Part shown: one piece after another, positions 1-64,000 of the stretch | How the letters are laid out: every line of letters begins with the position of its first letter | How positions within the stretch are numbered: the stretch's first letter is position 1 | Notes under the pieces: model-generated | The model's input: the letters and a program-made list of their open reading frames with translations, nothing else | The model's database searches: none | What the model was told of the DNA's origin: nothing | NCBI GenBank assembly: GCA_965225855.1 | Contig: CBDDCK010000005.1 | Coordinates: 1,061,509 to 1,125,508 of the forward strand | Length of the DNA: 64,000 nt | Reading direction: 5' to 3' | Source of the DNA: Spirochaetia bacterium | GTDB taxonomy: Bacteria > Spirochaetota > Spirochaetia > SP-2023 | Position numbers and translations under genes: made by a program

Positions 1-586
1 TAGTGCGAGTCGGATAGATACATTTTATCGGCATAAAAGATAAAACAGCAAAAATAGTCAGTATCACTGTATTAAAAACTTTACCTGTACTGCCAAAAAC
101 TAAGAAATAGATCAGCAATATCCAAGCAGAAGGAAAACCACGAAAAAAATAATCTTGATCTGAAGACCCTAAAAACCCTTTTTTTGCACTATCAATATTG
201 GATTTCGCATCGCTGCGACAGAATTGATAAGTTGAAGCAATACAGATTAGACTGATAACCGCAATACCATAAATATTATGTGGTACCAATTGAGCCTCCC
301 ATACGATAAATGCGGGAATGATAGACCAAACTAAAAAATCAATAATATTATCGAGCAAACTGCCATCAATTTCGGAGAGCACTTTTTTGACCTGAACCCA
401 CCGAGCTAAGAGGCCATCAAATGCATCGACAAGGACGGCTATAACTAACAACAAATAAGCTTTATACCAGTTGTGCTCTGCAATGTATGTAAGAGAAAAA
501 ACGGCAAAGACAGCACCACTAGCAGTAAATAGGTGAACGATATAGGCAAGAGTTTTTTGTAGAGCAGAATAAGATATCAAAGCCAA
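1..586 (-). CDS. pcs: CDP-alcohol phosphatidyltransferase family protein, phosphatidylcholine-synthase-like; its 3' end runs off the window start
   Basis: My own minus-strand translation from a TTG at 586 (GGAG just upstream) gives LALISYSALQKTLAYIVHLFTASGAVF...VDAFDGLLARWVQVKKVLSEIDGSLLDNIIDF. This is DG-x2-AR-x12-G-x3-D-x3-D, the x12 variant of the CDP-alcohol transferase motif described for bacterial Pcs, in a multi-TM protein. It is absent from the ORF track (no ATG, no stop in the window). The start codon is uncertain. Confidence 0.6.
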   Translation of the reverse strand, partial: MALISYSALQKTLAYIVHLFTASGAVFAVFSLTYIAEHNWYKAYLLLVIAVLVDAFDGLLARWVQVKKVLSEIDGSLLDNIIDFLVWSIIPAFIVWEAQLVPHNIYGIAVISLICIASTYQFCRSDAKSNIDSAKKGFLGSSDQDYFFRGFPSAWILLIYFLVFGSTGKVFNTVILTIFAVLSFMPIKCIYPTRT

Positions 587-592
587 ATCTCC

Positions 593-1333
593 TTAATTTG
601 TTGATGTCGGATTTTTTTTGATATATTGAAACAATACACGGCCCCGAATTTGTTCAATACCTATCGCACCCCAGTAGGAAGAGTCATTGCCGATATTTCG
701 ATTATCGGACAATACAAAATATTCACCCTGACGCAATGTAACTTTTTCGGTATTACCCAGTAATGGCAAATTCTTAGGCCAGTTCCGAGTATTTTGCCCA
801 CCAGAAAGTATGATATAATTGTTATCAATCAGCTCAAATTCGGAAGTAAAGTATTGCATATTATTGTCACTAGGTTGAATCTGTGCAATATGGTTGGCCA
901 TGTAAATTGTATCACCGGGTATACCAATTACTCTGCGTACCATATATGGATTTTTGCCTAAATGCTTCATTTGGTTTAAATCGGCAATATTTAAAGTGAT
1001 AAAGCGGTATAGTGTATTGAGCCAATGCATTGCTATAGACAAAGGCTTATGGTAGGGTGCCGCCAATACTACAATTGTTCCGCGCGGGATTTTGCGATGA
1101 AAAGGGAGTACACTATTGGGCATACCAATAGAACTATAAAATAGATAACTATTTTGATTAATATTGGGCTCCATAGAAATACTTCGGACTTTTAGGGGCA
1201 CAAGAATACTATAAAAAAACAGATGTAGCATGTAGATACTAAAAATCACAATCACCAGCGGAATTTTGCGGTTGTTGTGGTTGAGAAAATTATTTTTGTT
1301 GTTTTTAGTAGACATCGGCAAATCTTGCATCAA
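593..1333 (-). CDS. lepB: Signal peptidase I
   Basis: N-terminal TM segment. Catalytic Ser box 'RSISMEPNI', 'RRVIGIPGDTI' box and 'SDNRNIGNDSSYWG' box, all typical of S26 peptidases. Confidence 0.85.
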   Translation of the reverse strand: MMQDLPMSTKNNKNNFLNHNNRKIPLVIVIFSIYMLHLFFYSILVPLKVRSISMEPNINQNSYLFYSSIGMPNSVLPFHRKIPRGTIVVLAAPYHKPLSIAMHWLNTLYRFITLNIADLNQMKHLGKNPYMVRRVIGIPGDTIYMANHIAQIQPSDNNMQYFTSEFELIDNNYIILSGGQNTRNWPKNLPLLGNTEKVTLRQGEYFVLSDNRNIGNDSSYWGAIGIEQIRGRVLFQYIKKNPTSTN

Positions 1334-1342
1334 AATAATTCA

Positions 1343-2398
1343 TTATTGAATCGTTTTTTTATCGTGGCGCGCCACGAAGTTTTGTGGTTCTAAACTACGA
1401 AAGCGGCTAAAAGGGGCCACAATATAGGTCAATCGGCCTTGTAAATCATCTTTATTGAGTATGCCAAACCACCTGCCATCATGCGAATGATCGCGATTGT
1501 CTCCAAATGGCTCAAAGTAAGCTGCTGGAATTGCATCACCTAAGCGGTCTGCGATAAAGCGGCTGCGAATCGCAACATCGTGGGGGCTACTTAAATATGC
1601 ATTGCGCACACGCTGCTCGTAAGAGCGATCCATGTTATAATAGTTGGTCTGATTAAATAATTTCATATTGCGTTGGGTTTCATAATGTAAGCTCAATTCT
1701 TTTTTTATGAATTTTTCACTGGAAAATTTTTTAGTTCCTGCCAAACGTATTTCTGGATAACCAGAAACGAAGCGCACCCTGTCTCCGCCAACGGCAATAA
1801 CACGCTTAACCAGCAACGGAGGTTGATAATTGTTGAAAGTGTATTGGTAATTTGGTTGTGAACTGGGGGCATAAAGCATTGGCTGGGAAGCTAGCCTCAC
1901 CGGAGGCTTAGGACTGTTTTCGTATGCTTTTAGGTCTAAATCCAACTTAGCAAATGTCAATAAAAAAACAACACGCTGGGCAATTAAAAACAGAGTATTA
2001 GGCCTACGATATTCAGGGGATATAAAGGGAATCACTGTCCCGCGCACTACCTTTTTTTGCGAAAAAAATTTACGAGCAAAAGGGTAGGGTTCTAAACCAT
2101 AAGCCAATTTGTTGACAATAACGCGATCTTGTACTAACAAAGTGGGAACCATAGAACTTGAAGGAATCACGAATAATTGAAGCAAATATTGGTTGATAAG
2201 CAATACCGAAAGCAAAACCACCAACAAGACTTCAATCCAATCGCGCAATGCTGATATGCGTTGCTGGCGCAATTTTTGCCGGTATGTTTGGTAGCGGACA
2301 AAATTAATTAGTGCTTCTGTACTGCGCACCAAATATTTAGAAATAGAACTCATGTTCATGAAACAAAGTAATATAGCAAATTGGCTTTGTTTAGACAA
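1343..2398 (-). CDS. lepB: Signal peptidase I (second, longer paralogue)
   Basis: 'IPSSSMVPTLLVQDRVIVNK' (Ser box), 'VKRVIAVGGDRV' and 'GDNRDHSHDGRWFG' boxes. Sits in tandem with the downstream lepB. The true start may be an internal Met. Confidence 0.8.
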   Translation of the reverse strand: MSKQSQFAILLCFMNMSSISKYLVRSTEALINFVRYQTYRQKLRQQRISALRDWIEVLLVVLLSVLLINQYLLQLFVIPSSSMVPTLLVQDRVIVNKLAYGLEPYPFARKFFSQKKVVRGTVIPFISPEYRRPNTLFLIAQRVVFLLTFAKLDLDLKAYENSPKPPVRLASQPMLYAPSSQPNYQYTFNNYQPPLLVKRVIAVGGDRVRFVSGYPEIRLAGTKKFSSEKFIKKELSLHYETQRNMKLFNQTNYYNMDRSYEQRVRNAYLSSPHDVAIRSRFIADRLGDAIPAAYFEPFGDNRDHSHDGRWFGILNKDDLQGRLTYIVAPFSRFRSLEPQNFVARHDKKTIQ

Positions 2399-2533
2399 TA
2401 AAATAAGCTCTACTATTGGAAAGCTTATTTCAGTAGACTTACACTAATAGGCTTGTAATAACTGGTTAACAATATTATTGTGCTTATATAACCGGCCTAA
2501 ATTTTTTGAAAATCGATATTTAAGGAATCTTTC

Positions 2534-3349
2534 ATGAACATGGCAATCGATCTGATAAATGGGCAAAGTCGCCATTTAATTTCCTGGAATGTCAATGGTA
2601 TCCGAGCTATCCATAATAAGGGCTTACTCTCTCCATTGTTTGCAGGATCGTGGGATATTATTGCTCTGCAAGAGACAAAGGCCCAAGAATTGGATGAGGA
2701 ATTGGCCCAGCAGCCCGGGTATCAATCTTTTTGGTCTAGTGCCAAGCGCAAAGGTTATAGTGGCACGGCTCTGTTTATTAAAGATGACTTAAAACCGAAC
2801 CGCATTTTGTGTATGGAAAATATTATTGGCAAAAATGAATTTGATAGTGAAGGCCGAACCTTGATTGCCGATTTTGGCCATTTTGTTTTGCTGAATTGTT
2901 ATTTTCCCAACTCACAGGAAAAGGGTAAACGGCTGGATTATAAAATGGCTTTTAACCATGCGATACATTGCTGCTGTAATGAATTGAGCGAAAACCATAA
3001 GCGTCCGGTATTGCTTTGTGGTGATTATAATGTTGCAGTGCGCGAAATTGATTTAGCTCGGCCCGATGAGAATCATGATTCACCGGGCTTTTTGCCACAG
3101 GAGCGCGAATGGATGGAATATTTTTTAGCTAGCGGTTATAGTGATAGCTTTCGTCATTTTTATCCTGAACAAACAGGGGCTTATAGCTGGTGGTCCTACC
3201 GCACGCGAGCACGCGAGCGCAATGTGGGCTGGCGGATTGATTATTTTTGCATCAATCAGCCATTTTTGCATTGCCTTAAAGACGCGGCTGTTCTTGACCA
3301 AGCGATGGGTAGTGACCATTGCCCGGTTTGCATTACTGCCGAGCTGTAA
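2534..3349 (+). CDS. xth: Exodeoxyribonuclease III (AP endonuclease, EEP family)
   Basis: 'SWNVNGIRA', 'LQETK', 'GYSGTALF', 'CYFPN', 'GDYNVA', 'WWSYR', 'GWRIDY' and 'GSDHCPV' motifs in the canonical order. Confidence 0.9.
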   Translation: MNMAIDLINGQSRHLISWNVNGIRAIHNKGLLSPLFAGSWDIIALQETKAQELDEELAQQPGYQSFWSSAKRKGYSGTALFIKDDLKPNRILCMENIIGKNEFDSEGRTLIADFGHFVLLNCYFPNSQEKGKRLDYKMAFNHAIHCCCNELSENHKRPVLLCGDYNVAVREIDLARPDENHDSPGFLPQEREWMEYFLASGYSDSFRHFYPEQTGAYSWWSYRTRARERNVGWRIDYFCINQPFLHCLKDAAVLDQAMGSDHCPVCITAEL

Positions 3350-3740
3350 AAATCCAAGTTAAAAATTATGGTGAAAAGTGGCGAGAATATTTTGGGTAAA
3401 ACTATTTAAAAAAGCTGCTTTGGCCCATTTGGATTCTACTGTTTTTTCTTATACAAATATTTATTTCCAAACTATTTATGCTCAGAGTGTCCCTATTTGA
3501 AAAAATATACTATTACCAAAATTTATTTTAAGGGCGGAGCAGGATTAAATCGCTATTATATATTTTCTTTTTTAGGGTTTGAAGAAGGTAATACTTTTAT
3601 CCCAAGTTACCCCAAGCGAGCTAAACCAAAAACTCAAAGATAGTCGCTGGCTTTTGCGTAGCCAATGGTATTGGTATTTTCGGTATTTTCAAGCAGATTT
3701 TGAAACGCGTTAGTATCCTGAAGGCCGAGTAGAAATTTTT

Positions 3741-4526
3741 GTGCTACTAGAGTCTAGCTCTAAACGTTTCGGTTCTAAGTCCGATGAACATTCGTTTCTC
3801 TGGTTTCACCGGCAGACGCAATCCCTTGCAGTGCATTTCGCTTCCAAGTGGGCAAAATTACCAGGCCTATCTTGGTATTTTCCGCGCATTGATAATAGCT
3901 TTTTTGGTACAAATATTGTGATAGTGGAAGTCCAAACCCAAAAATTTTTAGAACGTTTCAACTTAGATGAGTTGGGGCTTACGGTATTTTGGCTGCGTGG
4001 TGGTGCCGAAGAATTTATCCAAACAAGCCCAGTGGTTAAGTTGGGCCTTTCCCAAAAATATTGGTTGATTTTGGACTTAGATGGTTTTGGTTTGATTTTT
4101 GATTTTATTATTGGGGCTTTTGTCGATTTAGATGGATTGTATTTATTGAAGAGCCGACTTTGGGCTATGAAATTTGGGTTGCAATTTGATGTTGGGGTTA
4201 TTGCTGGTTTATTTTTGTTACAAAGCAAATATAGGCTGTTACTGCGCCCCAGCCCTTGGTTGGAACTCTCTTTATTGAGCAACATTATAAGTAGCTTAAA
4301 TATTGGAAGTCTTAACTCTGAAATATCTAGTATAAACTTAGAGGATAATGATGTAGATTTTTATGCCTTAGGCCGTTTTAGAACCACTTCTCAACTTTCG
4401 CAAAACGATTATGACAACCGCACCGAATTTAATGTTGGGTTGGAAGGTAAATTGGGCCTTTCTGCTGGTTTGTTCAATAATTCAAGTTTATCTTTGAGTT
4501 TCTCCGCTTTTTTAGCAACATTGTAA
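3741..4526 (+). CDS. Hypothetical protein; possibly the remnant of a beta-barrel outer-membrane protein gene
   Basis: GTG-initiated 261-aa ORF with alternating hydrophobic beta-strand-like stretches (WAMKFGLQFDVGVIAGLF, FNVGLEGKLGLSAGLF). The 3368-3740 region upstream reads like the same kind of protein but is broken by stops. Its 3' end overlaps the effector gene on the opposite strand by 118 nt. Weak call. Confidence 0.25.
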   Translation: MLLESSSKRFGSKSDEHSFLWFHRQTQSLAVHFASKWAKLPGLSWYFPRIDNSFFGTNIVIVEVQTQKFLERFNLDELGLTVFWLRGGAEEFIQTSPVVKLGLSQKYWLILDLDGFGLIFDFIIGAFVDLDGLYLLKSRLWAMKFGLQFDVGVIAGLFLLQSKYRLLLRPSPWLELSLLSNIISSLNIGSLNSEISSINLEDNDVDFYALGRFRTTSQLSQNDYDNRTEFNVGLEGKLGLSAGLFNNSSLSLSFSAFLATL

Positions 4527-7500
4527 GCAGCGACTTTATCAGGGTCATTGATTTCATCGCTGATTTGTTCTTTATGTATATCTAAAATATTTTCGGTGTC
4601 AAAACCACAAGATTTATCATGTTTGCCACAAATATATTGATGCTTTGTAAACTTTAAATGGTTTTTTTCTTCTTCTCGATAAACCCATTCATTTTCACAA
4701 TAAGGACAGTTATCACTGGTTTGTTTTTCACTGGTAAAAATAATGGCTCCGTATTGATCTATATGTTTTATAATAATATCACTTTTTTTTGATTTATACT
4801 CTTTATTCTTATCTCCCCAACCTTTATCTTTCTTCAATTGCTCTAATTGCTCTAAAGCAAGTTCCCTTTCTCTTACCTTAAGTTCCCTAATCTCAATCAA
4901 ATCCTTAATATGCGGTGGGACAAAGCCTTTGGTTTGAAATTTTTGGAATAAAGCATACTCTAATCGCCGTGAAATATTGATATACAAATCTTGAAAATGC
5001 TTATCAATCATGTCTCTACTCAAGTCTTCTAAGACGATAAACCCGGGATATTTATCTTGTACGGAATATTTATCTTGTAGAAAAGAGATAACCCCAATCA
5101 TATTCGCTACCAAAGCATCTCGAAGATGATTGATTTTATTAGCACTTGGTTTATGCTCACTTCTATCGGTTGCTTGAAGTTCTTGCAAAAACTCTTCAAA
5201 GCGTTGTTTAATATCTTCTTTGGTATAGGTGTAGTCTTTTAATTCTAAGCCCTCATATTCTTTTTCCCAATAATAAAAAGGTTTACCATCTATTTTGAGA
5301 TGAACGCCTTTATCATCTTCCCAATCGCTTATGCAAGAATTTTCATTGTAGTTTTCAAAAATGATTTTTTTAGCAGCTTCTTTTTTGAGTTTTAAGTAAG
5401 TGAAAACATCACCATTTAAAATGATTTTATCTTTGATCACTTTAGCTTTTGTAAGATCAATGAAGGCAAGATTTTTTTGCTCAAACAAATCATCTCTATC
5501 TATTCTATCTATGAAATAAGAAAGATTATTAAAAATTCTTCTTTCTTTTATATTATCAAAATTGACCATTTTATGGCTTGGTTTTTCTTTGGTATTATAA
5601 AAATCTTTTCTCAGTTCATAGCATTTGATATCTTGCTCTTCAATTGGAAAAGTTGGTTTTAATATTTCTTGTTTTTCTTTTTTATTTTTATCATAAAGAT
5701 ATTTATTGTCTTGATTAAACTTAGCAATGCACAAAGTTGCTAATTCGATATTCCCTCTATCTATGCCATATTTGTAAAAAGTATCCCAGTTTTGGTTGTT
5801 AAAATCTCTATTAAAATCTTTGATTTTCTCTTCTATTTCTTCTGCTTTGGCAAAGGCTAAATCTGTATGTAGGGAGTTTGGATTCAGTGTAAAAGTAGTA
5901 GTAAGAGTGAATTGGTCACGACATTTTCTATTATCTGAATAATTATTAGTTGATAAATAGTTATGCTCTGTATGATCTTTTCTCCTAAAATTAATTTTCA
6001 TTTCAGGGTTTAATCTGATTGTATCGTTATTGGTAGTATTCCAAAAATCAAGCCACATTTTAGTATGTCTTCTGTTTTGGCTCTTTGGTGTTTGGTATTC
6101 ATTTTGATTTCTTTTTTCTAAGTCATAAGAAGTGATCTTAAAAACGACAATATCAAATTTTTTCATCAAATCATCTCTTGTTTTTTGATTTAAGCCAAAC
6201 GCTTTCATTTTATAAAGCGAATTCATCTCTTTTTCAAATGTTTCATTATCTTTTGCATTTAATACTTTGCTCAAATCAAAGTCAGATAAGTCTAAAATAG
6301 ACTGTGCATAAGCTGTTTCTAAAATGCCTTGCATAAATTCCAATTCATATTCGGCTTTTGATTTATCACAAGGTTTTTTATTTTTATGATTATTTTTTCT
6401 ATTTTGTAACTCATTCTTATCATTGGTGGCTTCTTTGCTATCAGAATGAATTTTCAATAATTTGTGCAATGCCCTTTTGGTAAGAGTATCCCGCACATAT
6501 TCATACATATCTTTAAGCCCCTTAATAAAAGTACTCTCTTCGGCAAAGCATAGTTTGTGCAATGCCCTTTTGGTAAGAGATGAGATAAAATGTAATTGAT
6601 AGTCTTCATTAGTTTGTGAGCTGGTTAATTTTTCTAATTCTTTTCTCAACGCTTGCATCTTTTCTTTTGGTATCAGCCATAAGAAATCTTCATTTTTATT
6701 TTTATTTTTGCCAATTCCTATCCAATATCTATTTTGTTCTGCTTCTAATTGTTGTTTTTCTAAATTTTTACTACTTGCTTTTATCTTGCCATACTGCATA
6801 GCAATAGTTTTGTAGCTATCTATAAATTCTACCCAATTTTTAAAATAATCATTAAAAACTTTCTTGTTTTGTTTTCTATCAAACCAAGACCTTTTAATTA
6901 GATAATCTCCTCGTTTTTGTTTGGGGGTTTTCTCTTGATTGCTTTTATCACCTTTGTTTTTGTTTTTATCAATTTGTTTTGTTAATAGGATACATTTTTC
7001 TATAAAGCCTAAGCCTTTATCTTGAAAAAAGTAATACTTATTTTCCAGATTATCAGTTTGTTTTTGGCAATCTTCAAAGAACTGGCTTTTCATTTTAGCT
7101 TTCAAATCTTGCATCAAAAATTTTATTTCTTCAATTGTGAAACTAATTTTATTCTCTGGAGATTGTTTAATCAGATTGTATTCATCTAAAAAACTTGATT
7201 CTTCTTTGGATTTAAAGCAAATTTCTTTATCCTTATTATCTTTCTTAAAAATTGGTATCGTTAAAGTTTTTTTATCTTTATCATAACAAGCTATTTTCTC
7301 ATCTTGTCGATCTTCTAATTTTTTAATCTCACCATCAAAATACTCTTTAGATTTTTTATTCACGGTGTAGTAGTTCATACTACCACCTGCTAAACAAATC
7401 CCTGCAGTTTGAAAAGGTAAATAATTTTCTTGTAAAGCGAGCCATTCTTTTTCAAGTTCCTTAATCTTTTTATAAAGCCTGTTTATCTCTTCACTTTTAT

Positions 7501-8017
7501 GTTTATGATTTAAGTTCTGTAAAAAGTCTCTAATCAAGAATAAATATTTTTTTGAACAAAACTCATTGATTAGAAAAGCAATTTCACTGTTTCGCTCTTT
7601 TTCATTTTGATTTTTTGAAAGTAATTCTTTGATTTTATTTAAAAGTTTTTCTATGATTAAAAGTTCTCCTGATTTATTACCATTATTATTAATGAATAAT
7701 TCAAATAATTTATCTTTTAAATACGATACTTTTTCAACAAAATATTCTTTCTTTTTATGCTGTGCATAAAAGTCATTCTTAAAATAATTTTTCAAAAAAT
7801 CTTTCTTTATAATCAAAAGAGAATTTATTTTTATTTTTTTCTCATCTTCATAAAAAAATAATTCTTTTAAAGATTTGAAAAATTTTTCTGTTTCAATAAT
7901 CAATTCTTTCTCATTTATCTCTTTTATTTTTGGGAGGCTTAAATCTCCTTGAATCTTTTCTAATTTAAATCGTGTTGATTTTGTGTAAGTATATTTGTAT
8001 TTGTTAAAGTCTTTCAT
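4409..8017 (-). CDS. Second type V (Cas12-family) effector, 1,202 aa, with Cas12a2-like architecture
   Basis: N-terminal 'KSTRFKLEKIQG' matches Cas12a 'KTLRFELKPIG'. 'ITSYDL..RHTKMWLDFW..RLNPEMKINFRRK' matches Cas12a 'IYNKDFS..NLHTIFWKALF..KLNGQAELFFRK'. RuvC-I is 'YGIDRGN' (D753, nt 5759-5761), RuvC-II is 'FIVLEDLS' (E997, nt 5027-5029) and RuvC-III is 'DPDKVAAYNVAKK' (D1160, nt 4538-4540). A Cys4 ribbon, C1104-x2-C1107...C1130-x6-C1137, sits between RuvC-II and RuvC-III. The start lies 40 nt after the cas12a stop, with an AAAGGA RBS. Confidence 0.75.
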   Translation of the reverse strand: MKDFNKYKYTYTKSTRFKLEKIQGDLSLPKIKEINEKELIIETEKFFKSLKELFFYEDEKKIKINSLLIIKKDFLKNYFKNDFYAQHKKKEYFVEKVSYLKDKLFELFINNNGNKSGELLIIEKLLNKIKELLSKNQNEKERNSEIAFLINEFCSKKYLFLIRDFLQNLNHKHKSEEINRLYKKIKELEKEWLALQENYLPFQTAGICLAGGSMNYYTVNKKSKEYFDGEIKKLEDRQDEKIACYDKDKKTLTIPIFKKDNKDKEICFKSKEESSFLDEYNLIKQSPENKISFTIEEIKFLMQDLKAKMKSQFFEDCQKQTDNLENKYYFFQDKGLGFIEKCILLTKQIDKNKNKGDKSNQEKTPKQKRGDYLIKRSWFDRKQNKKVFNDYFKNWVEFIDSYKTIAMQYGKIKASSKNLEKQQLEAEQNRYWIGIGKNKNKNEDFLWLIPKEKMQALRKELEKLTSSQTNEDYQLHFISSLTKRALHKLCFAEESTFIKGLKDMYEYVRDTLTKRALHKLLKIHSDSKEATNDKNELQNRKNNHKNKKPCDKSKAEYELEFMQGILETAYAQSILDLSDFDLSKVLNAKDNETFEKEMNSLYKMKAFGLNQKTRDDLMKKFDIVVFKITSYDLEKRNQNEYQTPKSQNRRHTKMWLDFWNTTNNDTIRLNPEMKINFRRKDHTEHNYLSTNNYSDNRKCRDQFTLTTTFTLNPNSLHTDLAFAKAEEIEEKIKDFNRDFNNQNWDTFYKYGIDRGNIELATLCIAKFNQDNKYLYDKNKKEKQEILKPTFPIEEQDIKCYELRKDFYNTKEKPSHKMVNFDNIKERRIFNNLSYFIDRIDRDDLFEQKNLAFIDLTKAKVIKDKIILNGDVFTYLKLKKEAAKKIIFENYNENSCISDWEDDKGVHLKIDGKPFYYWEKEYEGLELKDYTYTKEDIKQRFEEFLQELQATDRSEHKPSANKINHLRDALVANMIGVISFLQDKYSVQDKYPGFIVLEDLSRDMIDKHFQDLYINISRRLEYALFQKFQTKGFVPPHIKDLIEIRELKVRERELALEQLEQLKKDKGWGDKNKEYKSKKSDIIIKHIDQYGAIIFTSEKQTSDNCPYCENEWVYREEEKNHLKFTKHQYICGKHDKSCGFDTENILDIHKEQISDEINDPDKVAAYNVAKKAEKLKDKLELLNKPAERPNLPSNPTLNSVRLS

Positions 8018-8057
8018 TTTTATTCCTTTTAATTTTTATTTTAAAGTTTTATCAAGA

Positions 8058-11000
8058 TCAAGATTTATTTTCAATAGTTAACCACTTATCTTTTTGCTTT
8101 TTCACCAATTCTTCTTGTTGTGCAAAAGATTGCCAATCTGTTTTGAATACATCAATTCTCAATTTACCATCTTCTTTTTTATCTTCTGTGATATTTTGCA
8201 AGATGATAATCCCTTTTCTGGCAATATTATATGCACCATTAGCATCAGAATCTTGAGGAAGAAGAGCATCTTTAGAAGCATAATCTTTAAGTTTTCTACT
8301 ATCGTAAAAAGGTTCAACAGGAGAAACAATAAAATCACTCTCTGCGTTATGGGTGTAAATTGTGTGAATGACTTTCCCTACATCATTTTTAATTTCTTGT
8401 TTTTCAGCTTTGCTATTATCCGTTACTCGCATATCTAAAAGGCGATTAAAATGAGCTATAATTTTTGCAAGTAGTTTATTTTCTTTATAGTCTTCTGCTT
8501 TTGATTTTTTACAAATTATTTCTTTAATATCCAAATCTTTTGTAAGTGTAATTTCCTGTTCATTAAAAAGTTTTTTCAATTCTTCATTGGTATCTACTAG
8601 TTTATGTGTGTTTTTGTCGTAAGTAGAGCGTTCTATACGGCTGTGAATTGTCCAAATTTTATCCAGTTTGGTTTCATCAAATTCTTTTTCGTCTTCATAA
8701 TTTCCTGTCTTACCTTTGAAATTTTTCAGGTTATACGAAAACTCAAAATGCTCTCCATTAAAAATGATGCTTTCAAACTTGCCAAAAAATTCTTGTGCCT
8801 GTTCTACATCTTTATATTTAGGATACAACGAACGCATATAGCCCGTAATTGGGTCGGTTTTTGAAGTATAACCAGCCGCGGTATAAAACAAAATTCCAGA
8901 TTGTTTTCCTAATTTTTGAAAACTCTCAAATTTATTAGAAAGTTGTAATGGCTTTAGGTAATGACCTGCCTTGTTTGAGTCTGTTTCTTTTTTGAATATT
9001 AAATAATTTAGTTTATCAATTAGGGCTTTCTCAAATTTTTGGTAAATCTGTTTTTCTACCTTAAATCTTCCTCGTTTAAAACCAGAATTTAAATCCTCCA
9101 GAACAACAATAGCATTATGTTTTACAATCAATTGACTCAATTGATGCACTACTTGGGAAAGATACCCTGCTTTTAATTCTTTAATGTTTTCAATAGTTTC
9201 CCAGTTTTCTCTTGCACCTGCGCGTTCTTTTTCTTTGGTGTCAAGTTTTGCATGATAGTCAATTTCTTTGGTAAATTTTGTACCTTCTTTTTCATATTCA
9301 TTTTTAATAATATTCCAACTGCCTTGCTCTAAAATATCACCATCTTGATTGATAACCGAGTAATACAGTAAATTTCGCTCACCCCTATCAATACCAATAA
9401 TCTTGACATCTTTGTTGTCTTTCAAAAATTCATTTACTTCTTGATTTAAGTAACTGCTACCTTGTGCTTTGAAATTACAAGTAATAGGACAATGAAATAA
9501 AATTTTATCCTCACTATATCTTTTGTCTTTAGTAATTTCTTGATTTTTATTAGTAATAATTTTGCCGATAATCGTATCCTTATATTGTACCAGCTTATAT
9601 TTTGTATGTTCACACTCCTTATAAGTAATATTATCTTTGCCCTTCAGGTCATCTTCAATATTTTGTTCAGTTATAGGTAACCCTAACTCTTTCCATTCTT
9701 TAGCATATTGCTTGTGTTTTAGAATAGTACCTACTTTATGGACAAAAAGATTCTTTATATTTATAGATGCTTTTCTAAAAAATAATTCTGCTTGACCGTT
9801 TAATTTATAAACGACATCTTTTAAGTTCTCTTCCTCAAAAAGTGCTTTCCAAAAGATAGTATGAAGATTATCAGTTCCTTTCTTTGTTTTCTCTTTAGAA
9901 AAATCTTTGTTGTATATTTCAAAAAGGTAGAGTTTTTCTTCTCCTACACATTGATCGATATAATTTTCACTGATATTAGTAAAAGATATTTTATAAATAC
10001 AGTGAGATAATTTATTATAAAATTTATCTAAAGATTCATATTCTTTTTCAAATAAGTTCTTGTAATCATATTCAGCTTCTGCTGTGCTAGCATAACTTTC
10101 TAAAAATGATTTACAAAATTTAATCCAAGTATTCAATGCTTCTTGATACTCTTTTTTGTAACGTGTCATCTCATTTTCAATTTTAGTAATAGTTTCTTTA
10201 TGTTCTAAAAATTTATTTAAATCCGTTTTTGATATTGCTGGATTCTCTATTTTTGATTCAGTCTCAAGTTTAAATTTAATCTCATTTTCTCTTATCTGCA
10301 AATATTCTTTTTGAAACTTTTTGGGTCTTGTATCTTCTGATTTTCTAGGCACAAATTCTTTTTTTGATTTATCATATACAGTGTTGTTGAGTTCAAAAAC
10401 TTGTTTTGTGATTTCCAAGTTTGATGAAAATTTTCCCTCGCTTGATTCTTTTTCAATAAGAAATGAAGTGTCGTTTTTATCAAAATGCTTTTTTACTTCT
10501 GAACGTTGAGTGGAACACTTAGGAATCATTGTAGTTCCATCTTTAAAAAATTTATAAACTACTTTTTTATATTGCTGACCTTCTTTTTTAATAAGTTTCA
10601 AGTTGGATAATTCTTTTTCCAAATTCAATAACTTATCGCTCTCTTGTTTATGTCCTTTTGTTCCTTGTTTTTTATTCGCTAATTTCTCCTTTTGTTTTTG
10701 AATCTCTTTACATTTGTTTTCAATAGCTACTTTATTTTCATCATCACCGCTATTTTTAAAGATCGTACTATGCGCTTTATCCATTACAGCCAGATAATAT
10801 TTATTATCCTTTAATAATAGGGCACAGGTATTATCAGTTTCTTTATTTTTATCCCACCCATCAGCAAGGGTTGCATTTTCAAAATTGAGTTTAAATTTTT
10901 CTACACTATATGGTTTTTGTGTGAGGTAGTTTCTGACTTGGTCATAGAGTGTGTTTATTTGTGATAAGTTGTCGTAAATTTTATCAAATTCACTATAAAA

Positions 11001-12764
11001 AGCATTATCTTTTTCAAATAAATTTTGTTTTTTCTCATCGCTCTTTTTGATTTTTACGACCAATGGCTTTAAGAAAAATTGCAATTGTTTGATACTGTCT
11101 AAATAGTTTTTAATTTTTAAAACATCTTCTTTATTGTTTTTTAATTCTTGCTCTTCATTATTGTATTTTTCTAAAATACAATTAATTTTGGAATTTGATT
11201 TAATATTTTCTAAAATGTCAATTGTTCGATGATTTTCTTTATCTGTAATTTTAAGACTTTCAAAATATGTAATCAAAGGCTTATTTATAGTTTTATTTTT
11301 GAGCTCATCTGTAATCTCATCACTTTCATAGTTTTTAGTATAAAACTCCAAAGCATTGTGAATCTTTTCAAGAGAAAAATAATCTTTTTTGAGTTCTTTT
11401 TCTCTTTGTTTTTCTGTAAATCTTTTCGGGTTGTTGTTTTTATCTTTGCCTAATAACTCATTTTTAAAATAATACACTAAAGCACTTTTATGATATTGCC
11501 CAAAAATTTCTTGTGAAATATCGGTAATAGCTTTATCATTTTTGATATAAACTTTGGATAAATCTGCCTGCTCTTTTAATATAGTAAAGATATTTTTATC
11601 GCAAGTAGATTTTAATCTCTCTGTGATGTTAAAATGTTCTTCCCCATTATAATAAAATAAATTGTCATTTTCAAAAGTAAAGCGTTGTAAATCCTCACAT
11701 AATTCAGCATCTGATTTGATACCCTCTAAACGAAATGAGCTACCTTCTCTATCGCTTAAAATCTGTTTGAAAAGCTCTTGCATTTTGCAGGAATAAGTAT
11801 CTTTTTTCTTTTCTTGCTCTTTTTTATCATTTTCTTCTAAGCCTTTCTTTTGTGACAAAACAGGGAACAAAAGATGCTCAGCTTTTTTATCATCTCCCTC
11901 TAAGCCTTTCTTTTGTGAGACTAATCGCTGACCTGCTAAATTGATAATCTCGTTGAAGCCTTTGATTTTTGTATTTTTATCAATAGTTTTTCCACCAATA
12001 ACTTGGTTATATTTATCAATTCCACTTTGAGTTAAACATTGATTAAAGTATTCTAACTTGAAAACACTGTCTAAACTTTCAATTTTTAAATCATCTAAAT
12101 TTTCTTTTAATTTAGAAAAATCAATATTGAGTTTCTTTGCGTTCTCATAGCATTCTAAATTCTCTAAAAACTTGGGTAAATTTTCGTGAATGAGTCTATA
12201 ACCAATCGCCGTAGAGTGTTCTTTTTCTGTGTAAATATTCTTTCTGTTCTCTTCAAAACCTCCAAAGTAAGTTGTCCAGCCTTTGAACTTTGTGATAATC
12301 TCTATTTTATGTTTATGGTCTAAATCTTGACCATTTTGGTATCGCTTTTTTAACCACGAGATAAGGATACTTTCAATAAACTCTTTTCCAAATGGCTCTT
12401 TATCAGTTTTAAAAATTTCACCTTTGGCATTGGAAAGTTTTTTGCGTAATTGACCTTGTATTGATTCTAAACTCTTTTGAAGTGTTTTATTTTTCTTATC
12501 GCTTTTAAGTTTTGAATAGATCTCTTTAAAATTTTTTAATTCTTTAACATCAAAAGCAAAATTTTTCAAACCCTCATTGATAAACCATTTATGATATTCA
12601 TCAATGATTTTTTTGGCTTCTTTATAGTCTTTTGCTCGTTGCTCATCTTTGCTAATGAGACCTTTATTGTTGATATGCTCAAGTGTTTTTCCAATAGGTT
12701 TTAACTCAAATCGTAGGGTTTTATCTACAGAATATTTATTTGTAAATTTTTCAAACATCTCCAT
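8058..12764 (-). CDS. cas12a: Cas12a (Cpf1), type V-A effector, unusually long at 1,568 aa
   Basis: 'KTLRFELKPIGKT' N-terminus, 'NLHTIFWKALF', 'KLNGQAELFFRK'. RuvC-I 'IGIDRGERNLLY' (D1126), RuvC-II 'VVLEDLNSGFKRGR' (E1223), 'YTSKTDPITGY', RuvC-III 'DSDANGAYNIARKG' (D1507). Adjacent to an array whose repeat ends in the canonical Cas12a handle. Confidence 0.97.
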   Translation of the reverse strand: MEMFEKFTNKYSVDKTLRFELKPIGKTLEHINNKGLISKDEQRAKDYKEAKKIIDEYHKWFINEGLKNFAFDVKELKNFKEIYSKLKSDKKNKTLQKSLESIQGQLRKKLSNAKGEIFKTDKEPFGKEFIESILISWLKKRYQNGQDLDHKHKIEIITKFKGWTTYFGGFEENRKNIYTEKEHSTAIGYRLIHENLPKFLENLECYENAKKLNIDFSKLKENLDDLKIESLDSVFKLEYFNQCLTQSGIDKYNQVIGGKTIDKNTKIKGFNEIINLAGQRLVSQKKGLEGDDKKAEHLLFPVLSQKKGLEENDKKEQEKKKDTYSCKMQELFKQILSDREGSSFRLEGIKSDAELCEDLQRFTFENDNLFYYNGEEHFNITERLKSTCDKNIFTILKEQADLSKVYIKNDKAITDISQEIFGQYHKSALVYYFKNELLGKDKNNNPKRFTEKQREKELKKDYFSLEKIHNALEFYTKNYESDEITDELKNKTINKPLITYFESLKITDKENHRTIDILENIKSNSKINCILEKYNNEEQELKNNKEDVLKIKNYLDSIKQLQFFLKPLVVKIKKSDEKKQNLFEKDNAFYSEFDKIYDNLSQINTLYDQVRNYLTQKPYSVEKFKLNFENATLADGWDKNKETDNTCALLLKDNKYYLAVMDKAHSTIFKNSGDDENKVAIENKCKEIQKQKEKLANKKQGTKGHKQESDKLLNLEKELSNLKLIKKEGQQYKKVVYKFFKDGTTMIPKCSTQRSEVKKHFDKNDTSFLIEKESSEGKFSSNLEITKQVFELNNTVYDKSKKEFVPRKSEDTRPKKFQKEYLQIRENEIKFKLETESKIENPAISKTDLNKFLEHKETITKIENEMTRYKKEYQEALNTWIKFCKSFLESYASTAEAEYDYKNLFEKEYESLDKFYNKLSHCIYKISFTNISENYIDQCVGEEKLYLFEIYNKDFSKEKTKKGTDNLHTIFWKALFEEENLKDVVYKLNGQAELFFRKASINIKNLFVHKVGTILKHKQYAKEWKELGLPITEQNIEDDLKGKDNITYKECEHTKYKLVQYKDTIIGKIITNKNQEITKDKRYSEDKILFHCPITCNFKAQGSSYLNQEVNEFLKDNKDVKIIGIDRGERNLLYYSVINQDGDILEQGSWNIIKNEYEKEGTKFTKEIDYHAKLDTKEKERAGARENWETIENIKELKAGYLSQVVHQLSQLIVKHNAIVVLEDLNSGFKRGRFKVEKQIYQKFEKALIDKLNYLIFKKETDSNKAGHYLKPLQLSNKFESFQKLGKQSGILFYTAAGYTSKTDPITGYMRSLYPKYKDVEQAQEFFGKFESIIFNGEHFEFSYNLKNFKGKTGNYEDEKEFDETKLDKIWTIHSRIERSTYDKNTHKLVDTNEELKKLFNEQEITLTKDLDIKEIICKKSKAEDYKENKLLAKIIAHFNRLLDMRVTDNSKAEKQEIKNDVGKVIHTIYTHNAESDFIVSPVEPFYDSRKLKDYASKDALLPQDSDANGAYNIARKGIIILQNITEDKKEDGKLRIDVFKTDWQSFAQQEELVKKQKDKWLTIENKS

Positions 12765-12781
12765 ATAAACTCCTGCACGCT

Positions 12782-12810
12782 AGTATAGTTATTTCATTTG
12801 TCAAGCTCAA
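12782..12810 (-). promoter_or_regulatory. Candidate sigma70 promoter for cas12a, between the last repeat and the start codon
   Basis: Minus strand reads TTGAGC (12810-12805), 17 nt, TATACT (12787-12782), then AGGAG 5 nt before the ATG at 12764. Sequence pattern only. Confidence 0.4.
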
Positions 12811-12831
12811 TAACTTTAACATAATTATTTA

Positions 12832-15800
12832 ATCTACAACAGTAGAAATTAAATAGTGTCCTTAGACTCTTCTTCTCTGCTGTATATTTTTTTGTAAAAT
12901 CTACAACAGTAGAAATTAAATAGTGTCCTTAGACCAAACCACCCAAACATTCAACCCTTCAATCTACAACAGTAGAAATTAAATAGTGTCCTTAGACTTA
13001 CTCAACATCCTAGTCTGCTACAATCTACAACAGTAGAAATTAAATAGTGTCCTTAGACTCTTCTTCTCTGCTGTATATTTTTTTGTAAAATCTACAACAG
13101 TAGAAATTAAATAGTGTCCTTAGACCAAACCACCCAAACATTCAACCCTTCAATCTACAACAGTAGAAATTAAATAGTGTCCTTAGACTTACTCAACATC
13201 CTAGTCTGCTACAATCTACAACAGTAGAAATTAAATAGTGTCCTTAGACTCTTCTTCTCTGCTGTATATTTTTTTGTAAAATCTACAACAGTAGAAATTA
13301 AATAGTGTCCTTAGACCAACGAAGCCCTAGCCGAAGCCAACGATCTACAACAGTAGAAATTAAATAGTGTCCTTAGACTATGATATGGACAGAAGAAGAT
13401 GATGATATCTACAACAGTAGAAATTAAATAGTGTCCTTAGACGAATAACAACGGCGAGATCGCCGTAATCTACAACAGTAGAAATTAAATAGTGTCCTTA
13501 GACGAAAATAGCTAAGGGAATAGCTATAGAGATCTACAACAGTAGAAATTAAATAGTGTCCTTAGACAGCCCTATGGTGATTGCTACAGGCCTATCTACA
13601 ACAGTAGAAATTAAATAGTGTCCTTAGACAGCCCTATGGTGATTGCTACAGGCCTATCTACAACAGTAGAAATTAAATAGTGTCCTTAGACAAAATAGCA
13701 AACGATGCCGTGGTCGCAATCTACAACAGTAGAAATTAAATAGTGTCCTTAGACACGTTAATTTGCCCGATTATTGTAAAAATCTACAACAGTAGAAATT
13801 AAATAGTGTCCTTAGACACCGTATAATGCAATTGCATGATTGATTATCTACAACAGTAGAAATTAAATAGTGTCCTTAGACACCGTATAATGCAATTGCA
13901 TGATTGATTATCTACAACAGTAGAAATTAAATAGTGTCCTTAGACCATATTGCCACTCAAAAACAATTTTAACTATCTACAACAGTAGAAATTAAATAGT
14001 GTCCTTAGACAGTCTATTGTTCGTCTGTCTTGGAGGGAATCTACAACAGTAGAAATTAAATAGTGTCCTTAGACCACTCCTCCAGCACACACACTCCTCC
14101 AGATCTACAACAGTAGAAATTAAATAGTGTCCTTAGACGGATTCATAGTCAGCCTCAAAATGGGATCTACAACAGTAGAAATTAAATAGTGTCCTTAGAC
14201 AATGAAATCTTCCCATTGATCCCATAAATCTACAACAGTAGAAATTAAATAGTGTCCTTAGACGCCAACAGCAATAAAATAGCAATGTTCATCTACAACA
14301 GTAGAAATTAAATAGTGTCCTTAGACCCTGTGTATCTTGGTGAAGATTATTCATCTACAACAGTAGAAATTAAATAGTGTCCTTAGACGCGTTTTATCCG
14401 TGTAGGAATCTACAATCTACAACAGTAGAAATTAAATAGTGTCCTTAGACAACTCATCCCAGCGACCCTGATAGCCATCTACAACAGTAGAAATTAAATA
14501 GTGTCCTTAGACAATACTCATTATAAATAAGGTTATACGCTATCTACAACAGTAGAAATTAAATAGTGTCCTTAGACTGTATCTGTATAGACAATCTAAG
14601 GTCAATCTACAACAGTAGAAATTAAATAGTGTCCTTAGACTCTATATTCATCCCAACGTCCTTGATAACATCTACAACAGTAGAAATTAAATAGTGTCCT
14701 TAGACATGTCAATTACCATAATCCCTTTAGTATCTACAACAGTAGAAATTAAATAGTGTCCTTAGACCAAATGCAGTGCTCTTTTTTTTTTAATCTACAA
14801 CAGTAGAAATTAAATAGTGTCCTTAGACTCTGGATGAACACATACGAACTAGTTATCTACAACAGTAGAAATTAAATAGTGTCCTTAGACACTGTTGCAC
14901 AAGGCCTCCCAATTTTATCTACAACAGTAGAAATTAAATAGTGTCCTTAGACATGTCTAATGAAATAAAACAATACAATATCTACAACAGTAGAAATTAA
15001 ATAGTGTCCTTAGACCGGTTGTATAGCTTTGCATTGGGCAGCCATCTACAACAGTAGAAATTAAATAGTGTCCTTAGACCCCTAAGCATAAGAGCACTAT
15101 TCAATACTATCTACAACAGTAGAAATTAAATAGTGTCCTTAGACTTACGCCATTACATTGGGCCGCGCGCAAATCTACAACAGTAGAAATTAAATAGTGT
15201 CCTTAGACATTATCTTAATATATCCAAGGGGCTATAATCTACAACAGTAGAAATTAAATAGTGTCCTTAGACACAGCCCCATCTAGGAAATCCATTTAAT
15301 CTACAACAGTAGAAATTAAATAGTGTCCTTAGACAACAGATTCAAAAATCCCTTTTTATCTATCTACAACAGTAGAAATTAAATAGTGTCCTTAGACATC
15401 GGGCACGCCGTTTATTACCAATTATCTACAACAGTAGAAATTAAATAGTGTCCTTAGACGGAAAATGAATAAGTTTGCTTGTACTTAATCTACAACAGTA
15501 GAAATTAAATAGTGTCCTTAGACGGAAAATGAATAAGTTTGCTTGTACTTAATCTACAACAGTAGAAATTAAATAGTGTCCTTAGACATGGCAGGCGCAG
15601 AAGGAGACGCCCGTATCTACAACAGTAGAAATTAAATAGTGTCCTTAGACATTTTTATCCTATACCCGCAGCAGTAACAATCTACAACAGTAGAAATTAA
15701 ATAGTGTCCTTAGACCTTCAATCTGTTCTTCCATATACCACCTATCTACAACAGTAGAAATTAAATAGTGTCCTTAGACTGTCGTGATATTTACTACCAG

Positions 15801-18800
15801 ATACCATCTACAACAGTAGAAATTAAATAGTGTCCTTAGACACAACATTTATTCTATAAATACAACCTAATCTACAACAGTAGAAATTAAATAGTGTCCT
15901 TAGACAAATACAGCCGATAATATGAATATATAATCTACAACAGTAGAAATTAAATAGTGTCCTTAGACGAGATATCGTTGTTGCCACGAGAACGATCTAC
16001 AACAGTAGAAATTAAATAGTGTCCTTAGACAATTCGGTTACTGGAAACTTGGACACATCTACAACAGTAGAAATTAAATAGTGTCCTTAGACCGTAAAAC
16101 TGGAAACTTAGAAATTCAGGACATCTACAACAGTAGAAATTAAATAGTGTCCTTAGACAGAACAAGAATTAAACCTAGTGCGCAATCTACAACAGTAGAA
16201 ATTAAATAGTGTCCTTAGACCAATAGTGAACAATTCAAGCCACCTATTATCTACAACAGTAGAAATTAAATAGTGTCCTTAGACTTTACAAGTTTGCAAG
16301 CAGCACCACAAATCTACAACAGTAGAAATTAAATAGTGTCCTTAGACCCCACGATAGGGTAAAATAGCTACCAATCTACAACAGTAGAAATTAAATAGTG
16401 TCCTTAGACATTGATGTTGTAAGATAGAACTATTGCCATATCTACAACAGTAGAAATTAAATAGTGTCCTTAGACTTTAAAAGAAAACAATTGAATTGAT
16501 CCTATCTACAACAGTAGAAATTAAATAGTGTCCTTAGACAATGTTTAGTTTGTCAATTTCGTTGTGATCTACAACAGTAGAAATTAAATAGTGTCCTTAG
16601 ACCTTTTGATAAGGCCGAGGTGGCCCTATATCTACAACAGTAGAAATTAAATAGTGTCCTTAGACCATAAAATCGGGGGCTTAAAACCAATAATCTACAA
16701 CAGTAGAAATTAAATAGTGTCCTTAGACCTTCATATGCTGCGCAGTGCAAGGGTGATCTACAACAGTAGAAATTAAATAGTGTCCTTAGACCTTCATATG
16801 CTGCGCAGTGCAAGGGTGATCTACAACAGTAGAAATTAAATAGTGTCCTTAGACCTTCATATGCTGCGCAGTGCAAGGGTGATCTACAACAGTAGAAATT
16901 AAATAGTGTCCTTAGACCTGCTAATAGCAGCTGGGGCCGATCCATCTACAACAGTAGAAATTAAATAGTGTCCTTAGACCTGCTAATAGCAGCTGGGGCC
17001 GATCCATCTACAACAGTAGAAATTAAATAGTGTCCTTAGACCCCTTGCACTGGGCAGCCGATGAAGAATCTACAACAGTAGAAATTAAATAGTGTCCTTA
17101 GACCTTAGCCTCATATGGAGGCCATAAAATCTACAACAGTAGAAATTAAATAGTGTCCTTAGACATAAAATCGGGGACTTAAAACCAATAATCTACAACA
17201 GTAGAAATTAAATAGTGTCCTTAGACACATCCTTGCTAAAGCTACTGACCATAAATCTACAACAGTAGAAATTAAATAGTGTCCTTAGACCATGAATGGT
17301 ATGTTTTATAATTGTTAATCTACAACAGTAGAAATTAAATAGTGTCCTTAGACTTTTGTTGCTGTTAATCCTGACTCCTATCTACAACAGTAGAAATTAA
17401 ATAGTGTCCTTAGACCTTGGCCTTTACATCGGCCAATTACATCTACAACAGTAGAAATTAAATAGTGTCCTTAGACAAAATATACAGGTTTATATCGTAT
17501 CCATCTACAACAGTAGAAATTAAATAGTGTCCTTAGACCTTGGCCTTTACATCGGCCAATTACATCTACAACAGTAGAAATTAAATAGTGTCCTTAGACG
17601 ACGCAATATCCTGCATCTAGCAGCGAATCTACAACAGTAGAAATTAAATAGTGTCCTTAGACAGGGCTAAAGGTGTGGCCGAAGCTAAATCTACAACAGT
17701 AGAAATTAAATAGTGTCCTTAGACCAACGCCAATCCCTAGCAATCCACCCACATCTACAACAGTAGAAATTAAATAGTGTCCTTAGACTACAAAGGAATA
17801 GAATACGCTTCGTATCTACAACAGTAGAAATTAAATAGTGTCCTTAGACGCCATAACTAAAAGAAAAAAAGTACAAATCTACAACAGTAGAAATTAAATA
17901 GTGTCCTTAGACCAAATCATTTTTAACTTTAACCTCCATATCTACAACAGTAGAAATTAAATAGTGTCCTTAGACGTACGGTCAATAAACAAACCCCTAA
18001 TTGATCTACAACAGTAGAAATTAAATAGTGTCCTTAGACCAGCAAACCAGCACCGAGCGTAATAAAAATCTACAACAGTAGAAATTAAATAGTGTCCTTA
18101 GACTCCACAACAGTTTTTTCTTCCACTTCGGATCTACAACAGTAGAAATTAAATAGTGTCCTTAGACTTATGAAAAATATAAAGGAAAGCTTGAAAATCT
18201 ACAACAGTAGAAATTAAATAGTGTCCTTAGACCCTATAAGGGTATGCTACCGTGTAATAAATCTACAACAGTAGAAATTAAATAGTGTCCTTAGACCTTG
18301 CTAAGGCAGTCTGCAACCCCCGTATCTACAACAGTAGAAATTAAATAGTGTCCTTAGACCAAATATGGTAACATAAATAATATCTGATCTACAACAGTAG
18401 AAATTAAATAGTGTCCTTAGACTTAGCAGAAGATCAAGAATTGCGTGAAATCTACAACAGTAGAAATTAAATAGTGTCCTTAGACTTCTGTTCAGCGTAG
18501 GGTTACTGATCTATCTACAACAGTAGAAATTAAATAGTGTCCTTAGACCTTGTTTATAACTCATTCCTATTTCGTTATCTACAACAGTAGAAATTAAATA
18601 GTGTCCTTAGACCGTTGGTGGCTAAGTCTAGCCGTTTTAATCTACAACAGTAGAAATTAAATAGTGTCCTTAGACCACTGTTGCAAAGTGCCTCCCAATT
18701 TTATCTACAACAGTAGAAATTAAATAGTGTCCTTAGACAGTTTATCGTAAGGTTTTCTTATTTTATATCTACAACAGTAGAAATTAAATAGTGTCCTTAG

Positions 18801-21800
18801 ACAGCAGCAGGATCGCGGATTATTTAAATCATCTACAACAGTAGAAATTAAATAGTGTCCTTAGACTTATCTATAGCCTTATCCAAAGATACAATCTACA
18901 ACAGTAGAAATTAAATAGTGTCCTTAGACAGGCAAACCATATCTTTTACCTATATCATCTACAACAGTAGAAATTAAATAGTGTCCTTAGACAGCACCAA
19001 TTAACGCTCCAATACCTGCATCTACAACAGTAGAAATTAAATAGTGTCCTTAGACAAAACAAAATGATGATTTTAACTTTGAATCTACAACAGTAGAAAT
19101 TAAATAGTGTCCTTAGACTTTGCATCCTTCAAAATCAAGGTCTCATCTACAACAGTAGAAATTAAATAGTGTCCTTAGACGTTGGATCGCCTAAATATTG
19201 GGCTGCATCTACAACAGTAGAAATTAAATAGTGTCCTTAGACTTTGCATCCTTCAAAATCAAGGTCTCATCTACAACAGTAGAAATTAAATAGTGTCCTT
19301 AGACGTTGGATCGCCTAAATATTGGGCTGCATCTACAACAGTAGAAATTAAATAGTGTCCTTAGACGATGCAATAACAGAAGCCAAAGCATTATCTACAA
19401 CAGTAGAAATTAAATAGTGTCCTTAGACGTGGCAGATTTTATGAAGTTCTTACAATCTACAACAGTAGAAATTAAATAGTGTCCTTAGACCTACTATGAT
19501 ACACCAACAACCGAAACAATCTACAACAGTAGAAATTAAATAGTGTCCTTAGACCCCAATTCACCAGCAAAACACAAACATCTACAACAGTAGAAATTAA
19601 ATAGTGTCCTTAGACGCCCATGATCTTTTATTGATTAAGAATAATCTACAACAGTAGAAATTAAATAGTGTCCTTAGACTATAAGCATAAGCAGCAGACG
19701 CTGCCAATCTACAACAGTAGAAATTAAATAGTGTCCTTAGACTTCTGGGGAACCAGTAATCCAATTTGTATCTACAACAGTAGAAATTAAATAGTGTCCT
19801 TAGACGCACCTTAGTAAAACCACGTTTGTTGTTATCTACAACAGTAGAAATTAAATAGTGTCCTTAGACTAAAAAAGACTGTACACCTTTGCACTATCTA
19901 CAACAGTAGAAATTAAATAGTGTCCTTAGACTTTATTCCTCCTTCTTGTTTCGCATCAATCTACAACAGTAGAAATTAAATAGTGTCCTTAGACTTGCAC
20001 GCAACAAAAACAGGGCAAAGCTATCTACAACAGTAGAAATTAAATAGTGTCCTTAGACATTTACAGCGATAAAGTAAAGTTACATGATCTACAACAGTAG
20101 AAATTAAATAGTGTCCTTAGACAACAAAGTGAAACAAGCCATAAAAAAGTATCTACAACAGTAGAAATTAAATAGTGTCCTTAGACATGGATGATATTAT
20201 TCTTCTTTCTATATCTACAACAGTAGAAATTAAATAGTGTCCTTAGACATGGATGATATTATTCTTCTTTCTATATCTACAACAGTAGAAATTAAATAGT
20301 GTCCTTAGACGTGCTTATATCAACGGCGCAGATTATATCTACAACAGTAGAAATTAAATAGTGTCCTTAGACTCGAAAGCGCACGAAAAAGCCAAGAAAT
20401 CTACAACAGTAGAAATTAAATAGTGTCCTTAGACACGCTCTACAGGTTATCAATGCTTTTGAATCTACAACAGTAGAAATTAAATAGTGTCCTTAGACTA
20501 CCTCACTATAAAACCACGGAATACATCTACAACAGTAGAAATTAAATAGTGTCCTTAGACATTTACAGCGATAAAGTAAAGTTACATGATCTACAACAGT
20601 AGAAATTAAATAGTGTCCTTAGACACGCTCTACAGGTTATCAATGCTTTTGAATCTACAACAGTAGAAATTAAATAGTGTCCTTAGACCTGCAAAATCCC
20701 ATAATTTAGATCATAATCTACAACAGTAGAAATTAAATAGTGTCCTTAGACAGTCGAGAAATCCGGTTTCAGACTGATCTACAACAGTAGAAATTAAATA
20801 GTGTCCTTAGACTTAATCTAAATAACCAAAAGAAACCGAATCTACAACAGTAGAAATTAAATAGTGTCCTTAGACGTACCTATTAGTACAAATACTTATA
20901 TAATCTACAACAGTAGAAATTAAATAGTGTCCTTAGACTTTTGTTATTTTTTATTTAAGTTTTAAATCTACAACAGTAGAAATTAAATAGTGTCCTTAGA
21001 CCTTTGCTATTTCTTCGCCTTGAGGTTGAATCTACAACAGTAGAAATTAAATAGTGTCCTTAGACTTTAACTGTAGAAGAAATAATAGAAGAAATCTACA
21101 ACAGTAGAAATTAAATAGTGTCCTTAGACGAACAAATTAAAAAAGTTTTTAAGGAATCTACAACAGTAGAAATTAAATAGTGTCCTTAGACTTCCCACTT
21201 AGTAAAAAAACAAGTAAATCTACAACAGTAGAAATTAAATAGTGTCCTTAGACCGTCTGATCCTTTAATTGATGCATTTTATCTACAACAGTAGAAATTA
21301 AATAGTGTCCTTAGACTTTTCTTTATCAAGATTAAATAAATCGATCTACAACAGTAGAAATTAAATAGTGTCCTTAGACAAGCTAAGCACGCACAGCTCA
21401 ATAAACATCTACAACAGTAGAAATTAAATAGTGTCCTTAGACTTTACCATATAAACCTAGCGATGTCATAATCTACAACAGTAGAAATTAAATAGTGTCC
21501 TTAGACAAACATTGTTCCAAGGCCAAAGCCAAATCTACAACAGTAGAAATTAAATAGTGTCCTTAGACAAACTTGGTATTGATTCCGGTCTTTTATCTAC
21601 AACAGTAGAAATTAAATAGTGTCCTTAGACGATTTGCGGATTGGCGAAAAAGGCTTTATCTACAACAGTAGAAATTAAATAGTGTCCTTAGACTTTGTGG
21701 GTCTGGTGTAGAAATTAATTATCTACAACAGTAGAAATTAAATAGTGTCCTTAGACGTCGAGGCAGCTGGGTACCTTATCGAATCTACAACAGTAGAAAT

Positions 21801-24800
21801 TAAATAGTGTCCTTAGACCACTTAAATATAAAGTGGCCCGCAGAATCTACAACAGTAGAAATTAAATAGTGTCCTTAGACGCCAAAAACCTACCTTACAT
21901 AGCAAAAATCTACAACAGTAGAAATTAAATAGTGTCCTTAGACCGCAATAGCCGTATTTTTTTATGATGCATCTACAACAGTAGAAATTAAATAGTGTCC
22001 TTAGACATGGGTTTGTTCGTTGTGGGGTTTTTCATCTACAACAGTAGAAATTAAATAGTGTCCTTAGACAAATCTCTTGGTGTTAGTCATTCCAAATCTA
22101 CAACAGTAGAAATTAAATAGTGTCCTTAGACAAACAACAGATTTAACACCACAAGAAATCTACAACAGTAGAAATTAAATAGTGTCCTTAGACAAAAGCA
22201 GCAGAAATCTCTGTAGAAAATCTACAACAGTAGAAATTAAATAGTGTCCTTAGACTTGTGCGCCTGTTTCGCTGGGATTTGATCTACAACAGTAGAAATT
22301 AAATAGTGTCCTTAGACCCAAAACAGCAGCGTGGAGCGTTGCTGATCTACAACAGTAGAAATTAAATAGTGTCCTTAGACCAAGTTAAGAAATTATTGAT
22401 GCAAGGAATCTACAACAGTAGAAATTAAATAGTGTCCTTAGACTTAATCAGTCTAGTTGAAAAATCTATATCTACAACAGTAGAAATTAAATAGTGTCCT
22501 TAGACTTAATCAGTCTAGTTGAAAAATCTATATCTACAACAGTAGAAATTAAATAGTGTCCTTAGACCGCTAATTGCCCTGTAAGCTGGGCGTTGATCTA
22601 CAACAGTAGAAATTAAATAGTGTCCTTAGACAGTTTATGTTAAATCTGCCGATAATTATCTACAACAGTAGAAATTAAATAGTGTCCTTAGACCCGTTTA
22701 TTAATTCTTTATCAGAAGATATCTACAACAGTAGAAATTAAATAGTGTCCTTAGACCCGTTTATTAATTCTTTATCAGAAGATATCTACAACAGTAGAAA
22801 TTAAATAGTGTCCTTAGACAGTTTATGTTAAATCTGCCGATAATTATCTACAACAGTAGAAATTAAATAGTGTCCTTAGACAAAACAGGGAAAAGCTGAA
22901 ACCCCTAATCTACAACAGTAGAAATTAAATAGTGTCCTTAGACATTGACGCCTTTAGTTTCAAAATCCTATCTACAACAGTAGAAATTAAATAGTGTCCT
23001 TAGACAAACTATGAAAGAAATCCACTTTTAATCTACAACAGTAGAAATTAAATAGTGTCCTTAGACAGTGGTTTAAAGTTTGCATTTGAACGATCTACAA
23101 CAGTAGAAATTAAATAGTGTCCTTAGACCGAAACAAGACTGAAACAAAAACTGAAAATCTACAACAGTAGAAATTAAATAGTGTCCTTAGACCGCAGCAA
23201 CCAATAGATTGGTCGCACAATCTACAACAGTAGAAATTAAATAGTGTCCTTAGACCACTTGGCAAAAACACCAAGAGCATTAATCTACAACAGTAGAAAT
23301 TAAATAGTGTCCTTAGACCTTGATGGCAATAATGCTGAGCGACAGCATCTACAACAGTAGAAATTAAATAGTGTCCTTAGACCTTGATGGCAATAATGCT
23401 GAGCGACAGCATCTACAACAGTAGAAATTAAATAGTGTCCTTAGACCAACCTTGTGGTCAAGATCGATCATGTATCTACAACAGTAGAAATTAAATAGTG
23501 TCCTTAGACGCGTAAAATTTCATCTGATCAGACTTAATCTACAACAGTAGAAATTAAATAGTGTCCTTAGACTTATTTTCGTTTAGCAAAAAAAAGGAAT
23601 CTACAACAGTAGAAATTAAATAGTGTCCTTAGACCTTTGCCTGAAGCCCAAGAACATTTTATCTACAACAGTAGAAATTAAATAGTGTCCTTAGACTTCG
23701 TATTTTACGGCAATCATAGTAAGATCTACAACAGTAGAAATTAAATAGTGTCCTTAGACTTCTAAGATCATTAGGTTTGAGCACAAATCTACAACAGTAG
23801 AAATTAAATAGTGTCCTTAGACAAAAAAAAGGGAAGCACCGCCTCCCAATCTACAACAGTAGAAATTAAATAGTGTCCTTAGACTGCTGGGTCTCGCTAT
23901 ACAGAGTTCCTATCTACAACAGTAGAAATTAAATAGTGTCCTTAGACTATAAAGGATATAAAGAATAGATATAAATCTACAACAGTAGAAATTAAATAGT
24001 GTCCTTAGACTATAAAGGATATAAAGAATAGATATAAATCTACAACAGTAGAAATTAAATAGTGTCCTTAGACTATAAAGGATATAAAGAATAGATATAA
24101 ATCTACAACAGTAGAAATTAAATAGTGTCCTTAGACAGAGCTTTTGTCAATTGAATTATCAAATCTACAACAGTAGAAATTAAATAGTGTCCTTAGACAT
24201 TTTCAAGCCCGATATGGCTTAGAATCTACAACAGTAGAAATTAAATAGTGTCCTTAGACATAGTTGGTACCACAAATAAAGCAATATCTACAACAGTAGA
24301 AATTAAATAGTGTCCTTAGACCGAGACGCCCTTGCACAGGGCAGAGCGCAACGGCATCTACAACAGTAGAAATTAAATAGTGTCCTTAGACTTACAAAGG
24401 GAAAATACAAAAAACAGAAATCTACAACAGTAGAAATTAAATAGTGTCCTTAGACAGAGAAAGATGGGAGTCTGACAAACTAAATCTACAACAGTAGAAA
24501 TTAAATAGTGTCCTTAGACTCCAGCTGCTAGAGGCAGCTGGGGCTTAATCTACAACAGTAGAAATTAAATAGTGTCCTTAGACCACTGTGCTGCCCATAA
24601 AGGTTATACTATCTACAACAGTAGAAATTAAATAGTGTCCTTAGACTTCCTTGTTTACTCGTTATACAGATTATATCTACAACAGTAGAAATTAAATAGT
24701 GTCCTTAGACCTACAATGCAAGCATTGTAATCGGTATGATCTACAACAGTAGAAATTAAATAGTGTCCTTAGACCTACAATGCAAGCATTGTAATCGGTA

Positions 24801-27800
24801 TGATCTACAACAGTAGAAATTAAATAGTGTCCTTAGACTGCAAAACCACAAAAGCCATTGTTGACATCTACAACAGTAGAAATTAAATAGTGTCCTTAGA
24901 CGCTCTACTGTTAAATTAAACGAAATAGATCTACAACAGTAGAAATTAAATAGTGTCCTTAGACAGATCAGAAGTCAAAGAAACAGGATCAATCTACAAC
25001 AGTAGAAATTAAATAGTGTCCTTAGACACGGTTTAGAACCAGTTACGGAAATATCTACAACAGTAGAAATTAAATAGTGTCCTTAGACAAAAATCGAGCC
25101 GACATCACCGAACAAATCTACAACAGTAGAAATTAAATAGTGTCCTTAGACTCCAAGACTGATTGAACCCACTGAATATCTACAACAGTAGAAATTAAAT
25201 AGTGTCCTTAGACAGGAGTCTATTATGGACAAACTATTCATCTACAACAGTAGAAATTAAATAGTGTCCTTAGACAAACCGCCATGGTCCAGCTGCTCTT
25301 GATCTACAACAGTAGAAATTAAATAGTGTCCTTAGACAGAAAGATCAACGGAAAAATTCTCAGATCTACAACAGTAGAAATTAAATAGTGTCCTTAGACC
25401 CAATAATGCTAGATGACAGGTTCTTGCTATCTACAACAGTAGAAATTAAATAGTGTCCTTAGACCCAATAATGCTAGATGACAGGTTCTTGCTATCTACA
25501 ACAGTAGAAATTAAATAGTGTCCTTAGACTCAATATCTAAATAATGCCGCAAAAGCGATCTACAACAGTAGAAATTAAATAGTGTCCTTAGACCAGTAAA
25601 ATTGCCAAGACGACCGCCAGATCTACAACAGTAGAAATTAAATAGTGTCCTTAGACTTTTTTGGTATTCCAATACCTGAAACTATCTACAACAGTAGAAA
25701 TTAAATAGTGTCCTTAGACACGAATTGGCAGCGGCAAGCAGATCGTCATCTACAACAGTAGAAATTAAATAGTGTCCTTAGACTTTGGTTTTACCCCGTG
25801 GCTGGTCTTATATCTACAACAGTAGAAATTAAATAGTGTCCTTAGACTTCTCTGTGATTCTAACTGTTATTTATCTACAACAGTAGAAATTAAATAGTGT
25901 CCTTAGACTTAAAGATATAGAAGTTTTAGATCGACTAATCTACAACAGTAGAAATTAAATAGTGTCCTTAGACCACAATCAAACGCTTAAACAAAATAAT
26001 CTACAACAGTAGAAATTAAATAGTGTCCTTAGACCTCAGTACCTCTCATAAGACCAGTAACAATCTACAACAGTAGAAATTAAATAGTGTCCTTAGACAC
26101 GATTGCCTTTGGTATCGGCACATCTTATCTACAACAGTAGAAATTAAATAGTGTCCTTAGACCACAATCAAACGCTTAAACAAAATAATCTACAACAGTA
26201 GAAATTAAATAGTGTCCTTAGACATTAGGGTAGTTGAGTAGGTAGAAAAGATCTACAACAGTAGAAATTAAATAGTGTCCTTAGACATTAGGGTAGTTGA
26301 GTAGGTAGAAAAGATCTACAACAGTAGAAATTAAATAGTGTCCTTAGACATCTTTCGCAAAATCCAAGTAATCCAATCTACAACAGTAGAAATTAAATAG
26401 TGTCCTTAGACATTGGGCTGCCTATAAAGGGCATACGATCTACAACAGTAGAAATTAAATAGTGTCCTTAGACCAAGAAAATCTTTCTTCAGTCGGAGTA
26501 ATCTACAACAGTAGAAATTAAATAGTGTCCTTAGACCTATTACTTCCCCATACACTCAACCTCATCTACAACAGTAGAAATTAAATAGTGTCCTTAGACG
26601 CCATAAGTAACAGAAAGACCAGACCTAATCTACAACAGTAGAAATTAAATAGTGTCCTTAGACTTTTTGGTATTCCAAATACCTGAAACTATCTACAACA
26701 GTAGAAATTAAATAGTGTCCTTAGACAACCAGATACAAATTAATCTAAACAAAATCTACAACAGTAGAAATTAAATAGTGTCCTTAGACAAAAAATCTAA
26801 ATATGGGAATTTTAAAAATCTACAACAGTAGAAATTAAATAGTGTCCTTAGACCTGCAAACATTAGCCATTTTTGACCAAAATCTACAACAGTAGAAATT
26901 AAATAGTGTCCTTAGACTATCCTTTTTTCAATATCTTTTATACATCTACAACAGTAGAAATTAAATAGTGTCCTTAGACAGCCAGCGCAAAATGCAAATT
27001 TTTATATCTACAACAGTAGAAATTAAATAGTGTCCTTAGACGAGTACATTACCTCGGAAAAGCACAGCGATCTACAACAGTAGAAATTAAATAGTGTCCT
27101 TAGACTTTCTATATTTTTGCCTTAGCATTAATCTACAACAGTAGAAATTAAATAGTGTCCTTAGACGAGTACATTACCTCGGAAAAGCACAGCGATCTAC
27201 AACAGTAGAAATTAAATAGTGTCCTTAGACTTAAATAAGTGAGCAATTTTTCATCCGAATCTACAACAGTAGAAATTAAATAGTGTCCTTAGACTTTGTA
27301 GATGAAGCGCACCGAGGTAAATCTACAACAGTAGAAATTAAATAGTGTCCTTAGACTGCAAAAATATCTAAAAAAAGAACTCATATCTACAACAGTAGAA
27401 ATTAAATAGTGTCCTTAGACTGCTTCTGCTTCTGTCGTTGTATTTTTATCTACAACAGTAGAAATTAAATAGTGTCCTTAGACTAACACGACTACCTTTA
27501 AAAGTAATAATCTACAACAGTAGAAATTAAATAGTGTCCTTAGACGATAAAGATTAGATATTTATCCCATATATCTACAACAGTAGAAATTAAATAGTGT
27601 CCTTAGACTGCAAAAATATCTAAAAAAAGAACTCATATCTACAACAGTAGAAATTAAATAGTGTCCTTAGACATAATTCTTTTATTTTCCACCCCTAAAT
27701 CTACAACAGTAGAAATTAAATAGTGTCCTTAGACTTGTAACGGGTAAAGTTTTAAAGCACAAATCTACAACAGTAGAAATTAAATAGTGTCCTTAGACGG

Positions 27801-30800
27801 TATATTAGTACCTTGCACTACCAGATCTACAACAGTAGAAATTAAATAGTGTCCTTAGACTTTGTTAGCTGCACGCAATTCACCTGATCTACAACAGTAG
27901 AAATTAAATAGTGTCCTTAGACTCTCTTTGAGCATCCATTTTTTATTTGGATCTACAACAGTAGAAATTAAATAGTGTCCTTAGACTCTCTTTGAGCATC
28001 CATTTTTTATTTGGATCTACAACAGTAGAAATTAAATAGTGTCCTTAGACTCTCTTTGAGCATCCATTTTTTATTTGGATCTACAACAGTAGAAATTAAA
28101 TAGTGTCCTTAGACAGCAAGTTTCTCCGCTTGGGCTCTCAATCTACAACAGTAGAAATTAAATAGTGTCCTTAGACGTCTATCCACCACGCGGATTGATT
28201 GAACTCTTTGAGCATCCATTTTTTATTTGGATCTACAACAGTAGAAATTAAATAGTGTCCTTAGACAGCAAGTTTCTCCGCTTGGGCTCTCAATCTACAA
28301 CAGTAGAAATTAAATAGTGTCCTTAGACGAAATATATTGATATGTAACCACGACTATCTACAACAGTAGAAATTAAATAGTGTCCTTAGACTAGACCTAA
28401 ATTAATTGCATAATACAAGATCTACAACAGTAGAAATTAAATAGTGTCCTTAGACCCAGCTGCTAGAGGCAGCTGGGGCTTAATCTACAACAGTAGAAAT
28501 TAAATAGTGTCCTTAGACTAGACCTAAATTAATTGCATAATACAAGATCTACAACAGTAGAAATTAAATAGTGTCCTTAGACATAAGGCTAGATGACACC
28601 TTCTTTACTATCTACAACAGTAGAAATTAAATAGTGTCCTTAGACGAACAAGGATTAAATCCATTCAACAGGATCTACAACAGTAGAAATTAAATAGTGT
28701 CCTTAGACCCCGATATGGCTTAGATACAAAAGCTAGATCTACAACAGTAGAAATTAAATAGTGTCCTTAGACTACTTGACGAACCAACAGAAAAATAAAT
28801 CTACAACAGTAGAAATTAAATAGTGTCCTTAGACTTCAAATAGCAGCAGATAAGCAAATTGCATCTACAACAGTAGAAATTAAATAGTGTCCTTAGACCT
28901 ACAATGCAAGCATTGTAATCGGTATGATCTACAACAGTAGAAATTAAATAGTGTCCTTAGACTGTTAGGTGGAAAAGGAAGAGAGAAGGATCTACAACAG
29001 TAGAAATTAAATAGTGTCCTTAGACACCTCGAATATACAGACCCAAGCCCAATCTACAACAGTAGAAATTAAATAGTGTCCTTAGACAATCGACAATAAA
29101 GAAAAAAGGTAAAATCTACAACAGTAGAAATTAAATAGTGTCCTTAGACGTTAGCCGAATTGCAAAACGACTGAATATCTACAACAGTAGAAATTAAATA
29201 GTGTCCTTAGACATTGCAAGACGATGCTGTAAGTCAAAAATCTACAACAGTAGAAATTAAATAGTGTCCTTAGACATTGTTCAGCTTTATGAAGAAATTT
29301 TGAATCTACAACAGTAGAAATTAAATAGTGTCCTTAGACGCGAAAAGCCATAACCACGGGCAATTATCTACAACAGTAGAAATTAAATAGTGTCCTTAGA
29401 CTTCTATCATTATTGCGCCCTTGATGGATCTACAACAGTAGAAATTAAATAGTGTCCTTAGACCTTCTATTCAGAGGCGTGTTGCTGACCTATCTACAAC
29501 AGTAGAAATTAAATAGTGTCCTTAGACTGTCGCTCTATGGAAGTACCCTTCAATCTACAACAGTAGAAATTAAATAGTGTCCTTAGACACTGGAACTTAA
29601 CAAAGACGGACTTGATCTACAACAGTAGAAATTAAATAGTGTCCTTAGACAGCAATCTTAGAAAAAATGGATAGGGAATCTACAACAGTAGAAATTAAAT
29701 AGTGTCCTTAGACACCAAGCCTATTAAATCTATTGGTTGGATCTACAACAGTAGAAATTAAATAGTGTCCTTAGACAACGGTACACACTCTAATTCACGA
29801 GTGATCTACAACAGTAGAAATTAAATAGTGTCCTTAGACGTTAGATTTTGTGGACATAACTTTTTATCTACAACAGTAGAAATTAAATAGTGTCCTTAGA
29901 CCCCAGCTTTACTGCCAAGGATATTTTATCTACAACAGTAGAAATTAAATAGTGTCCTTAGACCCCAGCTTTACTGCCAAGGATATTTTATCTACAACAG
30001 TAGAAATTAAATAGTGTCCTTAGACCCCAGCTTTACTGCCAAGGATATTTTATCTACAACAGTAGAAATTAAATAGTGTCCTTAGACTGGCTATAACACT
30101 ATCCCCCACAAGAAAATCTACAACAGTAGAAATTAAATAGTGTCCTTAGACATTCTATCATGTTTTTAAGCGAAAATATCTACAACAGTAGAAATTAAAT
30201 AGTGTCCTTAGACTTAACCGTACAAGGTACTGACTTAAATCTACAACAGTAGAAATTAAATAGTGTCCTTAGACTATTACTTCTCCCTACACCCAACCTC
30301 TATCTACAACAGTAGAAATTAAATAGTGTCCTTAGACTAACTGTCTGCTCAATTTGTCTCCTACATCTACAACAGTAGAAATTAAATAGTGTCCTTAGAC
30401 AAGGTCGGTATCGAGACGATCGTGAAATCTACAACAGTAGAAATTAAATAGTGTCCTTAGACTTTCAGAGGTCTTACAGACTTCTGGTACATCTACAACA
30501 GTAGAAATTAAATAGTGTCCTTAGACTAATGTAAATGGTAATATAGATTATGAATCTACAACAGTAGAAATTAAATAGTGTCCTTAGACCTAGCGAAGAA
30601 ACAATCAAAGCTAGTCAATCTACAACAGTAGAAATTAAATAGTGTCCTTAGACCTAGCGAAGAAACAATCAAAGCTAGTCAATCTACAACAGTAGAAATT
30701 AAATAGTGTCCTTAGACTAGTAATATAACTTGCGGCGCTATCGAATCTACAACAGTAGAAATTAAATAGTGTCCTTAGACCCTGAATAAAATAGCTAGTA

Positions 30801-33176
30801 ACGCCGAATCTACAACAGTAGAAATTAAATAGTGTCCTTAGACCGTCCAACGATAACGGATATAACGAAACATCTACAACAGTAGAAATTAAATAGTGTC
30901 CTTAGACATCATATCAATAATTTATATTCTTTAATCTACAACAGTAGAAATTAAATAGTGTCCTTAGACATTGAACGGCAAGCAGGCCTAAATAGTATCT
31001 ACAACAGTAGAAATTAAATAGTGTCCTTAGACATTAAAAGATGTTACTTTTGGCCAAAGTATCTACAACAGTAGAAATTAAATAGTGTCCTTAGACCTAG
31101 CACTAGCACTAGCACACAAACAATCTACAACAGTAGAAATTAAATAGTGTCCTTAGACTATACTACGAGGGCAGTCCTTTGTTCCCATCTACAACAGTAG
31201 AAATTAAATAGTGTCCTTAGACTCCGTCACACAAGGAAAAAACGATAGATCTACAACAGTAGAAATTAAATAGTGTCCTTAGACCTCCGAAACCTTAACA
31301 CCAGCAGACTTGATCTACAACAGTAGAAATTAAATAGTGTCCTTAGACAACCTTCACACCCATTCTCTACAATCATCTACAACAGTAGAAATTAAATAGT
31401 GTCCTTAGACTATTGCCATAAATGCCGATACTATAAATCTACAACAGTAGAAATTAAATAGTGTCCTTAGACTTCTGTAGCCTTGGATAAGGCTGCTTTA
31501 TCTACAACAGTAGAAATTAAATAGTGTCCTTAGACCCTTTTAGGGTGCTTGGGGGACTGGTATAATCTACAACAGTAGAAATTAAATAGTGTCCTTAGAC
31601 ATAAATTGGAATTATAACATGCTATCTATCTACAACAGTAGAAATTAAATAGTGTCCTTAGACCAACCTGCCATCCTCACACAGCCCTAATCTACAACAG
31701 TAGAAATTAAATAGTGTCCTTAGACTCATAATCCTTATTAAATCTCTCTTTCTAATCTACAACAGTAGAAATTAAATAGTGTCCTTAGACTATATGGTTG
31801 CTATGAATAAACATACATATCTACAACAGTAGAAATTAAATAGTGTCCTTAGACCGAAAAGTTAAGTATGGAAGAACTAAAAATCTACAACAGTAGAAAT
31901 TAAATAGTGTCCTTAGACTTCTCGCCACCTGCAAGCAATTCAATATCTACAACAGTAGAAATTAAATAGTGTCCTTAGACATTCCCCGCAGTCTTATAAG
32001 CACTGCCATCTACAACAGTAGAAATTAAATAGTGTCCTTAGACATACCAATATAAAACCTAAAAACAACCATCTACAACAGTAGAAATTAAATAGTGTCC
32101 TTAGACGACCCAATGGGTGCTGGTGCTAGTATGCTATCTACAACAGTAGAAATTAAATAGTGTCCTTAGACAATGCACAATCTGCAGGAAAGATTTATCT
32201 ACAACAGTAGAAATTAAATAGTGTCCTTAGACAGGCTCAATATAAGAATCGTGTTCTGATCTACAACAGTAGAAATTAAATAGTGTCCTTAGACCTGAAA
32301 TTCCAGCAAGTGCCCGCAAGAGGATCTACAACAGTAGAAATTAAATAGTGTCCTTAGACTTGGCACCAGCTAAACTACTGGAAATATATCTACAACAGTA
32401 GAAATTAAATAGTGTCCTTAGACTAGAAAATATTGCTACTTCCGAGAGAATCTACAACAGTAGAAATTAAATAGTGTCCTTAGACATATCGGCTTTAGAT
32501 GTTGGCTTTGGATCTACAACAGTAGAAATTAAATAGTGTCCTTAGACTTTAATAATTTATGTAAAATAAAATTATATCTACAACAGTAGAAATTAAATAG
32601 TGTCCTTAGACAAAAAACAAACACCCGAACAGCTTGCATCTACAACAGTAGAAATTAAATAGTGTCCTTAGACAACCTAAGGAAACAAGGAAACCTAAGA
32701 TCTACAACAGTAGAAATTAAATAGTGTCCTTAGACACTAACACAAGCAAGCATAAACAGGATCTACAACAGTAGAAATTAAATAGTGTCCTTAGACAAGA
32801 AATTGAAAATATTCTAATCTTAAATCTACAACAGTAGAAATTAAATAGTGTCCTTAGACATATCGACAACTTAAGAAAACACTTAAGATCTACAACAGTA
32901 GAAATTAAATAGTGTCCTTAGACAGATAATTCGCTTTTGGATTCATCTATATCTACAACAGTAGAAATTAAATAGTGTCCTTAGACAAGTCTAAATAATA
33001 ATTTGCCAGATTTAATCTACAACAGTAGAAATTAAATAGTGTCCTTAGACAGTTTTTTGAAGACCTTTCTGGTACGATCTACAACAGTAGAAATTAAATA
33101 GTGTCCTTAGACTTGAAGGAATTGAGGAGGGATGATAATAATCTACAACAGTAGAAATTAAATAGTGTCCTTAGAC
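12832..33176 (-). CRISPR. Type V-A CRISPR array, about 323 repeats and about 322 spacers (20,345 bp)
   Basis: The 36-nt repeat is ATCTACAACAGTAGAAATTAAATAGTGTCCTTAGAC on the plus strand. Its minus-strand form is GTCTAAGGACACTATTTAATTTCTACTGTTGTAGAT, ending in the canonical Cas12a 5' handle AAUUUCUACUGUUGUAGAU, so crRNAs come from the minus strand. Spacers are 25-34 nt (mean about 27). First repeat 12832-12867, last repeat 33141-33176. Counted by a manual walk, so possibly off by a few. I saw no variant repeat. Confidence 0.98.
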
Positions 33177-33196
33177 TGTTCAATTTCACTCTCTTT

Positions 33197-33454
33197 TTAT
33201 CGATTTTTACTATCGTAGCGGTCGATTTTTCCGCATAGCCCATATTTTTCAGAATACGCAAAAATAGACTGGAACATCGATTTTGCTGTGCTGTATTTTT
33301 GCTTATCAATATTTATGTGAGCAGCCAGTCCTCTGCGCTGGGGCTCTTCATGATAGAAGTAGGTTGAGGTCTGTCCGTACAGTTGGTGAAAATAGAGCGA
33401 CCTAGGGCAAAACATAAAATCATTTAGATATGAAATGGGAATATAACTTTCCAA
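33197..33454 (-). pseudogene. cas4: cas4 N-terminal fragment (about 85 codons), truncated just before the first CRISPR repeat
   Basis: 'ISYLNDFMFCPRSLYFHQLYG' (Cas4 N-terminal Cys region) and '...YGLCGKIDRYD' (RecB-like motif II region), then a stop. The rest of the RecB nuclease core and the C-terminal Cys cluster are missing. The ORF ends 21 nt from repeat 33141-33176. TTG start. Confidence 0.7.
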
Positions 33455-33551
33455 AATAAAATTACCTTAGAATTTTTTAAAAAATATACTGTGAAACTAT
33501 TTTAGAAAAGCAACCAACCTGCGCTAAATTATCAAAGAACTTTTTATGTAC

Positions 33552-34067
33552 TCATACGAATAGAAAGAAAAGCAAACCGATTTTATGAATAAGAGAAAGG
33601 AGACGGCTTAAAGATTCTAACTGCTGCTCATATACATATTGCTTTATCATTTCCAATCCTCCCAAATCCATTATATAAGATGAAAATCCTGAAGATTTTG
33701 CCGTTAATTGTTTTAGATGTTCTTCAAACTTTTCCCATTCATTGTTCATTCTACCAGTATTTTGTTGCTCAAGTCCATAAGTTTTTAAAGCATGATAAGA
33801 TAAAGCAATGGTTTCGATATGAACAAAAAGGCAAAGAGGTAAGCTGTCTATTTTCTTATTATCAAAGTAATGCAACTCCCTTAGTAAGGGATATGTTCCT
33901 TTTCCAGCTGCAATTTTCTTTTTTTGCCTTTCTGCTAACTTCTTGTAGAGTTTATATAATTGTTTGTGGTCTAATGCTACAACCACACCACAAACAAAAG
34001 ATTTAAGCTTTTTATCAAAAAGGTCAAATTTACCAGTTTCATCAAGGCCTACATACCATGTTGTCAT
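33552..34067 (-). CDS. Hypothetical protein (171 aa) inside the CRISPR-Cas island
   Basis: ORF with low GC like the cas genes. The N-terminal 'WYVGLDETGKF' weakly recalls the DESG start of DUF3800 or RNase-H-like folds. No confident family assignment. Confidence 0.4.
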   Translation of the reverse strand: MTTWYVGLDETGKFDLFDKKLKSFVCGVVVALDHKQLYKLYKKLAERQKKKIAAGKGTYPLLRELHYFDNKKIDSLPLCLFVHIETIALSYHALKTYGLEQQNTGRMNNEWEKFEEHLKQLTAKSSGFSSYIMDLGGLEMIKQYVYEQQLESLSRLLSLIHKIGLLFFLFV

Positions 34068-34189
34068 TACAAAACCTGCCTAATTTTTTTAATATTGTAA
34101 AAAGTTAACCAAAATACTGATTTTTGATTTTTTGGCAACTTAGGTGATTATTGACCATATAAGTCTTATCATATCCAAATGATATAAAA

Positions 34190-34226
34190 ACCCAACAAAG
34201 TAGAAATAAAATATTGTCCTAAATTA
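34190..34226 (-). repeat. Orphan degenerate CRISPR repeat (pseudo-repeat)
   Basis: Plus strand CAACA-AA-GTAGAAAT-A-AAATA-T-TGTCCT aligns to repeat CAACA-GTAGAAAT-T-AAATA-G-TGTCCT. That is 24 matches, 2 mismatches and one 2-nt insertion. The hairpin part of the handle is disrupted. It lies 1,014 nt beyond the array end and abuts the fabF-like stop codon. Confidence 0.75.
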
Positions 34227-35513
34227 GGATTCAAAACGTTTGATTAACGAACAGCAGTTAATGCCACCGAAACCAAAAGAATTTTTGAGCATCAAATTGA
34301 TATGATGCTCTACGACTTTATTGGCACAAAGCTCTAATCCTTCAATTTCAGGGTCGGGATCATCAAGGTTGATAGTCGGGTGCAGCTTGCCGTATTGCAT
34401 GGACTTCAAAGCCCCAACAGTTTCCACCAAGGGGGAAGCCCAACAAGTATGCCCTAACATGGACTTAGGCGCATTGAGCTTAATGTTGGCAATATGTGGG
34501 CCAAACACATTTTTCAAAGCCAAGATTTCCTGTAAATCCCCCTCATAAGTACTGGTAGCATGGCAGTTGATATAATCAATTTGTTCGGGATCAACGCCGG
34601 CCATAGCCAAAGCTTTTTTTATTACATGTTCTTGATGTTTAGCACCGGGGAGCGGCAAATGATTGGCATTGGCGTTGGCAGCAACCCCCAGCAATTCACC
34701 ATAAATTTTGGCATTGCGTCTTTCAGCCCGCTCTAAAGTTTCCAAAACCAAAGTGGCCCCACCATGGGAATATAAAAAACCACAGCGGCCTTTATCAAAC
34801 GGACGCGATGCCCTAGCGGGTTGATTTTGATATTCAGGTTTTATCACCACCGCACTCAAAACAATGGAAGCTTGAATATCGGCTGGAGAAACATCAAAAG
34901 GAGGGCCTACCACTAAAGCTGTATCGCATTCGCCAGACATAATGTCGATATAGCCTTGACGCAAGGCCAAGTTACCACTGGCACAAGCACCACCTAAAGT
35001 AAACGAGGGCCCGTGCAAACCTAAAGTTTCTGAAATAATAGCAGGTAAATTGGGGTCAATCGCGTCAATACTGGAAAGCGGCTCAATAAAATCAGGGTCT
35101 TTCATAAAATTGCGATAATTTTCAAAAATGTAGTTTGAATTAAAATTGTGCCCAGCCACAGGTAAACTGACATTGCGCAAATCAAAAGGCGGTGTTTCAA
35201 AAAGTTTTGCATCTTCCCAAGCTTGCATGGTAGCAATCAAAGCCATTTTTGCCGAAAATGTAGTACCGCGGAACAGCTTGCGTACAGCCTTGAGTTTCTG
35301 GTCTTCAAAATATTGCCAAAATGGTTGCATCGCAGTAGCAGTATCAAAATAACCCATATCGCCACCAATTTGGCATTCGAGCGCGCTCATATCCAAACTT
35401 TGCCAGCGGTTTATACCGGATTTTCCCATCAAGAGATTTTGGTAAAATTCTTCTGAATTGGCACCCAAAGGGTTTACCGTGCCGATGCCTGTAATCACAA
35501 TTCGATTTTTCAT
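34224..35513 (-). CDS. Beta-ketoacyl-[ACP] synthase (KAS I/II family)
   Basis: Active-site 'GGACASGNLAL' (Cys), 'INCHATSTYEGD' (His), 'KSMLGHTCWAS' (His) and C-terminal 'NSFGFGGINCC'. Confidence 0.85.
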   Translation of the reverse strand: MKNRIVITGIGTVNPLGANSEEFYQNLLMGKSGINRWQSLDMSALECQIGGDMGYFDTATAMQPFWQYFEDQKLKAVRKLFRGTTFSAKMALIATMQAWEDAKLFETPPFDLRNVSLPVAGHNFNSNYIFENYRNFMKDPDFIEPLSSIDAIDPNLPAIISETLGLHGPSFTLGGACASGNLALRQGYIDIMSGECDTALVVGPPFDVSPADIQASIVLSAVVIKPEYQNQPARASRPFDKGRCGFLYSHGGATLVLETLERAERRNAKIYGELLGVAANANANHLPLPGAKHQEHVIKKALAMAGVDPEQIDYINCHATSTYEGDLQEILALKNVFGPHIANIKLNAPKSMLGHTCWASPLVETVGALKSMQYGKLHPTINLDDPDPEIEGLELCANKVVEHHINLMLKNSFGFGGINCCSLIKRFES

Positions 35514-35605
35514 ATTGTACTCCGCTTAGCTTCGTGTTTCGTTTCCGTTTTAATTTAGTTTTGCAGCGTTCACAAAATTTGTAGTGGACTTGCCAAACCA
35601 AATAT

Positions 35606-36547
35606 TTATTTTGTAAAGGCTTTTATCTGTGTCAAAGTGCCCAAAGGTATACAAGGTTCTTTTCGCAGGAACTGCTTCCACAAACCACTGAGCACCGCAC
35701 CTGGACCAATTTCCAATGCTTGGCCACAGCCATCGGCTTTTAAGGCTTTTTCAATATCGAGCCACCGCACCAGACTATAAATTTGCTGTAATTCCATTTC
35801 TAGTAAATTGCTATCCGGTTCAACTTTCTGGCCACTGACATTGGAATATAGGCTCAATTGGGGGGCATTCAATTGTATTTTGCTGCGCAAAAAGGGGCCA
35901 AATTCTTTAGCCGCTTGCTCCATCAATGGTGTGTGAAACGGCCCGCTAACTTTTAAAATTACATATTTCATGGCACCCGCTACATCAAGAATGGCTTGCG
36001 CTTCGGCAATAGCAGTATTGCTGCCTGCAATGACAATTTGTTTTGCAGCGTTGTGATTGGCAATATAAATGGGCTTGCCGTTATCCTGCATAGGTAGCAG
36101 AGCTTTGGCTACTTCGTCATAATCCAAGCCTAGCACAGCAGCCATGCCACCACCGCCTATTTCTGTGTTAATTTGTTGAGTGCATTTATCCATCAGCTTA
36201 CTGCGTTCAACCACAGCGCGAAATATGTCCTCGGTAGATAATACTCCCGCATACCACAATGCTGAATATTCCCCCAAGCTATGACCTGCTGTGGCAACCG
36301 CTTTAAGACCTTTTTCGCGCAATACTGTAGCTACACTCAAATTAACCAAAGTAATTCCGGGCTGGGCAATATTGGTTTGCTTTAGTTGATCTTCACCACC
36401 TTCAAATAGAATTTTTTTAAAATCCAATAAAGCTATATCGCTAGCACACTCGAACAATCCCCGAACATTGGCAAAACTATCATAAAAATCTTGCCCCATA
36501 CCCGGATACTGGGCCCCTTGACCGGGAAATAAGAATATATAGCTCAT
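35606..36547 (-). CDS. fabD: Malonyl-CoA:ACP transacylase
   Basis: 'FLFPGQGAQYPGMG' N-terminus and the nucleophile elbow 'GHSLGEYSAL'. About 313 aa, the typical FabD size. Confidence 0.9.
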   Translation of the reverse strand: MSYIFLFPGQGAQYPGMGQDFYDSFANVRGLFECASDIALLDFKKILFEGGEDQLKQTNIAQPGITLVNLSVATVLREKGLKAVATAGHSLGEYSALWYAGVLSTEDIFRAVVERSKLMDKCTQQINTEIGGGGMAAVLGLDYDEVAKALLPMQDNGKPIYIANHNAAKQIVIAGSNTAIAEAQAILDVAGAMKYVILKVSGPFHTPLMEQAAKEFGPFLRSKIQLNAPQLSLYSNVSGQKVEPDSNLLEMELQQIYSLVRWLDIEKALKADGCGQALEIGPGAVLSGLWKQFLRKEPCIPLGTLTQIKAFTK

Positions 36548-36601
36548 TACATTTTCCTTTAATACTAGCTTCTACTTAAATTGCAAAAGCAATCTTATTG
36601 G

Positions 36602-37771
36602 TTAAACTATTTTTCGGAAAGTCTTATAGTTGCGGTAACACCAAAAGTTCATGTTATCCAGCATTTTCAGCAATTTGTCGTTGTCTTCGGTGATAAATGA
36701 CATATCGGCATGCAAATAACCCATTTCGACTCCTGTGGTGTAGGCTTCACACAACATTATGGCTTCTATGCCTCTTTTCTGAAATTTTTCTCGCACACCC
36801 AAAATTGCTAACCGCAACCATTTACCCCCTTTGCGAACTTTGAGTAAACGCCCAATTAAGGCTGGGCTCAAATGCCCACTGGAATGAATTAAAGCCTCAT
36901 TGACATTGGGCAAAGGAATCACAAAGCCGGCAGGCTCTCCTTTAATAAAAGCGATTTTAGCTAGTTTGGTGTTGGCAATCATTTTTAAGTTTTTGGCCAT
37001 AAAGCAAAATTCATCTTTAGGCCAAGGCACAAATTCACGGTGATCGAGCCACGCTTCATTCCATATTTGGCGGATATACTCTACATCTGTCCAAAAATTT
37101 TGCATATTGATAGGGCGAATCTCTAAATCTTTATTGTGCTCTTTGGCAAGTTTTGCCACGCGGAAAGCTCGTTCAGAGGGTTTATGCACATCGCGATCAA
37201 TACGATAAGCATAAAATTCCATTTCTTTTTCCCAACCATCGGTACTTTGGAAAAAATTTAGGTAATACTCGGGGTTGTATGGAGTTTGCACTACTGGAGG
37301 CTCGATAAAATGGTTGCATAAGAAACCAATAATATGGTTAGGGCTGGGGCTAATTGGGCCAATCATTTCTTTTAAGCCATGTTCACAGCACCAATGGAGA
37401 GCAGCTTGGCTCAAGGCTTTGGCAACCTTGGCATCGTTAATACACTCAAAAAAACCAAAATAACCTGCTAAGCGTTGCCGTGTTTGAATATACATATCAT
37501 CTTTGATCGCAGCAATGCGCCCGAGAACTTGGCCATTGCGCCAAGCCAAAAAAGGTTGAATGATAGAATGTTTGTGTATTGGATGTTTTTTGGGGTTCAT
37601 CAGTTCAAATTCATCTAACCACATCGGTGGTACCCAGTAAGGGTCTTTTAGCCCACCGGCATAACCAGAATACAGATTGCCACGATATAATTTTTTGGGG
37701 AAATAAATAAATAGCTTTAGGTGCTTGCGGTCCTTTAAAGCCACAGTTTGGATTTGGATATTGTCAGACAA
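36602..37771 (-). CDS. GNAT-like N-acetyltransferase family protein (putative)
   Basis: 389-aa ORF. The C-terminal 'LAILGVREKFQKRGIEAIM' resembles the GNAT acetyl-CoA motif A (R/Q-x-x-G-x-G/A). The family call is tentative. Confidence 0.5.
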   Translation of the reverse strand: MSDNIQIQTVALKDRKHLKLFIYFPKKLYRGNLYSGYAGGLKDPYWVPPMWLDEFELMNPKKHPIHKHSIIQPFLAWRNGQVLGRIAAIKDDMYIQTRQRLAGYFGFFECINDAKVAKALSQAALHWCCEHGLKEMIGPISPSPNHIIGFLCNHFIEPPVVQTPYNPEYYLNFFQSTDGWEKEMEFYAYRIDRDVHKPSERAFRVAKLAKEHNKDLEIRPINMQNFWTDVEYIRQIWNEAWLDHREFVPWPKDEFCFMAKNLKMIANTKLAKIAFIKGEPAGFVIPLPNVNEALIHSSGHLSPALIGRLLKVRKGGKWLRLAILGVREKFQKRGIEAIMLCEAYTTGVEMGYLHADMSFITEDNDKLLKMLDNMNFWCYRNYKTFRKIV

Positions 37772-37870
37772 AATGATTCCTCATAGTTTCGGATTTGTAA
37801 ATGGACTGCACACGCCCAAACGATAAATATTGGCACTTTATACGAAAAAGCAATATTTAAAAAGTAAAGG

Positions 37871-38416
37871 TCAAATCAAAACCGAGGCCAACATGCATAA
37901 ATAACAACAAACCACCAGTAAGCTCGCACTAAGACTTAAAAAATCACTATGGCCAAATAACTGGGAACGTTACCCTGAATAGCCAGCCCTTGAGCAATAT
38001 AACTGGCTAGTATACAATGTAAAACCTAGCATACCACCAATACTAGCAAAACTGTTATTGTCAATAGCAGCGGGTTTGCCCAATTCTGAAGGATAAAATG
38101 ATATTCCCATTCCATGCAGAGAAAACCTTGGGCCAAGTTGACCAAACTGGTGCAGGGTGTTGGGATAATCTATTGGATTGGTTTACCAATCAAAACTTTG
38201 GCTATTGGGGACTAAACCGTAATTAGTATTCTTGCCAAAATCAGAACCATAATCTGTACCAAAAACAGGAAGCTCATCTGGATTTTGCTGTTGTTGAGCT
38301 GCTAAATCGGCCAAACTAATCAAGAGAAAGGCACAGCACAGTAAAAATCTTAGAAGTCGATACCAACTGTATTTTAAGTAAAAATCTAGCATAAAAAACT
38401 CCATAAAGTATTGCAA
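37871..38416 (-). pseudogene. Secreted or outer-membrane-like protein gene interrupted by in-frame stops
   Basis: The 77-aa ORF (38183-38416) has a signal-peptide-like N-terminus. The same frame continues past the TAA at 38183-38185 for 70 codons (TNPIDYPNTLHQFGQLGPRFSLHGMGISFYP...GFTLYTSQ..), then past a TAA at 37970-37972 for 32 more codons to a TGA at 37871. Confidence 0.35.
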
Positions 38417-38568
38417 GCAGTTTTCAGAAATTTCAAGTAAATTCTAAAAATTTTTTAACTATTAGTACAGCCCCCATACAATATAACCATTGCGACCTAG
38501 ACTATTATTGCTGTATAATGCCTTGTATTTTGTGATTTGAATAAAATCTGTATTGTAGGCCATAGATA

Positions 38569-40575
38569 ATGAGTTTTCCTTTAAATCCAGAGCAGTTGCA
38601 AGCGGTACACAATAGCCAAGGGCCCCTGTTAATCATTGCTGGGGCTGGCAGTGGTAAGACCCGTGTCGTTACCGAACGCATTATTTACCTACAAAAGTCG
38701 GGTATTGATATGCGCAATATTTTAGCCTTAACCTTTACCAACAAAGCTGCACGGGAAATGCGTGAACGCATCAGTGAAAAAATGGATAAGAAAGAAGCCA
38801 AGCAGCTAACCTTGCTAACCTTCCATTCTTTTGGCATGCAAGTTTTGCAGCACCATGCCAAACTTTTGGGTTACGGTACCAATTTCAGTATTTACGACAC
38901 GATCGATGCAATGAGTTGCTTAAAAGAAGCTGCTACACAATTGAAATGGACTGCCGATTACACTTTGCTTAAACAAGCCCAAGATACTATCAGCCGCATA
39001 AAAATGCAGCGAGGGCAATGGGATAGTGATAGTTTAGCGTTTAAAGAGGTATACCAAGAATATCACCGCCATTTAAAAGCCTATAATGCTTTTGATTTTG
39101 ATGACTTAATCTGTAAGCCTTTCCAGCTTTGGAGCGAACACCCCGAAGTTTTAGAACGCTACCGAAACCGCTACCGCTATGTTATGGTAGATGAATTTCA
39201 AGATACTTCCATTTTGCAATACCGCTTGCTGCGCCAACTGGTGGCCGTTCATCGCAACATTTGCTGTGTGGGCGATGACGATCAATCCATTTATTCTTGG
39301 CGTGGAGCCAATTACCAAAATATTTTACTGTTTGAACAAGACTTTCCCGAACGCCAAGAAATTCGTTTAGAACGCAACTATCGTTCGACAAAGACTATCC
39401 TCGATGCGGCCAATGCGGTAATCGGGCACAACCCAAACCGCAAGGAAAAAAACTTGCGCCCCGAAACCGAAAAAAAAGAAAACCTGATTGTCTGCAGTTT
39501 TCCTGAAACCGATGAACATGAAGCCCGTTTTGTTTGCGATACGATCCGCACATTGCGCTCTCTCAACCAACTCAAGTATGAAGAAATTGGCATATTGGTA
39601 CGCACCAATAGCCTAATGCGCACTTTGGAATCCCATTTGTTGGAAGCACGCATGCCCTATGTGGTTTCGGGCGGGCAAAGCTTTTTCCAAAGGGCAGAAA
39701 TCAAGGACTTAATTGCCTACTTGCGGGTGCTACAAAACCCCGATGACGATGTAAGTTTGCTACGCATTGTCAATAAACCCAGCCGCCGCATTGGCCCCAA
39801 ATCGGTAGAAAAGCTGCGTAGTCTTGCCCAAGCCCAAAGCTGGAGCATTTATGAAGTTATGCGCGACATTGTCCTTAGCGGGGATTCCCGCTATTCAGAA
39901 TTGCTAGAGAGTTGTGCCGACTTTGTGATGCTGATCGAAGAGCTTAGGCCCCAGTTTATGCAGGCTCCCAATCCTGAAATTAGCTTGGCGAATTTGTGCC
40001 AAACCCTAATTGAAGAGATTGACTACTGGGGCTTTCTGTTACAACAATTTAGCGAGAGGCCCGCTGCAGCTAAACGGCGTTTTGAGTCTATGCAAAGTTT
40101 TTGCGAAATGCTCAAGCGTTGGGAAGGCTATGAAGGCGGGGTAGAGCGCAGCCTAAAGTCGTGGCTCAACCGCATTAGCCTCATTACCCGCGATGAGTTG
40201 GGAGACGAAGGCGATGGCAAAATTTGCCTTTCTACCATTCATGCAGCCAAGGGCTTGGAGTTTGACTTAGTGTTCCTTTGTGGGGTGGAAGAAGGCATTT
40301 TGCCTCATGTGCGCTCTTTAGAAGAACATGCTTACGATAAGGAAGAAGAGCGTAGGTTGTTTTATGTTGCATTAACTCGGGCCAAACGCTGGCTCTACCT
40401 TACTGCCTGCCAAAGCCGCTTGAAAAACGGCAAGCAAGAACAGTGCCAAGCCTCATCTTTTTTAGATGAAATTCCCCAACAGCTTACCAGTGCCGAACAT
40501 GAGCTAACCGAAGAAGAATCGGAAAAAATGCTGGAACAGGCAATGGCCAATTTGCCCTGGCTGCGCCAATCATAG
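38569..40575 (+). CDS. ATP-dependent DNA helicase, UvrD/PcrA/Rep family (SF1)
   Basis: 'AGAGSGKT' (Walker A), 'TFTNKAAREM', 'VDEFQDTS', 'GDDDQSIYSWRGA', 'NYRST', 'TIHAAKGLEF' and 'YVALTRAK'. Confidence 0.9.
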   Translation: MSFPLNPEQLQAVHNSQGPLLIIAGAGSGKTRVVTERIIYLQKSGIDMRNILALTFTNKAAREMRERISEKMDKKEAKQLTLLTFHSFGMQVLQHHAKLLGYGTNFSIYDTIDAMSCLKEAATQLKWTADYTLLKQAQDTISRIKMQRGQWDSDSLAFKEVYQEYHRHLKAYNAFDFDDLICKPFQLWSEHPEVLERYRNRYRYVMVDEFQDTSILQYRLLRQLVAVHRNICCVGDDDQSIYSWRGANYQNILLFEQDFPERQEIRLERNYRSTKTILDAANAVIGHNPNRKEKNLRPETEKKENLIVCSFPETDEHEARFVCDTIRTLRSLNQLKYEEIGILVRTNSLMRTLESHLLEARMPYVVSGGQSFFQRAEIKDLIAYLRVLQNPDDDVSLLRIVNKPSRRIGPKSVEKLRSLAQAQSWSIYEVMRDIVLSGDSRYSELLESCADFVMLIEELRPQFMQAPNPEISLANLCQTLIEEIDYWGFLLQQFSERPAAAKRRFESMQSFCEMLKRWEGYEGGVERSLKSWLNRISLITRDELGDEGDGKICLSTIHAAKGLEFDLVFLCGVEEGILPHVRSLEEHAYDKEEERRLFYVALTRAKRWLYLTACQSRLKNGKQEQCQASSFLDEIPQQLTSAEHELTEEESEKMLEQAMANLPWLRQS

Positions 40576-40728
40576 GCTGGTTGCGCTAATCATAAGCATT
40601 GTATCCAATATTCAATACAAACAACATAAAGTACAGTTTGGGCCAGAAATTTTCAGGTGCTGGAAAACCCATGCAAAAATGTAGAACCAAAATCTCCCAA
40701 ACTATTTAATAAAGGAAAGAACACTGTT

Positions 40729-41232
40729 ATGAATCATGAACAAGCCTTACAACATTTGGCCGCCGCTATTGCCTATTTGCGCAATTGTAGCCAAACCGAA
40801 GCCCAGCCCAGCGCCAAGCGTTGTTTTCAATTGATGAGCTACTGGCTCCAAGGGCCCACAGAGCCGCCGCGCCTAAGCTTATTTGATGCCAAAGGCTATT
40901 GCGGCACAATCCAAGAGTCTGGCCAGGTGTATGGCCTATGCCCCCATCACTTAATGCCTTATCACGGCAGCTATCAACTAAACTTTCAACCGGGTAGTAC
41001 TATTGTTGGCCTTTCTTCTATTAGCCGTGCTGTGCATCATTTTTGCCGTAGGGCCCTGCTACAGGAAAGCTTAACTCAAGAGCTAGGGCAATTCTTTTAC
41101 CAACAATTGCAGCCCCAATCGTTAGAGTTTCGGATTAGTGCACGGCATTTTTGTAAAGAGATGCAACCCATAAACCACAGCCGCAGCACCCAAGATTTTG
41201 TAACCTGCTGGAAATCCCCAAATTGCCAATAG
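40729..41232 (+). CDS. folE: GTP cyclohydrolase I-like protein (divergent, short)
   Basis: 'CPHHLMPYHGSYQLNFQPGSTIVGLSSISRAVHHFCRRALLQESLTQEL' parallels the FolE core C-x-H-H-L-x-P...VGLSK..R....RR.Q.QE.LT. I prefer the ATG at 40729 (AAAGGAAAG RBS) over the GTG at 40657 in the track. Confidence 0.55.
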   Translation: MNHEQALQHLAAAIAYLRNCSQTEAQPSAKRCFQLMSYWLQGPTEPPRLSLFDAKGYCGTIQESGQVYGLCPHHLMPYHGSYQLNFQPGSTIVGLSSISRAVHHFCRRALLQESLTQELGQFFYQQLQPQSLEFRISARHFCKEMQPINHSRSTQDFVTCWKSPNCQ

Positions 41233-41263
41233 CAAAGCAAAAGCTATTGCAGGAGATAGAGCC

Positions 41264-41304
41264 AAATTATGGCGGAAAACTTACTCGCTTGGCCGCCATA
41301 ATTT
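41264..41304. terminator. Bidirectional hairpin between convergent genes
   Basis: AAATTATGGCGG (41264-41275) and CCGCCATAATTT (41293-41304) form perfect 12-bp arms between the folE-like stop and the stop of the minus-strand 241-aa gene. Confidence 0.5.
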
Positions 41305-41317
41305 GCAAGTTTGTAAT

Positions 41318-42043
41318 TTATTGAGATTCGGCTACATTGGGCAAAACAGCTTGCACCAATTGATTATCGCTGTACTGGCGCACAATTACGCTCACCTGGC
41401 CTTGCACGTCAGCCGGTACGGTACAGTGAATTTGATCGTGCTTGTAGAGTGAATAAATGCTTGCTCGCTGTTCACTATCGTCTGCCAATTTGAAAAATAC
41501 CCCGCAATTAGTTGCCAGTGTGCGCAATTCTTTGGGTGGGTTAAAGTGTGCCCCGTAGATGCCAAAAGTATTGGACGGGCTGTACTGGCCTTTTTCTTGG
41601 GTTTTAAAGTCTAGCACATGGGTAATTTGTGGCTTGGCTTTGTCCGTATTCAATTTGATAAACGGCTGCTTTTGTTGTAGCAACATATTCAATAGCAAGC
41701 GTGCAAAAGGTGCTTTTGAGTTGACATTGAGATGTAAGTCAATGTCTTCACTGCGCAAAACATAGTTTGGGTCGGTAATTTTAATGCCTTTTTTCAGGCG
41801 GCAAGAAACATTAAAACCCAAAAAATCTTGCAGTAACGTATTGCGCCCACTGGCTAAAATCCGGGCGATCTGCACGGGGAAACCCAATAGCAGACCCTTG
41901 ACATCGATCACGCTAAAGCTACTTTCCTCACTAATGGCTAGGGCTAGTTCATCTTCGCTTGCGCTACCTTGGGGGTGGATATGGATAAAATATTCATCGT
42001 CATCGGTTAAATAGTTATAGTCTACTGTGTAATAAATGGGCAT
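41318..42043 (-). CDS. Hypothetical protein (241 aa)
   Basis: Long ORF with host-like composition. No motif recognised. Confidence 0.5.
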   Translation of the reverse strand: MPIYYTVDYNYLTDDDEYFIHIHPQGSASEDELALAISEESSFSVIDVKGLLLGFPVQIARILASGRNTLLQDFLGFNVSCRLKKGIKITDPNYVLRSEDIDLHLNVNSKAPFARLLLNMLLQQKQPFIKLNTDKAKPQITHVLDFKTQEKGQYSPSNTFGIYGAHFNPPKELRTLATNCGVFFKLADDSEQRASIYSLYKHDQIHCTVPADVQGQVSVIVRQYSDNQLVQAVLPNVAESQ

Positions 42044-42238
42044 AGCGTCCTACTTTGTGCATTGGATATTGGCTAAATTGTGGTAACAAAGCCGTTGCTA
42101 TTTATTATAAGCAAAATAGCAGTAATGGTCTATAGTTTTACAAGCTAAAGCAGACGGTGATAGCCTGCTTAGCAAGGCTGTATTTGCTTGTTTGCTAGTG
42201 GGTTTTGGCCCTGATAGCCTTGCTATTGAATAAATACC

Positions 42239-42352
42239 AAGGCTGTAAAAAAATTTATTAAGGCTACAAATTTTTTTGTCAAGGCTGTAAATTTTTTTAG
42301 CAAGGCTGCAAAAAGATTTTGCAAGGCTGTATTTTCGCAAATACCAAGGCTC
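42239..42352. repeat. 21-bp-phased AAGGCTG direct-repeat array (6 units), copy 1
   Basis: AAGGCT(G/A/C) starts at 42239, 42260, 42281, 42302, 42323 and 42346. Each core is followed by an A/T tract. Confidence 0.85.
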
Positions 42353-42501
42353 TAATTCTGAATTGCATACTTGGCTATTACTTTTTGCCTTATGGTAGAT
42401 TACTAGATATTCACCAGCCAATATTTGGGTTACTAGCTACAAAAAAAGGGTCTAAGACCCCAAAAAAACAGAAAAAATTGCAAATAATATTTGCAAAGCA
42501 C

Positions 42502-42529
42502 TTGACCATCTTGCCTCCCCAAATATAAT
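42502..42529 (+). promoter_or_regulatory. Candidate sigma70 promoter of lipoprotein gene
   Basis: TTGACC (42502-42507), 16 nt, TATAAT (42524-42529), about 65 nt upstream of the AGGAGG-preceded ATG. Conserved at 44591-44618. Confidence 0.5.
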
Positions 42530-42594
42530 AGGTCCGCAATAGTGCAGCCCGTATGGGTTTGCAAACCTTTATTCTCTTTTTAGGAGGTAGTTTT

Positions 42595-43248
42595 ATGCAC
42601 AAGCATAATATATTCTTTTTGCCGATAGCCTTGCTATTGAGTTTTTTAGTGTTGTTTTCTTGCAACCTAGACACGGAAGAAATAAAAGACCAATTGGAAG
42701 ACCAATCGAAAGACCAATTGCCAGACACAGGAAAAATAAAAGACCAATTGGAAGACCAATCGAAAAACCAATTGCCAGACACGGGAAAAATAAAAGACCA
42801 ATTGGAAGACCAATCGAAAAACCAATTGCCAGACACGGGAAAAATAAAAGACCAATTGGAAGACCAATCGAAAAACCAATTGCCAGACACGGGAAAAATA
42901 AAAGACCAATTGGAAGACAAAGCCCAATTGAGCCCCCCAAGCTGGATATATGGAACTTGGCAACATACAGTTGACGGTTCTGTTACACTTAGTTTTGAAT
43001 TTACAGCTGACGATATGATAATAGAAGCAAGTGGTGTCACCTCTTCTTTCAAAGATTTACCCGCCGCTGTAGTAAAGGAACAAACCAACACCAACACTGT
43101 TTATACAGTTAAGATAACAAAAAGTTCAACTAAAACAGATGTCTCAGATGGCACTTACAAATTTGAGAAAAAAACCGCATCAACACTGGATTATACTTTT
43201 AATGATACTTTTACTGAGGGCAAGCCAATAACTTTTAGCAAGCAATAA
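42595..43248 (+). CDS. Lipoprotein with an 18-aa tandem-repeat linker (paralogue 1)
   Basis: AGGAGG RBS then ATG at 42595. The signal peptide ends in the lipobox 'LVLFSC'. There are 4.4 copies of IKDQLEDQSKNQLPDTGK. The C-terminal domain is shared with 44684-45127. Confidence 0.75.
   Translation: MHKHNIFFLPIALLLSFLVLFSCNLDTEEIKDQLEDQSKDQLPDTGKIKDQLEDQSKNQLPDTGKIKDQLEDQSKNQLPDTGKIKDQLEDQSKNQLPDTGKIKDQLEDKAQLSPPSWIYGTWQHTVDGSVTLSFEFTADDMIIEASGVTSSFKDLPAAVVKEQTNTNTVYTVKITKSSTKTDVSDGTYKFEKKTASTLDYTFNDTFTEGKPITFSKQ
42682..42920 (+). repeat. 54-bp in-frame tandem repeat, about 4.4 copies
   Basis: Units at 42682, 42736, 42790 and 42844 plus a partial unit at 42898. The units are near-identical. 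Confidence 0.9.
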
Positions 43249-43284
43249 CTTTTAACAAGCATAGATTCAATATTGTTTGTTTAC

Positions 43285-43312
43285 AGCCGCCTCTAACGAG
43301 GTGGCTTTTTTG
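43285..43312 (+). terminator. Rho-independent terminator after the lipoprotein gene
   Basis: AGCCGCCTC-TAAC-GAGGTGGCT stem (one G-U pair) followed by TTTTTT. Repeated at 45148-45175. Confidence 0.65.
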
Positions 43313-43344
43313 TTGCCAAACTATAGGATAGGGCGCATAGATAC

Positions 43345-43373
43345 TTGGCTAAACTTACAAAACCCACTATAGT
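43345..43373 (+). promoter_or_regulatory. Promoter positioned for a leaderless transcript
   Basis: TTGGCT (43345-43350), 17 nt, TATAGT (43368-43373), 6 nt, ATG (43380). There is no Shine-Dalgarno sequence. Confidence 0.5.
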
Positions 43374-43379
43374 AGCCCC

Positions 43380-44171
43380 ATGGAAATATTACAAAAATCC
43401 GCTAGCGATACCGCCATAATCCAAGAAATTGTGGAAAGCCTGTTAAAAGACACGCTAGCCCAAGAAGTGCAACGCCAGCTTAAAAACCAACTGGCCGAAC
43501 AACTGTCATTGCAAGCAAGCACGCAAACACAGGAAAAACCTAAATCTTTTAGCGATAGCTATGAGCACCAACTTTTTGAGCGCATGGTGCAGGTGGAAGA
43601 ACAGCTCAAAAAGAACCAAGAATTACTCAAAGCCTTTATGCAGCAAGTGGATAAACGCTTTGAACAGATGGATAAGCGTTTTGAGCAAGTGGACAAACGC
43701 TTTGAATCTATGCAGCAAAGCATGGACAAGCGTTTTGAACAAATGGATAAGCGTTTTGAGCAAGTGGACAAACGCTTTGAAGCTATGCAGCAAAGCATGG
43801 ATAAGCGTTTTGAAGCTATGCAGCAAAGCATGGACAAACGCTTTGAATCTATGCAGCAAAGCATGGACAAACGCTTTGAGCAAATGCAACAAAGTATCGA
43901 TAAACGCCTTGAATCTATGCAGCAAAACATGGACAAACGCTTTGAGCAAATGCAACAAAGTATCGATAAACGCCTTGAATCTATGCAGCAAAACATGGAC
44001 AAGCGTTTTGAAACTATGCAGCAAAACATGGATAAACGCTTTGAGCAATTGGATAAACGCCTTGAGACTATGCAGCAGAATATGGATAAACGCTTTTTGA
44101 TGCTGCAATGGTTCATGGGTATTGGCATGGGCTTAATTATTGGCATCTTGGGCTTGCTGAAACTTTCATAA
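43380..44171 (+). CDS. Tail-anchored coiled-coil protein with MDKRFE 7/11-residue repeats (paralogue 1, 263 aa)
   Basis: Conserved N-terminal domain, about 150 aa of (MQQS/N)MDKRFE(Q/A/S/T) repeats, and a single C-terminal TM segment 'WFMGIGMGLIIGILGLL'. Confidence 0.75.
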   Translation: MEILQKSASDTAIIQEIVESLLKDTLAQEVQRQLKNQLAEQLSLQASTQTQEKPKSFSDSYEHQLFERMVQVEEQLKKNQELLKAFMQQVDKRFEQMDKRFEQVDKRFESMQQSMDKRFEQMDKRFEQVDKRFEAMQQSMDKRFEAMQQSMDKRFESMQQSMDKRFEQMQQSIDKRLESMQQNMDKRFEQMQQSIDKRLESMQQNMDKRFETMQQNMDKRFEQLDKRLETMQQNMDKRFLMLQWFMGIGMGLIIGILGLLKLS

Positions 44172-44327
44172 CTCAATTGCCATTTTGCTATGCTTTTAGG
44201 TTAGTACCTACATAGCTAAATTGTGCTTGCCTACTTTGCATCGGCCCATATACAAAGCACAAAGCTGCATTTAGCCCAAAACCCACTAGCAAACAAGCAA
44301 ATACAGCCTTGCTATTGAATAAATACC

Positions 44328-44441
44328 AAGGCTGTAAAAAAATTTATTAAGGCTACAAATTTTTTTGTCAAGGCTGTAAATTTTTTTAGCAAGGCTGCAA
44401 AAAGATTTTGCAAGGCTGTATTTTCGCAAATACCAAGGCTC
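44328..44441. repeat. 21-bp-phased AAGGCTG array, copy 2
   Basis: Near-identical to 42239-42352. Cores at 44328, 44349, 44370, 44391, 44412 and 44435. Confidence 0.85.
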
Positions 44442-44590
44442 TAATTCTGAATTGCATACTTGGCTATTACTTTTTGCCTTATGGTAGATTGCTAGATATT
44501 CACCAGCCAATATTTGGGTTGCTAGCTACAAAAAAAGGGTCTAAGACCCCAAAAAAACAGAAAAAATTGCAAATAATATTTGCAAAGCAC

Positions 44591-44618
44591 TTGACCATCT
44601 TACCCCCAAAAATATAAT
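44591..44618 (+). promoter_or_regulatory. Candidate sigma70 promoter of lipoprotein paralogue 2
   Basis: TTGACC, 16 nt, TATAAT. Same geometry as 42502-42529. Confidence 0.5.
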
Positions 44619-44683
44619 AGGTTCGCAATAGTGCAGCCCGTATGGGTTTGCAAACTTTTATTCTCTTTTTAGGAGGTAGTTTT

Positions 44684-45127
44684 ATGCACAAGCATAATAT
44701 ATTCTTTTTGCCGATAGCCTTGCTATTGAGTTTTCTAGTGTTGTTTTCTTGCAAACTAGACACGGGAAAAATAAAAGACCAATTGGAAGACCAAGAAGAC
44801 CAATTGGAAGACAAAGCCCAATTGAGCCCCCCAAGCTGGATACGTGGAACTTGGCAACAGACAGTTAACGGTTCTGTTACACTTAGTTTTGAATTTACAG
44901 CTGACAATATGACACAAACAGCAAGTGGTCAATCCACTTCTTTCAAGGAATTACCCGCTTCAGCAGTAGAGGAACAAACCAATAACAGCACTGTTTATGC
45001 AGTTAAGCTAACAGCAAAGTCAATAGTGTCCACCTACAAATTTGAGAAAAAAACCGCATCAACACTGGGTTATACTATTACTGCGAAAGGGTCAACAGTT
45101 GGTCCTTTGACTCTTACCAAGCAATAG
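44684..45127 (+). CDS. Lipoprotein paralogue 2 (repeat linker collapsed to about 1 unit)
   Basis: Signal peptide and lipobox identical to paralogue 1. Only 'GKIKDQLEDQEDQLEDKAQL' remains where the repeats sit in paralogue 1. The C-terminal domain is homologous. Confidence 0.75.
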   Translation: MHKHNIFFLPIALLLSFLVLFSCKLDTGKIKDQLEDQEDQLEDKAQLSPPSWIRGTWQQTVNGSVTLSFEFTADNMTQTASGQSTSFKELPASAVEEQTNNSTVYAVKLTAKSIVSTYKFEKKTASTLGYTITAKGSTVGPLTLTKQ

Positions 45128-45147
45128 ATTTAATATTGTTTGTTTAC

Positions 45148-45175
45148 AGCCGCCTCTAACGAGGTGGCTTTTTTG
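45148..45175 (+). terminator. Rho-independent terminator (copy 2)
   Basis: Same hairpin and T-run as 43285-43312. Confidence 0.65.
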
Positions 45176-45207
45176 TTGCCAAACTATAGGATAGGGCGCA
45201 TAGATGC

Positions 45208-45236
45208 TTGGCTAAACTTACAAAACCCACTATAGT
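45208..45236 (+). promoter_or_regulatory. Leaderless-type promoter (copy 2)
   Basis: TTGGCT, 17 nt, TATAGT, 6 nt, ATG at 45243. Confidence 0.5.
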
Positions 45237-45242
45237 AGCCCC

Positions 45243-45686
45243 ATGGAAATATTACAAAAATCCGCTAGCGATACCGCCATAATCCAAGAAATTGTGGAAA
45301 GCCTGTTAAAAGACACGCTAGCCCAAGAAGTGCAACGCCAGCTTAAAAACCAACTGGCCGAACAACTGTCATTGCAAGCAAGCACGCAAACACAGGAAAA
45401 ACCTAAATCTTTTAGCGATAGCTATGAGCGCCAACTGTTTGAGCGCATGGTGCGAGTGGAAGAAGAGCTAAAAAACAACCAAGAATTACTCAAAGCCTTT
45501 ATGCAGCAAGTGGATAAACGCTTTGAAGCTATGCAGCAAAGCATGGACAAACGCTTTGAAGCTATGCAGCAAAACATGGATAAACGCTTTGAGCAAGTAG
45601 ATAAACGTTTTATGACGTTGCAATGGTTTATGGGAATTGGCTTTGGCTTGATTATGAGTACCTTGGGCTTGCTGAAACTTTCATAA
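45243..45686 (+). CDS. Tail-anchored coiled-coil MDKRFE-repeat protein (paralogue 2, 147 aa, few repeats)
   Basis: The N-terminal 60 aa are identical to 43380-44171. The repeat block is much shorter. C-terminal TM segment present. Confidence 0.75.
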   Translation: MEILQKSASDTAIIQEIVESLLKDTLAQEVQRQLKNQLAEQLSLQASTQTQEKPKSFSDSYERQLFERMVRVEEELKNNQELLKAFMQQVDKRFEAMQQSMDKRFEAMQQNMDKRFEQVDKRFMTLQWFMGIGFGLIMSTLGLLKLS

Positions 45687-45843
45687 CTCAATTGCCAGCT
45701 TGCTATGATGTTTAGGCTAATTCTAGCATAGCTAAATTGTGCTTGCCTACTTTGCATCGGCCCATATACAAAGCACAAAGCTGCATTTAGCCCAAAACCC
45801 ACTAGCAAACAAGCAAATACAGCCTTACTATTGGCCAAATACC

Positions 45844-45913
45844 AAGGCTGTAAATTTTTTTATTAACTTGCTAAAAAAATTTATTAAGGCTGTAAAATTT
45901 TTTATCAAGTTGG
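45844..45913. repeat. 21-bp-phased AAGGCTG-type array, copy 3 (4 units, 2 degenerate)
   Basis: Cores at 45844 (AAGGCTG), 45865 (AACTTGC), 45886 (AAGGCTG) and 45907 (AAGTTGG). Confidence 0.75.
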
Positions 45914-46215
45914 CTTTTTCTTAGTAGCAATGCTGAAGGCGGTCAAATTCAAGTAGAGAATTGGCCAATTCCCATAAGAAAGTTGGCTAATGCCAAGGCT
46001 TGGCTGCCAATATATACCCTAGACAACTGCCTTTTTACAATAAAGGTTTTACCCTGTTCCTAGCTTGCAACAACTGTTCACAAAATTTTCACAAGCTAGT
46101 TATAAAATCTGTTCTAAAGTATCTCAATAAGGGTTTGCTTACTTGTATCTAAAGTTTTAATTTTTTAAAATGGGCTAGCGCACATAGTGCAATACAACAA
46201 ATAAAGGAGTTCTAA

Positions 46216-47322
46216 ATGAACAAAATTTTATACAAAAGCGGGGTTCTACTGTGTACCTTGGCTATTTTCATGGGCTGTATGACTACAGCCAAAGATTCTA
46301 GCTCGGAAAGCAAGAAAGAAGGTGCGTCTGAAGAAGAGATGATGATGCAGAAAATGCGAGAATACTACTCTGCAAAACCGTTTTACCACGACAATCCAGA
46401 AGATGTGCAAGTGGTTTGGCAAGATGTCGATGCCTTTTGGGCTGCGGTAGATGCTGCCAAACAAGCCGATGGCAGCATTGATGAGGATATTTTTAATACT
46501 ACGTACCGTGAAAAAAAGACGGGCATATTGGACAAACATTCAGAGTTCTTTTTTGGTTCCAAAGATACCATTTACCAGAATTATCCTTTCATTGAATTTT
46601 ATAGTACCTTTCGCGATTCTTTGACTGACAAGAGCATTTTAACGAGAGAAGCCTATATTTCTTACATGAAAAAGCTGCAAGAGTATTACCCAGAGGCAAA
46701 ATTCCCCAATGCCTATTTTGCCATTGGCCGTATGAACCAAGGAGGTACAGCAACTCCGTTGGGTATATTCCTGTTTCCGGCACAGTTCCACAAGAATACA
46801 ACTGCCGATATATCTAAACTAGGGGACTTAAAACCGAAAGAGTATCTGGAATATCTGGCAAAACAAAGTGCGAAAGATATGGCACTGGTAGCTATGCATG
46901 AGACAATACACTTCCAGCAAGTGTTAGTCGGCAAAGAAATTTTCTATAGAAAATTGCTAAATGTTGCTTTGATTGAAGGTACAGCAGAGTTTTTAAGCAC
47001 ACTAATTATGGGAAAATCATTGATTCTCAAAAATGAAATGATAGCTTCTTATGGCGAAGCCAATGAAGCCAAACTTTGGCAGCAATTTAAGAGAGATATG
47101 AAAACCAATAACATGAAGGCTTGGCTTTACAATGCCAATAATAACGATTTAGGCGATGTTCCTCCCGACTTGGGCTATTGGGTTGGCTTCCGCATAGCCA
47201 AAAGTTACTGGGACAACATGGCAGATAAGCAGCAAGCCTTCCGCGACATTTTGCTTTGGGGCGATGGCAATGAATTCTTAGAAAAATCGGGTTACGATGC
47301 GCTGCATTCTAAAAACAAGTAA
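46216..47322 (+). CDS. Lipoprotein, putative zinc metalloprotease (HExxH), paralogue A
   Basis: AAGGAG RBS. Signal peptide with lipobox 'IFMGC'. 'VAMHETIHFQQ' contains HExxH, with 'EGTAEF' downstream. The family assignment is tentative (DUF2268-like?). Confidence 0.6.
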   Translation: MNKILYKSGVLLCTLAIFMGCMTTAKDSSSESKKEGASEEEMMMQKMREYYSAKPFYHDNPEDVQVVWQDVDAFWAAVDAAKQADGSIDEDIFNTTYREKKTGILDKHSEFFFGSKDTIYQNYPFIEFYSTFRDSLTDKSILTREAYISYMKKLQEYYPEAKFPNAYFAIGRMNQGGTATPLGIFLFPAQFHKNTTADISKLGDLKPKEYLEYLAKQSAKDMALVAMHETIHFQQVLVGKEIFYRKLLNVALIEGTAEFLSTLIMGKSLILKNEMIASYGEANEAKLWQQFKRDMKTNNMKAWLYNANNNDLGDVPPDLGYWVGFRIAKSYWDNMADKQQAFRDILLWGDGNEFLEKSGYDALHSKNK

Positions 47323-47403
47323 TGGATTGAGCCCAAGCCCTACAGGAAATGTCCCATAACTAAGCGGGCAAGCAGCCCCAATAAACTAGCTATTTTATAA
47401 ATG

Positions 47404-47497
47404 CAGCCTTGGTATTTTGAGAATACCAAGGCTGCAAATTTTTTTATTAACTTGCTAAAAAAATTTATTAAGGCTGTAAAATTTTTTAGCAAGGCTG
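47404..47497. repeat. 12-bp-stem hairpin plus 21-bp-phased array, copy 4
   Basis: CAGCCTTGGTAT-TTTGAGA-ATACCAAGGCTG (47404-47434), then CAAATTTTTTT. Cores at 47428, 47449, 47470 and 47491. Confidence 0.8.
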
Positions 47498-47734
47498 CAT
47501 TTACTGGGTAGCAATGGGGTAGCTGGAAAATTCAATAAAGGTTTGGCCAATTCCCATAAGAAAATTGGCTAATGCCAAGGCTTGGCTGCCAATATATAGC
47601 CTAGGTAATTGCTTTTTTACAATAAAGGTTTGGCCCAGTGGCTAGTATGCCACAACCTTAGATAAATTTGGTAGAGGCATTATAAAAGAGATAGATTTTT
47701 TATTTTTAGATACTTGGCTATAATTCGGGATTTT

Positions 47735-48106
47735 TTATATTTTTTTCACTAAATCATCAACTTGTACACCATCAAACGAAATAGCATTTTCCTCAATATT
47801 TCGATTACCATAAACATCATAAGGATAAATAGACAACAAAGATTTTAAATTTTTATGATTATCTTTTCGTATCTTAAACCCAAAACTTTCAAGAGTGGCG
47901 ATTTTATCCTGAATATGATAAGGCCTTGCCATACCTTTTTTTATTTCTAAAGTACCTAAGTCTTCATTTGTATCAGGGTCAATAATTCTTTCGCCTTCGT
48001 CAAAAATTAAAAATCTATCGGAAGATTCTATACCTTGCTTAGAGCCAGCATTGATAACCACTCTTCTACCATTATCTAGCACTTTCAGGACTTTAAAACA
48101 TTCCAT
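47735..48106 (-). CDS. Hypothetical small soluble protein (123 aa), AT-rich module
   Basis: ORF starting 2 nt downstream of the stop of the preceding gene, so the two are probably coupled. 'RVVINAGSKQGIESSDRFLIFDEGERIIDPDTNEDLG' looks like a small beta-barrel motif. No family recognised. Confidence 0.55.
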   Translation of the reverse strand: MECFKVLKVLDNGRRVVINAGSKQGIESSDRFLIFDEGERIIDPDTNEDLGTLEIKKGMARPYHIQDKIATLESFGFKIRKDNHKNLKSLLSIYPYDVYGNRNIEENAISFDGVQVDDLVKKI

Positions 48107-48108
48107 AC

Positions 48109-48666
48109 CTAATCTCCTTCTTCTTTTATAACTTTATATATCTCATGAGGAATACTGGGCTTTAATATTATTCTATTTTTGTTTCTCTTTAAATCTTCTT
48201 CTGTAATTCCATCTTTTAGGCCTAAGATAGAAATTTGTAGTTTATTTTTTTGTGTGATTATTTCAACATAACCATAGCCTATAAATTCTTCTATCTCTTC
48301 AACAAGATATAAGGAAACTAAGGTATCGTAAGAAAATAAATCAGAATTATCAAATATTAATCTTTCAGATTGAATTGCTTTTAATTTAGGAAGTAAAACT
48401 TTTCTATCTATCTTTACCATAATAATAATATTTTGTAATAGAAAAAGAATCGTGAACATCATTGGGAATAACCAAATAAAAAACGTGGTAACATTGATTG
48501 TGTCATCTTTTTCAAAATACCAAAAAGCAAAGCTAATGCCTAAGACTGTTATCAAAGCATAAAAAAACTCAAATATCTTTTTCATCATACACAAGCAATA
48601 CCTTGGCCTAATAACTCGAAAATGGCCATCTTTATATAATATTTGTTTGCCATTGTCTATAAGCAA
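48109..48666 (-). CDS. Hypothetical membrane protein, AT-rich module
   Basis: Two predicted TM helices (FFYALITVLGISFAFWYF, TTFFIWLFPMMFTILFLLQNIIIM) and a C-terminal soluble domain. The track start is a TTG. The ATG at 48588 (MMKKIF...) is more likely, giving 159 aa. Confidence 0.55.
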   Translation of the reverse strand: MLIDNGKQILYKDGHFRVIRPRYCLCMMKKIFEFFYALITVLGISFAFWYFEKDDTINVTTFFIWLFPMMFTILFLLQNIIIMVKIDRKVLLPKLKAIQSERLIFDNSDLFSYDTLVSLYLVEEIEEFIGYGYVEIITQKNKLQISILGLKDGITEEDLKRNKNRIILKPSIPHEIYKVIKEEGD

Positions 48667-48749
48667 TAATGTAATTTTTCTATTAAGAGCGAGAACTATG
48701 CAACATAGCCTTGCATTTAGTCAATTTTCTATTTAGCTTTGCTCCCTTT

Positions 48750-48843
48750 CAGCCTTGGTATTTTGAAAATGCCAAGGCTGGAAATTTTTTTATTAAGGCT
48801 ACAATAAAATTTATTAAGGCTGTAAAATTTTTTATCAAGTTGG
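48750..48843. repeat. Hairpin plus 21-bp-phased array, copy 5
   Basis: CAGCCTTGGTAT-TTTGAAA-ATGCCAAGGCTG. Cores at 48774, 48795, 48816 and 48837. Confidence 0.8.
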
Positions 48844-49054
48844 CTTTTTCTGGGTTGCAATGGGGTAGCTGGAAAATTCAATAAGTGTTTTACCCTGTTC
48901 CTAGCTTGCAACAACTGTTCACAAAATTTTCACAAGCTAGTTATAAAATCTATTATAAAGTATCTAAACAAGGGTTTGCTTACTTGTATCTAAGGTTTTA
49001 ATCCTTTAAAATGGGCTAGCGCACATAGCGTAATACAACAAATAGGAGTTCTAT

Positions 49055-50161
49055 ATGAACAAAATTTTATACAAAAGCGGGGTACTGCTGTGTACCTTGG
49101 CTATTTTCATGGGCTGTATGACTACAGCCAAAAGTTCTAGCTCGGAGAGCAAGAAAGAAGGTGATGTGTCTGAAGCACAGATGGCGCAGAAAATTAAAGA
49201 TTTCTATTCTGCAAAACCTGTTTACCACGACAATCCAGAAGATGTGCAGGTGATATGGCATGATTTTGATGCTTTTTGGGCTGCGGTAGATGCAGCCAAA
49301 CAAGCCGATGGCAGCTATAACGAGCAAATTTTCTATGATAGTTATTTGGCCAATAAAAGCGGGGATTTAGATTCATATTCCGAAATTTTTTACGGTAGCA
49401 AGGACGGAATGTACCAAAACTATCCTTTAATACCATTTTATCAAAGTTTTCGCTCCGCCCTTGGCGATAAGTCTATTTTTGATAAGCAAGTATACATTGC
49501 CCATTTAAACAAGCTGAAAGAATATTACCCAGAGGCAAAATTCCCCAATGTTCACTTTCATATTGGCCATATGAAACAAGGAGGAACTGCTGTTCCGTTA
49601 GGCCTAATCTTAGGTCCCGAGGTGTTCCAAAAAGATACCAGTGCCGATTATTCTAAACTCGATGGCAAATTGGCAAAAATAGGCCCTGATTATTTTGGCA
49701 CTAGGCCCCGTACAAATCTGGAGCTTCTTACTATCCACGAATTAATGCACTTTCAGCAGCAATTGGTCAAGGATATGACTGTAAGTTATTTTAATCGAGA
49801 TTTGTTATATACCAGCTTAATAGAAGGTACAGCAGAGTTTTTAAGTTACGTTATCACAGGGGAAGCATCTATGATTCAGATGACACAAGCGTATGGCGAA
49901 GCCAATGAAACCGAGTTATGGCACAAGTTTAAGGAAGACCGCAAGGCTGGCAACCGAGTCGCTTGGCTTTACAATGCAACTAAAGATAGAGGCGGTGTTC
50001 CTGCCGATATGGGCTATTGGGTTGGCTTCCGCATAGCCAAAAGTTACTGGGACAATATGGCAGATAAGCAGCAAGCCTTCCGCGACATTTTGCTTTGGGA
50101 CGATGCCGATGAGTTCTTAGAAAAATCGGGTTACGATGCGCTGCATTCTAAAAACAAGTAA
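49055..50161 (+). CDS. Lipoprotein, putative zinc metalloprotease (HExxH), paralogue B
   Basis: Signal peptide and lipobox identical to 46216-47322. 'TIHELMHFQQ' contains HExxH. The last 50 aa or so are near-identical to paralogue A and the middle is divergent. Confidence 0.6.
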   Translation: MNKILYKSGVLLCTLAIFMGCMTTAKSSSSESKKEGDVSEAQMAQKIKDFYSAKPVYHDNPEDVQVIWHDFDAFWAAVDAAKQADGSYNEQIFYDSYLANKSGDLDSYSEIFYGSKDGMYQNYPLIPFYQSFRSALGDKSIFDKQVYIAHLNKLKEYYPEAKFPNVHFHIGHMKQGGTAVPLGLILGPEVFQKDTSADYSKLDGKLAKIGPDYFGTRPRTNLELLTIHELMHFQQQLVKDMTVSYFNRDLLYTSLIEGTAEFLSYVITGEASMIQMTQAYGEANETELWHKFKEDRKAGNRVAWLYNATKDRGGVPADMGYWVGFRIAKSYWDNMADKQQAFRDILLWDDADEFLEKSGYDALHSKNK

Positions 50162-50242
50162 TGGATTGAGCCCAAGCCCTACAGGAAATGTCCCATAACT
50201 AAGCGGGCAAACAGCCCCAATAAACTAGCTATTTTATAATTC

Positions 50243-50336
50243 CAGCCTTGGTATTTTGAGAATGCCAAGGCTGTAAATTTTTTTATTAAGGCTGTAAAAA
50301 AATTTATTAAGGCTGTAAAATTTTTTATCAAGGCTG
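50243..50336. repeat. Hairpin plus 21-bp-phased array, copy 6
   Basis: Hairpin at 50243-50273. AAGGCTG cores at 50267, 50288, 50309 and 50330. Confidence 0.8.
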
Positions 50337-50440
50337 CTTTTACTTAGTAGCAATGGGGCAGAGCAAAAATTAAGTAGGGAATGGGCTTGAATAAAGCGAT
50401 ACATAGCTTTATATATTGGCAAAAATTTTGCATTAGATAC

Positions 50441-50469
50441 TTGCCGAAAATTATAAAAACTATTATGCT
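50441..50469 (+). promoter_or_regulatory. Leaderless-type promoter (copy 3)
   Basis: TTGCCG (50441-50446), 17 nt, TATGCT (50464-50469), 6 nt, ATG at 50476. No SD. Confidence 0.5.
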
Positions 50470-50475
50470 AGACCA

Positions 50476-51168
50476 ATGGAACCATTAGAAAAATCTTCTA
50501 GCGATGTAGTGGTAATCAAAGACATAGTAGAAAGCCTTTTAAAACAAACGCTAGCCAAGGAAATCCAATACCATCTTCGCAATCAATTGGCCGAGCAACA
50601 GGCCTTGCAAGCCAGCAGAAAAATACAAGAAAAGCCCGAATCGTTGAATAATATCTATGACCACCAGCTTTTTGAGCGTATGGTGCGGGTAGAAGAAGAG
50701 CTAAAACAAAACCAAGTAATACTGAAAGCGTTTATGCAGCAAATGGACAAACGCTTTGAAACTGTGCAGCAAAGCTTTGAAACAATGCAGCAAAACATAG
50801 ACAAGCGTCTTGATATAATGCAGCAAAACATGGATAAACGCTTTGAGCAAGTGGATAAACGCTTTGAAACAATGCAGCAAAACATAGACAAGCGTCTTGA
50901 TATAATGCAGCAAAATATGGATAAACGCTTTGAGCAAGTGGATAAACGCTTTGAAACAATGCAGCAAAACATGGATAAACGCCTTGAACAAGTGGATAAG
51001 CGTTTTGAACAAGTGGACAAACGCTTTGAAACAATGCAGCAAAGTATGGATAAACGCTTTGAAACAATGCAGCAAAACATAGACAAGCGCTTTTTGATGC
51101 TGCAATGGTTTATGGGTATTGGCTTTGGCCTAATTATTGGCATCTTGGGCTTGCTGAAACTTTCATAA
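50476..51168 (+). CDS. Tail-anchored coiled-coil MDKRFE-repeat protein (paralogue 3, 230 aa)
   Basis: Second subfamily N-terminus (MEPLEKSSSDVVVIKDIVESLLKQ), MQQN(M/I)DKR(F/L) repeats, and C-terminal TM segment 'WFMGIGFGLIIGILGLL'. Confidence 0.75.
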   Translation: MEPLEKSSSDVVVIKDIVESLLKQTLAKEIQYHLRNQLAEQQALQASRKIQEKPESLNNIYDHQLFERMVRVEEELKQNQVILKAFMQQMDKRFETVQQSFETMQQNIDKRLDIMQQNMDKRFEQVDKRFETMQQNIDKRLDIMQQNMDKRFEQVDKRFETMQQNMDKRLEQVDKRFEQVDKRFETMQQSMDKRFETMQQNIDKRFLMLQWFMGIGFGLIIGILGLLKLS

Positions 51169-51326
51169 CTCAATAATCATTTTGCTATGTTATTTAGGTG
51201 TATCTGTATAGTGAAGTTCTGTTTGTCTACTTAGTATAGGTAATATATAAATATGGATTGGGCATAAGCCCGCCAGGTAATTCCCCATAATATAAGCGGG
51301 CAAATAAACTAGCTATTTGGTAAATA

Positions 51327-51420
51327 CAGCCTTGGTATTTTGAGAATACCAAGGCTGCAAATTTTTTTATTAACTTGCTAAAAAAATTTATTAAGGCTGT
51401 AAAATTTTTTATCAAGTTGG
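51327..51420. repeat. Hairpin plus 21-bp-phased array, copy 7
   Basis: Hairpin at 51327-51357. Cores at 51351, 51372, 51393 and 51414. Confidence 0.8.
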
Positions 51421-51524
51421 CTTTTACTTAGTAGCAATGGGGCAGAGCAAAAATTAAGTAGGGAATGGGCTTGAATAAAGCGATACATAGCTTTATATAT
51501 TGGCAAAAATTTTGCATTAGATAC

Positions 51525-51553
51525 TTGCCGAAAATTATAAAAACTATTATGCT
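51525..51553 (+). promoter_or_regulatory. Leaderless-type promoter (copy 4)
   Basis: TTGCCG, 17 nt, TATGCT, 6 nt, ATG at 51560. Confidence 0.5.
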
Positions 51554-51559
51554 AGACCA

Positions 51560-52165
51560 ATGGAACCATTAGAAAAATCTTCTAGCGATGTAGTGGTAAT
51601 CAAAGACATAGTAGAAAGCCTTTTAAAACAAACGCTAGCCAAGGAAATCCAATACCATCTTCGCAATCAATTGGCCGAGCAACAGGCCTTGCAAGCCAGC
51701 AGAAAAATACAAGAAAAGCCCGAATCGTCTAACAATATCTATGACCACCAGCTTTTTGAGCGTATGGTGCGGGTAGAAGAAGAGCTAAAACAAAACCAAG
51801 TAATACTGAAAGCGTTTATGCAGCAAATGGACAAACGCTTTGAAATTGTGCAGCAAAGCTTTGAAACAATGCAGCAAAACATAGACAAGCGTCTTGATAT
51901 AATGCAGCAAAACATGGATAAACGCTTTGAGCAAATGGATAAACGCTTTGAAACAATGCAGCAAAACATGGATAAACGCCTTGAACAAGTGGATAAGCGT
52001 TTTGAACAAGTGGACAAACGCTTTGAAACAATGCAGCAAAGTATGGATAAACGCTTTGAAACAATGCAGCAAAACATAGACAAGCGCTTTTTGATGCTGC
52101 AATGGTTTATAGGTATTGGCTTTGGCCTAATTATTGGCATCTTGGGCTTGCTGAAACTTTCATAA
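51560..52165 (+). CDS. Tail-anchored coiled-coil MDKRFE-repeat protein (paralogue 4, 201 aa)
   Basis: Near-identical to 50476-51168 but lacks one 29-aa (87-bp) repeat block. Confidence 0.75.
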   Translation: MEPLEKSSSDVVVIKDIVESLLKQTLAKEIQYHLRNQLAEQQALQASRKIQEKPESSNNIYDHQLFERMVRVEEELKQNQVILKAFMQQMDKRFEIVQQSFETMQQNIDKRLDIMQQNMDKRFEQMDKRFETMQQNMDKRLEQVDKRFEQVDKRFETMQQSMDKRFETMQQNIDKRFLMLQWFIGIGFGLIIGILGLLKLS

Positions 52166-52323
52166 CTCAATAATCATTTTGCTATGTTATTTAGGTGTAT
52201 CTGTATAGTGAAGTTCTGTTTGTCTACTTAGTATAGGTAATATATAAATATGGATTGGGCATAAGCCCGCCAGGTAATTCCCCATAATATAAGCGGGCAA
52301 ATAAACTAGCTATTTGGTAAATA

Positions 52324-52417
52324 CAGCCTTGGTATTTTGAGAATACCAAGGCTGCAAATTTTTTTATTAACTTGCTAAAAAAATTTATTAAGGCTGTAAA
52401 ATTTTTTATCAAGTTGG
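52324..52417. repeat. Hairpin plus 21-bp-phased array, copy 8
   Basis: Identical to copy 7. Hairpin at 52324-52354. Cores at 52348, 52369, 52390 and 52411. Confidence 0.8.
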
Positions 52418-52653
52418 CTTTTACTTAGTAGCAATGGGGCAGAGCAAAAATTAAGTAGGGCAGTGCCTTTGGGCAACAAAGTTGATTATAGCTGGCTGGT
52501 TGGCAACAACTTTGGTAAGGCTAGCTAAAAAGTAATATAGTGCTAGGTTTTAAAATATTAATTTACGAGCAAATGCTATTGCCTATAATCTTTGTATAGG
52601 TATACTCGATTGCAAATGAAATTGGCACATGGTAGTTAGGAGATTGGCAATTG

Positions 52654-53913
52654 ATGGCTGACGATTCTAGTGGCTCTAGCAAGATATGGCCTGTGGCTGG
52701 TGGCCATATTTGCAGCCCCAAAGGTTTTTTTGCCGATGGTGTTGCTGCTGGTTTGCGCCCAGCTACGCCAGAAAGGTTGGACTTAGCGGTGTTGTATTCA
52801 CAGCAGCTAGCTAATGCTGCCGGTGTGTTTACTCAAAATTTGTTCTGTGCTGCGCCTGTAATTGTTAGCCGCAATGCTCTACACAAACAGGGAAAGTTGC
52901 AGGCGTTGCTGTGCAACAGTGGCCAGGCCAATGCGGGTACGGGTGAACAGGGCCTAGAGCTATCGTATTGGAAACAACAGATTTTGCAGCAAAGGCTGCA
53001 GCTTGCCGAGCCTCATCATGCTGCGGTGATGTCCACAGGGGTGATTGGCGAGATTCCCGACCAGCAAAAAATTGCCCAGGGCCTAGAAAAAATCCAGCTA
53101 GCTAGCGATGCTGCGGCAGCCCAACGGTTTAGCCAAGCTATTTTGACCACGGATACTTGCACGAAGAACAGCTGCTACCGTTTGCAAATAGATGGGCAAA
53201 TGGTAACTTTGGCGGGCAGTGCCAAGGGTTCGGGCATGATTCATCCGAATATGGCAACCATGCTAGCGTTTATTTGCACCGATGCTGTGGTTGAGCCGGT
53301 GTTTTTGCAAAAATTATTGCGCTCTAGCGTAGAGCGTTCGTTCAACCGCATTAGTGTCGATGGCGATACTTCAACCAATGATACCGTATTGATTTTTGCC
53401 AATGGTTTAGCGGGCAACCAATTGCTAGAGCAAAGCCACCCTCAATGGCAGGTTTTTCAACAAGCGCTAGAGCATTTGTGTTGCGATTTGGCCAAGGCTA
53501 TTGTCCGCGATGGTGAGGGTGCTAGCAAATTTATTGAAGTGGAAGTAGTGGGTGCTCCAACCGAACAAGATGCGGCGTTGTGTGCTCGGCATGTGGTTTC
53601 ATCAAACTTATTTAAAGTGGCGATGTTTGGTGAAGATATGAATTGGGGGCGGATTGCTTGCGCTGTAGGTAACAGCGGGGCCAATATCTCCACCGAAAAG
53701 CTTAGCATTAGCGTTGGTAAAGCCACCGATACAATTTGTGTGTTGGCTTGTAACCGCCCACAGAACTTTAGTGAACAATGGGCTAGCCGGTTGTTAGCGC
53801 AGGCAGAAATTTATATTTGCATTGATTTGCACCAAGGGTTAAGTACGGCAACGGCTTGGGGCAGCGATTTATCCTTGGATTATGTGCGTATCAATGCCGA
53901 CAAGCGTTCTTAA
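52654..53913 (+). CDS. argJ: Bifunctional glutamate N-acetyltransferase / amino-acid acetyltransferase
   Basis: 'ILTTDT', 'KGSGMIHPNMATMLAFICTDA' (autoproteolytic ATML site), 'DGDTSTNDT', 'RDGEGASKF' and 'GEDMNWGRI'. Confidence 0.9.
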   Translation: MADDSSGSSKIWPVAGGHICSPKGFFADGVAAGLRPATPERLDLAVLYSQQLANAAGVFTQNLFCAAPVIVSRNALHKQGKLQALLCNSGQANAGTGEQGLELSYWKQQILQQRLQLAEPHHAAVMSTGVIGEIPDQQKIAQGLEKIQLASDAAAAQRFSQAILTTDTCTKNSCYRLQIDGQMVTLAGSAKGSGMIHPNMATMLAFICTDAVVEPVFLQKLLRSSVERSFNRISVDGDTSTNDTVLIFANGLAGNQLLEQSHPQWQVFQQALEHLCCDLAKAIVRDGEGASKFIEVEVVGAPTEQDAALCARHVVSSNLFKVAMFGEDMNWGRIACAVGNSGANISTEKLSISVGKATDTICVLACNRPQNFSEQWASRLLAQAEIYICIDLHQGLSTATAWGSDLSLDYVRINADKRS

Positions 53914-53944
53914 AAAATATAATTCAAGCTATAAGAGATGATAG

Positions 53945-54181
53945 ATGAAAACAATAACTTGTAAAAGTCTTGGTGGGGCTTGTGATAAAGAGTTTACGGT
54001 AAACACGTTTGACGAGCTGGTAGAACAGCTAAAAGCCCACGGTATGGAAATGTTTATGGCCCAGGAACCAGCCCATATGGGCCTGGCCCAACAGATAATC
54101 GAGCTGATGCAAGACCCGCTAAAAATGCAGCAATTTTATGAAGAAAAGCGAAAGTTGTTCGAGCAGCTACCTTCTAACTAA
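53945..54181 (+). CDS. DUF1059-like small protein
   Basis: 78 aa. 'MKTITCKSLGGACDKEF...FDELVEQLKAHGMEMF' matches the typical DUF1059 pattern (C..lG..C..ef...t.eE.....H). Confidence 0.55.
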   Translation: MKTITCKSLGGACDKEFTVNTFDELVEQLKAHGMEMFMAQEPAHMGLAQQIIELMQDPLKMQQFYEEKRKLFEQLPSN

Positions 54182-54185
54182 GCAA

Positions 54186-55781
54186 TTACAAACCGCAAGC
54201 CCGAAAGAAACGCTGCCAAGTTTCCAAGTTACCGAGTGTGGCGCAGTGGCGCAAACCTTCTACAAATACGTGTGCGATTTGTTGTTGTAAAAAGCCTTGG
54301 AGCCCGGTTTTTTGGTTGGTTTGTAATTGCTTGGGCAGCTTACTTTGCAGGCGATAAAGCCAAGGTAGATGTTGTTGCAATGCAAGCTCATCGTCTTGGG
54401 CTTGCCCTTGTAAATAAGCGGCCATCAGTTGCATTTCTTGTTTTAGTCGGCCTGGCAAAATGGCTAAACCCATTACTTCAATTAAACCGATGTTTTCTTT
54501 TTTTATGTGGTGTATTTCTGCGTGCGGGTGGAAAATGCCGAAAGGGTGGTTTTCATTACAGCGATTGTTGCGCAGCACTAAGAAAAATTCATAGACTCTG
54601 CCTGTCCAGCGCACGATAGGGGTAATGGTATTATGTGGTATTGGGTTGCCACCATCAGGGCTATCACTTTGGGCCAATATTTGAATACTTTGATCTGAAT
54701 ATCTGCGCCAAGATTCGAGGATTTGGCAAGCCAAATCTAGTAACGGTTCTGTATTATTGGCCCCACAGCTAAGCTTAATGCAAGACATGGGCCATTGTAA
54801 AATTTCAATTTTCATCTTGGCTTTTAGTTGTTTTGTGCTTGCTATCATTTCTTCCATAGAAAATAATACAGCAGCGCGAAACATAGGGAATTGGTAACAG
54901 CCGGCTTGAAAATGGTGGTGGCTTAGTATCGAACCCCCAACAATCGGCAAGTCGGCATTCGAGCCAACCATGTAATGGGGAAACTGGCGTATAAAATCAA
55001 ACAATTCGGCAAAGGCTTCTCGGTTGATTTGCATGGGCTTATGTTCTTTGGAAAGCAATATACTGTGTTCTGGATAGTAGAGATACGGTGAATATTGCAG
55101 AGCAAAATCTTTGCCATTGAGTTGCAATTCTACCACTCGGTGGTTGAAACGCGGCGGCCAAGACAAATGCCCTGGGTAGCCTTCGTTTTCAATGCACAAA
55201 ACACACTGGGGGTAACCACTGTTTTTGTTTTGGCTAGCCGCTACAATAGCCTTAGGGTCTTTTTCCGGCTTGGATAAATTGATGGTAATCTCTAACTCAA
55301 TGCCATCGCAGTTGCTATGCCAAGATAGATTTTGAGCTAGACGATCATTGCGAATATAAGCTGCATGCTGTGATATTTGGTAGAAAAAATCTGTAGCATT
55401 CTTAGACCCCTGCTTATTGTATAATTGCCAAAAATGCTGCTCTAACGTACTAGCCAATGGCATGAGTTGGCCCAATAAATTCCCCAAAAACAAATCCATT
55501 TCGCTAACGCTGTTAGCGTCATATAAGCGCTGCAGCGCAGCCCAATCGAGCAATGGCTGTACTAAACTGTAAATATCTGTGTTATCATCTTCATAAGCTA
55601 TTGGCTTATTTTGTCCATCACTACCTGCTAATTGTAAAAATAAATAAAGGCGCCCACGCGCTACCAAACGGTCGCGAGAATGTAAAAGTAAATGTTTTTG
55701 GGCAAAGTCCAACAAAGCCTCAATATTTTGGTAAATATCTGGCATCGTATTCTCAACATTCATGCAATTCCCGAACACCAT
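54186..55781 (-). CDS. galT: Galactose-1-phosphate uridylyltransferase, type 2 (long form)
   Basis: About 500-aa form. 'GYPQCVLCIENEGY' and 'GGSILSHHHFQAG' (histidine-triad-like active site). Adjacent to and overlapping galK. Confidence 0.8.
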   Translation of the reverse strand: MVFGNCMNVENTMPDIYQNIEALLDFAQKHLLLHSRDRLVARGRLYLFLQLAGSDGQNKPIAYEDDNTDIYSLVQPLLDWAALQRLYDANSVSEMDLFLGNLLGQLMPLASTLEQHFWQLYNKQGSKNATDFFYQISQHAAYIRNDRLAQNLSWHSNCDGIELEITINLSKPEKDPKAIVAASQNKNSGYPQCVLCIENEGYPGHLSWPPRFNHRVVELQLNGKDFALQYSPYLYYPEHSILLSKEHKPMQINREAFAELFDFIRQFPHYMVGSNADLPIVGGSILSHHHFQAGCYQFPMFRAAVLFSMEEMIASTKQLKAKMKIEILQWPMSCIKLSCGANNTEPLLDLACQILESWRRYSDQSIQILAQSDSPDGGNPIPHNTITPIVRWTGRVYEFFLVLRNNRCNENHPFGIFHPHAEIHHIKKENIGLIEVMGLAILPGRLKQEMQLMAAYLQGQAQDDELALQQHLPWLYRLQSKLPKQLQTNQKTGLQGFLQQQIAHVFVEGLRHCATLGNLETWQRFFRACGL

Positions 55782-56991
55782 CTACAGCATCGGAAAGATA
55801 AAATTCAGGCTTCCAGCCAAATTGTTGGCAATAGACATTGGCGATGCGCTGTTGCAACTGCTCGAATACACAGCTATCACTTTTTTTAATAAGGGCAATC
55901 GCACAACCACCAAAACCAGCCCCCGTCATGCGAGCACCCAATACCAAGCTTTCTTGTTCTAACAAGGCAACCAAACTATCCAGATGAGGGCCGCTAACTT
56001 GATAATCATCGCGCAATGAAGCATGGGAAGCGCTAAGTAAATTACCTAATTGAACCCAATCTTTAGCCTTCATGGCAGCTGCTGCAGCATGGGTACGGTG
56101 GTTTTCTCTAACGACATGGCAAACCCGTTTTTGCAAAGTTTTCTCTCCTTGCAACAATTCCAGTGCAAGCTCGAATTCCCCTTTGGGACTAGATTCACTT
56201 ATGCTGCACAAGTTTTGTTTTTGCGCAAAAGCTGAATTTTGTTGCAGCATTTGCAGTGCCGCCTCACATTCTCTGCGGCGTTCATTATACTTGGACTCTT
56301 GCAATTTACGTGGCAATTTGGTATTGGCGATCAACAATGCATGTTCACCCAGCTCTAAAGGAATTTGCTGATATTCCAAAGTGGCACAATCTAATAAGCA
56401 AGCTTGTTGGGCCTTTGCTACAGCAATAATAAATTGATCCATGATGCCACAATTCATGCCGCAAAATTCATTTTCTGCTTGTTGGGCCAATACCGCTAGC
56501 TGCTCTCGACTAAGCATAACATTATGGTAACTTTGCAATATGTAGCACATTAAAACTTCTATCGAAGCCGAAGACGAAAGACCAGAACCCCCTGTTGGCA
56601 AATTGCCAAAAAAAACAATATCAAGCCCCTGCGATAATCCATTAAACTCTTTGGGCCAGCTTTGTTGTTGTAATATAGAAAGTACACCTAAAGGATAATT
56701 GCACCAATTTTGTTGTGCCTGGTAACCAAAGTCTAACATATTGTACGTTTGAGGCTCGCACTTTGAAAAGTTATGTGAATATAGACGCAGATTGTGGTCT
56801 TGGCGTTGGCCTACCGCAGCTACAGTGCCCAAACTAATCGCACAAGGAAATACTAAACCACCGTTATAATCAATGTGCTCGCCAATAATATTGATGCGCC
56901 CGGGAGCAAAAAAAACCTTATCATTTGGATAGCCATATAGTTGTTCAAATTGTTCACAGCAAATGCTTACCAATGTTGTATAAGATTTCAT
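55753..56991 (-). CDS. galK: Galactokinase
   Basis: 'GRINIIGEHIDYNGG' galactokinase signature, GHMP 'PTGGSGLSSSASIEV' and 'GARMTGAGFGGCAIAL'. Confidence 0.9.
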   Translation of the reverse strand: MKSYTTLVSICCEQFEQLYGYPNDKVFFAPGRINIIGEHIDYNGGLVFPCAISLGTVAAVGQRQDHNLRLYSHNFSKCEPQTYNMLDFGYQAQQNWCNYPLGVLSILQQQSWPKEFNGLSQGLDIVFFGNLPTGGSGLSSSASIEVLMCYILQSYHNVMLSREQLAVLAQQAENEFCGMNCGIMDQFIIAVAKAQQACLLDCATLEYQQIPLELGEHALLIANTKLPRKLQESKYNERRRECEAALQMLQQNSAFAQKQNLCSISESSPKGEFELALELLQGEKTLQKRVCHVVRENHRTHAAAAAMKAKDWVQLGNLLSASHASLRDDYQVSGPHLDSLVALLEQESLVLGARMTGAGFGGCAIALIKKSDSCVFEQLQQRIANVYCQQFGWKPEFYLSDAVDGVRELHEC

Positions 56992-57033
56992 GTTATATAA
57001 GATTTCATAGCGAAAACCAATCTCTATCCTATA

Positions 57034-57528
57034 TTATAATGGGCTCACAGACCAAAGTTCTGAATACTTTACACAGTGAATGGCAACACTTTTGTACTTT
57101 GTTAAGTCTACATTGGCAGGCACCTTCAAAGTGATAGGCCCTTTCAATTTGCCCCAGAAAGCTTTGCGCTTCAATCTACCAATTTTGATAGCCCCTTTCA
57201 TGGCATTTTTGTCATTTAAGCTGCTGGCCTTTTGAGGCGAAAAAATAACATATAAATCCGGGCCGTTGGTGGTAGAAAAATCCTGCCCCAATTGAAACTG
57301 AATTTGCTGTTGCAATGGATTTTGAATAAGGGCCCATTGGCCTTGGGTGGCAAAATGTACTTTGGTCCAACTGCCTTGTTTAATGATTTGGGTTTGCGAA
57401 TCTTGAGCAAACAACGCAAATGAGTTTAATAAAATTTGCATGAAAGCAAGCAACAAAACAGCTCCCCGCTTGGAAAAGGCAAGGCAACGAAAAAATGGCC
57501 ATAAACCAAAGAATAAGTATTTCAACAT
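57034..57528 (-). CDS. DM13-domain secreted protein (putative)
   Basis: Signal peptide, then 'GSWTKVHFATQGQWALI...LGQDFSTTNGPDLYVIFS', which resembles the DM13 pattern (H..G......l.l..dF....GPdl.v.ls). Confidence 0.45.
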   Translation of the reverse strand: MLKYLFFGLWPFFRCLAFSKRGAVLLLAFMQILLNSFALFAQDSQTQIIKQGSWTKVHFATQGQWALIQNPLQQQIQFQLGQDFSTTNGPDLYVIFSPQKASSLNDKNAMKGAIKIGRLKRKAFWGKLKGPITLKVPANVDLTKYKSVAIHCVKYSELWSVSPL

Positions 57529-58117
57529 CAGAGATTTCCTTTCAGTAAGTTTTTAAAGTAACATGCAACATACAGTAAGAGCCACGACATTGTCAAGTAT
57601 TTTTTGATAAACAGTAGGATTGGCCCCACAATATTGTTGCTTATTTCCTTATTTGGTGTATTTAGCCTACAACAAATAAAGCAGTTGCCTCCCTGCTTTG
57701 CTGCTTTTTTACTGCTTGGCTCTAGCGGCTCACAAACCATAATTTACTACCAAAACTTTAGAATTAAAATGATTTCATACAATAGTTTGGCCTAAACAAG
57801 CTTAGAGCCAAAGTTATTTGCGCCTTGGCTAAATACTACGCAAAGAGCTCGGGGAATATACGGGAATAACTTTGGCGATATACCCAAGTGCATATCCAGC
57901 AACCAAAGCCCCGCCATTGGGCCCTAATACCAGCTGTTTGATCCTAATAAAGTGGGGGTTTTGGCGGGGCTTTAATTCTTGGCAGCCAACAAAAAACCAA
58001 AAAAATCGGCAAAGTACTTGACACTATTCCCCCTTCAAACATAATGGGCAGAGCAATTATAGCCCATAGGGGTTTGTAAATCTACATTTGAAAAGGTGAA
58101 TTCAGTGATGAATAAAG

Positions 58118-58926
58118 ATGAATAAAGATAAATACCACGGAGTAGCCGCTGTATTCAGCCTAGTATTATTGGCACTAATGGCCTGTAGCCCGATAGAACA
58201 GAGTGGTAAAGGCGATACCGTAAAGTTAAAAAAGTACCGCATCAAGTACATCCAAGAGAGAGATGAGCCCAAGTATAAACTTAGCGAGTGGAACGGCAAT
58301 GTTTTGATATACTATAAATCGGATGGTTCTGCTTTTGGTAAATACTGCTTTGAAGGCGCAGGCAATGGCATTATTCCCTATGATAGTTTGTTTGAGGTTG
58401 GCTTAAAAGATGATAAAGAGAAGCTAGTTTATGAGCGGAAAGACGATGTTTTAAAGGGATACAGTACTTCAGGAGTTCTTACCATTACCTTTGACAACAA
58501 GGGCCGAATAAAACAAAGGAAATATGAAGAGGAGGGGAAACAGCCTAGTATTACTAAATATACGTATCAAGGTAATGGCCCTGCAATAGCCTCCCACATC
58601 TTGGACAGAGACTTTCTAAACGGTGCATACCAATTTGATATGGCGAATGTGCTTCATAATAAATACAAAAAGCAATACGAATGGCAAAAGCTAAGGGGGT
58701 CCCAAGACAAGATGTCCTAATAAGAAAACAGTTTGATAGTAATGGGAGGCTCTATCGAATAAAGAAAACTACTTTTGATACCCAAGGTAGGAAGAAGAAA
58801 GAACAGGTAGCTTACGATGGCACTCTTATTGTTGCTGCGTTGGCAAAAAAATTTATTGCTGGCACTTATGATGGTAGCGATAACTCTTTAGAAGTTACCA
58901 CTATTACTTATACTTATGTGGATTAA
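58118..58926 (+). pseudogene. Lipoprotein with YD-like repeats, split by a frameshift near a G5 tract
   Basis: Lipobox 'LALMAC'. ORFs 58118-58720 and 58681-58926 overlap in different frames. Both carry 'F D n k/n G R l/i' YD-like motifs. A G5 run lies at 58695-58699. Confidence 0.5.
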
Positions 58927-58957
58927 AGCTTAGCATTTTTATACTTTTAGATACTTG

Positions 58958-58984
58958 AGGCAGGGATTTCCCTGCCTTTTTTTG
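58958..58984 (+). terminator. Rho-independent terminator
   Basis: AGGCAGGGA-TT-TCCCTGCCT followed by a T7 run. Confidence 0.7.
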
Positions 58985-59113
58985 AGTCGAAGGCAATGGG
59001 CTAGGACAATGCTAACATTGACTTTCTATTTATGGCTTGTTAAAATTCCGCTGGATATTTTGTAAGGTCTACATTTCGGTAGGTCTTGATTCCTGTATCC
59101 CATGAGGTTATCC

Positions 59114-62059
59114 ATGATCGATAAAATTCTGGCTGCTTTGTTTGGTAGCAAGCAGGAGCACGACTTAAAAAAGATAGCCCCGTTGCAGCTCAAAATAAAT
59201 GAGCTAGAGCCTTGGGCCTTGGGTTTCAATCAACAACAAATCCAAAAGCAAACCCAAATTTTTCAGCAACGTTTGGCAGAGGCGCGCCAGCGTGATCATT
59301 CTCTCAAGAGTGAACCAAATTTAGACCCTTGTACCAACCAAGCCGGCCCACACTTAACCAACGAGCTAGATGCCATATTGCCAGAAGCGTTTGCCATTGC
59401 CCGTGAAGCCGCACGCCGAATCCTCGGTGAGCGCCCTTACGATGTGCAATTGCTAGGTGGTATCGTATTGCACCAAGGTAAAATTATGGAAATGAAAACC
59501 GGTGAAGGTAAAACATTGTCCTTAGTGGCACCGGCTTATCTCAATGCACTTTCGGGCCAAGGCGTGCATATTGTTACGGTAAATGATTATCTGGCCGAAC
59601 GCGATGCCCATTGGATGGGGCCGATTTTTGCCTATTTGGGGCTTAGCGTTGGGGCGGTGCTATCGCACATGGATCGAGAGCAACGCAAAGTTGCCTATAA
59701 TTGTGATTTAACCTACGGTACCAACAATGAATTTGGTTTTGATTTTTTACGCGACAACATGGTCGGCAGTTTAGAAGACCGCGTGCAACGGCCTTTTGCC
59801 TATTGCATTATTGATGAGATAGACTCTGTGCTGATTGACGAAGCGCGTACTCCGCTCATTATTTCAGGTTCGGTAGAAGATGATATACAAAGCATTGTGA
59901 TTGCCAACCGCTTGCACAGTTATCTACGAGAAGTGAAAAAAGACCCAAGCACAGGGGAATATCCGCGCGATAACCCTTTTGAAAAAGTTGTTTTAGAGGG
60001 CGATTATAAGCTAGATGAAAAGAATAAACGCATTACTTTTACCGAAGATGGCATTACGCAAATTGAATCATTGTTGCACAAATATAAATTTATTGAAGGC
60101 TCCATTTACGATGAAGGCAACTTTGAGTATGTGCACTATTTAAACCAAGCTATGCGGGCCCAAAAGTTATTTTTGCGCGATGTAGATTATGTGGTTCAAG
60201 ATGGCAAAGTGCAAATTGTCGATGAATTTACCGGCCGTATTTTAGATGGGCGGCGTTATTCAGATGGGCTTCATCAAGCGATTGAGGCCAAAGAAAATAT
60301 CAAGATTGCCCAGCGCAATCGCACCTTGGCAACCATTACTTACCAAAAATATTTTGCTATGTACGGCAAACTTAGTGGTATGACGGGTACTGCGATTACC
60401 GAAGCCCGTGAGTTTGATAAAATTTATAGCTTAGATGTAATTGTTTTACCTATGCATCGGCCTCTATCTCGCATTGATGCCAATGATTTAATTTATTTAA
60501 ATAGTGAGGCCAAGCACAAAGCCATTGCAGAAGAAGTCAAAGCCATACATGCAACGGGCCAGCCCGTGCTGATTGGTACCGTTTCTGTGGAGAATTCCGA
60601 ACAACTGTCCAAAGTTTTGACCAAATACCAAGTGCCCCACGAAGTATTAAACGCCAAAAATCACCACCGTGAGGCTTTGATTATTGCCGAAGCGGGGGCT
60701 TTAGGTGCTGTAACCATTGCAACTAATATGGCTGGGCGCGGTACCGACATTAAGCTGGGTGGCAGCCCCGATATGCGGGCCCGCTGCCGTTTGCCCCAAA
60801 TAGCTCAAGTCGCCCAAACAGGAAACAAGCTAGAAACGGGCAGCACAGGGGAAGCAGTGGAAAATAATGAAGCAGAATATTTTCGGTTGCTCGATCAGGA
60901 AATGCAGAAATGGCAGCAAGAACACCAAAAGGTCTGCGAACTGGGGGGCCTTTATGTTTTGGGTACAGAACGCCACGAAAGCCGCCGTATAGATAATCAA
61001 CTGCGGGGGCGTTCGGGCCGCCAAGGAGACCCTGGGTTTTCGCGTTTTTACGTCTCGCTCGATGACGATTTAATGCGTTTATTTGGTGGCGATCGTTTAA
61101 AAAATATGATGGGCCGCATTGGTATGAGTGGTGATGAACCGCTAGAGCACAGCCTCGTTACCAAGTCAATTGAGCGTTCTCAAACTCGTGTTGAAGACCG
61201 CAATTATGAAATTCGCAAGCATTTAATTGAGTATGATGATGTAATGCAAAAACAGCGCTCCCATATCTATCGCTTGCGCAATGAGCTGCTTGGCGATAGC
61301 CAAATTATTGAGCGAGTGGCTGGAATAGCCAAACAAATGCGCAGTATCTTGCTCGATGATTTTGTTGCTGACTGCAATCACCAAAGTTGGGATTTTGCTT
61401 TAGAGCGATTGGGTGAGCGTATGCGCAGCAATTTTGGTTTAATGCTCTCAGAATGCGAACAACAGTTATCACTTGTTTTGGGGCGCAAACACGCTGAAGA
61501 GGCAAGGGAAGTGATGGATAAATTACTAGCTAATTATTGCGAACAGGATTATCAGCAAAAATGCCAAATTGCGGGCCCAGAGCTTGTCAATGAAATTTTG
61601 CGTTTTGAATATTTGCGGGTGATTGATTTGCGTTGGCAAGAACACTTGGAACAAATGGAGGCTCTGCGTGAAGCAGTCAACCTGCGGACGATGGCACAAA
61701 AAAATCCTCTGGTGGAATATAAAAATGAAGGTTTTTCCATTTTTGAAGAATTGGTGGAAAACTTGCAAATTAGTGTAACGCGCAAATTTTACAATATTCG
61801 GATTTCTGTTGATCCAGCTGCAGCACCACGCCAAAATACGATTTTACATGCTGATTCAGGCCAGCATCAACAGTTAGAGTCATTTGATACGGTCCGCAGT
61901 AATCAGCGCAGCAATGCTCGAAATAGAGCCCGTAATGGAACCATGCAAGGTGCAGAAAAGGTACAAGTTCGCCGCACAGAACCAAAAATTGGGCGCAACG
62001 AACCTTGCCCTTGTGGCAGTGGTAAAAAATACAAACAGTGTCACGGGGCTACTCATTAA
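59114..62059 (+). CDS. secA: Preprotein translocase ATPase SecA
   Basis: '[13 protein letters not shown]' start, 'MKTGEGKTL', '[18 protein letters not shown]', '[14 protein letters not shown]', '[17 protein letters not shown]' and the C-terminal zinc motif '[14 protein letters not shown]'. The track ORF starts 12 nt earlier. Confidence 0.95.
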
Positions 62060-62145
62060 AAATAATGGAGTAAAAATAAAAATGACTTTCCATAAATTTT
62101 GTATGTTCGTTAAAGCTAAAAGTTTATTAATGTTTTTTTCAAGTT

Positions 62146-62875
62146 ATGAGCTTTCTTCTACTGGGGCCAATATTTGTTGAGTTTTTCTTCCGATTGTTGA
62201 AAAATTCTATATCATTGTCGCAGAATGTAATAGAGTCTTTAGCCTTTTGGGAAGATTTATTTGCTACTCTGCTTGGTTTCGGCTTGAGTTTAATTATAGA
62301 CTGGCATAGAGCACCTCTTAAATCATGTTTACCCGTGCGTTGGTTTCGCCAAAAAACTACCGGAATTTATATTCCCAATACTACATTCTTTAACCGGCCT
62401 AGCAATTTGTTAGCTCTGCCCTTTAGTCGCAAACGTAGTCCACTGTTTTGGTTGGGGCTATCGCTAATAGTAGGTCCAATAGCCATTTTTTGTAACGGTC
62501 TATTAGCCTTTATATTGACTTCATTATTTCCTAATACAACTATCCTGCAAGAAGATATAATTCATGATTTGATTGAAAATAACTCTATTTTTCAATCATT
62601 TTTGTTATTGGTCGTGTCTCCGGTAATTTTTGAAGAATTGGTTTGTCGAGGACGTGGTTTTTCCTTATTGGCTAGACTATTGGGGCGGCCGTAATGCTGT
62701 TGTTTTTAATAGTTTATTATTTGCCTTTTCGCATGTCGGCCCGATTGAAATTGTAGCTCTACTCCCTTTGTCATTTTTCTCAGGCTGGTTGCGCTGGCGC
62801 AGTGGAAATTTGGCCTTTCCTATGTTAGTACATTTGGAAAACAATTTGATAGTGTTGTTCGCACAGTATCTTTAA
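62146..62875 (+). pseudogene. CPBP-family (CAAX) intramembrane protease, frameshifted
   Basis: 'EELVCRG' (EExxxR motif) ends ORF 62146-62694. 'FNSLLFAFSHV' (FxxxH) and 'HLENN' lie in the overlapping ORF 62630-62875 in another frame. Confidence 0.55.
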
Positions 62876-63069
62876 AAAATTTTGCACCTCAATCTCTCTT
62901 GCTAAAGCCCCTTATGGAGTCCATTGAAGATAAATTGGTCTATTTTCTTTGGATTTTATTCATTCTCTACAAGTTTAACACAATAGTTTTTCGATTTCCA
63001 GTGAATAATTTTTATTTCTACATATGGCTATAAAATCATGTAGTTTCTTACACTTTTCAATCTTGTAGC

Positions 63070-63672
63070 TTATGCCTTTTGCTTTAAGTTTTTTACCCAC
63101 TTCGCTATATTAAAAGTTTTATTTGGAGCTTCTTTTAATATAGTTATTAGTGCTTTAACAGCTTTAGCCATCAGAATTAAAATTTGGGAACCATTTTCTG
63201 CATTGCATACAATTATTACTTTTTTACCGTTAAGCTGCAAATTTTGAACCAGTGGTAAAAAGTCGCTATCACCATTTACAAGAATATAAATTTCAATGTT
63301 TCTATATTCTTGTAAATGTTTCATTATATCTACAGTCATGTAAATATCTGTGCTGTTTTTCACATTGGCTATGGGCTTGGGTATATAAAGTATCACTTCA
63401 AAGTTTTGTTGATTCAAATTCAAATCATTTTTGTTATTGTCAAAATTGGCATAAGCTCTTCGCAAAATAATTTTACCGAGGCTTTGGCCGTATGAAATAA
63501 GTGCATCGATAAAATGAGAATCTGCTGAATCGTTTTTCTTGTGGTTTTTTACATTTTCAATGTCCCAAAAAATGGCAATATTAGCGGGTTTGTGGTCTAC
63601 ATCAATTTCTTCTATAGACTGGTAGTTTATAAAAATTTGTAATCTTTGCCTATTCTTTGCAGTATTAGACAA
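63070..63672 (-). CDS. NYN-domain (LabA/DUF88-like) protein
   Basis: 'IAIFWDIENV' and 'ILVNGDSDFLPLVQNLQLNGKKVIIV' motifs typical of NYN/LabA nuclease-fold proteins. Confidence 0.7.
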   Translation of the reverse strand: MSNTAKNRQRLQIFINYQSIEEIDVDHKPANIAIFWDIENVKNHKKNDSADSHFIDALISYGQSLGKIILRRAYANFDNNKNDLNLNQQNFEVILYIPKPIANVKNSTDIYMTVDIMKHLQEYRNIEIYILVNGDSDFLPLVQNLQLNGKKVIIVCNAENGSQILILMAKAVKALITILKEAPNKTFNIAKWVKNLKQKA

Positions 63673-63800
63673 AACTGAATTGGAGTTGAATTATTAGGGG
63701 TTTAACGGCAAAGATTAAAATTATACTAGACTTTCATTATAATATTGCTATGATACTCTTTAAATTAAATTTCAATTGTAAATTTTTAAGGGGGATATTG

Positions 63801-64000
63801 ATGCCTATAAAATTAAAGCCCGGGGTAATTACTGGGAATGCTTTGCAAGATTTATTTGCAAGTTGTAAACAACAAAAATGCGCTTTGCCTGCTGTGAACG
63901 TCATCAACTCTGAAGGTGTTGGTGCGGCTTTAGCTGCCGCTCGTGAAGCAAAGGCTCCAATTATCATTCAGTTTTCTAATGGAGGTGCGGCTTTTTATGC
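63801..64000 (+). CDS. fba: Fructose-bisphosphate aldolase class II (5' part only)
   Basis: My translation from the ATG at 63801 gives MPIKLKPGVITGNALQDLFASCKQQKCALPAVNVINSEGVGAALAAAREAKAPIIIQFSNGGAAFY. This matches the class II FbaA N-terminus (KPGV.TG....F.......ALPA.N.......A.L..A...KAP.I.QFSNGGA.F). Confidence 0.85.
   Translation, partial: MPIKLKPGVITGNALQDLFASCKQQKCALPAVNVINSEGVGAALAAAREAKAPIIIQFSNGGAAFY

Follow-up and report, generated by a model that had tools for sequence, protein, structure and literature searches.

An intact Cas12a3-family effector directly behind cas12a at a single-array CRISPR locus of a Spirochaetia bacterium

The window, that is, the whole 64-kb stretch of DNA analyzed here, contains two large effector genes beside a CRISPR array. 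The components of the locus are as follows.

4409..8017, minus strand: cas12a3-type effector gene, BdCas12a3-like branch (1,202 aa; ATG start; assigned from the ORF, profiles, trees, and Foldseek)
8018..8057, minus strand: intergenic spacer of 40 nt with an AAAGGA ribosome-binding site, read from the sequence
8058..12764, minus strand: cas12a, 1,568 aa, RuvC D1126/E1223/D1507 intact (TIGR04330, 1,026 bits; Pfam REC1, REC2, RuvC_1, and NUC)
12782..12810, minus strand: promoter-like site TTGAGC-17-TATACT between array and cas12a (consensus scan, pattern match only)
12832..33176, minus strand: CRISPR array of 323 identical 36-nt Cas12a-type repeats and 322 spacers
33197..33454, minus strand: cas4 remnant, 85 aa, stopping 20 nt short of the first repeat
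33552..34067, minus strand: 171-aa ORF, possibly a remnant of a TPR accessory gene (low confidence; a TPR gene adjoins cas12a3 elsewhere)

The 1,202-aa ORF follows cas12a after 40 nt on the same strand, as described in the initial annotation, and no terminator-like site was found on the minus strand of this spacer. A TTGACA match is located a few bases downstream of TTGAGC-17-TATACT; the promoter scan overall returned no more sites than shuffled sequences did. The array, built from the repeat GTCTAAGGACACTATTTAATTTCTACTGTTGTAGAT, is the only one in the window, and the second effector indeed has no array of its own. The 3' handle of the repeat, AATTTCTACTNTTGTAGAT, is shared by arrays at 17 related loci, cas12a-less ones among them, and Cas12a-type repeats are found in all related arrays, including those of the cas12a3 loci without cas12a (L006, L007, and L013). 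Moreover, cas12a directly adjoins cas12a3 in 16 of 22 related genome loci, plus L023. The adjacency and the repeat type together support the earlier proposal of two effectors on one array, a conserved arrangement that has already been published.

The cas4 remnant shares 49–57% identity with residues 1–87 of Cas4 proteins from related loci. The 171-aa ORF has no Pfam match and resembles a 670-aa TPR protein of locus L002 only weakly, at its N and C termini. No cas1, cas2, or leader was found within the 64-kb window; together with the truncated cas4 and the 323 identical repeats, this makes the locus unusual. A decaying locus, with the effector a disused relic like the adjoining adaptation module, is suggested by the shortened cas4 abutting the array, by the missing cas1, cas2, and leader, and by a foreign composition (26–31% GC vs 38–46% in the flanks). 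However, both effector ORFs are full length, all repeats are identical, a ribosome-binding site and a promoter-like site upstream of cas12a are present, and the effector retains every family-invariant residue. We consider decay of the effector very improbable.

The effector carries the following residues and segments.

4538..4540, minus strand: RuvC-III Asp1160 codon (invariant; equivalent to Ba1Cas12a3 D1137 in alignment)
4607..4708, minus strand: zinc ribbon Cys1104/1107/1130/1137 (all four Cys invariant)
5027..5029, minus strand: RuvC-II Glu997 codon (invariant; equivalent to Ba1Cas12a3 E1032 in alignment)
5228..5338, minus strand: short element (residues 894–930) in place of the Ba1Cas12a3 tRNA-loading domain (29–37 aa vs 106 aa)
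5759..5761, minus strand: RuvC-I Asp753 codon (family-invariant; equivalent to Ba1Cas12a3 D712 in alignment)
5927..5929, minus strand: Arg697 codon, predicted pre-crRNA processing residue (invariant; equivalent to SuCas12a2 R785 and Ba1 R658)
6554..6580, minus strand: PFS-interacting motif S480-T482-K488 (SLTKRALHK; family-invariant; equivalents of Ba1Cas12a3 S469/T471/K477)

The landmark motifs noted earlier are all in place, namely KSTRFKLEKIQG (residues 13–24), ITSYDL (628–633), RHTKMWLDFW (650–659), and RLNPEMKINFRRK (668–680). The RuvC triad D753/E997/D1160 and the four cysteines show no variation across family alignments of 25 and 32 members, and by alignment the triad corresponds to the catalytic residues mutated in Ba1Cas12a3 (D712/E1032/D1137), leaving no sign of a misaligned or absent catalytic residue. 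The distance from RuvC-I to RuvC-II is 244 aa, whereas it is 97 aa in the neighboring Cas12a, exactly as first reported. In addition, CPYC (1104–1107) and C1130-x6-C1137 form a Cys4 ribbon where Cas12a has its Nuc domain, and the effector has no Pfam NUC match. The Nuc region of the neighbor, previously called Cys-free, contains one cysteine (C1418) and no CxxC pair. A large insertion at the bridge-helix position and a zinc ribbon at that of Nuc constitute the Cas12a2-type architecture (PMC9811890), which is common to Cas12a2, Cas12a3, and Cas12a4. With phmmer, no similarity between the effector and the neighboring Cas12a was found at E ≤ 10, in line with the scant resemblance seen before outside these motifs. 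The description of a second, divergent Cas12a-related effector with Cas12a2-type architecture, co-oriented with cas12a, is thus borne out.

The initial annotation took this effector to be Cas12a2-like or a new type V variant; it is a divergent Cas12a relative, but neither of these. It is an intact member of the known Cas12a3 family and belongs to the BdCas12a3-like branch, as sequence, profile, tree, and fold all indicate. Cas12a3 proteins, described by Dmytrenko et al. (Nature 2026) and Li et al. (NAR 2026) and represented by PDB entries 9HLX, 9HM4-6, 21WE, and 21WJ, are RNA-guided enzymes whose cleavage of tRNA tails or of other RNA, not of DNA, brings an infected cell to a halt. A sequence search of the PDB matched Cas12a3 chains alone (E about 1e-52). 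Among published references, phmmer gave 454 bits for BdCas12a3 and 177–243 bits for other Cas12a3, and no match to three Cas12a2, five Cas12a4, or Cas12a. With profiles made from the published sets, the Cas12a3 profile, which left out the Bd branch, scored 549 bits, compared with 31 for Cas12a2, 6 for Cas12a4, and none for Cas12a. The PADLOC 'Cas12a' models PDLC01230 and PDLC01232 also match the effector (525 and 494 bits) and do not match the neighboring true Cas12a.

In the neighbor-joining tree (200 bootstraps), the Cas12a3 clade including the effector has 100% support and the Bd-like branch 95%, with Cas12a2 as the sister clade of Cas12a3 (98%). A second tree reproduces this topology, and Cas12a4 forms a separate clade in both. 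Within the branch, the effector groups with homologues P0002-P0011, P0013, and P0014 (94%), a sub-branch that includes homologues from Woesearchaeota, Phycisphaerae, and Spirochaetia MAGs. The AlphaFold2 model (pLDDT 75, with low confidence near the active site) points the same way. Its Foldseek matches to Cas12a3 (9hlx, E 3e-37; 21we, E 7e-37) span the full length with TM scores of 0.55–0.57, followed by Cas12a2 (E 2.5e-21) and Cas12a (E 1e-10).

The other assignments were rejected. A Cas12a2 orthologue is contradicted by the 18 bits obtained for SuCas12a2 with filters off and by the 31-bit Cas12a2 profile score against 549 for Cas12a3, Cas12a4 by the reference, profile, and tree results alike, and a new type V lineage by the position inside the published Cas12a3 clade beside BdCas12a3. 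Canonical Cas12a (type V-A) is contradicted by the lack of any Pfam or NCBIfam match (TIGR04330, REC1, REC2, RuvC_1, and NUC); profiles, Foldseek, and trees place the effector outside canonical Cas12a. BdCas12a3, from a Bdellovibrionales MAG and present in PMC12851939 only as a table and FASTA file entry, is the nearest published sequence. It shares with the effector the branch, a short element for the tRNA-loading domain (tRLD), and the cas12a-cas12a3 tandem (L009). However, identity is only about 37%, the effector lies in a further sub-branch, and cas1, cas2, and the leader have been lost at the window locus.

The residues that act on crRNA and target are retained. Ba1Cas12a3 S469/T471/K477/Y218, which read the PFS (roles of the first three in PMC13594972), align with S480/T482/K488/Y216, all invariant in the family. 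R697 is the counterpart of SuCas12a2 R785 and BaCas12a3 R679, and the position of SuCas12a2 K784 is occupied by Asn, likewise in other Cas12a3. Ba1Cas12a3/BaCas12a3 resemble the effector in clade, overall fold, RuvC triad, zinc ribbon, PFS-reading residues, processing Arg, Cas12a-type repeats, and lack of the Cas12a2 clamp segment, with about 21% identity.

The clamp segment bears on what the nuclease may cut. The initial annotation proposed indiscriminate destruction of dsDNA, ssDNA, and RNA, which is the behavior of Cas12a2. Cas12a2 (SuCas12a2; PDB 8D49, 8D4A, and 8D4B) has the same domain plan, including the bridge-helix insertion and the zinc ribbon, its clade is sister to Cas12a3, its structures rank second among the fold matches, it uses crRNAs in common with Cas12a, and its gene is known to occur in tandem with cas12a. 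A suicide nuclease of this kind, shredding DNA and RNA after RNA recognition, is nevertheless a very remote prospect here. The effector lies outside the Cas12a2 clade, and in the alignment with SuCas12a2 it lacks the aromatic-clamp segment (24–30 aa after RuvC-II). Y1080 falls in this gap and Y1069 is replaced by M1003, and therefore both clamps (Y465/Y1080 and Y1069/F1092), which Cas12a2 requires for dsDNA cleavage (PMC9849127), are incomplete; the alignment of F1008 and Y328 is only loose. Moreover, tested Cas12a3 proteins cut RNA (tRNA tails) but do not cleave DNA or trigger an SOS response (PMC12851939, PMC13594972). The effector is expected to spare DNA, and indiscriminate DNA shredding is unlikely.

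The effector also differs from Ba1Cas12a3 at the tRNA-binding surface. The 106-aa tRLD (Ba1 residues 855–960), which sets tRNA-tail specificity in Ba1/BaCas12a3 and is carried by only about 35% of the family (PMC13594972), was not found in the alignments. The short element replacing it is modeled with a small β-hairpin at 906–916 (pLDDT 73–84). The Ba1Cas12a3 tRNA contacts R902, N924, K881, and K885 and the REC2 T-arm loop have no counterpart in the alignments, and the invariant Y915 pairs with Ba1 Y922 or not, according to the alignment used.

We propose that the Cas12a3-family effector is probably an RNA-triggered enzyme that cuts RNA in trans and serves as a growth-arresting back-up to Cas12a. 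The gene would probably be co-transcribed with cas12a, and the protein would mature and bind crRNAs of the one array in common with Cas12a, since the repeats are of Cas12a type and the processing Arg is conserved. By analogy with tested relatives, the guide would pair with a complementary transcript bearing a purine-rich 3' flank (PFS), unlike Cas12a, and pairing would open the RuvC site for RNA cleavage in trans. The likeliest substrate would be tRNA 3' ends, probably with looser specificity than in Ba1Cas12a3 given the absence of the large tRNA-loading domain, and possibly a wider range of RNA. Translation would then halt and growth of the infected cell would stop; the effector would thus back up the DNA cleavage of Cas12a without itself damaging DNA.

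Preference for tRNA is uncertain because RoiCas12a3 from Roizmanbacteria, tRLD-less like the effector although distant within the clade, is reported to cut its own target ssRNA and to have high and general collateral RNase activity (PMC13594972), a behavior that may, but need not, extend to the effector. An output of this type, with target-transcript cutting and broad RNA degradation without preference for tRNAs, is possible but the less favored reading. The size of the replacement element, as in Roizmanbacteria Rb2Cas12a3 (31–35 aa), and the unconserved tRNA-contact residues are consistent with it. On the other hand, Sm3Cas12a3 (Smithella sp. M82), with an equally short element (38 aa), still trims tRNA 3' tails, requiring CCA, and arrests growth (PMC12851939), and the trees place the effector no nearer to Rb2 than to Sm3. 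Sm3Cas12a3 also lies directly behind a cas12a (L018). It shares about 31% identity with the effector and, within the Cas12a3 clade, is placed in the other main part.

Beyond the proposed RNA-cutting back-up, we raise as a speculative idea, with a rather low chance of being right, that the tRLD-less, Cas12a-paired Bd-like branch follows a substrate rule of its own, distinct both from tRNA-tail trimming as in Ba1Cas12a3 and from promiscuous RNase activity as in RoiCas12a3, and maybe also acts as an obligate second tier firing only when Cas12a fails. If so, this second tier would act, for example, when an anti-CRISPR inhibits Cas12a or when escape mutants are met, and at this locus it would rely on a memory of 322 spacers to which nothing can be added locally any more.

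The cas12a3-type gene directly follows cas12a on the same strand of the window:

4409-8017, (-) strand: cas12a3-type ORF, ATG-initiated, encoding 1,202 aa
8058-12764, (-) strand: cas12a, encoding 1,568 aa; matches TIGR04330 (1,026 bits) and Pfam REC1, REC2, RuvC_1 and NUC

These coordinates agree with the initial annotation, which had placed a 1,202-aa protein 40 nt past the cas12a stop. A ribosome-binding site (AAAGGA) lies in the 40-nt gap, in which no terminator-like hairpin was found. All motifs named in that annotation occur at the residues assigned to them, and the proposed RuvC triad (D753/E997/D1160) and Cys4 motif (Cys1104/1107/1130/1137) do not vary in either of two alignments, one of 25 and one of 32 relatives. 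The RuvC D-to-E spacing is 244 aa, versus 97 aa in the adjoining Cas12a, exactly as claimed; the little similarity reported between the two proteins is borne out by phmmer, which detects none. The Cys4 ribbon stands as well, whereas the Nuc region of the adjoining Cas12a, described as Cys-free, contains one Cys. The adjoining Cas12a is unusually long compared with reference Cas12a proteins (~1,230-1,320 aa). The Cas12a partners of the closest Cas12a3 relatives are similarly long, with 1,556 aa in related locus L005 (52% identical to the window Cas12a) and 1,552 aa in locus L023.

By sequence comparison and modelled structure, the 1,202-aa protein (hereafter the window protein) is a member of the Cas12a3 clade, as phmmer, profiles, trees and structure matches all agree. 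A PDB sequence search returned two proteins only, both Cas12a3 (21we, 'Cas12a3 binary complex', and 9hlx, Ba1Cas12a3; E ~1e-52), and no match to SuCas12a2 even at E<=10. The references were 16 sequences from the supplementary FASTA of PMC12851939, whose lengths all agree with its Table S1. Among them, phmmer scored BdCas12a3 at 454 bits and the Rb2, Sm2, MG60_9, Ba1 and Ba4 Cas12a3 proteins at 177-243 bits, and found nothing at E<=10 for three Cas12a2, five Cas12a4, LbCas12a or the adjoining Cas12a. Profiles were built per published group, the Cas12a3 profile leaving out all members of the branch around BdCas12a3 (Bd-like branch). They gave 549 bits for Cas12a3, 31 for Cas12a2 and 6 for Cas12a4, and the Cas12a profile did not match. 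In a neighbour-joining tree (1,047 columns, 200 bootstraps), the Cas12a3 clade including the window protein is supported at 100%, and Cas12a3 and Cas12a2 are sister groups (98%). BdCas12a3, the window protein and all 37 database homologues form one branch (95%), within which a 13-member sub-branch contains the window protein (94%). Adding proteins from 20 genome loci in a second tree did not alter this picture. The AlphaFold2 model (residues 1-1183, 32-sequence alignment, pLDDT 75.4, pTM 0.55) best matches Ba1Cas12a3 (E 3e-37) and BaCas12a3 (E 7e-37) over the full length, with TM 0.55-0.57, followed by SuCas12a2 (E 2.5e-21, TM 0.33) and then Cas12a (E 1e-10, TM 0.2-0.27). The protein had been proposed to be Cas12a2-like or a new type V variant, and it is neither: phmmer, profiles, trees and structure comparison rule out a Cas12a2 orthologue, and the placement inside the Cas12a3 clade rules out a separate lineage.

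No Pfam or NCBIfam model matches the window protein. It is recognized by PADLOC models labelled 'Cas12a' (PDLC01230, 525 bits; PDLC01232, 494 bits), neither of which matches the true Cas12a next door. Cas12a3 genes are thus easily mislabelled, since neither Pfam nor NCBIfam has a model for the family and PADLOC calls it 'Cas12a'. The family is rare: among 1.84 billion clusters at 50% identity, only 151 representatives reached E<=1e-30. The nearest relative of the window protein is 56% identical by BLASTP (61% over matched stretches in the cluster search). Neither the window protein nor any of its 11 closest relatives belongs to the published data set, since their N-terminal peptides do not occur in its FASTA.

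Cas12a3 nucleases were described in 2026, alongside the sister clade Cas12a4 (PMC12851939, Nature; PMC13594972, NAR). Guided and activated by RNA, these type V nucleases cleave tRNAs at their 3' CCA tails, which results in growth arrest without DNA damage (PMC12851939, PMC13594972). The RuvC triad of the window protein aligns with D712/E1032/D1137 of Ba1Cas12a3, the residues mutated in PMC12851939. S480, T482, K488 and Y216 correspond to S469, T471, K477 and Y218 of BaCas12a3/Ba1Cas12a3, which read the 3' flank of the target RNA (PFS). The window protein adds to the family published in 2026 a full-length member that is apparently intact, and an inactive relic is highly improbable. The PFS-domain motif LTKRALHKL occurs twice, at residues 481-489 and 512-520 (residues 481-520, window 6470-6580, (-) strand). 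The second copy sits within a short insertion that no aligned relative has, suggesting that a small duplication took place recently.

The processing Arg R785 of SuCas12a2 is shared by the window protein as R697. As in all Cas12a3, the window protein lacks the Cas12a2-specific segment of 24-30 aa that follows RuvC-II. SuCas12a2 Y1080 faces a gap and Y1069 a Met, so both aromatic clamps, needed for dsDNA cleavage in SuCas12a2 (PMC9849127), are incomplete; that the protein shreds DNA in the manner of Cas12a2 would be very unlikely. Also missing is the 106-aa tRNA-loading domain (tRLD) of Ba1Cas12a3 (residues 855-960). Its columns hold 29-37 aa, modelled by AlphaFold2 as a small beta-hairpin with good confidence, and the Ba1Cas12a3 tRNA contacts R902, N924, K881 and K885 and the REC2 loop are without counterpart. 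For the invariant Y915, two alignments place the equivalence to Ba1 Y922 differently. The absence of the tRLD is compatible with Cas12a3 membership, because only ~35% of Cas12a3 homologues carry it (PMC13594972) and Sm3Cas12a3, experimentally shown to trim tRNA tails, has only 38 aa at this position. The substrate is nevertheless uncertain, since the tRLD-less RoiCas12a3 cleaved its target RNA and acted strongly and generally on collateral RNA (PMC13594972). A promiscuous RNase of this kind, which would still be a form of the family's function, is a possible but less probable reading. The literature holds no experimentally assayed member of the Bd-like branch.

A representative-genome scan identified 22 related loci, with the window's own genome absent from them, in Bdellovibrionales, Smithella, Spirochaetia, Candidatus Haliotispira, Gammaproteobacteria, Thermodesulfobacteriota, Phycisphaerae, and Woesearchaeota and Ainarchaeum archaea. 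Full-length cas12a directly adjoins in 16 of the 22, in most cases as the co-oriented gene just upstream. Among the other six loci, two consist of fragments or very short contigs. The common gene order is cas12a, cas12a3, an optional TPR/ATPase gene, cas4, cas1, cas2 and array, and L023, from the window's own sub-branch, has the same cas12a-cas12a3-...-array order. A Polbeta-type nucleotidyltransferase and a 147-aa ORF lie between cas12a and cas12a3 in L023 (9254-10008), L005 has an AAA_14/DUF4143 ATPase as an extra gene (13617-14816), and TPR proteins of 670-687 aa occur in L002 (13579-15591), L003 and L023. The repeats in all related arrays end in AATTTCTACTNTTGTAGAT, also in loci with cas12a3 but without cas12a, which supports the use of Cas12a-type crRNAs by the window protein; a crRNA for it would carry GTCTAAGGACACTATTTAATTTCTACTGTTGTAGAT. 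The two-tier arrangement proposed initially is supported by the pairing with cas12a and by the repeats, but it is not new, as PMC9811890 had already published such pairing for Cas12a2 and PMC13594972 notes it for Cas12a3.

The locus in the window differs from the common order by rotation, reading 171-aa ORF, cas4 remnant, array, cas12a and cas12a3 on the (-) strand:

12832-33176, (-) strand: CRISPR array, 323 repeats and 322 spacers, sole array in the window
33197-33454, (-) strand: N-terminal cas4 remnant, 85 aa, ending 20 nt before the first repeat (33141-33176)
33552-34067, (-) strand: 171-aa ORF, no Pfam match, weakly similar to both termini of the 670-aa L002 TPR protein

The single 322-spacer array had been annotated correctly and shares the strand of the effectors. 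None of the 323 repeats deviates from the others, not even at either end of the array. Of the 322 spacers, 286 are unique and 30 recur, mostly side by side. A three-spacer block recurs at the cas12a-proximal end (spacers 316-322), and two spacers have outlier lengths (54 nt, no. 79; 34 nt, no. 140). Comparison of 8 kb of the array with GenBank phages yielded nothing beyond chance or repeat-driven hits, and no spacer of the array matches any other part of the window. Against residues 1-87 of Cas4 from related loci, the cas4 remnant shows 49-57% identity. The array appears severed from local spacer acquisition, because the 64-kb window lacks the remainder of cas4 as well as cas1, cas2 and any leader. 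The 171-aa ORF may be an internally deleted remnant of the TPR accessory gene that follows cas12a3 in L002.

The GC content is 26-31% in the effector genes (window 4001-12000) and 31-35% in the array, below the 38-46% of flanking housekeeping genes, which suggests horizontal acquisition of the CRISPR locus. The host is, judging from SecA, a spirochaete related to Candidatus Haliotispira (78% identity to SecA of Candidatus Haliotispira prima; next matches in Spirochaetales). That organism, the nearest named relative of the host (NZ_CP123443.1, locus L012), likewise carries a cas12a-cas12a3-cas4-cas1-cas2 locus, with an array of 122 repeats. The Cas12a3 encoded there shares only 32% identity with the window protein and belongs to another sub-branch, an indication of independent acquisitions. 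The 159-aa and 261-aa ORFs downstream of cas12a3 have no Pfam match and no counterpart in related loci, and Rfam found no RNA family in 1-13,500 and 33,000-64,000. Weak GldB_lipo and HU-HIG Pfam matches in the window hinted at a Bacteroidota host, a placement rejected on the SecA result. Two paralogous 368-aa ORFs (46216-47322 and 49055-50161, (+) strand) weakly match GldB_lipo and DUF2268, and ORFs overlap on both strands at 42.4-45.8 kb and 50.4-52.2 kb.

Taken over the whole analysis, the window protein is probably an RNA-triggered RuvC ribonuclease. It would share crRNAs with Cas12a and, once triggered by RNA, cut tRNA 3' ends and possibly wider RNA, leading to growth arrest as a back-up to DNA interference by Cas12a. 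Its main interest lies in its place in an unassayed, tRLD-less, Cas12a-paired branch of Cas12a3. The domain to which tRNA specificity is attributed is absent from this Bd-like branch, and most of its related loci have cas12a directly adjoining. The protein bears on whether tRNA-tail cleavage is general in Cas12a3 or confined to tRLD-bearing members, and on how DNA-cutting and RNA-triggered effectors divide their work on one array.

Follow-up and report, generated by a model that had tools for sequence, protein, structure and literature searches.

Few CRISPR arrays reach several hundred spacers, and what limits their length is debated. Candidate limits are the dilution of crRNAs, the need to transcribe about 20 kb of non-coding RNA and recombinational instability. 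Published arrays have a mean of about 13 spacers, with a maximum of 587 in a complete genome, that of Haliangium ochraceum (PMC7145573), and of 1,131 in metagenomic data (PMC8026048). Canonical type V-A loci, such as that of Francisella novicida U112, have the order cas12a-cas4-cas1-cas2-leader-array. In V-A systems, Cas1-Cas2 integrates at the leader-repeat junction and PAM selection requires Cas4 (PMC13034035). In Cas12a3 systems, a matching RNA triggers cleavage of tRNA 3' tails and growth arrest (PMC12851939; also PMC13594972).

We analyzed a 64-kb stretch of DNA (henceforth referred to as the window) in which a very long array lies upstream of cas12a. The locus is carried on one contig of 2,033,073 bp. 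The host is a spirochaete related to Candidatus Haliotispira (SecA identity to Ca. Haliotispira prima, 78%) with a genome of roughly 2.03 Mb, of which the array makes up about 1%. The GC content is 26-35% across the CRISPR island versus 38-46% in the flanks. The features of the locus are listed in Table 1.

Table 1. Features of the CRISPR locus, in window coordinates
Feature	Coordinates	Strand	Evidence
Second effector, 1202 aa	4409..8017	-	PDB Cas12a3 matches, phmmer, conserved residues
cas12a, 1568 aa	8058..12764	-	TIGR04330, Pfam, PDB matches, motifs
Gap between array and cas12a, 67 nt	12765..12831	-	TTGAGC-17-TATACT, AGGAG
Type V-A CRISPR array	12832..33176	-	Exact-match count, spacer parsing, repeat fold
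Distal (terminal) repeat, perfect copy	12832..12867	-	
Distal array end, last seven spacers (S316-S322), a 3-spacer block repeated 2.3 times	12868..13280	-	
Terminator-like spacer TGGGAGGCGGTGCTTCCCTTTTTTTT	23823..23848	-	Sense-strand hairpin plus T8
54-nt double-length spacer	28177..28230	-	Spacer parsing
First repeat to be transcribed, on the expected leader side; perfect copy	33141..33176	-	
Junction AAAGAGAGTGAAATTGAACA, 20 nt, between the stump stop codon and the first repeat	33177..33196	-	
cas4 stump, 85-codon ORF corresponding to Cas4 residues 1-84	33197..33454	-	PADLOC, tblastn, alignment
171-aa ORF between fabF and the cas4 stump	33552..34067	-	

We counted the repeats by exact matching across the window. 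This gave 323 identical copies of a 36-nt repeat, ATCTACAACAGTAGAAATTAAATAGTGTCCTTAGAC on the plus strand, over 20,345 bp from the start of the lowest copy to the end of the highest, in agreement with the initial annotation, which had read about 323 perfect repeats over 20.3 kb by eye. That annotation had allowed that variant copies might have been missed, but an automated search tolerating up to 6 substitutions found no extra or variant repeat on either strand of the whole window. Both terminal repeats are therefore perfect. On the transcribed strand the repeat is GTCTAAGGACACTATTTAATTTCTACTGTTGTAGAT, the reverse complement of ATCTACAACAGTAGAAATTAAATAGTGTCCTTAGAC, and its predicted fold places a UCUAC-UGUU-GUAGA Cas12a handle hairpin (5-bp stem and 4-nt loop, repeat positions 22-35) at the 3' end. 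Parsing of the spacers yielded 322, with a mean length of about 27 nt, the same figures as had been estimated manually. All but two (320 of 322) are 25-31 nt long: 25 nt (21 spacers), 26 nt (98), 27 nt (98), 28 nt (85), 29 nt (13), 30 nt (2) and 31 nt (3). The exceptions are one spacer of 34 nt and one of 54 nt. The handle hairpin, the regular and mostly unique spacers and the adjoining cas12a identify the locus as a true type V-A CRISPR array of great length, as originally classified. A degenerate terminal repeat, which is common in CRISPR arrays but not defining, is absent.

We assessed redundancy among the spacers. Whereas 286 of the 322 are unique, 36 are extra copies: 30 spacer sequences are present 2-3 times, and 11% of the units are duplicates. 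The copies lie one unit apart in 20 cases, two units in 6 and three units in 7, and the largest duplicated block comprises at most 3 units. Every duplicate copy is exact, so little mutation has accumulated overall. We also observed an A-B-B-A order among duplicated units and one lost repeat. The 54-nt spacer opens with the first 27 nt of a spacer present in three copies (S81-S83) two units beyond it, and 27 other nt follow with no repeat between. The duplicated spacer-repeat units are direct evidence of recombination within the array. The initial annotation had attributed the uniform repeats to homogenisation or recombination, or to very recent expansion; recombination is borne out by these units, and homogenisation and growth are inseparable by sequence alone.

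Other spacers carry a record of acquisition. The near-duplicate pairs S75/S137, S230/S290 and S254/S262 are alike at the 5' end, with either a different 3' end or 1-3 substitutions between them, and spacers S71/S142 overlap. Both patterns fit independent, PAM-anchored acquisitions from variant targets. No duplicates occur among the 39 spacers nearest the cas4 side (p about 0.02 by our own arithmetic on duplicate positions, assuming 30 independent duplication families), which fits the cas4-side end being the youngest part of the array. The comparison of spacers with viral databases proposed in the initial annotation returned no target: all matches in GenBank phages were at chance level and there was none in IMG/VR for the 7 spacers searched. 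No target was found inside the window either.

The Cas12a encoded next to the array scored 1025.6 bits against TIGR04330 (cut-off 300) and up to 916 bits against Cas12a proteins in the PDB, and contains the Pfam REC1, REC2, RuvC and NUC domains. Judged by their motifs, RuvC I, II and III (GIDRGE at 1124, LEDLN at 1222 and DSDANGAYNIA at 1505) and the pre-crRNA-processing histidine site (ILFHCPIT at about 1088-1095) are intact. The protein exceeds the usual length by about 250 aa and had no match to the Pfam PI-like, PAM-interacting domain PF22222. This domain is found in most Cas12a homologues, and it had no match in the long Cas12a of two related loci (L002 and L004) either. The PAM-interacting region may be divergent and not absent.

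The second effector, already noticed beside cas12a in the initial annotation, starts 40 nt past the cas12a stop codon. The profile of its family matched the Cas12a3 structures 21we and 9hlx over their full length (519 and 429 bits) versus 74 bits for SuCas12a2 (8d49), at the C-terminus only. With phmmer, the 1202-aa protein scored 182-243 bits against four published Cas12a3 sequences and had no match to MpCas12a2 or to three Cas12a4 N-terminal halves. On these profile and phmmer scores, with Cas12a4 compared by its N-terminal halves, we place the protein provisionally in the Cas12a3 clade and not with Cas12a2 or the Cas12a4 N-terminal halves. Its closest Cas12a3 relative is P0122 (56% identity). 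D753, E997 and D1160, together with C1104, C1107, C1130 and C1137, are invariant in a 20-member family alignment; the former are assigned by motif context to the RuvC catalytic triad, and the four cysteines are those of the zinc ribbon. The region of the tRNA-loading domain, taken as residues 855-960 of Ba1Cas12a3, seems shorter here: phmmer left residues 847-966 of Ba1Cas12a3 (about 120 aa) unaligned against only about 41 aa of the effector. The equivalent segment between the flanking motifs, read off the alignment, is about 75 aa, similar to the 73-76 aa of the Ni, Rb2 and Sm2 Cas12a3 proteins.

On the other side of the array, PADLOC, tblastn and alignment agree with the initial annotation that the ORF next to the first repeat is a cas4 stump. 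It matches positions 1-79 of 178 of the PADLOC Cas4 (PREFRAN) with an E value of 4e-25. We compared it by tblastn and alignment with nine full-length Cas4 genes, and the alignment with the Cas4 of five relatives stops at ...GKIDRYDSKN. The stump thus contains neither the LxERK (ERK catalytic) motif nor about 100 C-terminal residues, and with them neither a complete Cas4 core (D...ExK) nor the C-terminal Fe-S cysteines. The junction AAAGAGAGTGAAATTGAACA is of ambiguous origin, either a leader remnant or a partial spacer. The 171-aa ORF had no Pfam, NCBIfam or PADLOC match and no similarity to the related loci; possibly it belongs to the low-GC island. We searched the window for Cas1 and Cas2 with Pfam and NCBIfam on the scanned ORFs and with relatives' proteins by tblastn and found neither; the rest of cas4, cas1, cas2 and a leader are absent from the window. 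Since cas4 is a stump, the whole adaptation module and the leader appear to have been lost from the locus, and adaptation activity was probably lost with them.

Promoter-like sites upstream of the array numbered 5, versus 5.6 expected in shuffled sequence, and none was convincing. The initial annotation had correctly placed the distal repeat 67 nt from the cas12a start codon and proposed a promoter in that gap. The motif, TTGAGC-17-TATACT, is present (12810 to 12782, minus strand), but such sites are no commoner there than in shuffled sequence (2 found versus 3.0 +/- 2.0 expected). An AGGAG lies five nt ahead of the cas12a ATG (12764).

We compared the locus with five related loci (L002-L006). 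All five have the order cas12a-cas12a3-(accessory)-cas4-cas1-cas2, and the homologue of the 1202-aa gene (31-43% identity) follows cas12a. The array follows cas2 in L002, L004, L005 and L006, with 7, 86, at least 70 and 8 repeats, respectively, and was not found in L003; the repeats of these four have a V-A handle of the same kind. In none of the five does an array lie upstream of cas12a as it does here, so the gene order is indeed atypical, as first noted. Because the related loci keep the order effectors-cas4-cas1-cas2(-array), the present locus appears to have been rearranged, with loss of the adaptation module. The arrays of L004 and L005 are also long, the larger having about a quarter as many repeats as the present one. 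The perfect distal repeat had been regarded as abnormal; it is perfect, but so is that of three of the four related arrays with a visible distal end (L002, 7/7 repeats; L005, 70/70; L006, 8/8), and only that of L004 is degenerate. Three features went unremarked in the initial annotation, namely the 36 duplicate spacers, the 54-nt spacer and the loss of the adaptation module implied by the stump.

The best explanation of the whole, to which we assign a probability of roughly 0.7, is a genuine long V-A array that grew one spacer at a time, acquired duplicates by slippage and later lost its adaptation module. The 286 distinct spacers would have been gained singly at the end now abutting cas4, and because each insertion copies the first repeat, all repeats would be identical. 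Slippage during replication, or unequal crossing-over among identical repeats lying close together, would have added about 36 duplicate units. A later deletion or rearrangement would have taken the 3' half of cas4, cas1, cas2 and the leader. With the adaptation genes deleted, growth from this locus's own genes would have ended, leaving only duplication and deletion. Transcription would follow the minus strand, entering the array at the 33176 end, leaving it at the 12832 end and continuing into cas12a and then the second effector. Cas12a would cut the array transcript into crRNAs, each with a repeat-derived 5' handle ahead of its spacer, and these probably load both the DNA-cutting Cas12a and the Cas12a3-type nuclease. 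If the latter acts as its characterized relatives do, an RNA match would lead to clipping of tRNA 3' tails and growth arrest. Two observations count against this explanation: the array has no convincing promoter upstream, and the spacer TGGGAGGCGGTGCTTCCCTTTTTTTT, at about 46% of the array length, resembles an intrinsic terminator in the sense strand.

We considered whether the array could be an assembly artefact, inflated by mis-assembled repeats or joined as a chimera of several strains' arrays from a metagenome. Given identical 36-nt repeats and short tandem duplications, short reads would leave the copy number of the duplicated units unsettled. Whatever those copy numbers are, 286 distinct spacers require at least 287 repeats. 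A strain chimera would repeat long runs of old shared spacers, whereas the duplicated blocks here do not exceed 3 units. The single 2.03-Mb contig and the zero indels in 323 repeats that contain A and T runs suggest a high-quality consensus. No second public copy of the flanking proteins turned up in exact-sequence look-ups, and the genome and metagenome collections searched do not contain the repeat, so there is no independent assembly for comparison. We regard an artefact as very improbable.

We consider two further explanations unlikely. Even without a leader, the array could still be growing at its first repeat through an intact Cas4-Cas1-Cas2 acting in trans from elsewhere in the genome. 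In favour of this are the identity of all 323 repeats, the absence of duplicates among the first 39 spacers on the cas4 side and the visible record of repeated acquisition from variant targets; the perfect repeats and the duplicate-free stretch would then reflect rapid acquisition that is still going on. In vitro, about 3 nt of leader and the TCTA/TAGA repeat ends suffice for F. novicida Cas1-Cas2 (PMC13034035), so that leader loss alone does not prove adaptation impossible, and both ends are found in the present repeat. Against ongoing growth, the window, 64 kb of about 2 Mb, holds no cas1, cas2 or remnant of them and its sole cas4 is the stump, and every array detected in a related locus adjoins the adaptation module. 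Alternatively, the array could be old, with repeats kept identical mainly by gene conversion or recombination (concerted evolution) and not by recent growth. The arrays of L005 (70 of 70 repeats uniform, 69 of 69 spacers unique) and L006 (8 of 8 repeats uniform) are perfectly uniform without any duplications, so templated copying at acquisition is enough for uniformity, and the exactness of all duplicate copies argues for little mutation overall. Nevertheless, recombination is demonstrably active here, given the 36 duplicated units, the A-B-B-A pattern and the lost repeat, and the 86-repeat array of L004 has, besides a degenerate end, 5 variant repeats, a rate at which the 323 repeats here should include about 19 variants; none was seen.

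A more far-reaching reading is tentative. In it, a leaderless array of about 20 kb, perhaps one of the largest V-A arrays on record, would feed about 290 different guides, without adaptation genes, to two mechanistically different effectors, the DNA-cutting Cas12a and an RNA-triggered, tRNA-clipping Cas12a3; array, cas12a and cas12a3 would be expressed as a single unit, and the library would change solely through duplication and deletion mediated by the repeats. If this were so, the locus would be a system for testing crRNA dilution and guide sharing between effectors, and a test case for immune memory after adaptation loss. Returning to the preferred explanation of growth followed by module loss, the locus is a striking, very large example of a known system, and the principle itself is not new. 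An array at the published length cut-off in a small genome bears on the limits to array length, and the small duplications inside it record repeat-mediated recombination at work. With its truncated cas4 abutting the first repeat, the locus cleanly exemplifies effectors and memory that have lost their acquisition machinery. Together with the five related loci, it places cas12a and cas12a3 recurrently side by side, presumably with one array for both.

Compared with canonical V-A systems, the locus has the same 36-nt repeat size, spacers of 25-31 nt and intact Cas12a RuvC and RNase motifs. The FnCas12a repeat shares 29 of 36 positions with the present repeat, including the whole 3' handle AATTTCTACTGTTGTAGAT. 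The locus differs in its 322 spacers where tens are usual, the position of its array upstream of cas12a, its extra effector, its 84-residue cas4, the absence of cas1, cas2 and a leader from the window, and the longer Cas12a.

The characterized Cas12a3 systems (Ba1Cas12a3 and others, PMC12851939; BaCas12a3, PMC13594972) likewise combine a V-A-type locus with a Cas12a-type repeat, and their effectors align with the 1202-aa protein over most of its length, although at low identity (E about 1e-52 to Ba1Cas12a3). Unlike in those systems, the Cas12a3-like gene here directly follows a cas12a, and whereas most loci in the table of PMC12851939 have cas4, cas1 and cas2, this one does not. Spirochaetes are missing from that table, and the present spirochaetal effector extends Cas12a3 to this phylum. 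Against the longest known arrays, the exceptional size claimed initially stands as extreme length and not as a record: the array lies in the extreme tail, at roughly the 20-kb scale of the published cut-off (PMC7145573, PMC8047081, PMC8026048), and is shorter than the record arrays and belongs to class 2 type V-A.

We counted 323 exact copies of the repeat ATCTACAACAGTAGAAATTAAATAGTGTCCTTAGAC in the window, spanning 20,345 bp. No further copy with up to six substitutions was detected on either strand, so all the repeats are identical, including both terminal ones. The repeat count, coordinates, mean spacer length and repeat identity reported in the initial annotation were right, as judged by exact-match counting and spacer parsing. 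That annotation had missed 36 extra spacer copies and a 54-nt spacer: the 322 spacers, numbered S1 to S322 with S322 at the distal (12832) end, comprise 286 unique sequences and measure 25–31 nt except for one of 34 nt and the one of 54 nt. The reverse-complemented repeat, GTCTAAGGACACTATTTAATTTCTACTGTTGTAGAT, carries the Cas12a handle at its end and is predicted to fold into a hairpin with a 5-bp stem and a 4-nt loop (UCUAC-UGUU-GUAGA). In type V-A crRNAs the repeat handle precedes the spacer, so reading of the array must proceed along the minus strand, starting at 33176 and ending at 12832, and the genes flanking it are oriented likewise.

We examined how such an array could have been built. 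Thirty spacer sequences are present two or three times each, and successive copies lie mostly close together (one unit apart in 20 cases, two units in 6, three units in 7 and further in 3). The final seven spacers at the distal end are a three-spacer block repeated 2.3 times. Duplicates are absent among the 39 spacers closest to 33176 (p ~0.02 by our own arithmetic on positions, assuming 30 independent duplication families). Other pairs are similar without being identical. S75/S137, S230/S290 and S254/S262 share the same start nucleotide and differ by one nucleotide in length or by 1–3 substitutions, S103/S119 share a start and are set apart by an indel, and S71/S142 overlap. Such near-duplicates are expected if variant targets were sampled independently in PAM-anchored acquisitions, and together with the 286 unique spacers they show a naturally accumulated library. 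The initial annotation took the uniform repeats to suggest ongoing homogenisation or recombination, or very recent expansion. The short-range duplications fit recombination between repeats and could have arisen by slippage during replication or by unequal exchange of adjacent repeats, processes reviewed previously (PMC8047081). The uniformity itself can be explained by acquisition: type V-A integration occurs at the leader-repeat junction (PMC13034035), and the repeats would be uniform because each acquisition copies the leader-proximal one. Gene conversion may add to this uniformity, and its contribution is inseparable from that of recent growth on the basis of sequence alone.

The array is in the extreme tail of sizes and is no record, with the caveat that the published values are not specific to type V-A. 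Bacterial arrays typically hold <50 spacers (PMC8047081), the mean array has 12.7 spacers with a distribution that drops at several hundred (~20 kb) and a metagenomic maximum of 1,131 (PMC8026048), and the longest array among complete genomes has 587 (PMC7145573). It occupies ~1% of its 2,033,073-bp source contig. Because 286 spacers are distinct, at least 287 repeats are required. Duplicated blocks span three units at most, a pattern that speaks against a chimera of strain variants, and read length affects the copy numbers of small duplications only. No independent assembly of the locus was found by exact look-ups of the Cas12a, second effector and FabF proteins, or by searching genome and metagenome contig collections for the exact 36-nt repeat, which had no match.

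The cas4 stump proposed in the initial annotation was borne out by its match to the type V-A Cas4 model. It shares 48–58% identity with the first 78–85 residues of nine full-length Cas4 genes, and the homology ends at ...GKIDRYDSKN, directly before the catalytic ERK motif, where a stop codon follows. The first repeat starts 20 nt beyond this stop codon. Searching the 64-kb window by tblastn with the Cas1 and Cas2 of four relatives returned nothing, and no adaptation genes were present among the window ORFs scanned with Pfam and NCBIfam. Given the cas4 end point and the lack of Cas1 and Cas2 matches, the sequence indicates a locus that lacks cas1, cas2, the leader and the 3′ half of cas4. The 20 nt ahead of the first repeat show no resemblance to the leader ends at four other loci (L002, L004, L006 and L008), and neither repeat-like sequence nor microhomology was apparent at the breakpoint. 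A deletion from the middle of cas4 to the array start would be the simplest step producing this junction.

Downstream of the array, cas12a encodes a protein with RuvC I, II and III and FHCPIT motifs, and a search of species-representative genomes found no close relatives of it. The Cas12a proteins of the window and of L002 and L004, the loci whose Cas12a3 relatives were the closest ones retrievable, are ~250 aa above the usual length and have no match to the Pfam PI-like domain seen in most homologues. The window protein also has a short internal duplication, (V)SQKKGLE..DKK, at approximately residues 282–317. The second effector had no Pfam or NCBIfam match, and its PDB matches were two Cas12a3 structures only. 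A profile of its 20-member family aligned over the full length of these structures (519 and 429 bits), whereas it matched SuCas12a2 at the C-terminus only (74 bits). Among the supplementary sequences of the Cas12a3 paper, the effector matched four Cas12a3 (182–243 bits), with no match to MpCas12a2 or to three Cas12a4 represented by their N-terminal halves. The family shows no variation at the RuvC acidic residues or at four zinc-ribbon cysteines. On these grounds we filed the second effector as a putative member of the Cas12a3 clade. Our first idea, Cas12a2, was rejected after single-sequence and phmmer searches gave no Cas12a2 match.

We assessed how the array might be expressed. The 67-nt gap between the distal repeat and the cas12a start codon was correctly measured in the initial annotation, and the motif it considered a plausible promoter is present there, but promoter-like sites in the gap are no more common than in shuffled sequence. 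Within the array the scan found few such sites, and by our reading the repeat contains no hexamer meeting −10 criteria. One spacer resembles an intrinsic terminator in the array sense, and could lower expression of the distal half and read-through into cas12a. A terminator scan reported 26 sites compared to 7.7 expected in shuffles, most of them palindromes formed where a spacer ending in GT or GTG meets the repeat. Scanning the window for Rfam families and tRNAs gave no match.

Comparison of the spacers with viral databases, a check proposed in the initial annotation, yielded no targets. The 286 unique spacers had only chance-level matches among GenBank phages (E ~0.7, to unrelated Enterococcus and Staphylococcus phages), seven spacers searched as exact patterns had no match in IMG/VR, and no self-target with ≤4 mismatches occurs in the rest of the window. 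In crRNA sense, T exceeds A in 163 spacers vs 105 with the reverse, and T is the first nucleotide in 42%; this excess may reflect no more than T-rich PAM neighbourhoods, and we therefore dropped an interpretation as strand bias. In the opposite sense, G exceeds C, and the stop-codon test was powerless on calibration.

The SecA protein shares 78% identity with its counterpart in Candidatus Haliotispira prima, with the next matches in Spirochaetaceae. The GC content is 26–35% over ~4.4 to 33.5 kb and 38–46% in the flanks, a contrast suggestive of horizontal acquisition for an island flanked by signal-peptidase/phosphatase genes and fabF/fabD. Elsewhere in the window, a cluster of paralogous cassettes could represent a spirochaetal family of variable surface proteins or lipoproteins.

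Features of the window and of five related loci with cas12a and cas12a3 genes (L002 to L006)
Locus	Feature	Coordinates	Strand	Description
Window	261-aa ORF	3741-4526	plus	no family match; antisense overlap of 118 nt with 3′ end of cas12a3-like gene; may be spurious
Window	second effector	4409-8017		1202 aa; starts 40 nt past cas12a stop codon
Window	cas12a	8058-12764		1568 aa, intact; TIGR04330, 1025.6 bits; Pfam REC1, REC2, RuvC, NUC; PDB Cas12a matches
Window	TTGAGC-17-TATACT	12810 to 12782	minus	AGGAG then ATG downstream
Window	CRISPR array	12832-33176	minus	
Window	GT/GTG palindromes	13200-33176	minus	repeat 5′ end extended into GTGTCTAAGGACAC, then T-rich run TATTTAATTT
Window	terminator-like spacer	23823-23848	minus	TGGGAGGCGGTGCTTCCCTTTTTTTT; GC-rich hairpin then T8; ~46% along array
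Window	54-nt spacer	28177-28230		first 27 nt = spacer present three times two units further on; then 27 unrelated nt, no repeat between
Window	cas4 stump	33197-33454		85-codon ORF; type V-A Cas4 model positions 1-79 of 178, E 4e-25
Window	171-aa ORF	33552-34067	minus	between fabF and cas4 stump; N-terminus YVGLDETGKF; no match in Pfam, NCBIfam or PADLOC; no similarity to related loci
Window	cassette cluster	42000-52600		internal 33-nt (11-aa) and 54-nt tandem repeats; 300-nt segments 95-99% identical
Window	two 368-aa ORFs	46216-47322, 49055-50161		weak GldB_lipo/DUF2268 matches
Window	several coiled-coil ORFs	43380-44171, 50476-51168, 51560-52165		
L002	gene order			cas12a-cas12a3-ATPase-cas4-cas1-cas2
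L002	cas12a	5302-9972		1556 aa
L002	array	16642-17066		7 repeats; antisense to cas operon, distal end abutting cas2
L003	gene order			cas12a-(ATPase, opposite strand)-cas12a3-cas4-cas1-cas2; no array found
L004	gene order			cas12a-two small genes-cas12a3-TPR gene-cas4-cas1-cas2-leader
L004	cas12a	4615-9273		1552 aa
L004	array			86 repeats; sense
L005	gene order			cas12a-cas12a3-third Cas12-like gene-cas4-cas1-cas2
L005	three consecutive Cas12-type genes	2127-13279		1307, 1170 and 1183 aa; third weakly similar to window Cas12a and Cas12a3
L005	array	15145-19537		at least 70 repeats; antisense to cas operon, distal end abutting cas2
L006	gene order			cas12a-cas12a3-cas4-cas1; no cas2-sized ORF in 150-aa listing
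L006	array			8 repeats; sense

We compared the locus to its relatives. Searches detected 37 homologues of the second effector, several of which share a contig with a Cas12a homologue, and the gene order was readable at five loci. Unlike in the window, none of the five has an array upstream of cas12a; the window order is thus a rearrangement, and the description of it as atypical stands. The perfect terminal repeat, regarded as an anomaly in the initial annotation, proved to be common in the clade and nothing special, because the arrays of L002, L005 and L006 likewise end in a perfect distal repeat. Only L004 has a degenerate one, and it carries five variant internal repeats as well. Array orientation is not fixed in the clade, being antisense at two loci and sense at two others.

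Overall, the initial observation was confirmed and its identification was essentially right. The interest of the locus lies in the size of the array and its internal duplications, in an adaptation module that has been lost, leaving a cas4 that breaks off 20 nt short of the first repeat, and in the occurrence of Cas12a alongside a Cas12a3-type effector in a spirochaete, both downstream of the array. Characterised Cas12a3 proteins are nucleases that, once triggered by RNA, clip the 3′ tails of tRNAs (PMC12851939). The segment corresponding to the tRNA-loading domain appears shorter in the second effector than in the characterised Ba1Cas12a3, and its length seems close to that in other published Cas12a3. 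This kind of system is already known, and the locus is an extreme example of it.

Follow-up and report, generated by a model that had tools for sequence, protein, structure and literature searches.

The 85-codon open reading frame (ORF) on the leader side of this type V-A CRISPR array is probably a deletion scar, the truncated start of cas4 in what remains as an interference-only locus. In the window, the 64-kb stretch of DNA analyzed here, the local order is orphan repeat, ORF171, cas4 stub, array, cas12a and cas12a3 (Table 1).

Table 1. Coordinates of the array, its junction with the cas4 stub and neighboring features in the window.
Feature	Position	Strand	Description
Second effector, Cas12a3-like	4409..8017	-	1202 aa
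cas12a	8058..12764	-	1568 aa; 67 nt downstream of last repeat
Type V-A CRISPR array	12832..33176	-	323 identical 36-nt repeats; 322 spacers, 286 unique
First-transcribed (leader-side) repeat	33141..33176	-	
Junction segment	33177..33196	-	20 nt between stub stop and first repeat
cas4 stub	33197..33454	-	85 codons + TAA, TTG start; family positions 1-85 of about 187
Intergenic, ORF171 to cas4 start	33455..33551	-	97 nt; AAGG Shine-Dalgarno-like motif ~12 nt before TTG
ORF171, orphan gene	33552..34067	-	upstream of stub
Promoter-like TTGCCA-16-TATTTT	34111..34138	-	upstream of ORF171; candidate start; site class found at chance frequency
Standalone degenerate repeat	34194..34220	-	24/27 positions + one gap, hairpin broken; array orientation
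fabF-like host gene	34224..35513	-	bounds low-GC island

The identity of the stub was evaluated using profile searches. Residues 7-85 matched positions 1-79 of the 178 in TIGR04328 (NCBIfam, type V Cas4) with an E-value of 1.7e-24 and a score of 86.8 bits against a cutoff of 70, the remainder of the profile being unmatched. The equivalent PADLOC Cas4 model matched at E 4.6e-25, and Pfam returned nothing for the stub at E ≤ 0.01. In a family HMM for Cas4 built in this analysis from 31 full-length relatives, the alignment ended at the stop codon (TAA, 33197-33199), and this HMM detected no other reading frame that extends the homology past it. An earlier note on this DNA had read the ORF as an N-terminal Cas4 fragment of about 85 codons; the TIGR04328 match and the end of homology at the stop codon bear this out.

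The stub keeps the N-terminal Fe-S cysteine (FCPRS) and the metal-binding aspartate of GKID, both aligned in the HMM; the equivalents in FnoCas4 are C16 and D78 (PMC13034035). Full-length Cas4 has approximately 180-190 residues, and the ExK, QxxxY and C-terminal CxxC...C cluster are missing from the stub. Specifically, ExK is expected 10 residues past GKID, and the ORF ends 7 residues past it. Without ExK and three of the four Fe-S cysteines, nuclease activity is impossible. Judged from its sequence, the stub is a fragment of a type V cas4 gene and not a functional member of the family.

The part that remains shows no decay: its profile score was 119.0 bits, compared with 120.6 ± 13.6 bits for the same 84 positions in 40 independent relatives. 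An undecayed stub is also expected if it is kept by selection. That cas4 carries on in a shifted frame as far as the repeat is treated as unproven. In the +1 frame, KIDKKRVKLN resembles the LIERKKKI region by eye, and the profile scores for both other frames beyond the stub are negative. A hotspot of cas4 truncation after GKID was rejected. Four short database matches stop at residues 79-86, and the length window of the search itself favors such short fragments; in 139 relatives, the ends of homology are spread evenly over positions 40-110.

The rest of the adaptation module was sought throughout the window. Using Cas1 and Cas2 of three V-A relatives as queries, tblastn returned nothing below E 0.1 for cas1 or cas2 in the 64 kb. 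The other listed long ORFs of the window matched only housekeeping and surface-protein families in Pfam, and there is no further cas4 sequence in the 64 kb. Next to the first repeat, only 20-29 nt are unassigned. The claim that cas1 and cas2 are absent at the locus held up, tblastn and Pfam being negative over 64 kb, and no leader is recognizable there. Five promoter-like sites were found, compared with 5.0 ± 2.6 expected in shuffled sequence. The site upstream of ORF171 is a candidate start for read-through of ORF171, stub and array, and a further site, TTGATA-18-CAAAAT, lies within the stub (33309->33280).

The polarity of the array is set by its repeat. Read on the minus strand, it finishes with AATTTCTACTGTTGTAGAT and is predicted to form the 5-bp Cas12a handle hairpin, with a UCUAC/GUAGA stem. 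As the 3' handle is on the minus strand, the array is transcribed toward lower coordinates, which puts the stub on its leader side. The stub had already been assigned to the transcription-upstream side of the array, and the handle hairpin agrees. The repeat keeps both TCTA/TAGA ends. The first 39 spacers on the leader side are all unique, and duplicates start at number 40. Rfam detected nothing besides the repeat (no tracrRNA). When 50,697 phage records were searched for protospacers of the 8 kb of array nearest the leader side, the matches were repeat or noise only; no protospacer contigs were found in the sample, and the spacers have no self-targets within the window. The repeat was searched in genome, metagenome and viral contig collections, with nothing found. 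Searches with Cas12a in genome contigs and with the stub in viral contigs were equally negative.

Of the two effectors downstream of the array, Cas12a matched TIGR04330 with 1025.6 bits and contains the Pfam domains REC1, REC2, RuvC_1 and NUC. The best PDB matches of the second effector are Cas12a3 structures (21WE, 9HLX; E about 1e-52). On the other side of the stub, ORF171 had no match in Pfam, NCBIfam or PADLOC, no homologue among 5.8 billion proteins, and no similarity to Cas12a, Cas12a3 or the loci of the relatives; its AlphaFold model has a pLDDT of 47 and no confident fold. The standalone repeat adjoins the fabF stop codon. Its local score of 20, compared with 12-15 in shuffles, makes it the sole such site in the window.

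The junction was evaluated using Logan contigs of runs X1, X2 and X3 (5.4-9.1 kb), which come from the same sample as the assembly and thus represent an independent assembler, not an independent sample. These run from the repeat interior through the stub and ORF171 to fabF with 0 differences. In contigs of this sample, the repeat exits only into the flank with the stub or the flank with cas12a, and no second array with the same repeat was seen. The distance from stub to repeat is 20 nt (33177-33196), not 21 nt as first noted. A minor contig (2x) of run X3 matches 33207-33237 (GKIDRYDSK) and then continues with 192 nt of different sequence, which suggests a relative whose cas4 is uncut at this point. 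This contig does not share the 29-30-nt tail next to the repeat (33177-33206). The 20-29 nt could be the end of a leader, a spacer or decayed cas4. Nucleotide alignment of the 29-nt tail with cas4 of four relatives and of the X3 variant showed no similarity above shuffles (p 0.2-0.9). Microhomology between the cas4 breakpoint and the 3' end of the repeat was rejected, as it was not above background in a repeat-likeness scan. The same sample also contains a variant of 33384-33544 that is approximately 83-85% identical. In the minor variant, four of the six changed codons are synonymous, and all six indels lie upstream of the start codon.

Loci that retain cas4-cas1-cas2, which the earlier note had proposed for comparison, were found: five V-A relatives (L001, L002, L003, L009 and L010) have cas12a...cas4-cas1(-cas2) in that order. 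L003, the sole relative whose sequence reaches an array, has a 140-nt leader and then the array, on a contig that is noisy, of low coverage and with several frameshifts. A comparable scar is seen in L004, where a cas4 stub is fused to the interior of cas1. L007 and L008, contigs with a UvrD ≥90% identical, were set aside, being rearranged and not including the fabF side. With cas4-cas1-cas2 retained in relatives, and a leader in L003, a deletion is the simplest origin of the stub. The earlier proposal had this deletion joining the interior of cas4 to a repeat; a deletion is the best reading, and 20-29 nt of unassigned sequence lie between the two.

We infer the deletion itself, its recency and the source of transcription as follows. 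The ancestor would have been a type V-A island with cas4-cas1-cas2 and a leader directly upstream of the array. An illegitimate deletion would then have started at approximately codon 86 of cas4 and stopped 20-29 nt short of a repeat. In the resulting locus, Cas12a would excise its own guides from the pre-crRNA at the repeat hairpin, and the neighboring Cas12a3-like enzyme may be able to use the same guides. With no leader, production of the pre-crRNA would depend on transcripts that start ahead of ORF171 and run through, or on a cryptic promoter within the stub. The locus would be unable to add spacers on its own, and the array would be frozen if no Cas1-Cas2 acts in trans. As all 323 repeats are perfect, either the genes were lost recently or another source provides adaptation in trans. 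The order of genes is non-canonical, with cas12a and cas12a3 after the array and ORF171 and the stray repeat before cas4, and requires at least one further rearrangement. Thus, one deletion is not the whole history of the locus.

A sister strain (run X4) of the same species provides a second view of the region. Its fab genes are 98-99% identical and 34140-34300 is approximately 99% identical. The strain has cas12a, the Cas12a3-like gene and an identical array-cas12a junction. ORF171 codons 1-71 (33855-34091) are present, and zero 31-mers from 33177-33854 were detected; at the X4 coverage of approximately 6x, the chance of a gap of this length is roughly estimated at p of about 0.05. Segment 33177-33854 may be peculiar to one strain and not simply what a deletion left behind. 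X4 also carries spacers that are absent from the window array. Logan contigs lose most spacers even in the home sample, so the absence of spacers in the X4 comparison is uninformative.

It is possible, if doubtful, that the array is still fed by a Cas1-Cas2 pair, perhaps together with a Cas4, whose genes lie at another site of the 2.03-Mb chromosome or on a mobile element and which integrates at 33141-33176. This would fit the deletion and dispute only its effect, the stub being a scar without consequence. In vitro integration by the F. novicida V-A system needs TCTA repeat ends and ≤3 nt of leader (PMC13034035), and the repeat in the window retains such ends. The perfect repeats, the run of unique leader-side spacers and the X4-only spacers are also consistent with continued feeding, although these last may predate the deletion. 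Against it, the sample contigs show no second array flank with this repeat, and cas1 and cas2 were not found within 30 kb on either side. We consider it distinctly unlikely that the array is still growing through trans Cas1-Cas2 from the chromosome, a mobile element or a co-resident relative that reads only the repeat ends and a few bases of the new flank derived from cas4. If true, such growth would account for 323 perfect repeats beside an undecayed scar.

The segment with no k-mers in X4 is relevant to another, unlikely, explanation: a fragment of approximately 0.7-1 kb, reaching from within ORF171 across the intergenic region into the 5' part of cas4, would have recombined in from a related V-A element or been left by a larger rearrangement. 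In the latter version, cas12a-cas12a3 would also have been moved behind the array. The non-canonical gene order, the co-existing variant of 33384-33544 and the presence in X4 of ORF171 codons 1-71 with no k-mers from 33177-33854 are as expected from such an import, and a role as targets of recombination has been suggested for standalone repeats at V-A borders (Shmakov et al. 2023, bioRxiv 10.1101/2023.03.03.530964). However, the segment is bordered by neither a second copy nor an insertion sequence nor anything repeat-like, the next repeat-like score being at noise level, and the X4 contigs are short and of low depth, making absence weak evidence.

That the stub is kept for a function, as a promoter or 5' leader for the array or as an 85-aa peptide binding Cas1 or DNA, appears improbable. 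The intact frame, the normal profile score, the SD-like AAGG before the TTG, the promoter-like site inside the stub and the pattern of changes in the variant are compatible with function. However, a full-length cas4 in the variant would be expected to give that pattern of constraint anyway, promoter-like sites are no commoner than in shuffles, and truncated relatives in the databases end anywhere between positions 40 and 110, with no favored 85-aa form. Finally, a collapse or mis-join at the 20-kb repeat array is almost certainly not the explanation: assembly of a long array with identical repeats is difficult, and the short-read contigs lack most spacers, but the junction is not a misassembly because the 5.4-9.1 kb short-read contigs of three runs cross it without difference, and no alternative leader-side flank was seen.

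CRISPR loci commonly lose their adaptation genes, as is well known, so one more such event is of limited instruction in itself. The deletion proposed here would be locus decay of an ordinary kind, and what sets it apart is chiefly how large and fresh the remaining array is. With an undecayed stub, identical repeats and a sharp breakpoint, the event appears to have been caught early. The orphaned V-A array is unusually long at 322 spacers and would serve two effectors, Cas12a and the Cas12a3-like enzyme. Should cas1-cas2 be truly missing from the genome, the array is a dated fossil record of past infections, and it tests in nature for how long a memory limited to interference keeps its value. 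Should acquisition be continuing, the locus is informative on how little leader V-A integrases require; trans-fed growth, if true, would show in a natural setting that a V-A array can do with almost no leader.

The locus resembles that of Francisella novicida U112 (cas12a-cas4-cas1-cas2-leader-array) in its 36-nt repeat, 3' handle AATTTCTACTGTTGTAGAT, TCTA ends, Cas12a and TIGR04328 cas4. It differs in that cas4 breaks off at codon 85, cas1 and cas2 are missing, no leader is recognizable, the array is upstream of cas12a, and there are a second effector and 322 spacers. The Francisella cas4 is also annotated with a TTG start, as in the stub, and in U112 it is naturally dead owing to a nonsense codon at position 6; with dead cas4, U112 acquires spacers at normal efficiency and loses PAM selection (PMC13034035). 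Both are wild V-A loci with dead cas4; U112 retains cas1-cas2, whereas the window does not. The pattern of a kept effector and array, a deleted adaptation operon and a visible gene stump is shared with adaptation-less and truncated loci (Bernheim et al. 2019, PMC7145637). The standalone repeat resembles the standalone repeat units (SRUs) at V-A borders (Shmakov et al. 2023) in being repeat-like, degenerate and separate from the array, on the upstream border of the locus, but lies upstream of ORF171 and not of cas12a. Finally, a Cas12a3-like gene beside a Cas12a-type array is also seen in Cas12a3 loci (Dmytrenko et al., Nature 2026, PMC12851939). According to that paper, cas1, cas2 and cas4 accompany most of its Cas12a3 and Cas12a4 orthologues, in contrast to the locus in the window, which keeps its two effectors without cas1, cas2 or an intact cas4.

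The 85-codon ORF beside the array was compared with Cas4 profiles. Residues 7–85 of this stub matched positions 1–79 of the 178-position NCBIfam model for type V Cas4, TIGR04328 (E = 1.7e-24; 86.8 bits, cutoff 70 bits), and PADLOC concurred; Pfam gave no match at E ≤ 0.01. Scanning 1.84 billion representative proteins yielded 232 relatives, with full-length members of 178–192 aa. In an HMM that we built on 31 full-length relatives, the stub occupied family positions 1–85, with the alignment running as far as the stop codon; Cas4 homology did not go on past that point in either of the other reading frames. The start codon, TTG, is usual in this clade, and the N-terminus, (M)ESYIPISYLNDF, matches those of relatives. 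In the related locus L010, an intact cas4 (11900–12460), between cas12a and cas1, begins with a codon other than ATG (LENYIPIS...) and is uncalled in the source record because its start is of the same kind as the stub's. Two residues survive in the stub, the N-terminal cysteine within FCPRS and the aspartate of GKID, equivalent to Francisella Cas4 residues C16 and D78 (PMC13034035). Because the ExK motif, the QxxxY region and the C-terminal cysteines are absent, the stub, judged by its motifs, cannot be an active nuclease.

Searches of the window by tblastn with Cas1 and Cas2 of three type V-A relatives returned nothing below E = 0.1; the top hits fell within the array and represent noise. Pfam assigned the other long listed ORFs to fab genes, UvrD, FolE, ArgJ, GalT, GalK, SecA, signal peptidases and surface-protein cassettes. 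The stub–repeat junction is genuine: short-read (Logan) contigs from three sequencing runs of the sample (X1–X3) begin inside a repeat and continue through the stub and the upstream orphan ORF171 into fabF, over 5.4–9.1 kb and with 0 differences. The non-spacer flanks of this repeat in X1–X3 were the stub and cas12a flanks only. These contigs showed no other array built on this repeat, a weak negative as contigs are better at presence than absence. Based on the profile match to the N-terminal half of Cas4, ending at the stop, the tblastn and Pfam negatives across 64 kb and the contigs crossing the junction, the earlier note was right that a cas4 fragment adjoins the array and that cas1 and cas2 are absent beside it.

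Features of the low-GC island (~24–34% GC; flanks ~40–46%) in minus-strand order
Feature	Window coordinates	Strand	Remarks
fabF-like gene	34224–35513	minus	first in island order
Lone degenerate repeat	34194–34220	minus	from repeat-likeness scan; abuts fabF stop
ORF171, orphan, 171 aa	33552–34067	minus	
cas4 stub, 85 codons	33197–33454	minus	
20 nt between stub stop and first repeat			assigned to no element
CRISPR array, 323 identical 36-nt repeats	33176 down to 12832	minus	
cas12a, 1568 aa	8058–12764	minus	67 nt past array
Cas12a3-like gene, 1202 aa	4409–8017	minus	last in island order

The window Cas12a is ~250 aa longer than typical relatives, and the Pfam RuvC_1 model (244 positions) is stretched across its residues 1100–1552. 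Its nearest database relative shares 57% identity across 44% of the length.

The minus-strand repeat, GTCTAAGGACACTATTTAATTTCTACTGTTGTAGAT, folds at its 3′ end as the Cas12a handle hairpin. In type V-A systems, a handle at the repeat 3′ end sets the reading direction of the array. Thus, the array is transcribed from high to low coordinates, and the stub lies on its leader side, as had been proposed. The spacers agree as well: leader-end spacers 1–39 are all unique, and all 30 duplicated-spacer sets lie within positions 40–322. A 54-nt "spacer" (28177–28230) consists of two fused spacers with the intervening repeat lost, its second half copying the adjacent triplicated spacer.

In all five loci with the closest Cas12a or Cas4 relatives (L001, L002, L003, L009 and L010), cas12a comes first, followed by cas4 and cas1, with additional genes separating cas12a and cas4 in L002. 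cas2 was called in L002, L003 and L009; the final ORF of L001, at the cas2 position, is unannotated (89 aa), and L010 has no cas2 call. In L003, the sole relative read up to its array, a 140-nt leader precedes the array. Since relatives carry cas4–cas1 here, with cas2 and a leader in L003, the stub beside the repeat is best read as the left-hand boundary of a deletion in which the remaining cas4, cas1, cas2 and leader were lost. We consider such a scar the best explanation and a probable one, albeit an incomplete history. The closest Cas12a relative (L001, 1682–6226) is open only with TGA read as Trp and lies behind WYL and HIRAN genes. In another related locus, L004 (GCA_019826165.1, contig JAHMFL010004881.1, 982–1318), a cas4 stub ending ...GKIDVY is joined directly to the cas1 interior, where TKTEGNFLLREKQY matches L002 Cas1 at approximately residue 88; as read from its sequence, this fusion marks a deletion inside a V-A adaptation operon that occurred independently.

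One deletion does not account for several features. The order cas4 stub, array, cas12a, cas12a3 was matched by none of the relatives examined, and the final repeat, ahead of cas12a, is a perfect copy, not a degenerate one. The sole degenerate copy sits outside the array, 1 kb upstream from its leader side, scores 20 (shuffles, 12–15) and has a broken handle hairpin. Similar standalone repeat units were found at the upstream border in about half of V-A loci by Shmakov et al. (2023), who proposed them to be recombination targets. Finally, the 20–29 nt that separate the repeat from the last cas4 homology are unique in the window, align to relatives' cas4 no better than shuffled sequence and fall in the spacer length range.

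Sequencing runs provided further variants. Two low-depth X3 contigs derive from a related organism: one matches 33207–33237 (GKIDRYDSK codons), followed by 192 nt that do not match the tail and repeat found there in the window; the second contig is ~83–85% identical over 33384–33544, with four of six altered codons synonymous in its coding part and all six indels upstream of the start codon. These suggest a relative with a longer, constrained cas4 in the same intergenic context. A sister strain from another sample (run X4) has fab genes 98–99% identical to the window's, cas12a, the Cas12a3-like gene, the same array–cas12a junction and ORF171 codons 1–71, and contains spacers missing from the window array. 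Its short, ~6x-deep contigs held zero 31-mers from 33177–33854, which may be a coverage gap; the result leaves room for a history more complex than one deletion. At the far island border, beside the 3′ end of the Cas12a3-like gene, an X4 contig joins 3566 to 4487, with seven letters (TACATAT) replacing 920 nt (3567–4486). The stretch upstream of ORF171 (34089–34139) also occurs in two versions in X4, one without 51 nt that include the −35-like TTGCCA.

The stub scored 119.0 bits over 84 aligned positions, compared with 120.6 ± 13.6 for 40 relatives not used in building the HMM; by this score, no decay was detectable. The undecayed stub and 323 perfect repeats point to a recent loss of the adaptation genes. 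Alternatively, an integrase in trans keeps using the array, or selection acts on the stub. For the Francisella V-A integrase in vitro, TCTA repeat ends and ≤3 nt of leader suffice (PMC13034035). As the window repeat retains these ends, this array could plausibly still serve an integrase supplied in trans. Whether the array is frozen, as had been proposed, depends on the rest of the 2.03-Mb genome.

Interference would need just a transcript and Cas12a or the Cas12a3-like enzyme, so the locus can, in principle, still defend. The pre-crRNA would have to start upstream of the first repeat. Candidate promoters lie ahead of ORF171 (TTGCCA-16-TATTTT, 34138 to 34111) and within the stub (TTGATA-18-CAAAAT, 33309 to 33280), promoter-like sites being no commoner here than by chance; no terminator-like hairpin was found on the minus strand from these candidates to the array. 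Another promoter-like site, TTGAGC-17-TATACT (12782–12810), falls in the 67-nt gap that leads from the array to the cas12a ATG and would serve cas12a itself. The locus is a fresh example of the already known decay of CRISPR loci, notable for a very large, pristine array common to two effectors.

Follow-up and report, generated by a model that had tools for sequence, protein, structure and literature searches.

A degenerate CRISPR repeat standing alone at the edge of a type V-A Cas12a/Cas12a3 island, probably a relic of rearrangement

We analysed a window of 64,000 nucleotides from a Spirochaetia bacterium, in which a low-GC island carries a type V-A CRISPR locus. Read along the minus strand, the features follow one another in the order fabF-like gene, orphan repeat, 123 nt of AT-rich DNA, ORF171, cas4 stump, 25-nt segment, array, cas12a and a gene for a protein of 1,202 aa, this Cas12a3-like gene being the last of the island (Table 1). 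The repeat, in its minus-strand reading, ends in the canonical Cas12a handle, an orientation which means that the array is transcribed from high to low coordinates. The position of cas12a, downstream of the array, is non-canonical. No Pfam match was found for the 1,202-aa protein, while its homologues have Cpf1-RuvC or TNB matches; it belongs to the Cas12a2/a3/a4 clade of RNA-triggered nucleases (PMC12851939). The locus is an unusual one, with an array of 323 repeats that feeds both a Cas12a and an RNA-triggered nuclease of the Cas12a3 type. The genes cas1 and cas2 and a recognisable leader are absent from the locus, and yet the array (12832..33176) consists of perfect repeats and has no degenerate terminal repeat.

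Table 1. Coordinates of the features at the type V-A locus, in minus-strand order.
Feature	Position in the window	Strand	Remarks
fabF-like beta-ketoacyl synthase gene	34224..35513	-	PF00109, PF02801
Orphan degenerate type V-A repeat	34191..34223	-	Core homology 34221-34194; alignment score 37
AT-rich region, orphan to ORF171	34068..34190	-	Weak AU hairpin; weak promoter-like site 34138-34111
ORF171, 171 aa	33552..34067	-	'Accessory gene' position upstream of cas4; this genome only
cas4 stump	33200..33466	-	TIGR04328 (type V Cas4), E 1.9e-24, 86.7 bits vs cut-off 70
25-nt segment directly before first array repeat	33177..33201	-	100% identical to methylase-T5orf172 gene end
Type V-A CRISPR array	12832..33176	-	323 letter-identical 36-nt repeats, 322 spacers (286 distinct)
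cas12a, 1,568 aa	8058..12764	-	REC1, REC2, RuvC, NUC domains
Cas12a3-family nuclease gene, 1,202 aa	4409..8017	-	PDB 9HLX and 21WE, E ~1e-52

The kilobase between the orphan and the array is of mixed composition. The cas4 stump covers positions 1-79 of the 178 positions of its model, that is, the N-terminal part, and its stop codon falls inside the 25-nt segment. The counterpart of this segment, made up of stop codon plus 3' flank, belongs to a DNA methylase-T5orf172 gene located 0.7 Mb away (G000:C5:1816353-1816377; L014:8354-8378); the segment represents a junction scar or else a spacer deprived of its upstream repeat. Methylase-T5orf172 or methylase genes also adjoin two homologous loci, L019 and L020. 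A search among 5.8 billion proteins returned no homologue of the ORF171 product besides itself, and neither Pfam nor NCBIfam gave a match; a language model indicated DUF3800-like features only. Part of ORF171 (33819-33845, encoding SLPLCLFVH) is identical over 27 nt to a 420-aa polyprenyl-synthase-like gene on contig C4 (G000:C4:25385-25411; L009:1501-1527), and the two proteins show a weak similarity over ~140 residues (E 2e-5). ORF171 may in part be a fragment of a gene or a patch left by gene conversion. Such identities, of 25 nt and 27 nt and to unrelated genes at other sites of the genome, mark the stretch from orphan to array as a mosaic of fragments. No remnant of a Cas12a C-terminus was found between the orphan and the cas4 stump, and the AT-rich region contained neither a second repeat-like sequence nor a match to a spacer. 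In a near-identical strain from another study, 51 nt of this region (34089-34139) are skipped in one contig of run X4 and present in another; the length polymorphism falls in the putative promoter region of ORF171.

The first-pass annotation, made from the letters alone, had described a degenerate copy of the array repeat that abuts the fabF-like stop codon about 1 kb outside the array, upstream (in the minus-strand sense) of the 171-aa ORF, the cas4 stump and the array, at the compositional edge of the island. The plus-strand string that it quoted was found at 34194-34221, and our alignment of the orphan with the array repeat reproduced its 24 matches, 2 mismatches and single indel, which can be placed equally well as a 2-nt insertion or as a 1-nt deletion. 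The description of the surroundings was equally accurate: the TAA stop codon of the fabF-like gene occupies 34226-34224 and the repeat homology starts 2-3 nt past it, 1,018 nt separate the orphan from the first array repeat, the order of the neighbouring features is the one given, and the GC content steps from 0.33 to 0.41 at the orphan, where the low-GC island has its edge. The orphan lies on the same strand as the array, in direct orientation. Positions ~5-31 of the repeat are retained at ~90% identity, with the indel in the loop, while at the 3' end the last ~5 nt of the repeat are altered from TAGAT to GGTTT and the 3' half of the stem is missing.

We scanned the whole 2.7-Mb assembly with the repeat, on both strands, by local alignment (scoring +2/-3/-5/-2), and used 12 second-order Markov simulations of the whole genome as a control for chance. 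The maxima of the simulated genomes ranged from 28 to 34, compared with 37 for the orphan, and no match of 35 or more occurred in ~32 Mb of simulated sequence. In the real genome, only spacers of a different CRISPR array scored above the simulated range, apart from the orphan itself. A chance resemblance in AT-rich intergenic DNA would agree with the composition of the region and with the scores of 30-31 that arise by chance elsewhere in the genome, but none of the 12 simulations (maximum 34) reached the score of the orphan, which moreover lies less than 1.1 kb from the array and on its strand. Since no simulated score attained 35, a match of this grade within a kilobase or so of the array is far beyond chance, as the annotation had claimed; the simulations effectively refute a chance origin, to which we attach a negligible probability. 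The orphan derives from the locus's own array repeat.

Folding showed that the array repeat forms the canonical 5-bp stem (-7.5 kcal/mol), whereas the orphan has no stem and folds at -1.3 kcal/mol, no better than shuffled sequences (z +0.83). The crRNA hairpin had been reported as broken, and it is. The replacement of the last 5 nt, together with the indel in the loop, means that the stem-loop bound and cleaved by Cas12a-family proteins cannot form. What the orphan retains is the 5' part of the repeat, the portion trimmed off by Cas12a, and what it has lost is the handle; its RNA would go unrecognised by Cas12a and by the Cas12a3-like nuclease. Solitary V-A units of phages (L016-L018) and the protospacers captured by the type II array of the same genome keep the exact 19-nt handle and are devoid of the 5' part of this repeat. 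These candidate phage units, with their intact handle, look quite unlike the orphan, the conservation pattern of which is the reverse of that of functional repeat mimics. For annotation, this contrast is useful and clean: functional mimics such as CreR and the phage units retain a handle of 19-20 nt, while relics retain whatever part survives.

These observations bear on the proposal that the orphan is a mini-CRISPR of the CreR/CreA type, in which the sequence downstream of it would, by partial complementarity, direct Cas12a (or Cas12a3) to the repression of a promoter or toxin. CreR elements are known in V-A systems: the validated one of Moraxella bovoculi keeps the stem-loop and an identical 20-nt handle, is located just upstream of the cas12a promoter, and carries a pseudo-spacer that corresponds to a TTTA-flanked site at the -35 element (10.1101/2023.03.10.532045). 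Like it, the orphan is a degenerate repeat tied to a V-A locus, and the effector-side edge on which it lies would be, in the canonical gene order, the expected place of a creR gene. However, the orphan has neither the stem-loop nor an intact handle; it is not upstream of cas12a, being 21.4 kb from the start of that gene (12764) with the 20-kb array in between; and it has no TTTA-flanked -35 target. We searched the 2.7-Mb genome with seeds of 10-16 nt from the putative pseudo-spacer at 14 possible start offsets. No PAM-flanked seed site was found in the island or at the cas12a promoter, and the matches elsewhere were scattered and AT-rich, the longest exact one being a 14-mer, as expected in 2.7 Mb. 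The genome search for PAM-flanked partial targets that the annotation had suggested thus gave no guide-like target, and its failure to see, by eye, complementarity to the cas12a promoter was confirmed, the sequence that follows the orphan showing no similarity to that which follows the last array repeat, which is the cas12a upstream sequence. A second pseudo-repeat is absent, and promoter prediction gave nothing in the stretch that separates the fabF-like ORF from the orphan. The regulator proposed by the annotation failed on every testable point (stem, position and target), and we consider it very unlikely.

Another type of solitary unit derived from a CRISPR repeat is the Racr (RNA anti-CRISPR) of phages and plasmids, which is encoded on mobile elements and often placed behind a promoter; the activity of the tested I-F Racr depends on the repeat stem-loop (PMC10651486). 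A decoy of this type, which would need an intact stem-loop to bind the RNA-processing Cas protein, was rejected as an explanation of the orphan, which has lost the stem required by the tested I-F Racr. The orphan differs from Racrs also in being chromosomal and in lying directly behind a coding sequence.

If it were transcribed from the plus strand, the orphan could give an anti-repeat RNA pairing, in the manner of a tracrRNA, with ~26 nt of each of the 323 repeats and so modulating the processing of the pre-crRNA. Complementarity to the repeat follows automatically from similarity to it: the duplex would have 24 of 26 base pairs and a bulge, a geometry typical of repeat:anti-repeat duplexes. 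Cas12a and the Cas12a2/a3 clade, to which the second effector belongs, process their crRNA themselves, and no requirement for a tracrRNA is known for them (PMC10120712; PMC12851939). Neither a promoter nor a terminator was predicted on the plus strand near the orphan, the continuation of a plus-strand transcript would be antisense to the fabF coding sequence, and Rfam gave no match. The probability of such a role is, in our estimation, even slighter than that of a CreR-like one. On the minus strand, the orphan is probably transcribed only passively, within the 3' UTR of the fabF-like gene, since the interval from the stop codon to the orphan yielded no terminator-like site. An RNA from this site might conceivably have a role independent of Cas proteins.

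Standalone repeat-like sequences (SRUs) are present in ~49-56% of V-A loci, where they have a low identity to the repeat and no conserved target, and were detected by their conservation across related loci (Shmakov et al. 2023, PMC10120712). The orphan conforms to this class as an intergenic repeat-like sequence outside the array with significant similarity to the cognate repeat. It shares with SRUs the occurrence as a single intergenic unit in a V-A locus, the modest identity to the repeat, the lack of a second repeat and of a detectable target, and the position at the edge of the locus opposite the far end of the array. It differs in its distance from cas12a, described SRUs being mostly upstream of or adjacent to this gene, which here is 21 kb off, behind the array. 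The orphan is a further instance of this known kind. Stranded decayed repeats beside V-A loci are common and already catalogued, and the orphan is of little weight on its own.

In Francisella, an SRU next to a terminal repeat was interpreted as the remnant of a lost locus and as a possible substrate of recombination (PMC10120712). A recombination handle that still works, by which the V-A island would be excised, circularised or recaptured in the way suggested for those Francisella units, would suit the position of the orphan at the exact edge of the island and its direct orientation with the array, and circularisation followed by re-entry could produce the rotated gene order described below. 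The opposite (cas12a3-side) edge of the island, however, is without a repeat relic. The longest perfect stretch common to the orphan and the repeat is ~9-10 nt, which is too short for efficient homologous recombination dependent on RecA. A comparison of the two island edges yielded, as att-like direct repeats, only a low-complexity 14-mer. No excision or circle junction at the orphan was present in the contigs of the three runs with matching DNA, which is weak evidence, as contigs drop rare variants. We judge a recombination handle to be improbable. Taken more broadly, an active orphan, acting either as a recombination partner in the excision, rotation or recapture of the 30-kb Cas12a/Cas12a3 island or as a transcript of either strand that modulates crRNA processing, is unlikely, if by a shade less so. 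If the former were true, V-A standalone repeats would be a built-in mobility device; if the latter, crRNA processing would be modulated for two effectors that share one array.

Comparison with three genomes of the same genus showed that the fabF-like gene is conserved (76-81% nucleotide identity) and ends at the same residue position in this genome as in these relatives. Beyond the stop codon the homology ceases, and in none of the three genomes does a repeat-like sequence come after fabF. In all three, fabF is followed directly by an SDR gene and then, in two of them, by a gene of ~200 aa. In the present genome, the SDR and ~200-aa genes are located on another contig, directly after prfA. The displacement of the SDR gene from fabF means that the island edge where the orphan lies is also a chromosomal breakpoint. 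A single inversion or translocation could not be reconstructed from the prfA and fabF neighbourhoods of the same-genus genomes, the synteny of which is too fluid. In run X4, from the near-identical strain, the orphan is unchanged, and the ~99% overall identity makes this uninformative on selection.

A search for relatives of the Cas12a3-like protein gave four homologous loci in which cas12a is followed by the cas12a3-like gene, an accessory gene, cas4, cas1 and cas2, in this order, the accessory gene encoding an ATPase, a TPR protein or another Cas12-like protein. In the two loci that were compared at the DNA level, L019 and L020, the array follows cas2; that of L020 is inverted relative to the cas genes. 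The present locus reads as a rotation of this order from which the adaptation module has been deleted. In such a rotated order, the orphan marks the break, at the point where the effector genes would normally begin. No repeat-like unit above chance level was found outside the arrays of L019 and L020, both of which are distant loci (best score 29, within coding sequence). In the L019 array, the genuine terminal repeat, with its substitutions and a 2-nt deletion in the loop, shows a decay like that of the orphan.

Genome and metagenome collections were scanned with a pattern that fits the array repeat as well as the orphan. It hit one genome contig and two metagenome contigs, all of them single chance matches without arrays, and a related locus with this repeat was not found in the collections searched. 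A peptide-pattern scan of the genome contigs likewise found no close relative of this Cas12a. The nearest Cas12a has 57% identity over 44% of the query and belongs to a canonical locus; in the organism that carries it, the gene copy translates to the database protein only when TGA is read as tryptophan. Near a paralogue of the Cas12a3-like gene at 1.80 Mb of contig C5, a match to the handle (score 30, ~0.5 kb away) was discarded, being at chance level and inside an ORF of the opposite strand.

The orphan is, in our assessment, probably a non-functional standalone repeat relic, the scar of a rearrangement of the CRISPR island. The recombination events behind the rotated gene order and the loss of the adaptation module would have left the orphan at the island edge, with no present role in the biology of guide RNAs. 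Of the three readings offered in the first-pass annotation, it is the regulator that fell, while the decayed terminal repeat and the footprint of island assembly both fit. The footprint agrees with the position of the orphan at a break both of gene order and of synteny with the same-genus genomes. The decayed terminal repeat agrees with the orientation of the array and with the loss of the 3' part and retention of the 5' part seen in L019. A degenerate terminal repeat of a lost or duplicated segment of the array is a serious possibility, which we favour only tentatively. The resemblance to the terminal repeat of L019 extends to the strand, which is that of the array, and to the nature of the damage, the 3' part and the loop being corrupted by substitutions and a small indel. 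In contrast to that repeat, the orphan is attached to no spacer or array, with the fabF-like stop codon immediately 5' of it and 1 kb of mosaic sequence before the array. An effector-side standalone unit, of the kind that many V-A loci have at their flank, stranded when cas12a and cas12a3 moved behind the array, is a slightly more doubtful origin, though one that we also take seriously. No second repeat-like unit was found within 1.1 kb of the orphan, and the orphan itself has no match in Rfam.

Random breakage does not explain why the 5' end of the orphan meets the fabF stop exactly, nor why the junction of the cas4 stump falls at a repeat/spacer boundary. No single simple rearrangement gives the present order with the relic on this side, and at least 2-3 events are needed. 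The value of the orphan is that of a marker of the history of the locus, which records a point of rearrangement and the loss of the adaptation genes.

Several spacers of the V-A array match the genome itself, in most cases without a TTTV PAM. Spacer 47 (30214-30238) recurs across all five contigs, in 48 exact and more than 100 near copies, always after GGAC; the copy that we inspected looks like coding sequence, and the element has the appearance of a dispersed coding repeat. A single perfect self-match was found for spacer 48, for spacer 302 and for the second half of spacer 79; in the case of spacer 112, 26 of the 28 nt agree. The self-matching spacers raise the question of how autoimmunity is avoided when two effectors, one of them RNA-triggered, share the array.

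The same genome carries a type II CRISPR locus with Cas9, Cas1, a 111-aa ORF in the cas2 position and an array of 202 repeats (G000:C5:662644-675944; L001:2645-15945). Three spacers of this array (L001:6966-6995, 7032-7061 and ~15812-15841) are made up of the Cas12a crRNA handle with TAGAT after it, and one of them is near the cas-gene end of the array, presumably the leader end. Three IMG/VR viral contigs (L016, L017 and L018) also bear a solitary unit composed of the handle plus TAGAT, located just upstream of genes. The Cas9 system appears to have immunised the cell against phages carrying solitary V-A repeat units, and these units are candidate RNA anti-CRISPRs against the co-resident Cas12a/Cas12a3 system, an observation that is of more interest than the orphan itself. 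V-A spacers 87 and 179 (27673-27698 and 21881-21907) overlap type II spacers at C5:~666637 and ~675682, with 1-2 mismatches, the V-A and type II systems having sampled the same protospacer regions of related invaders.
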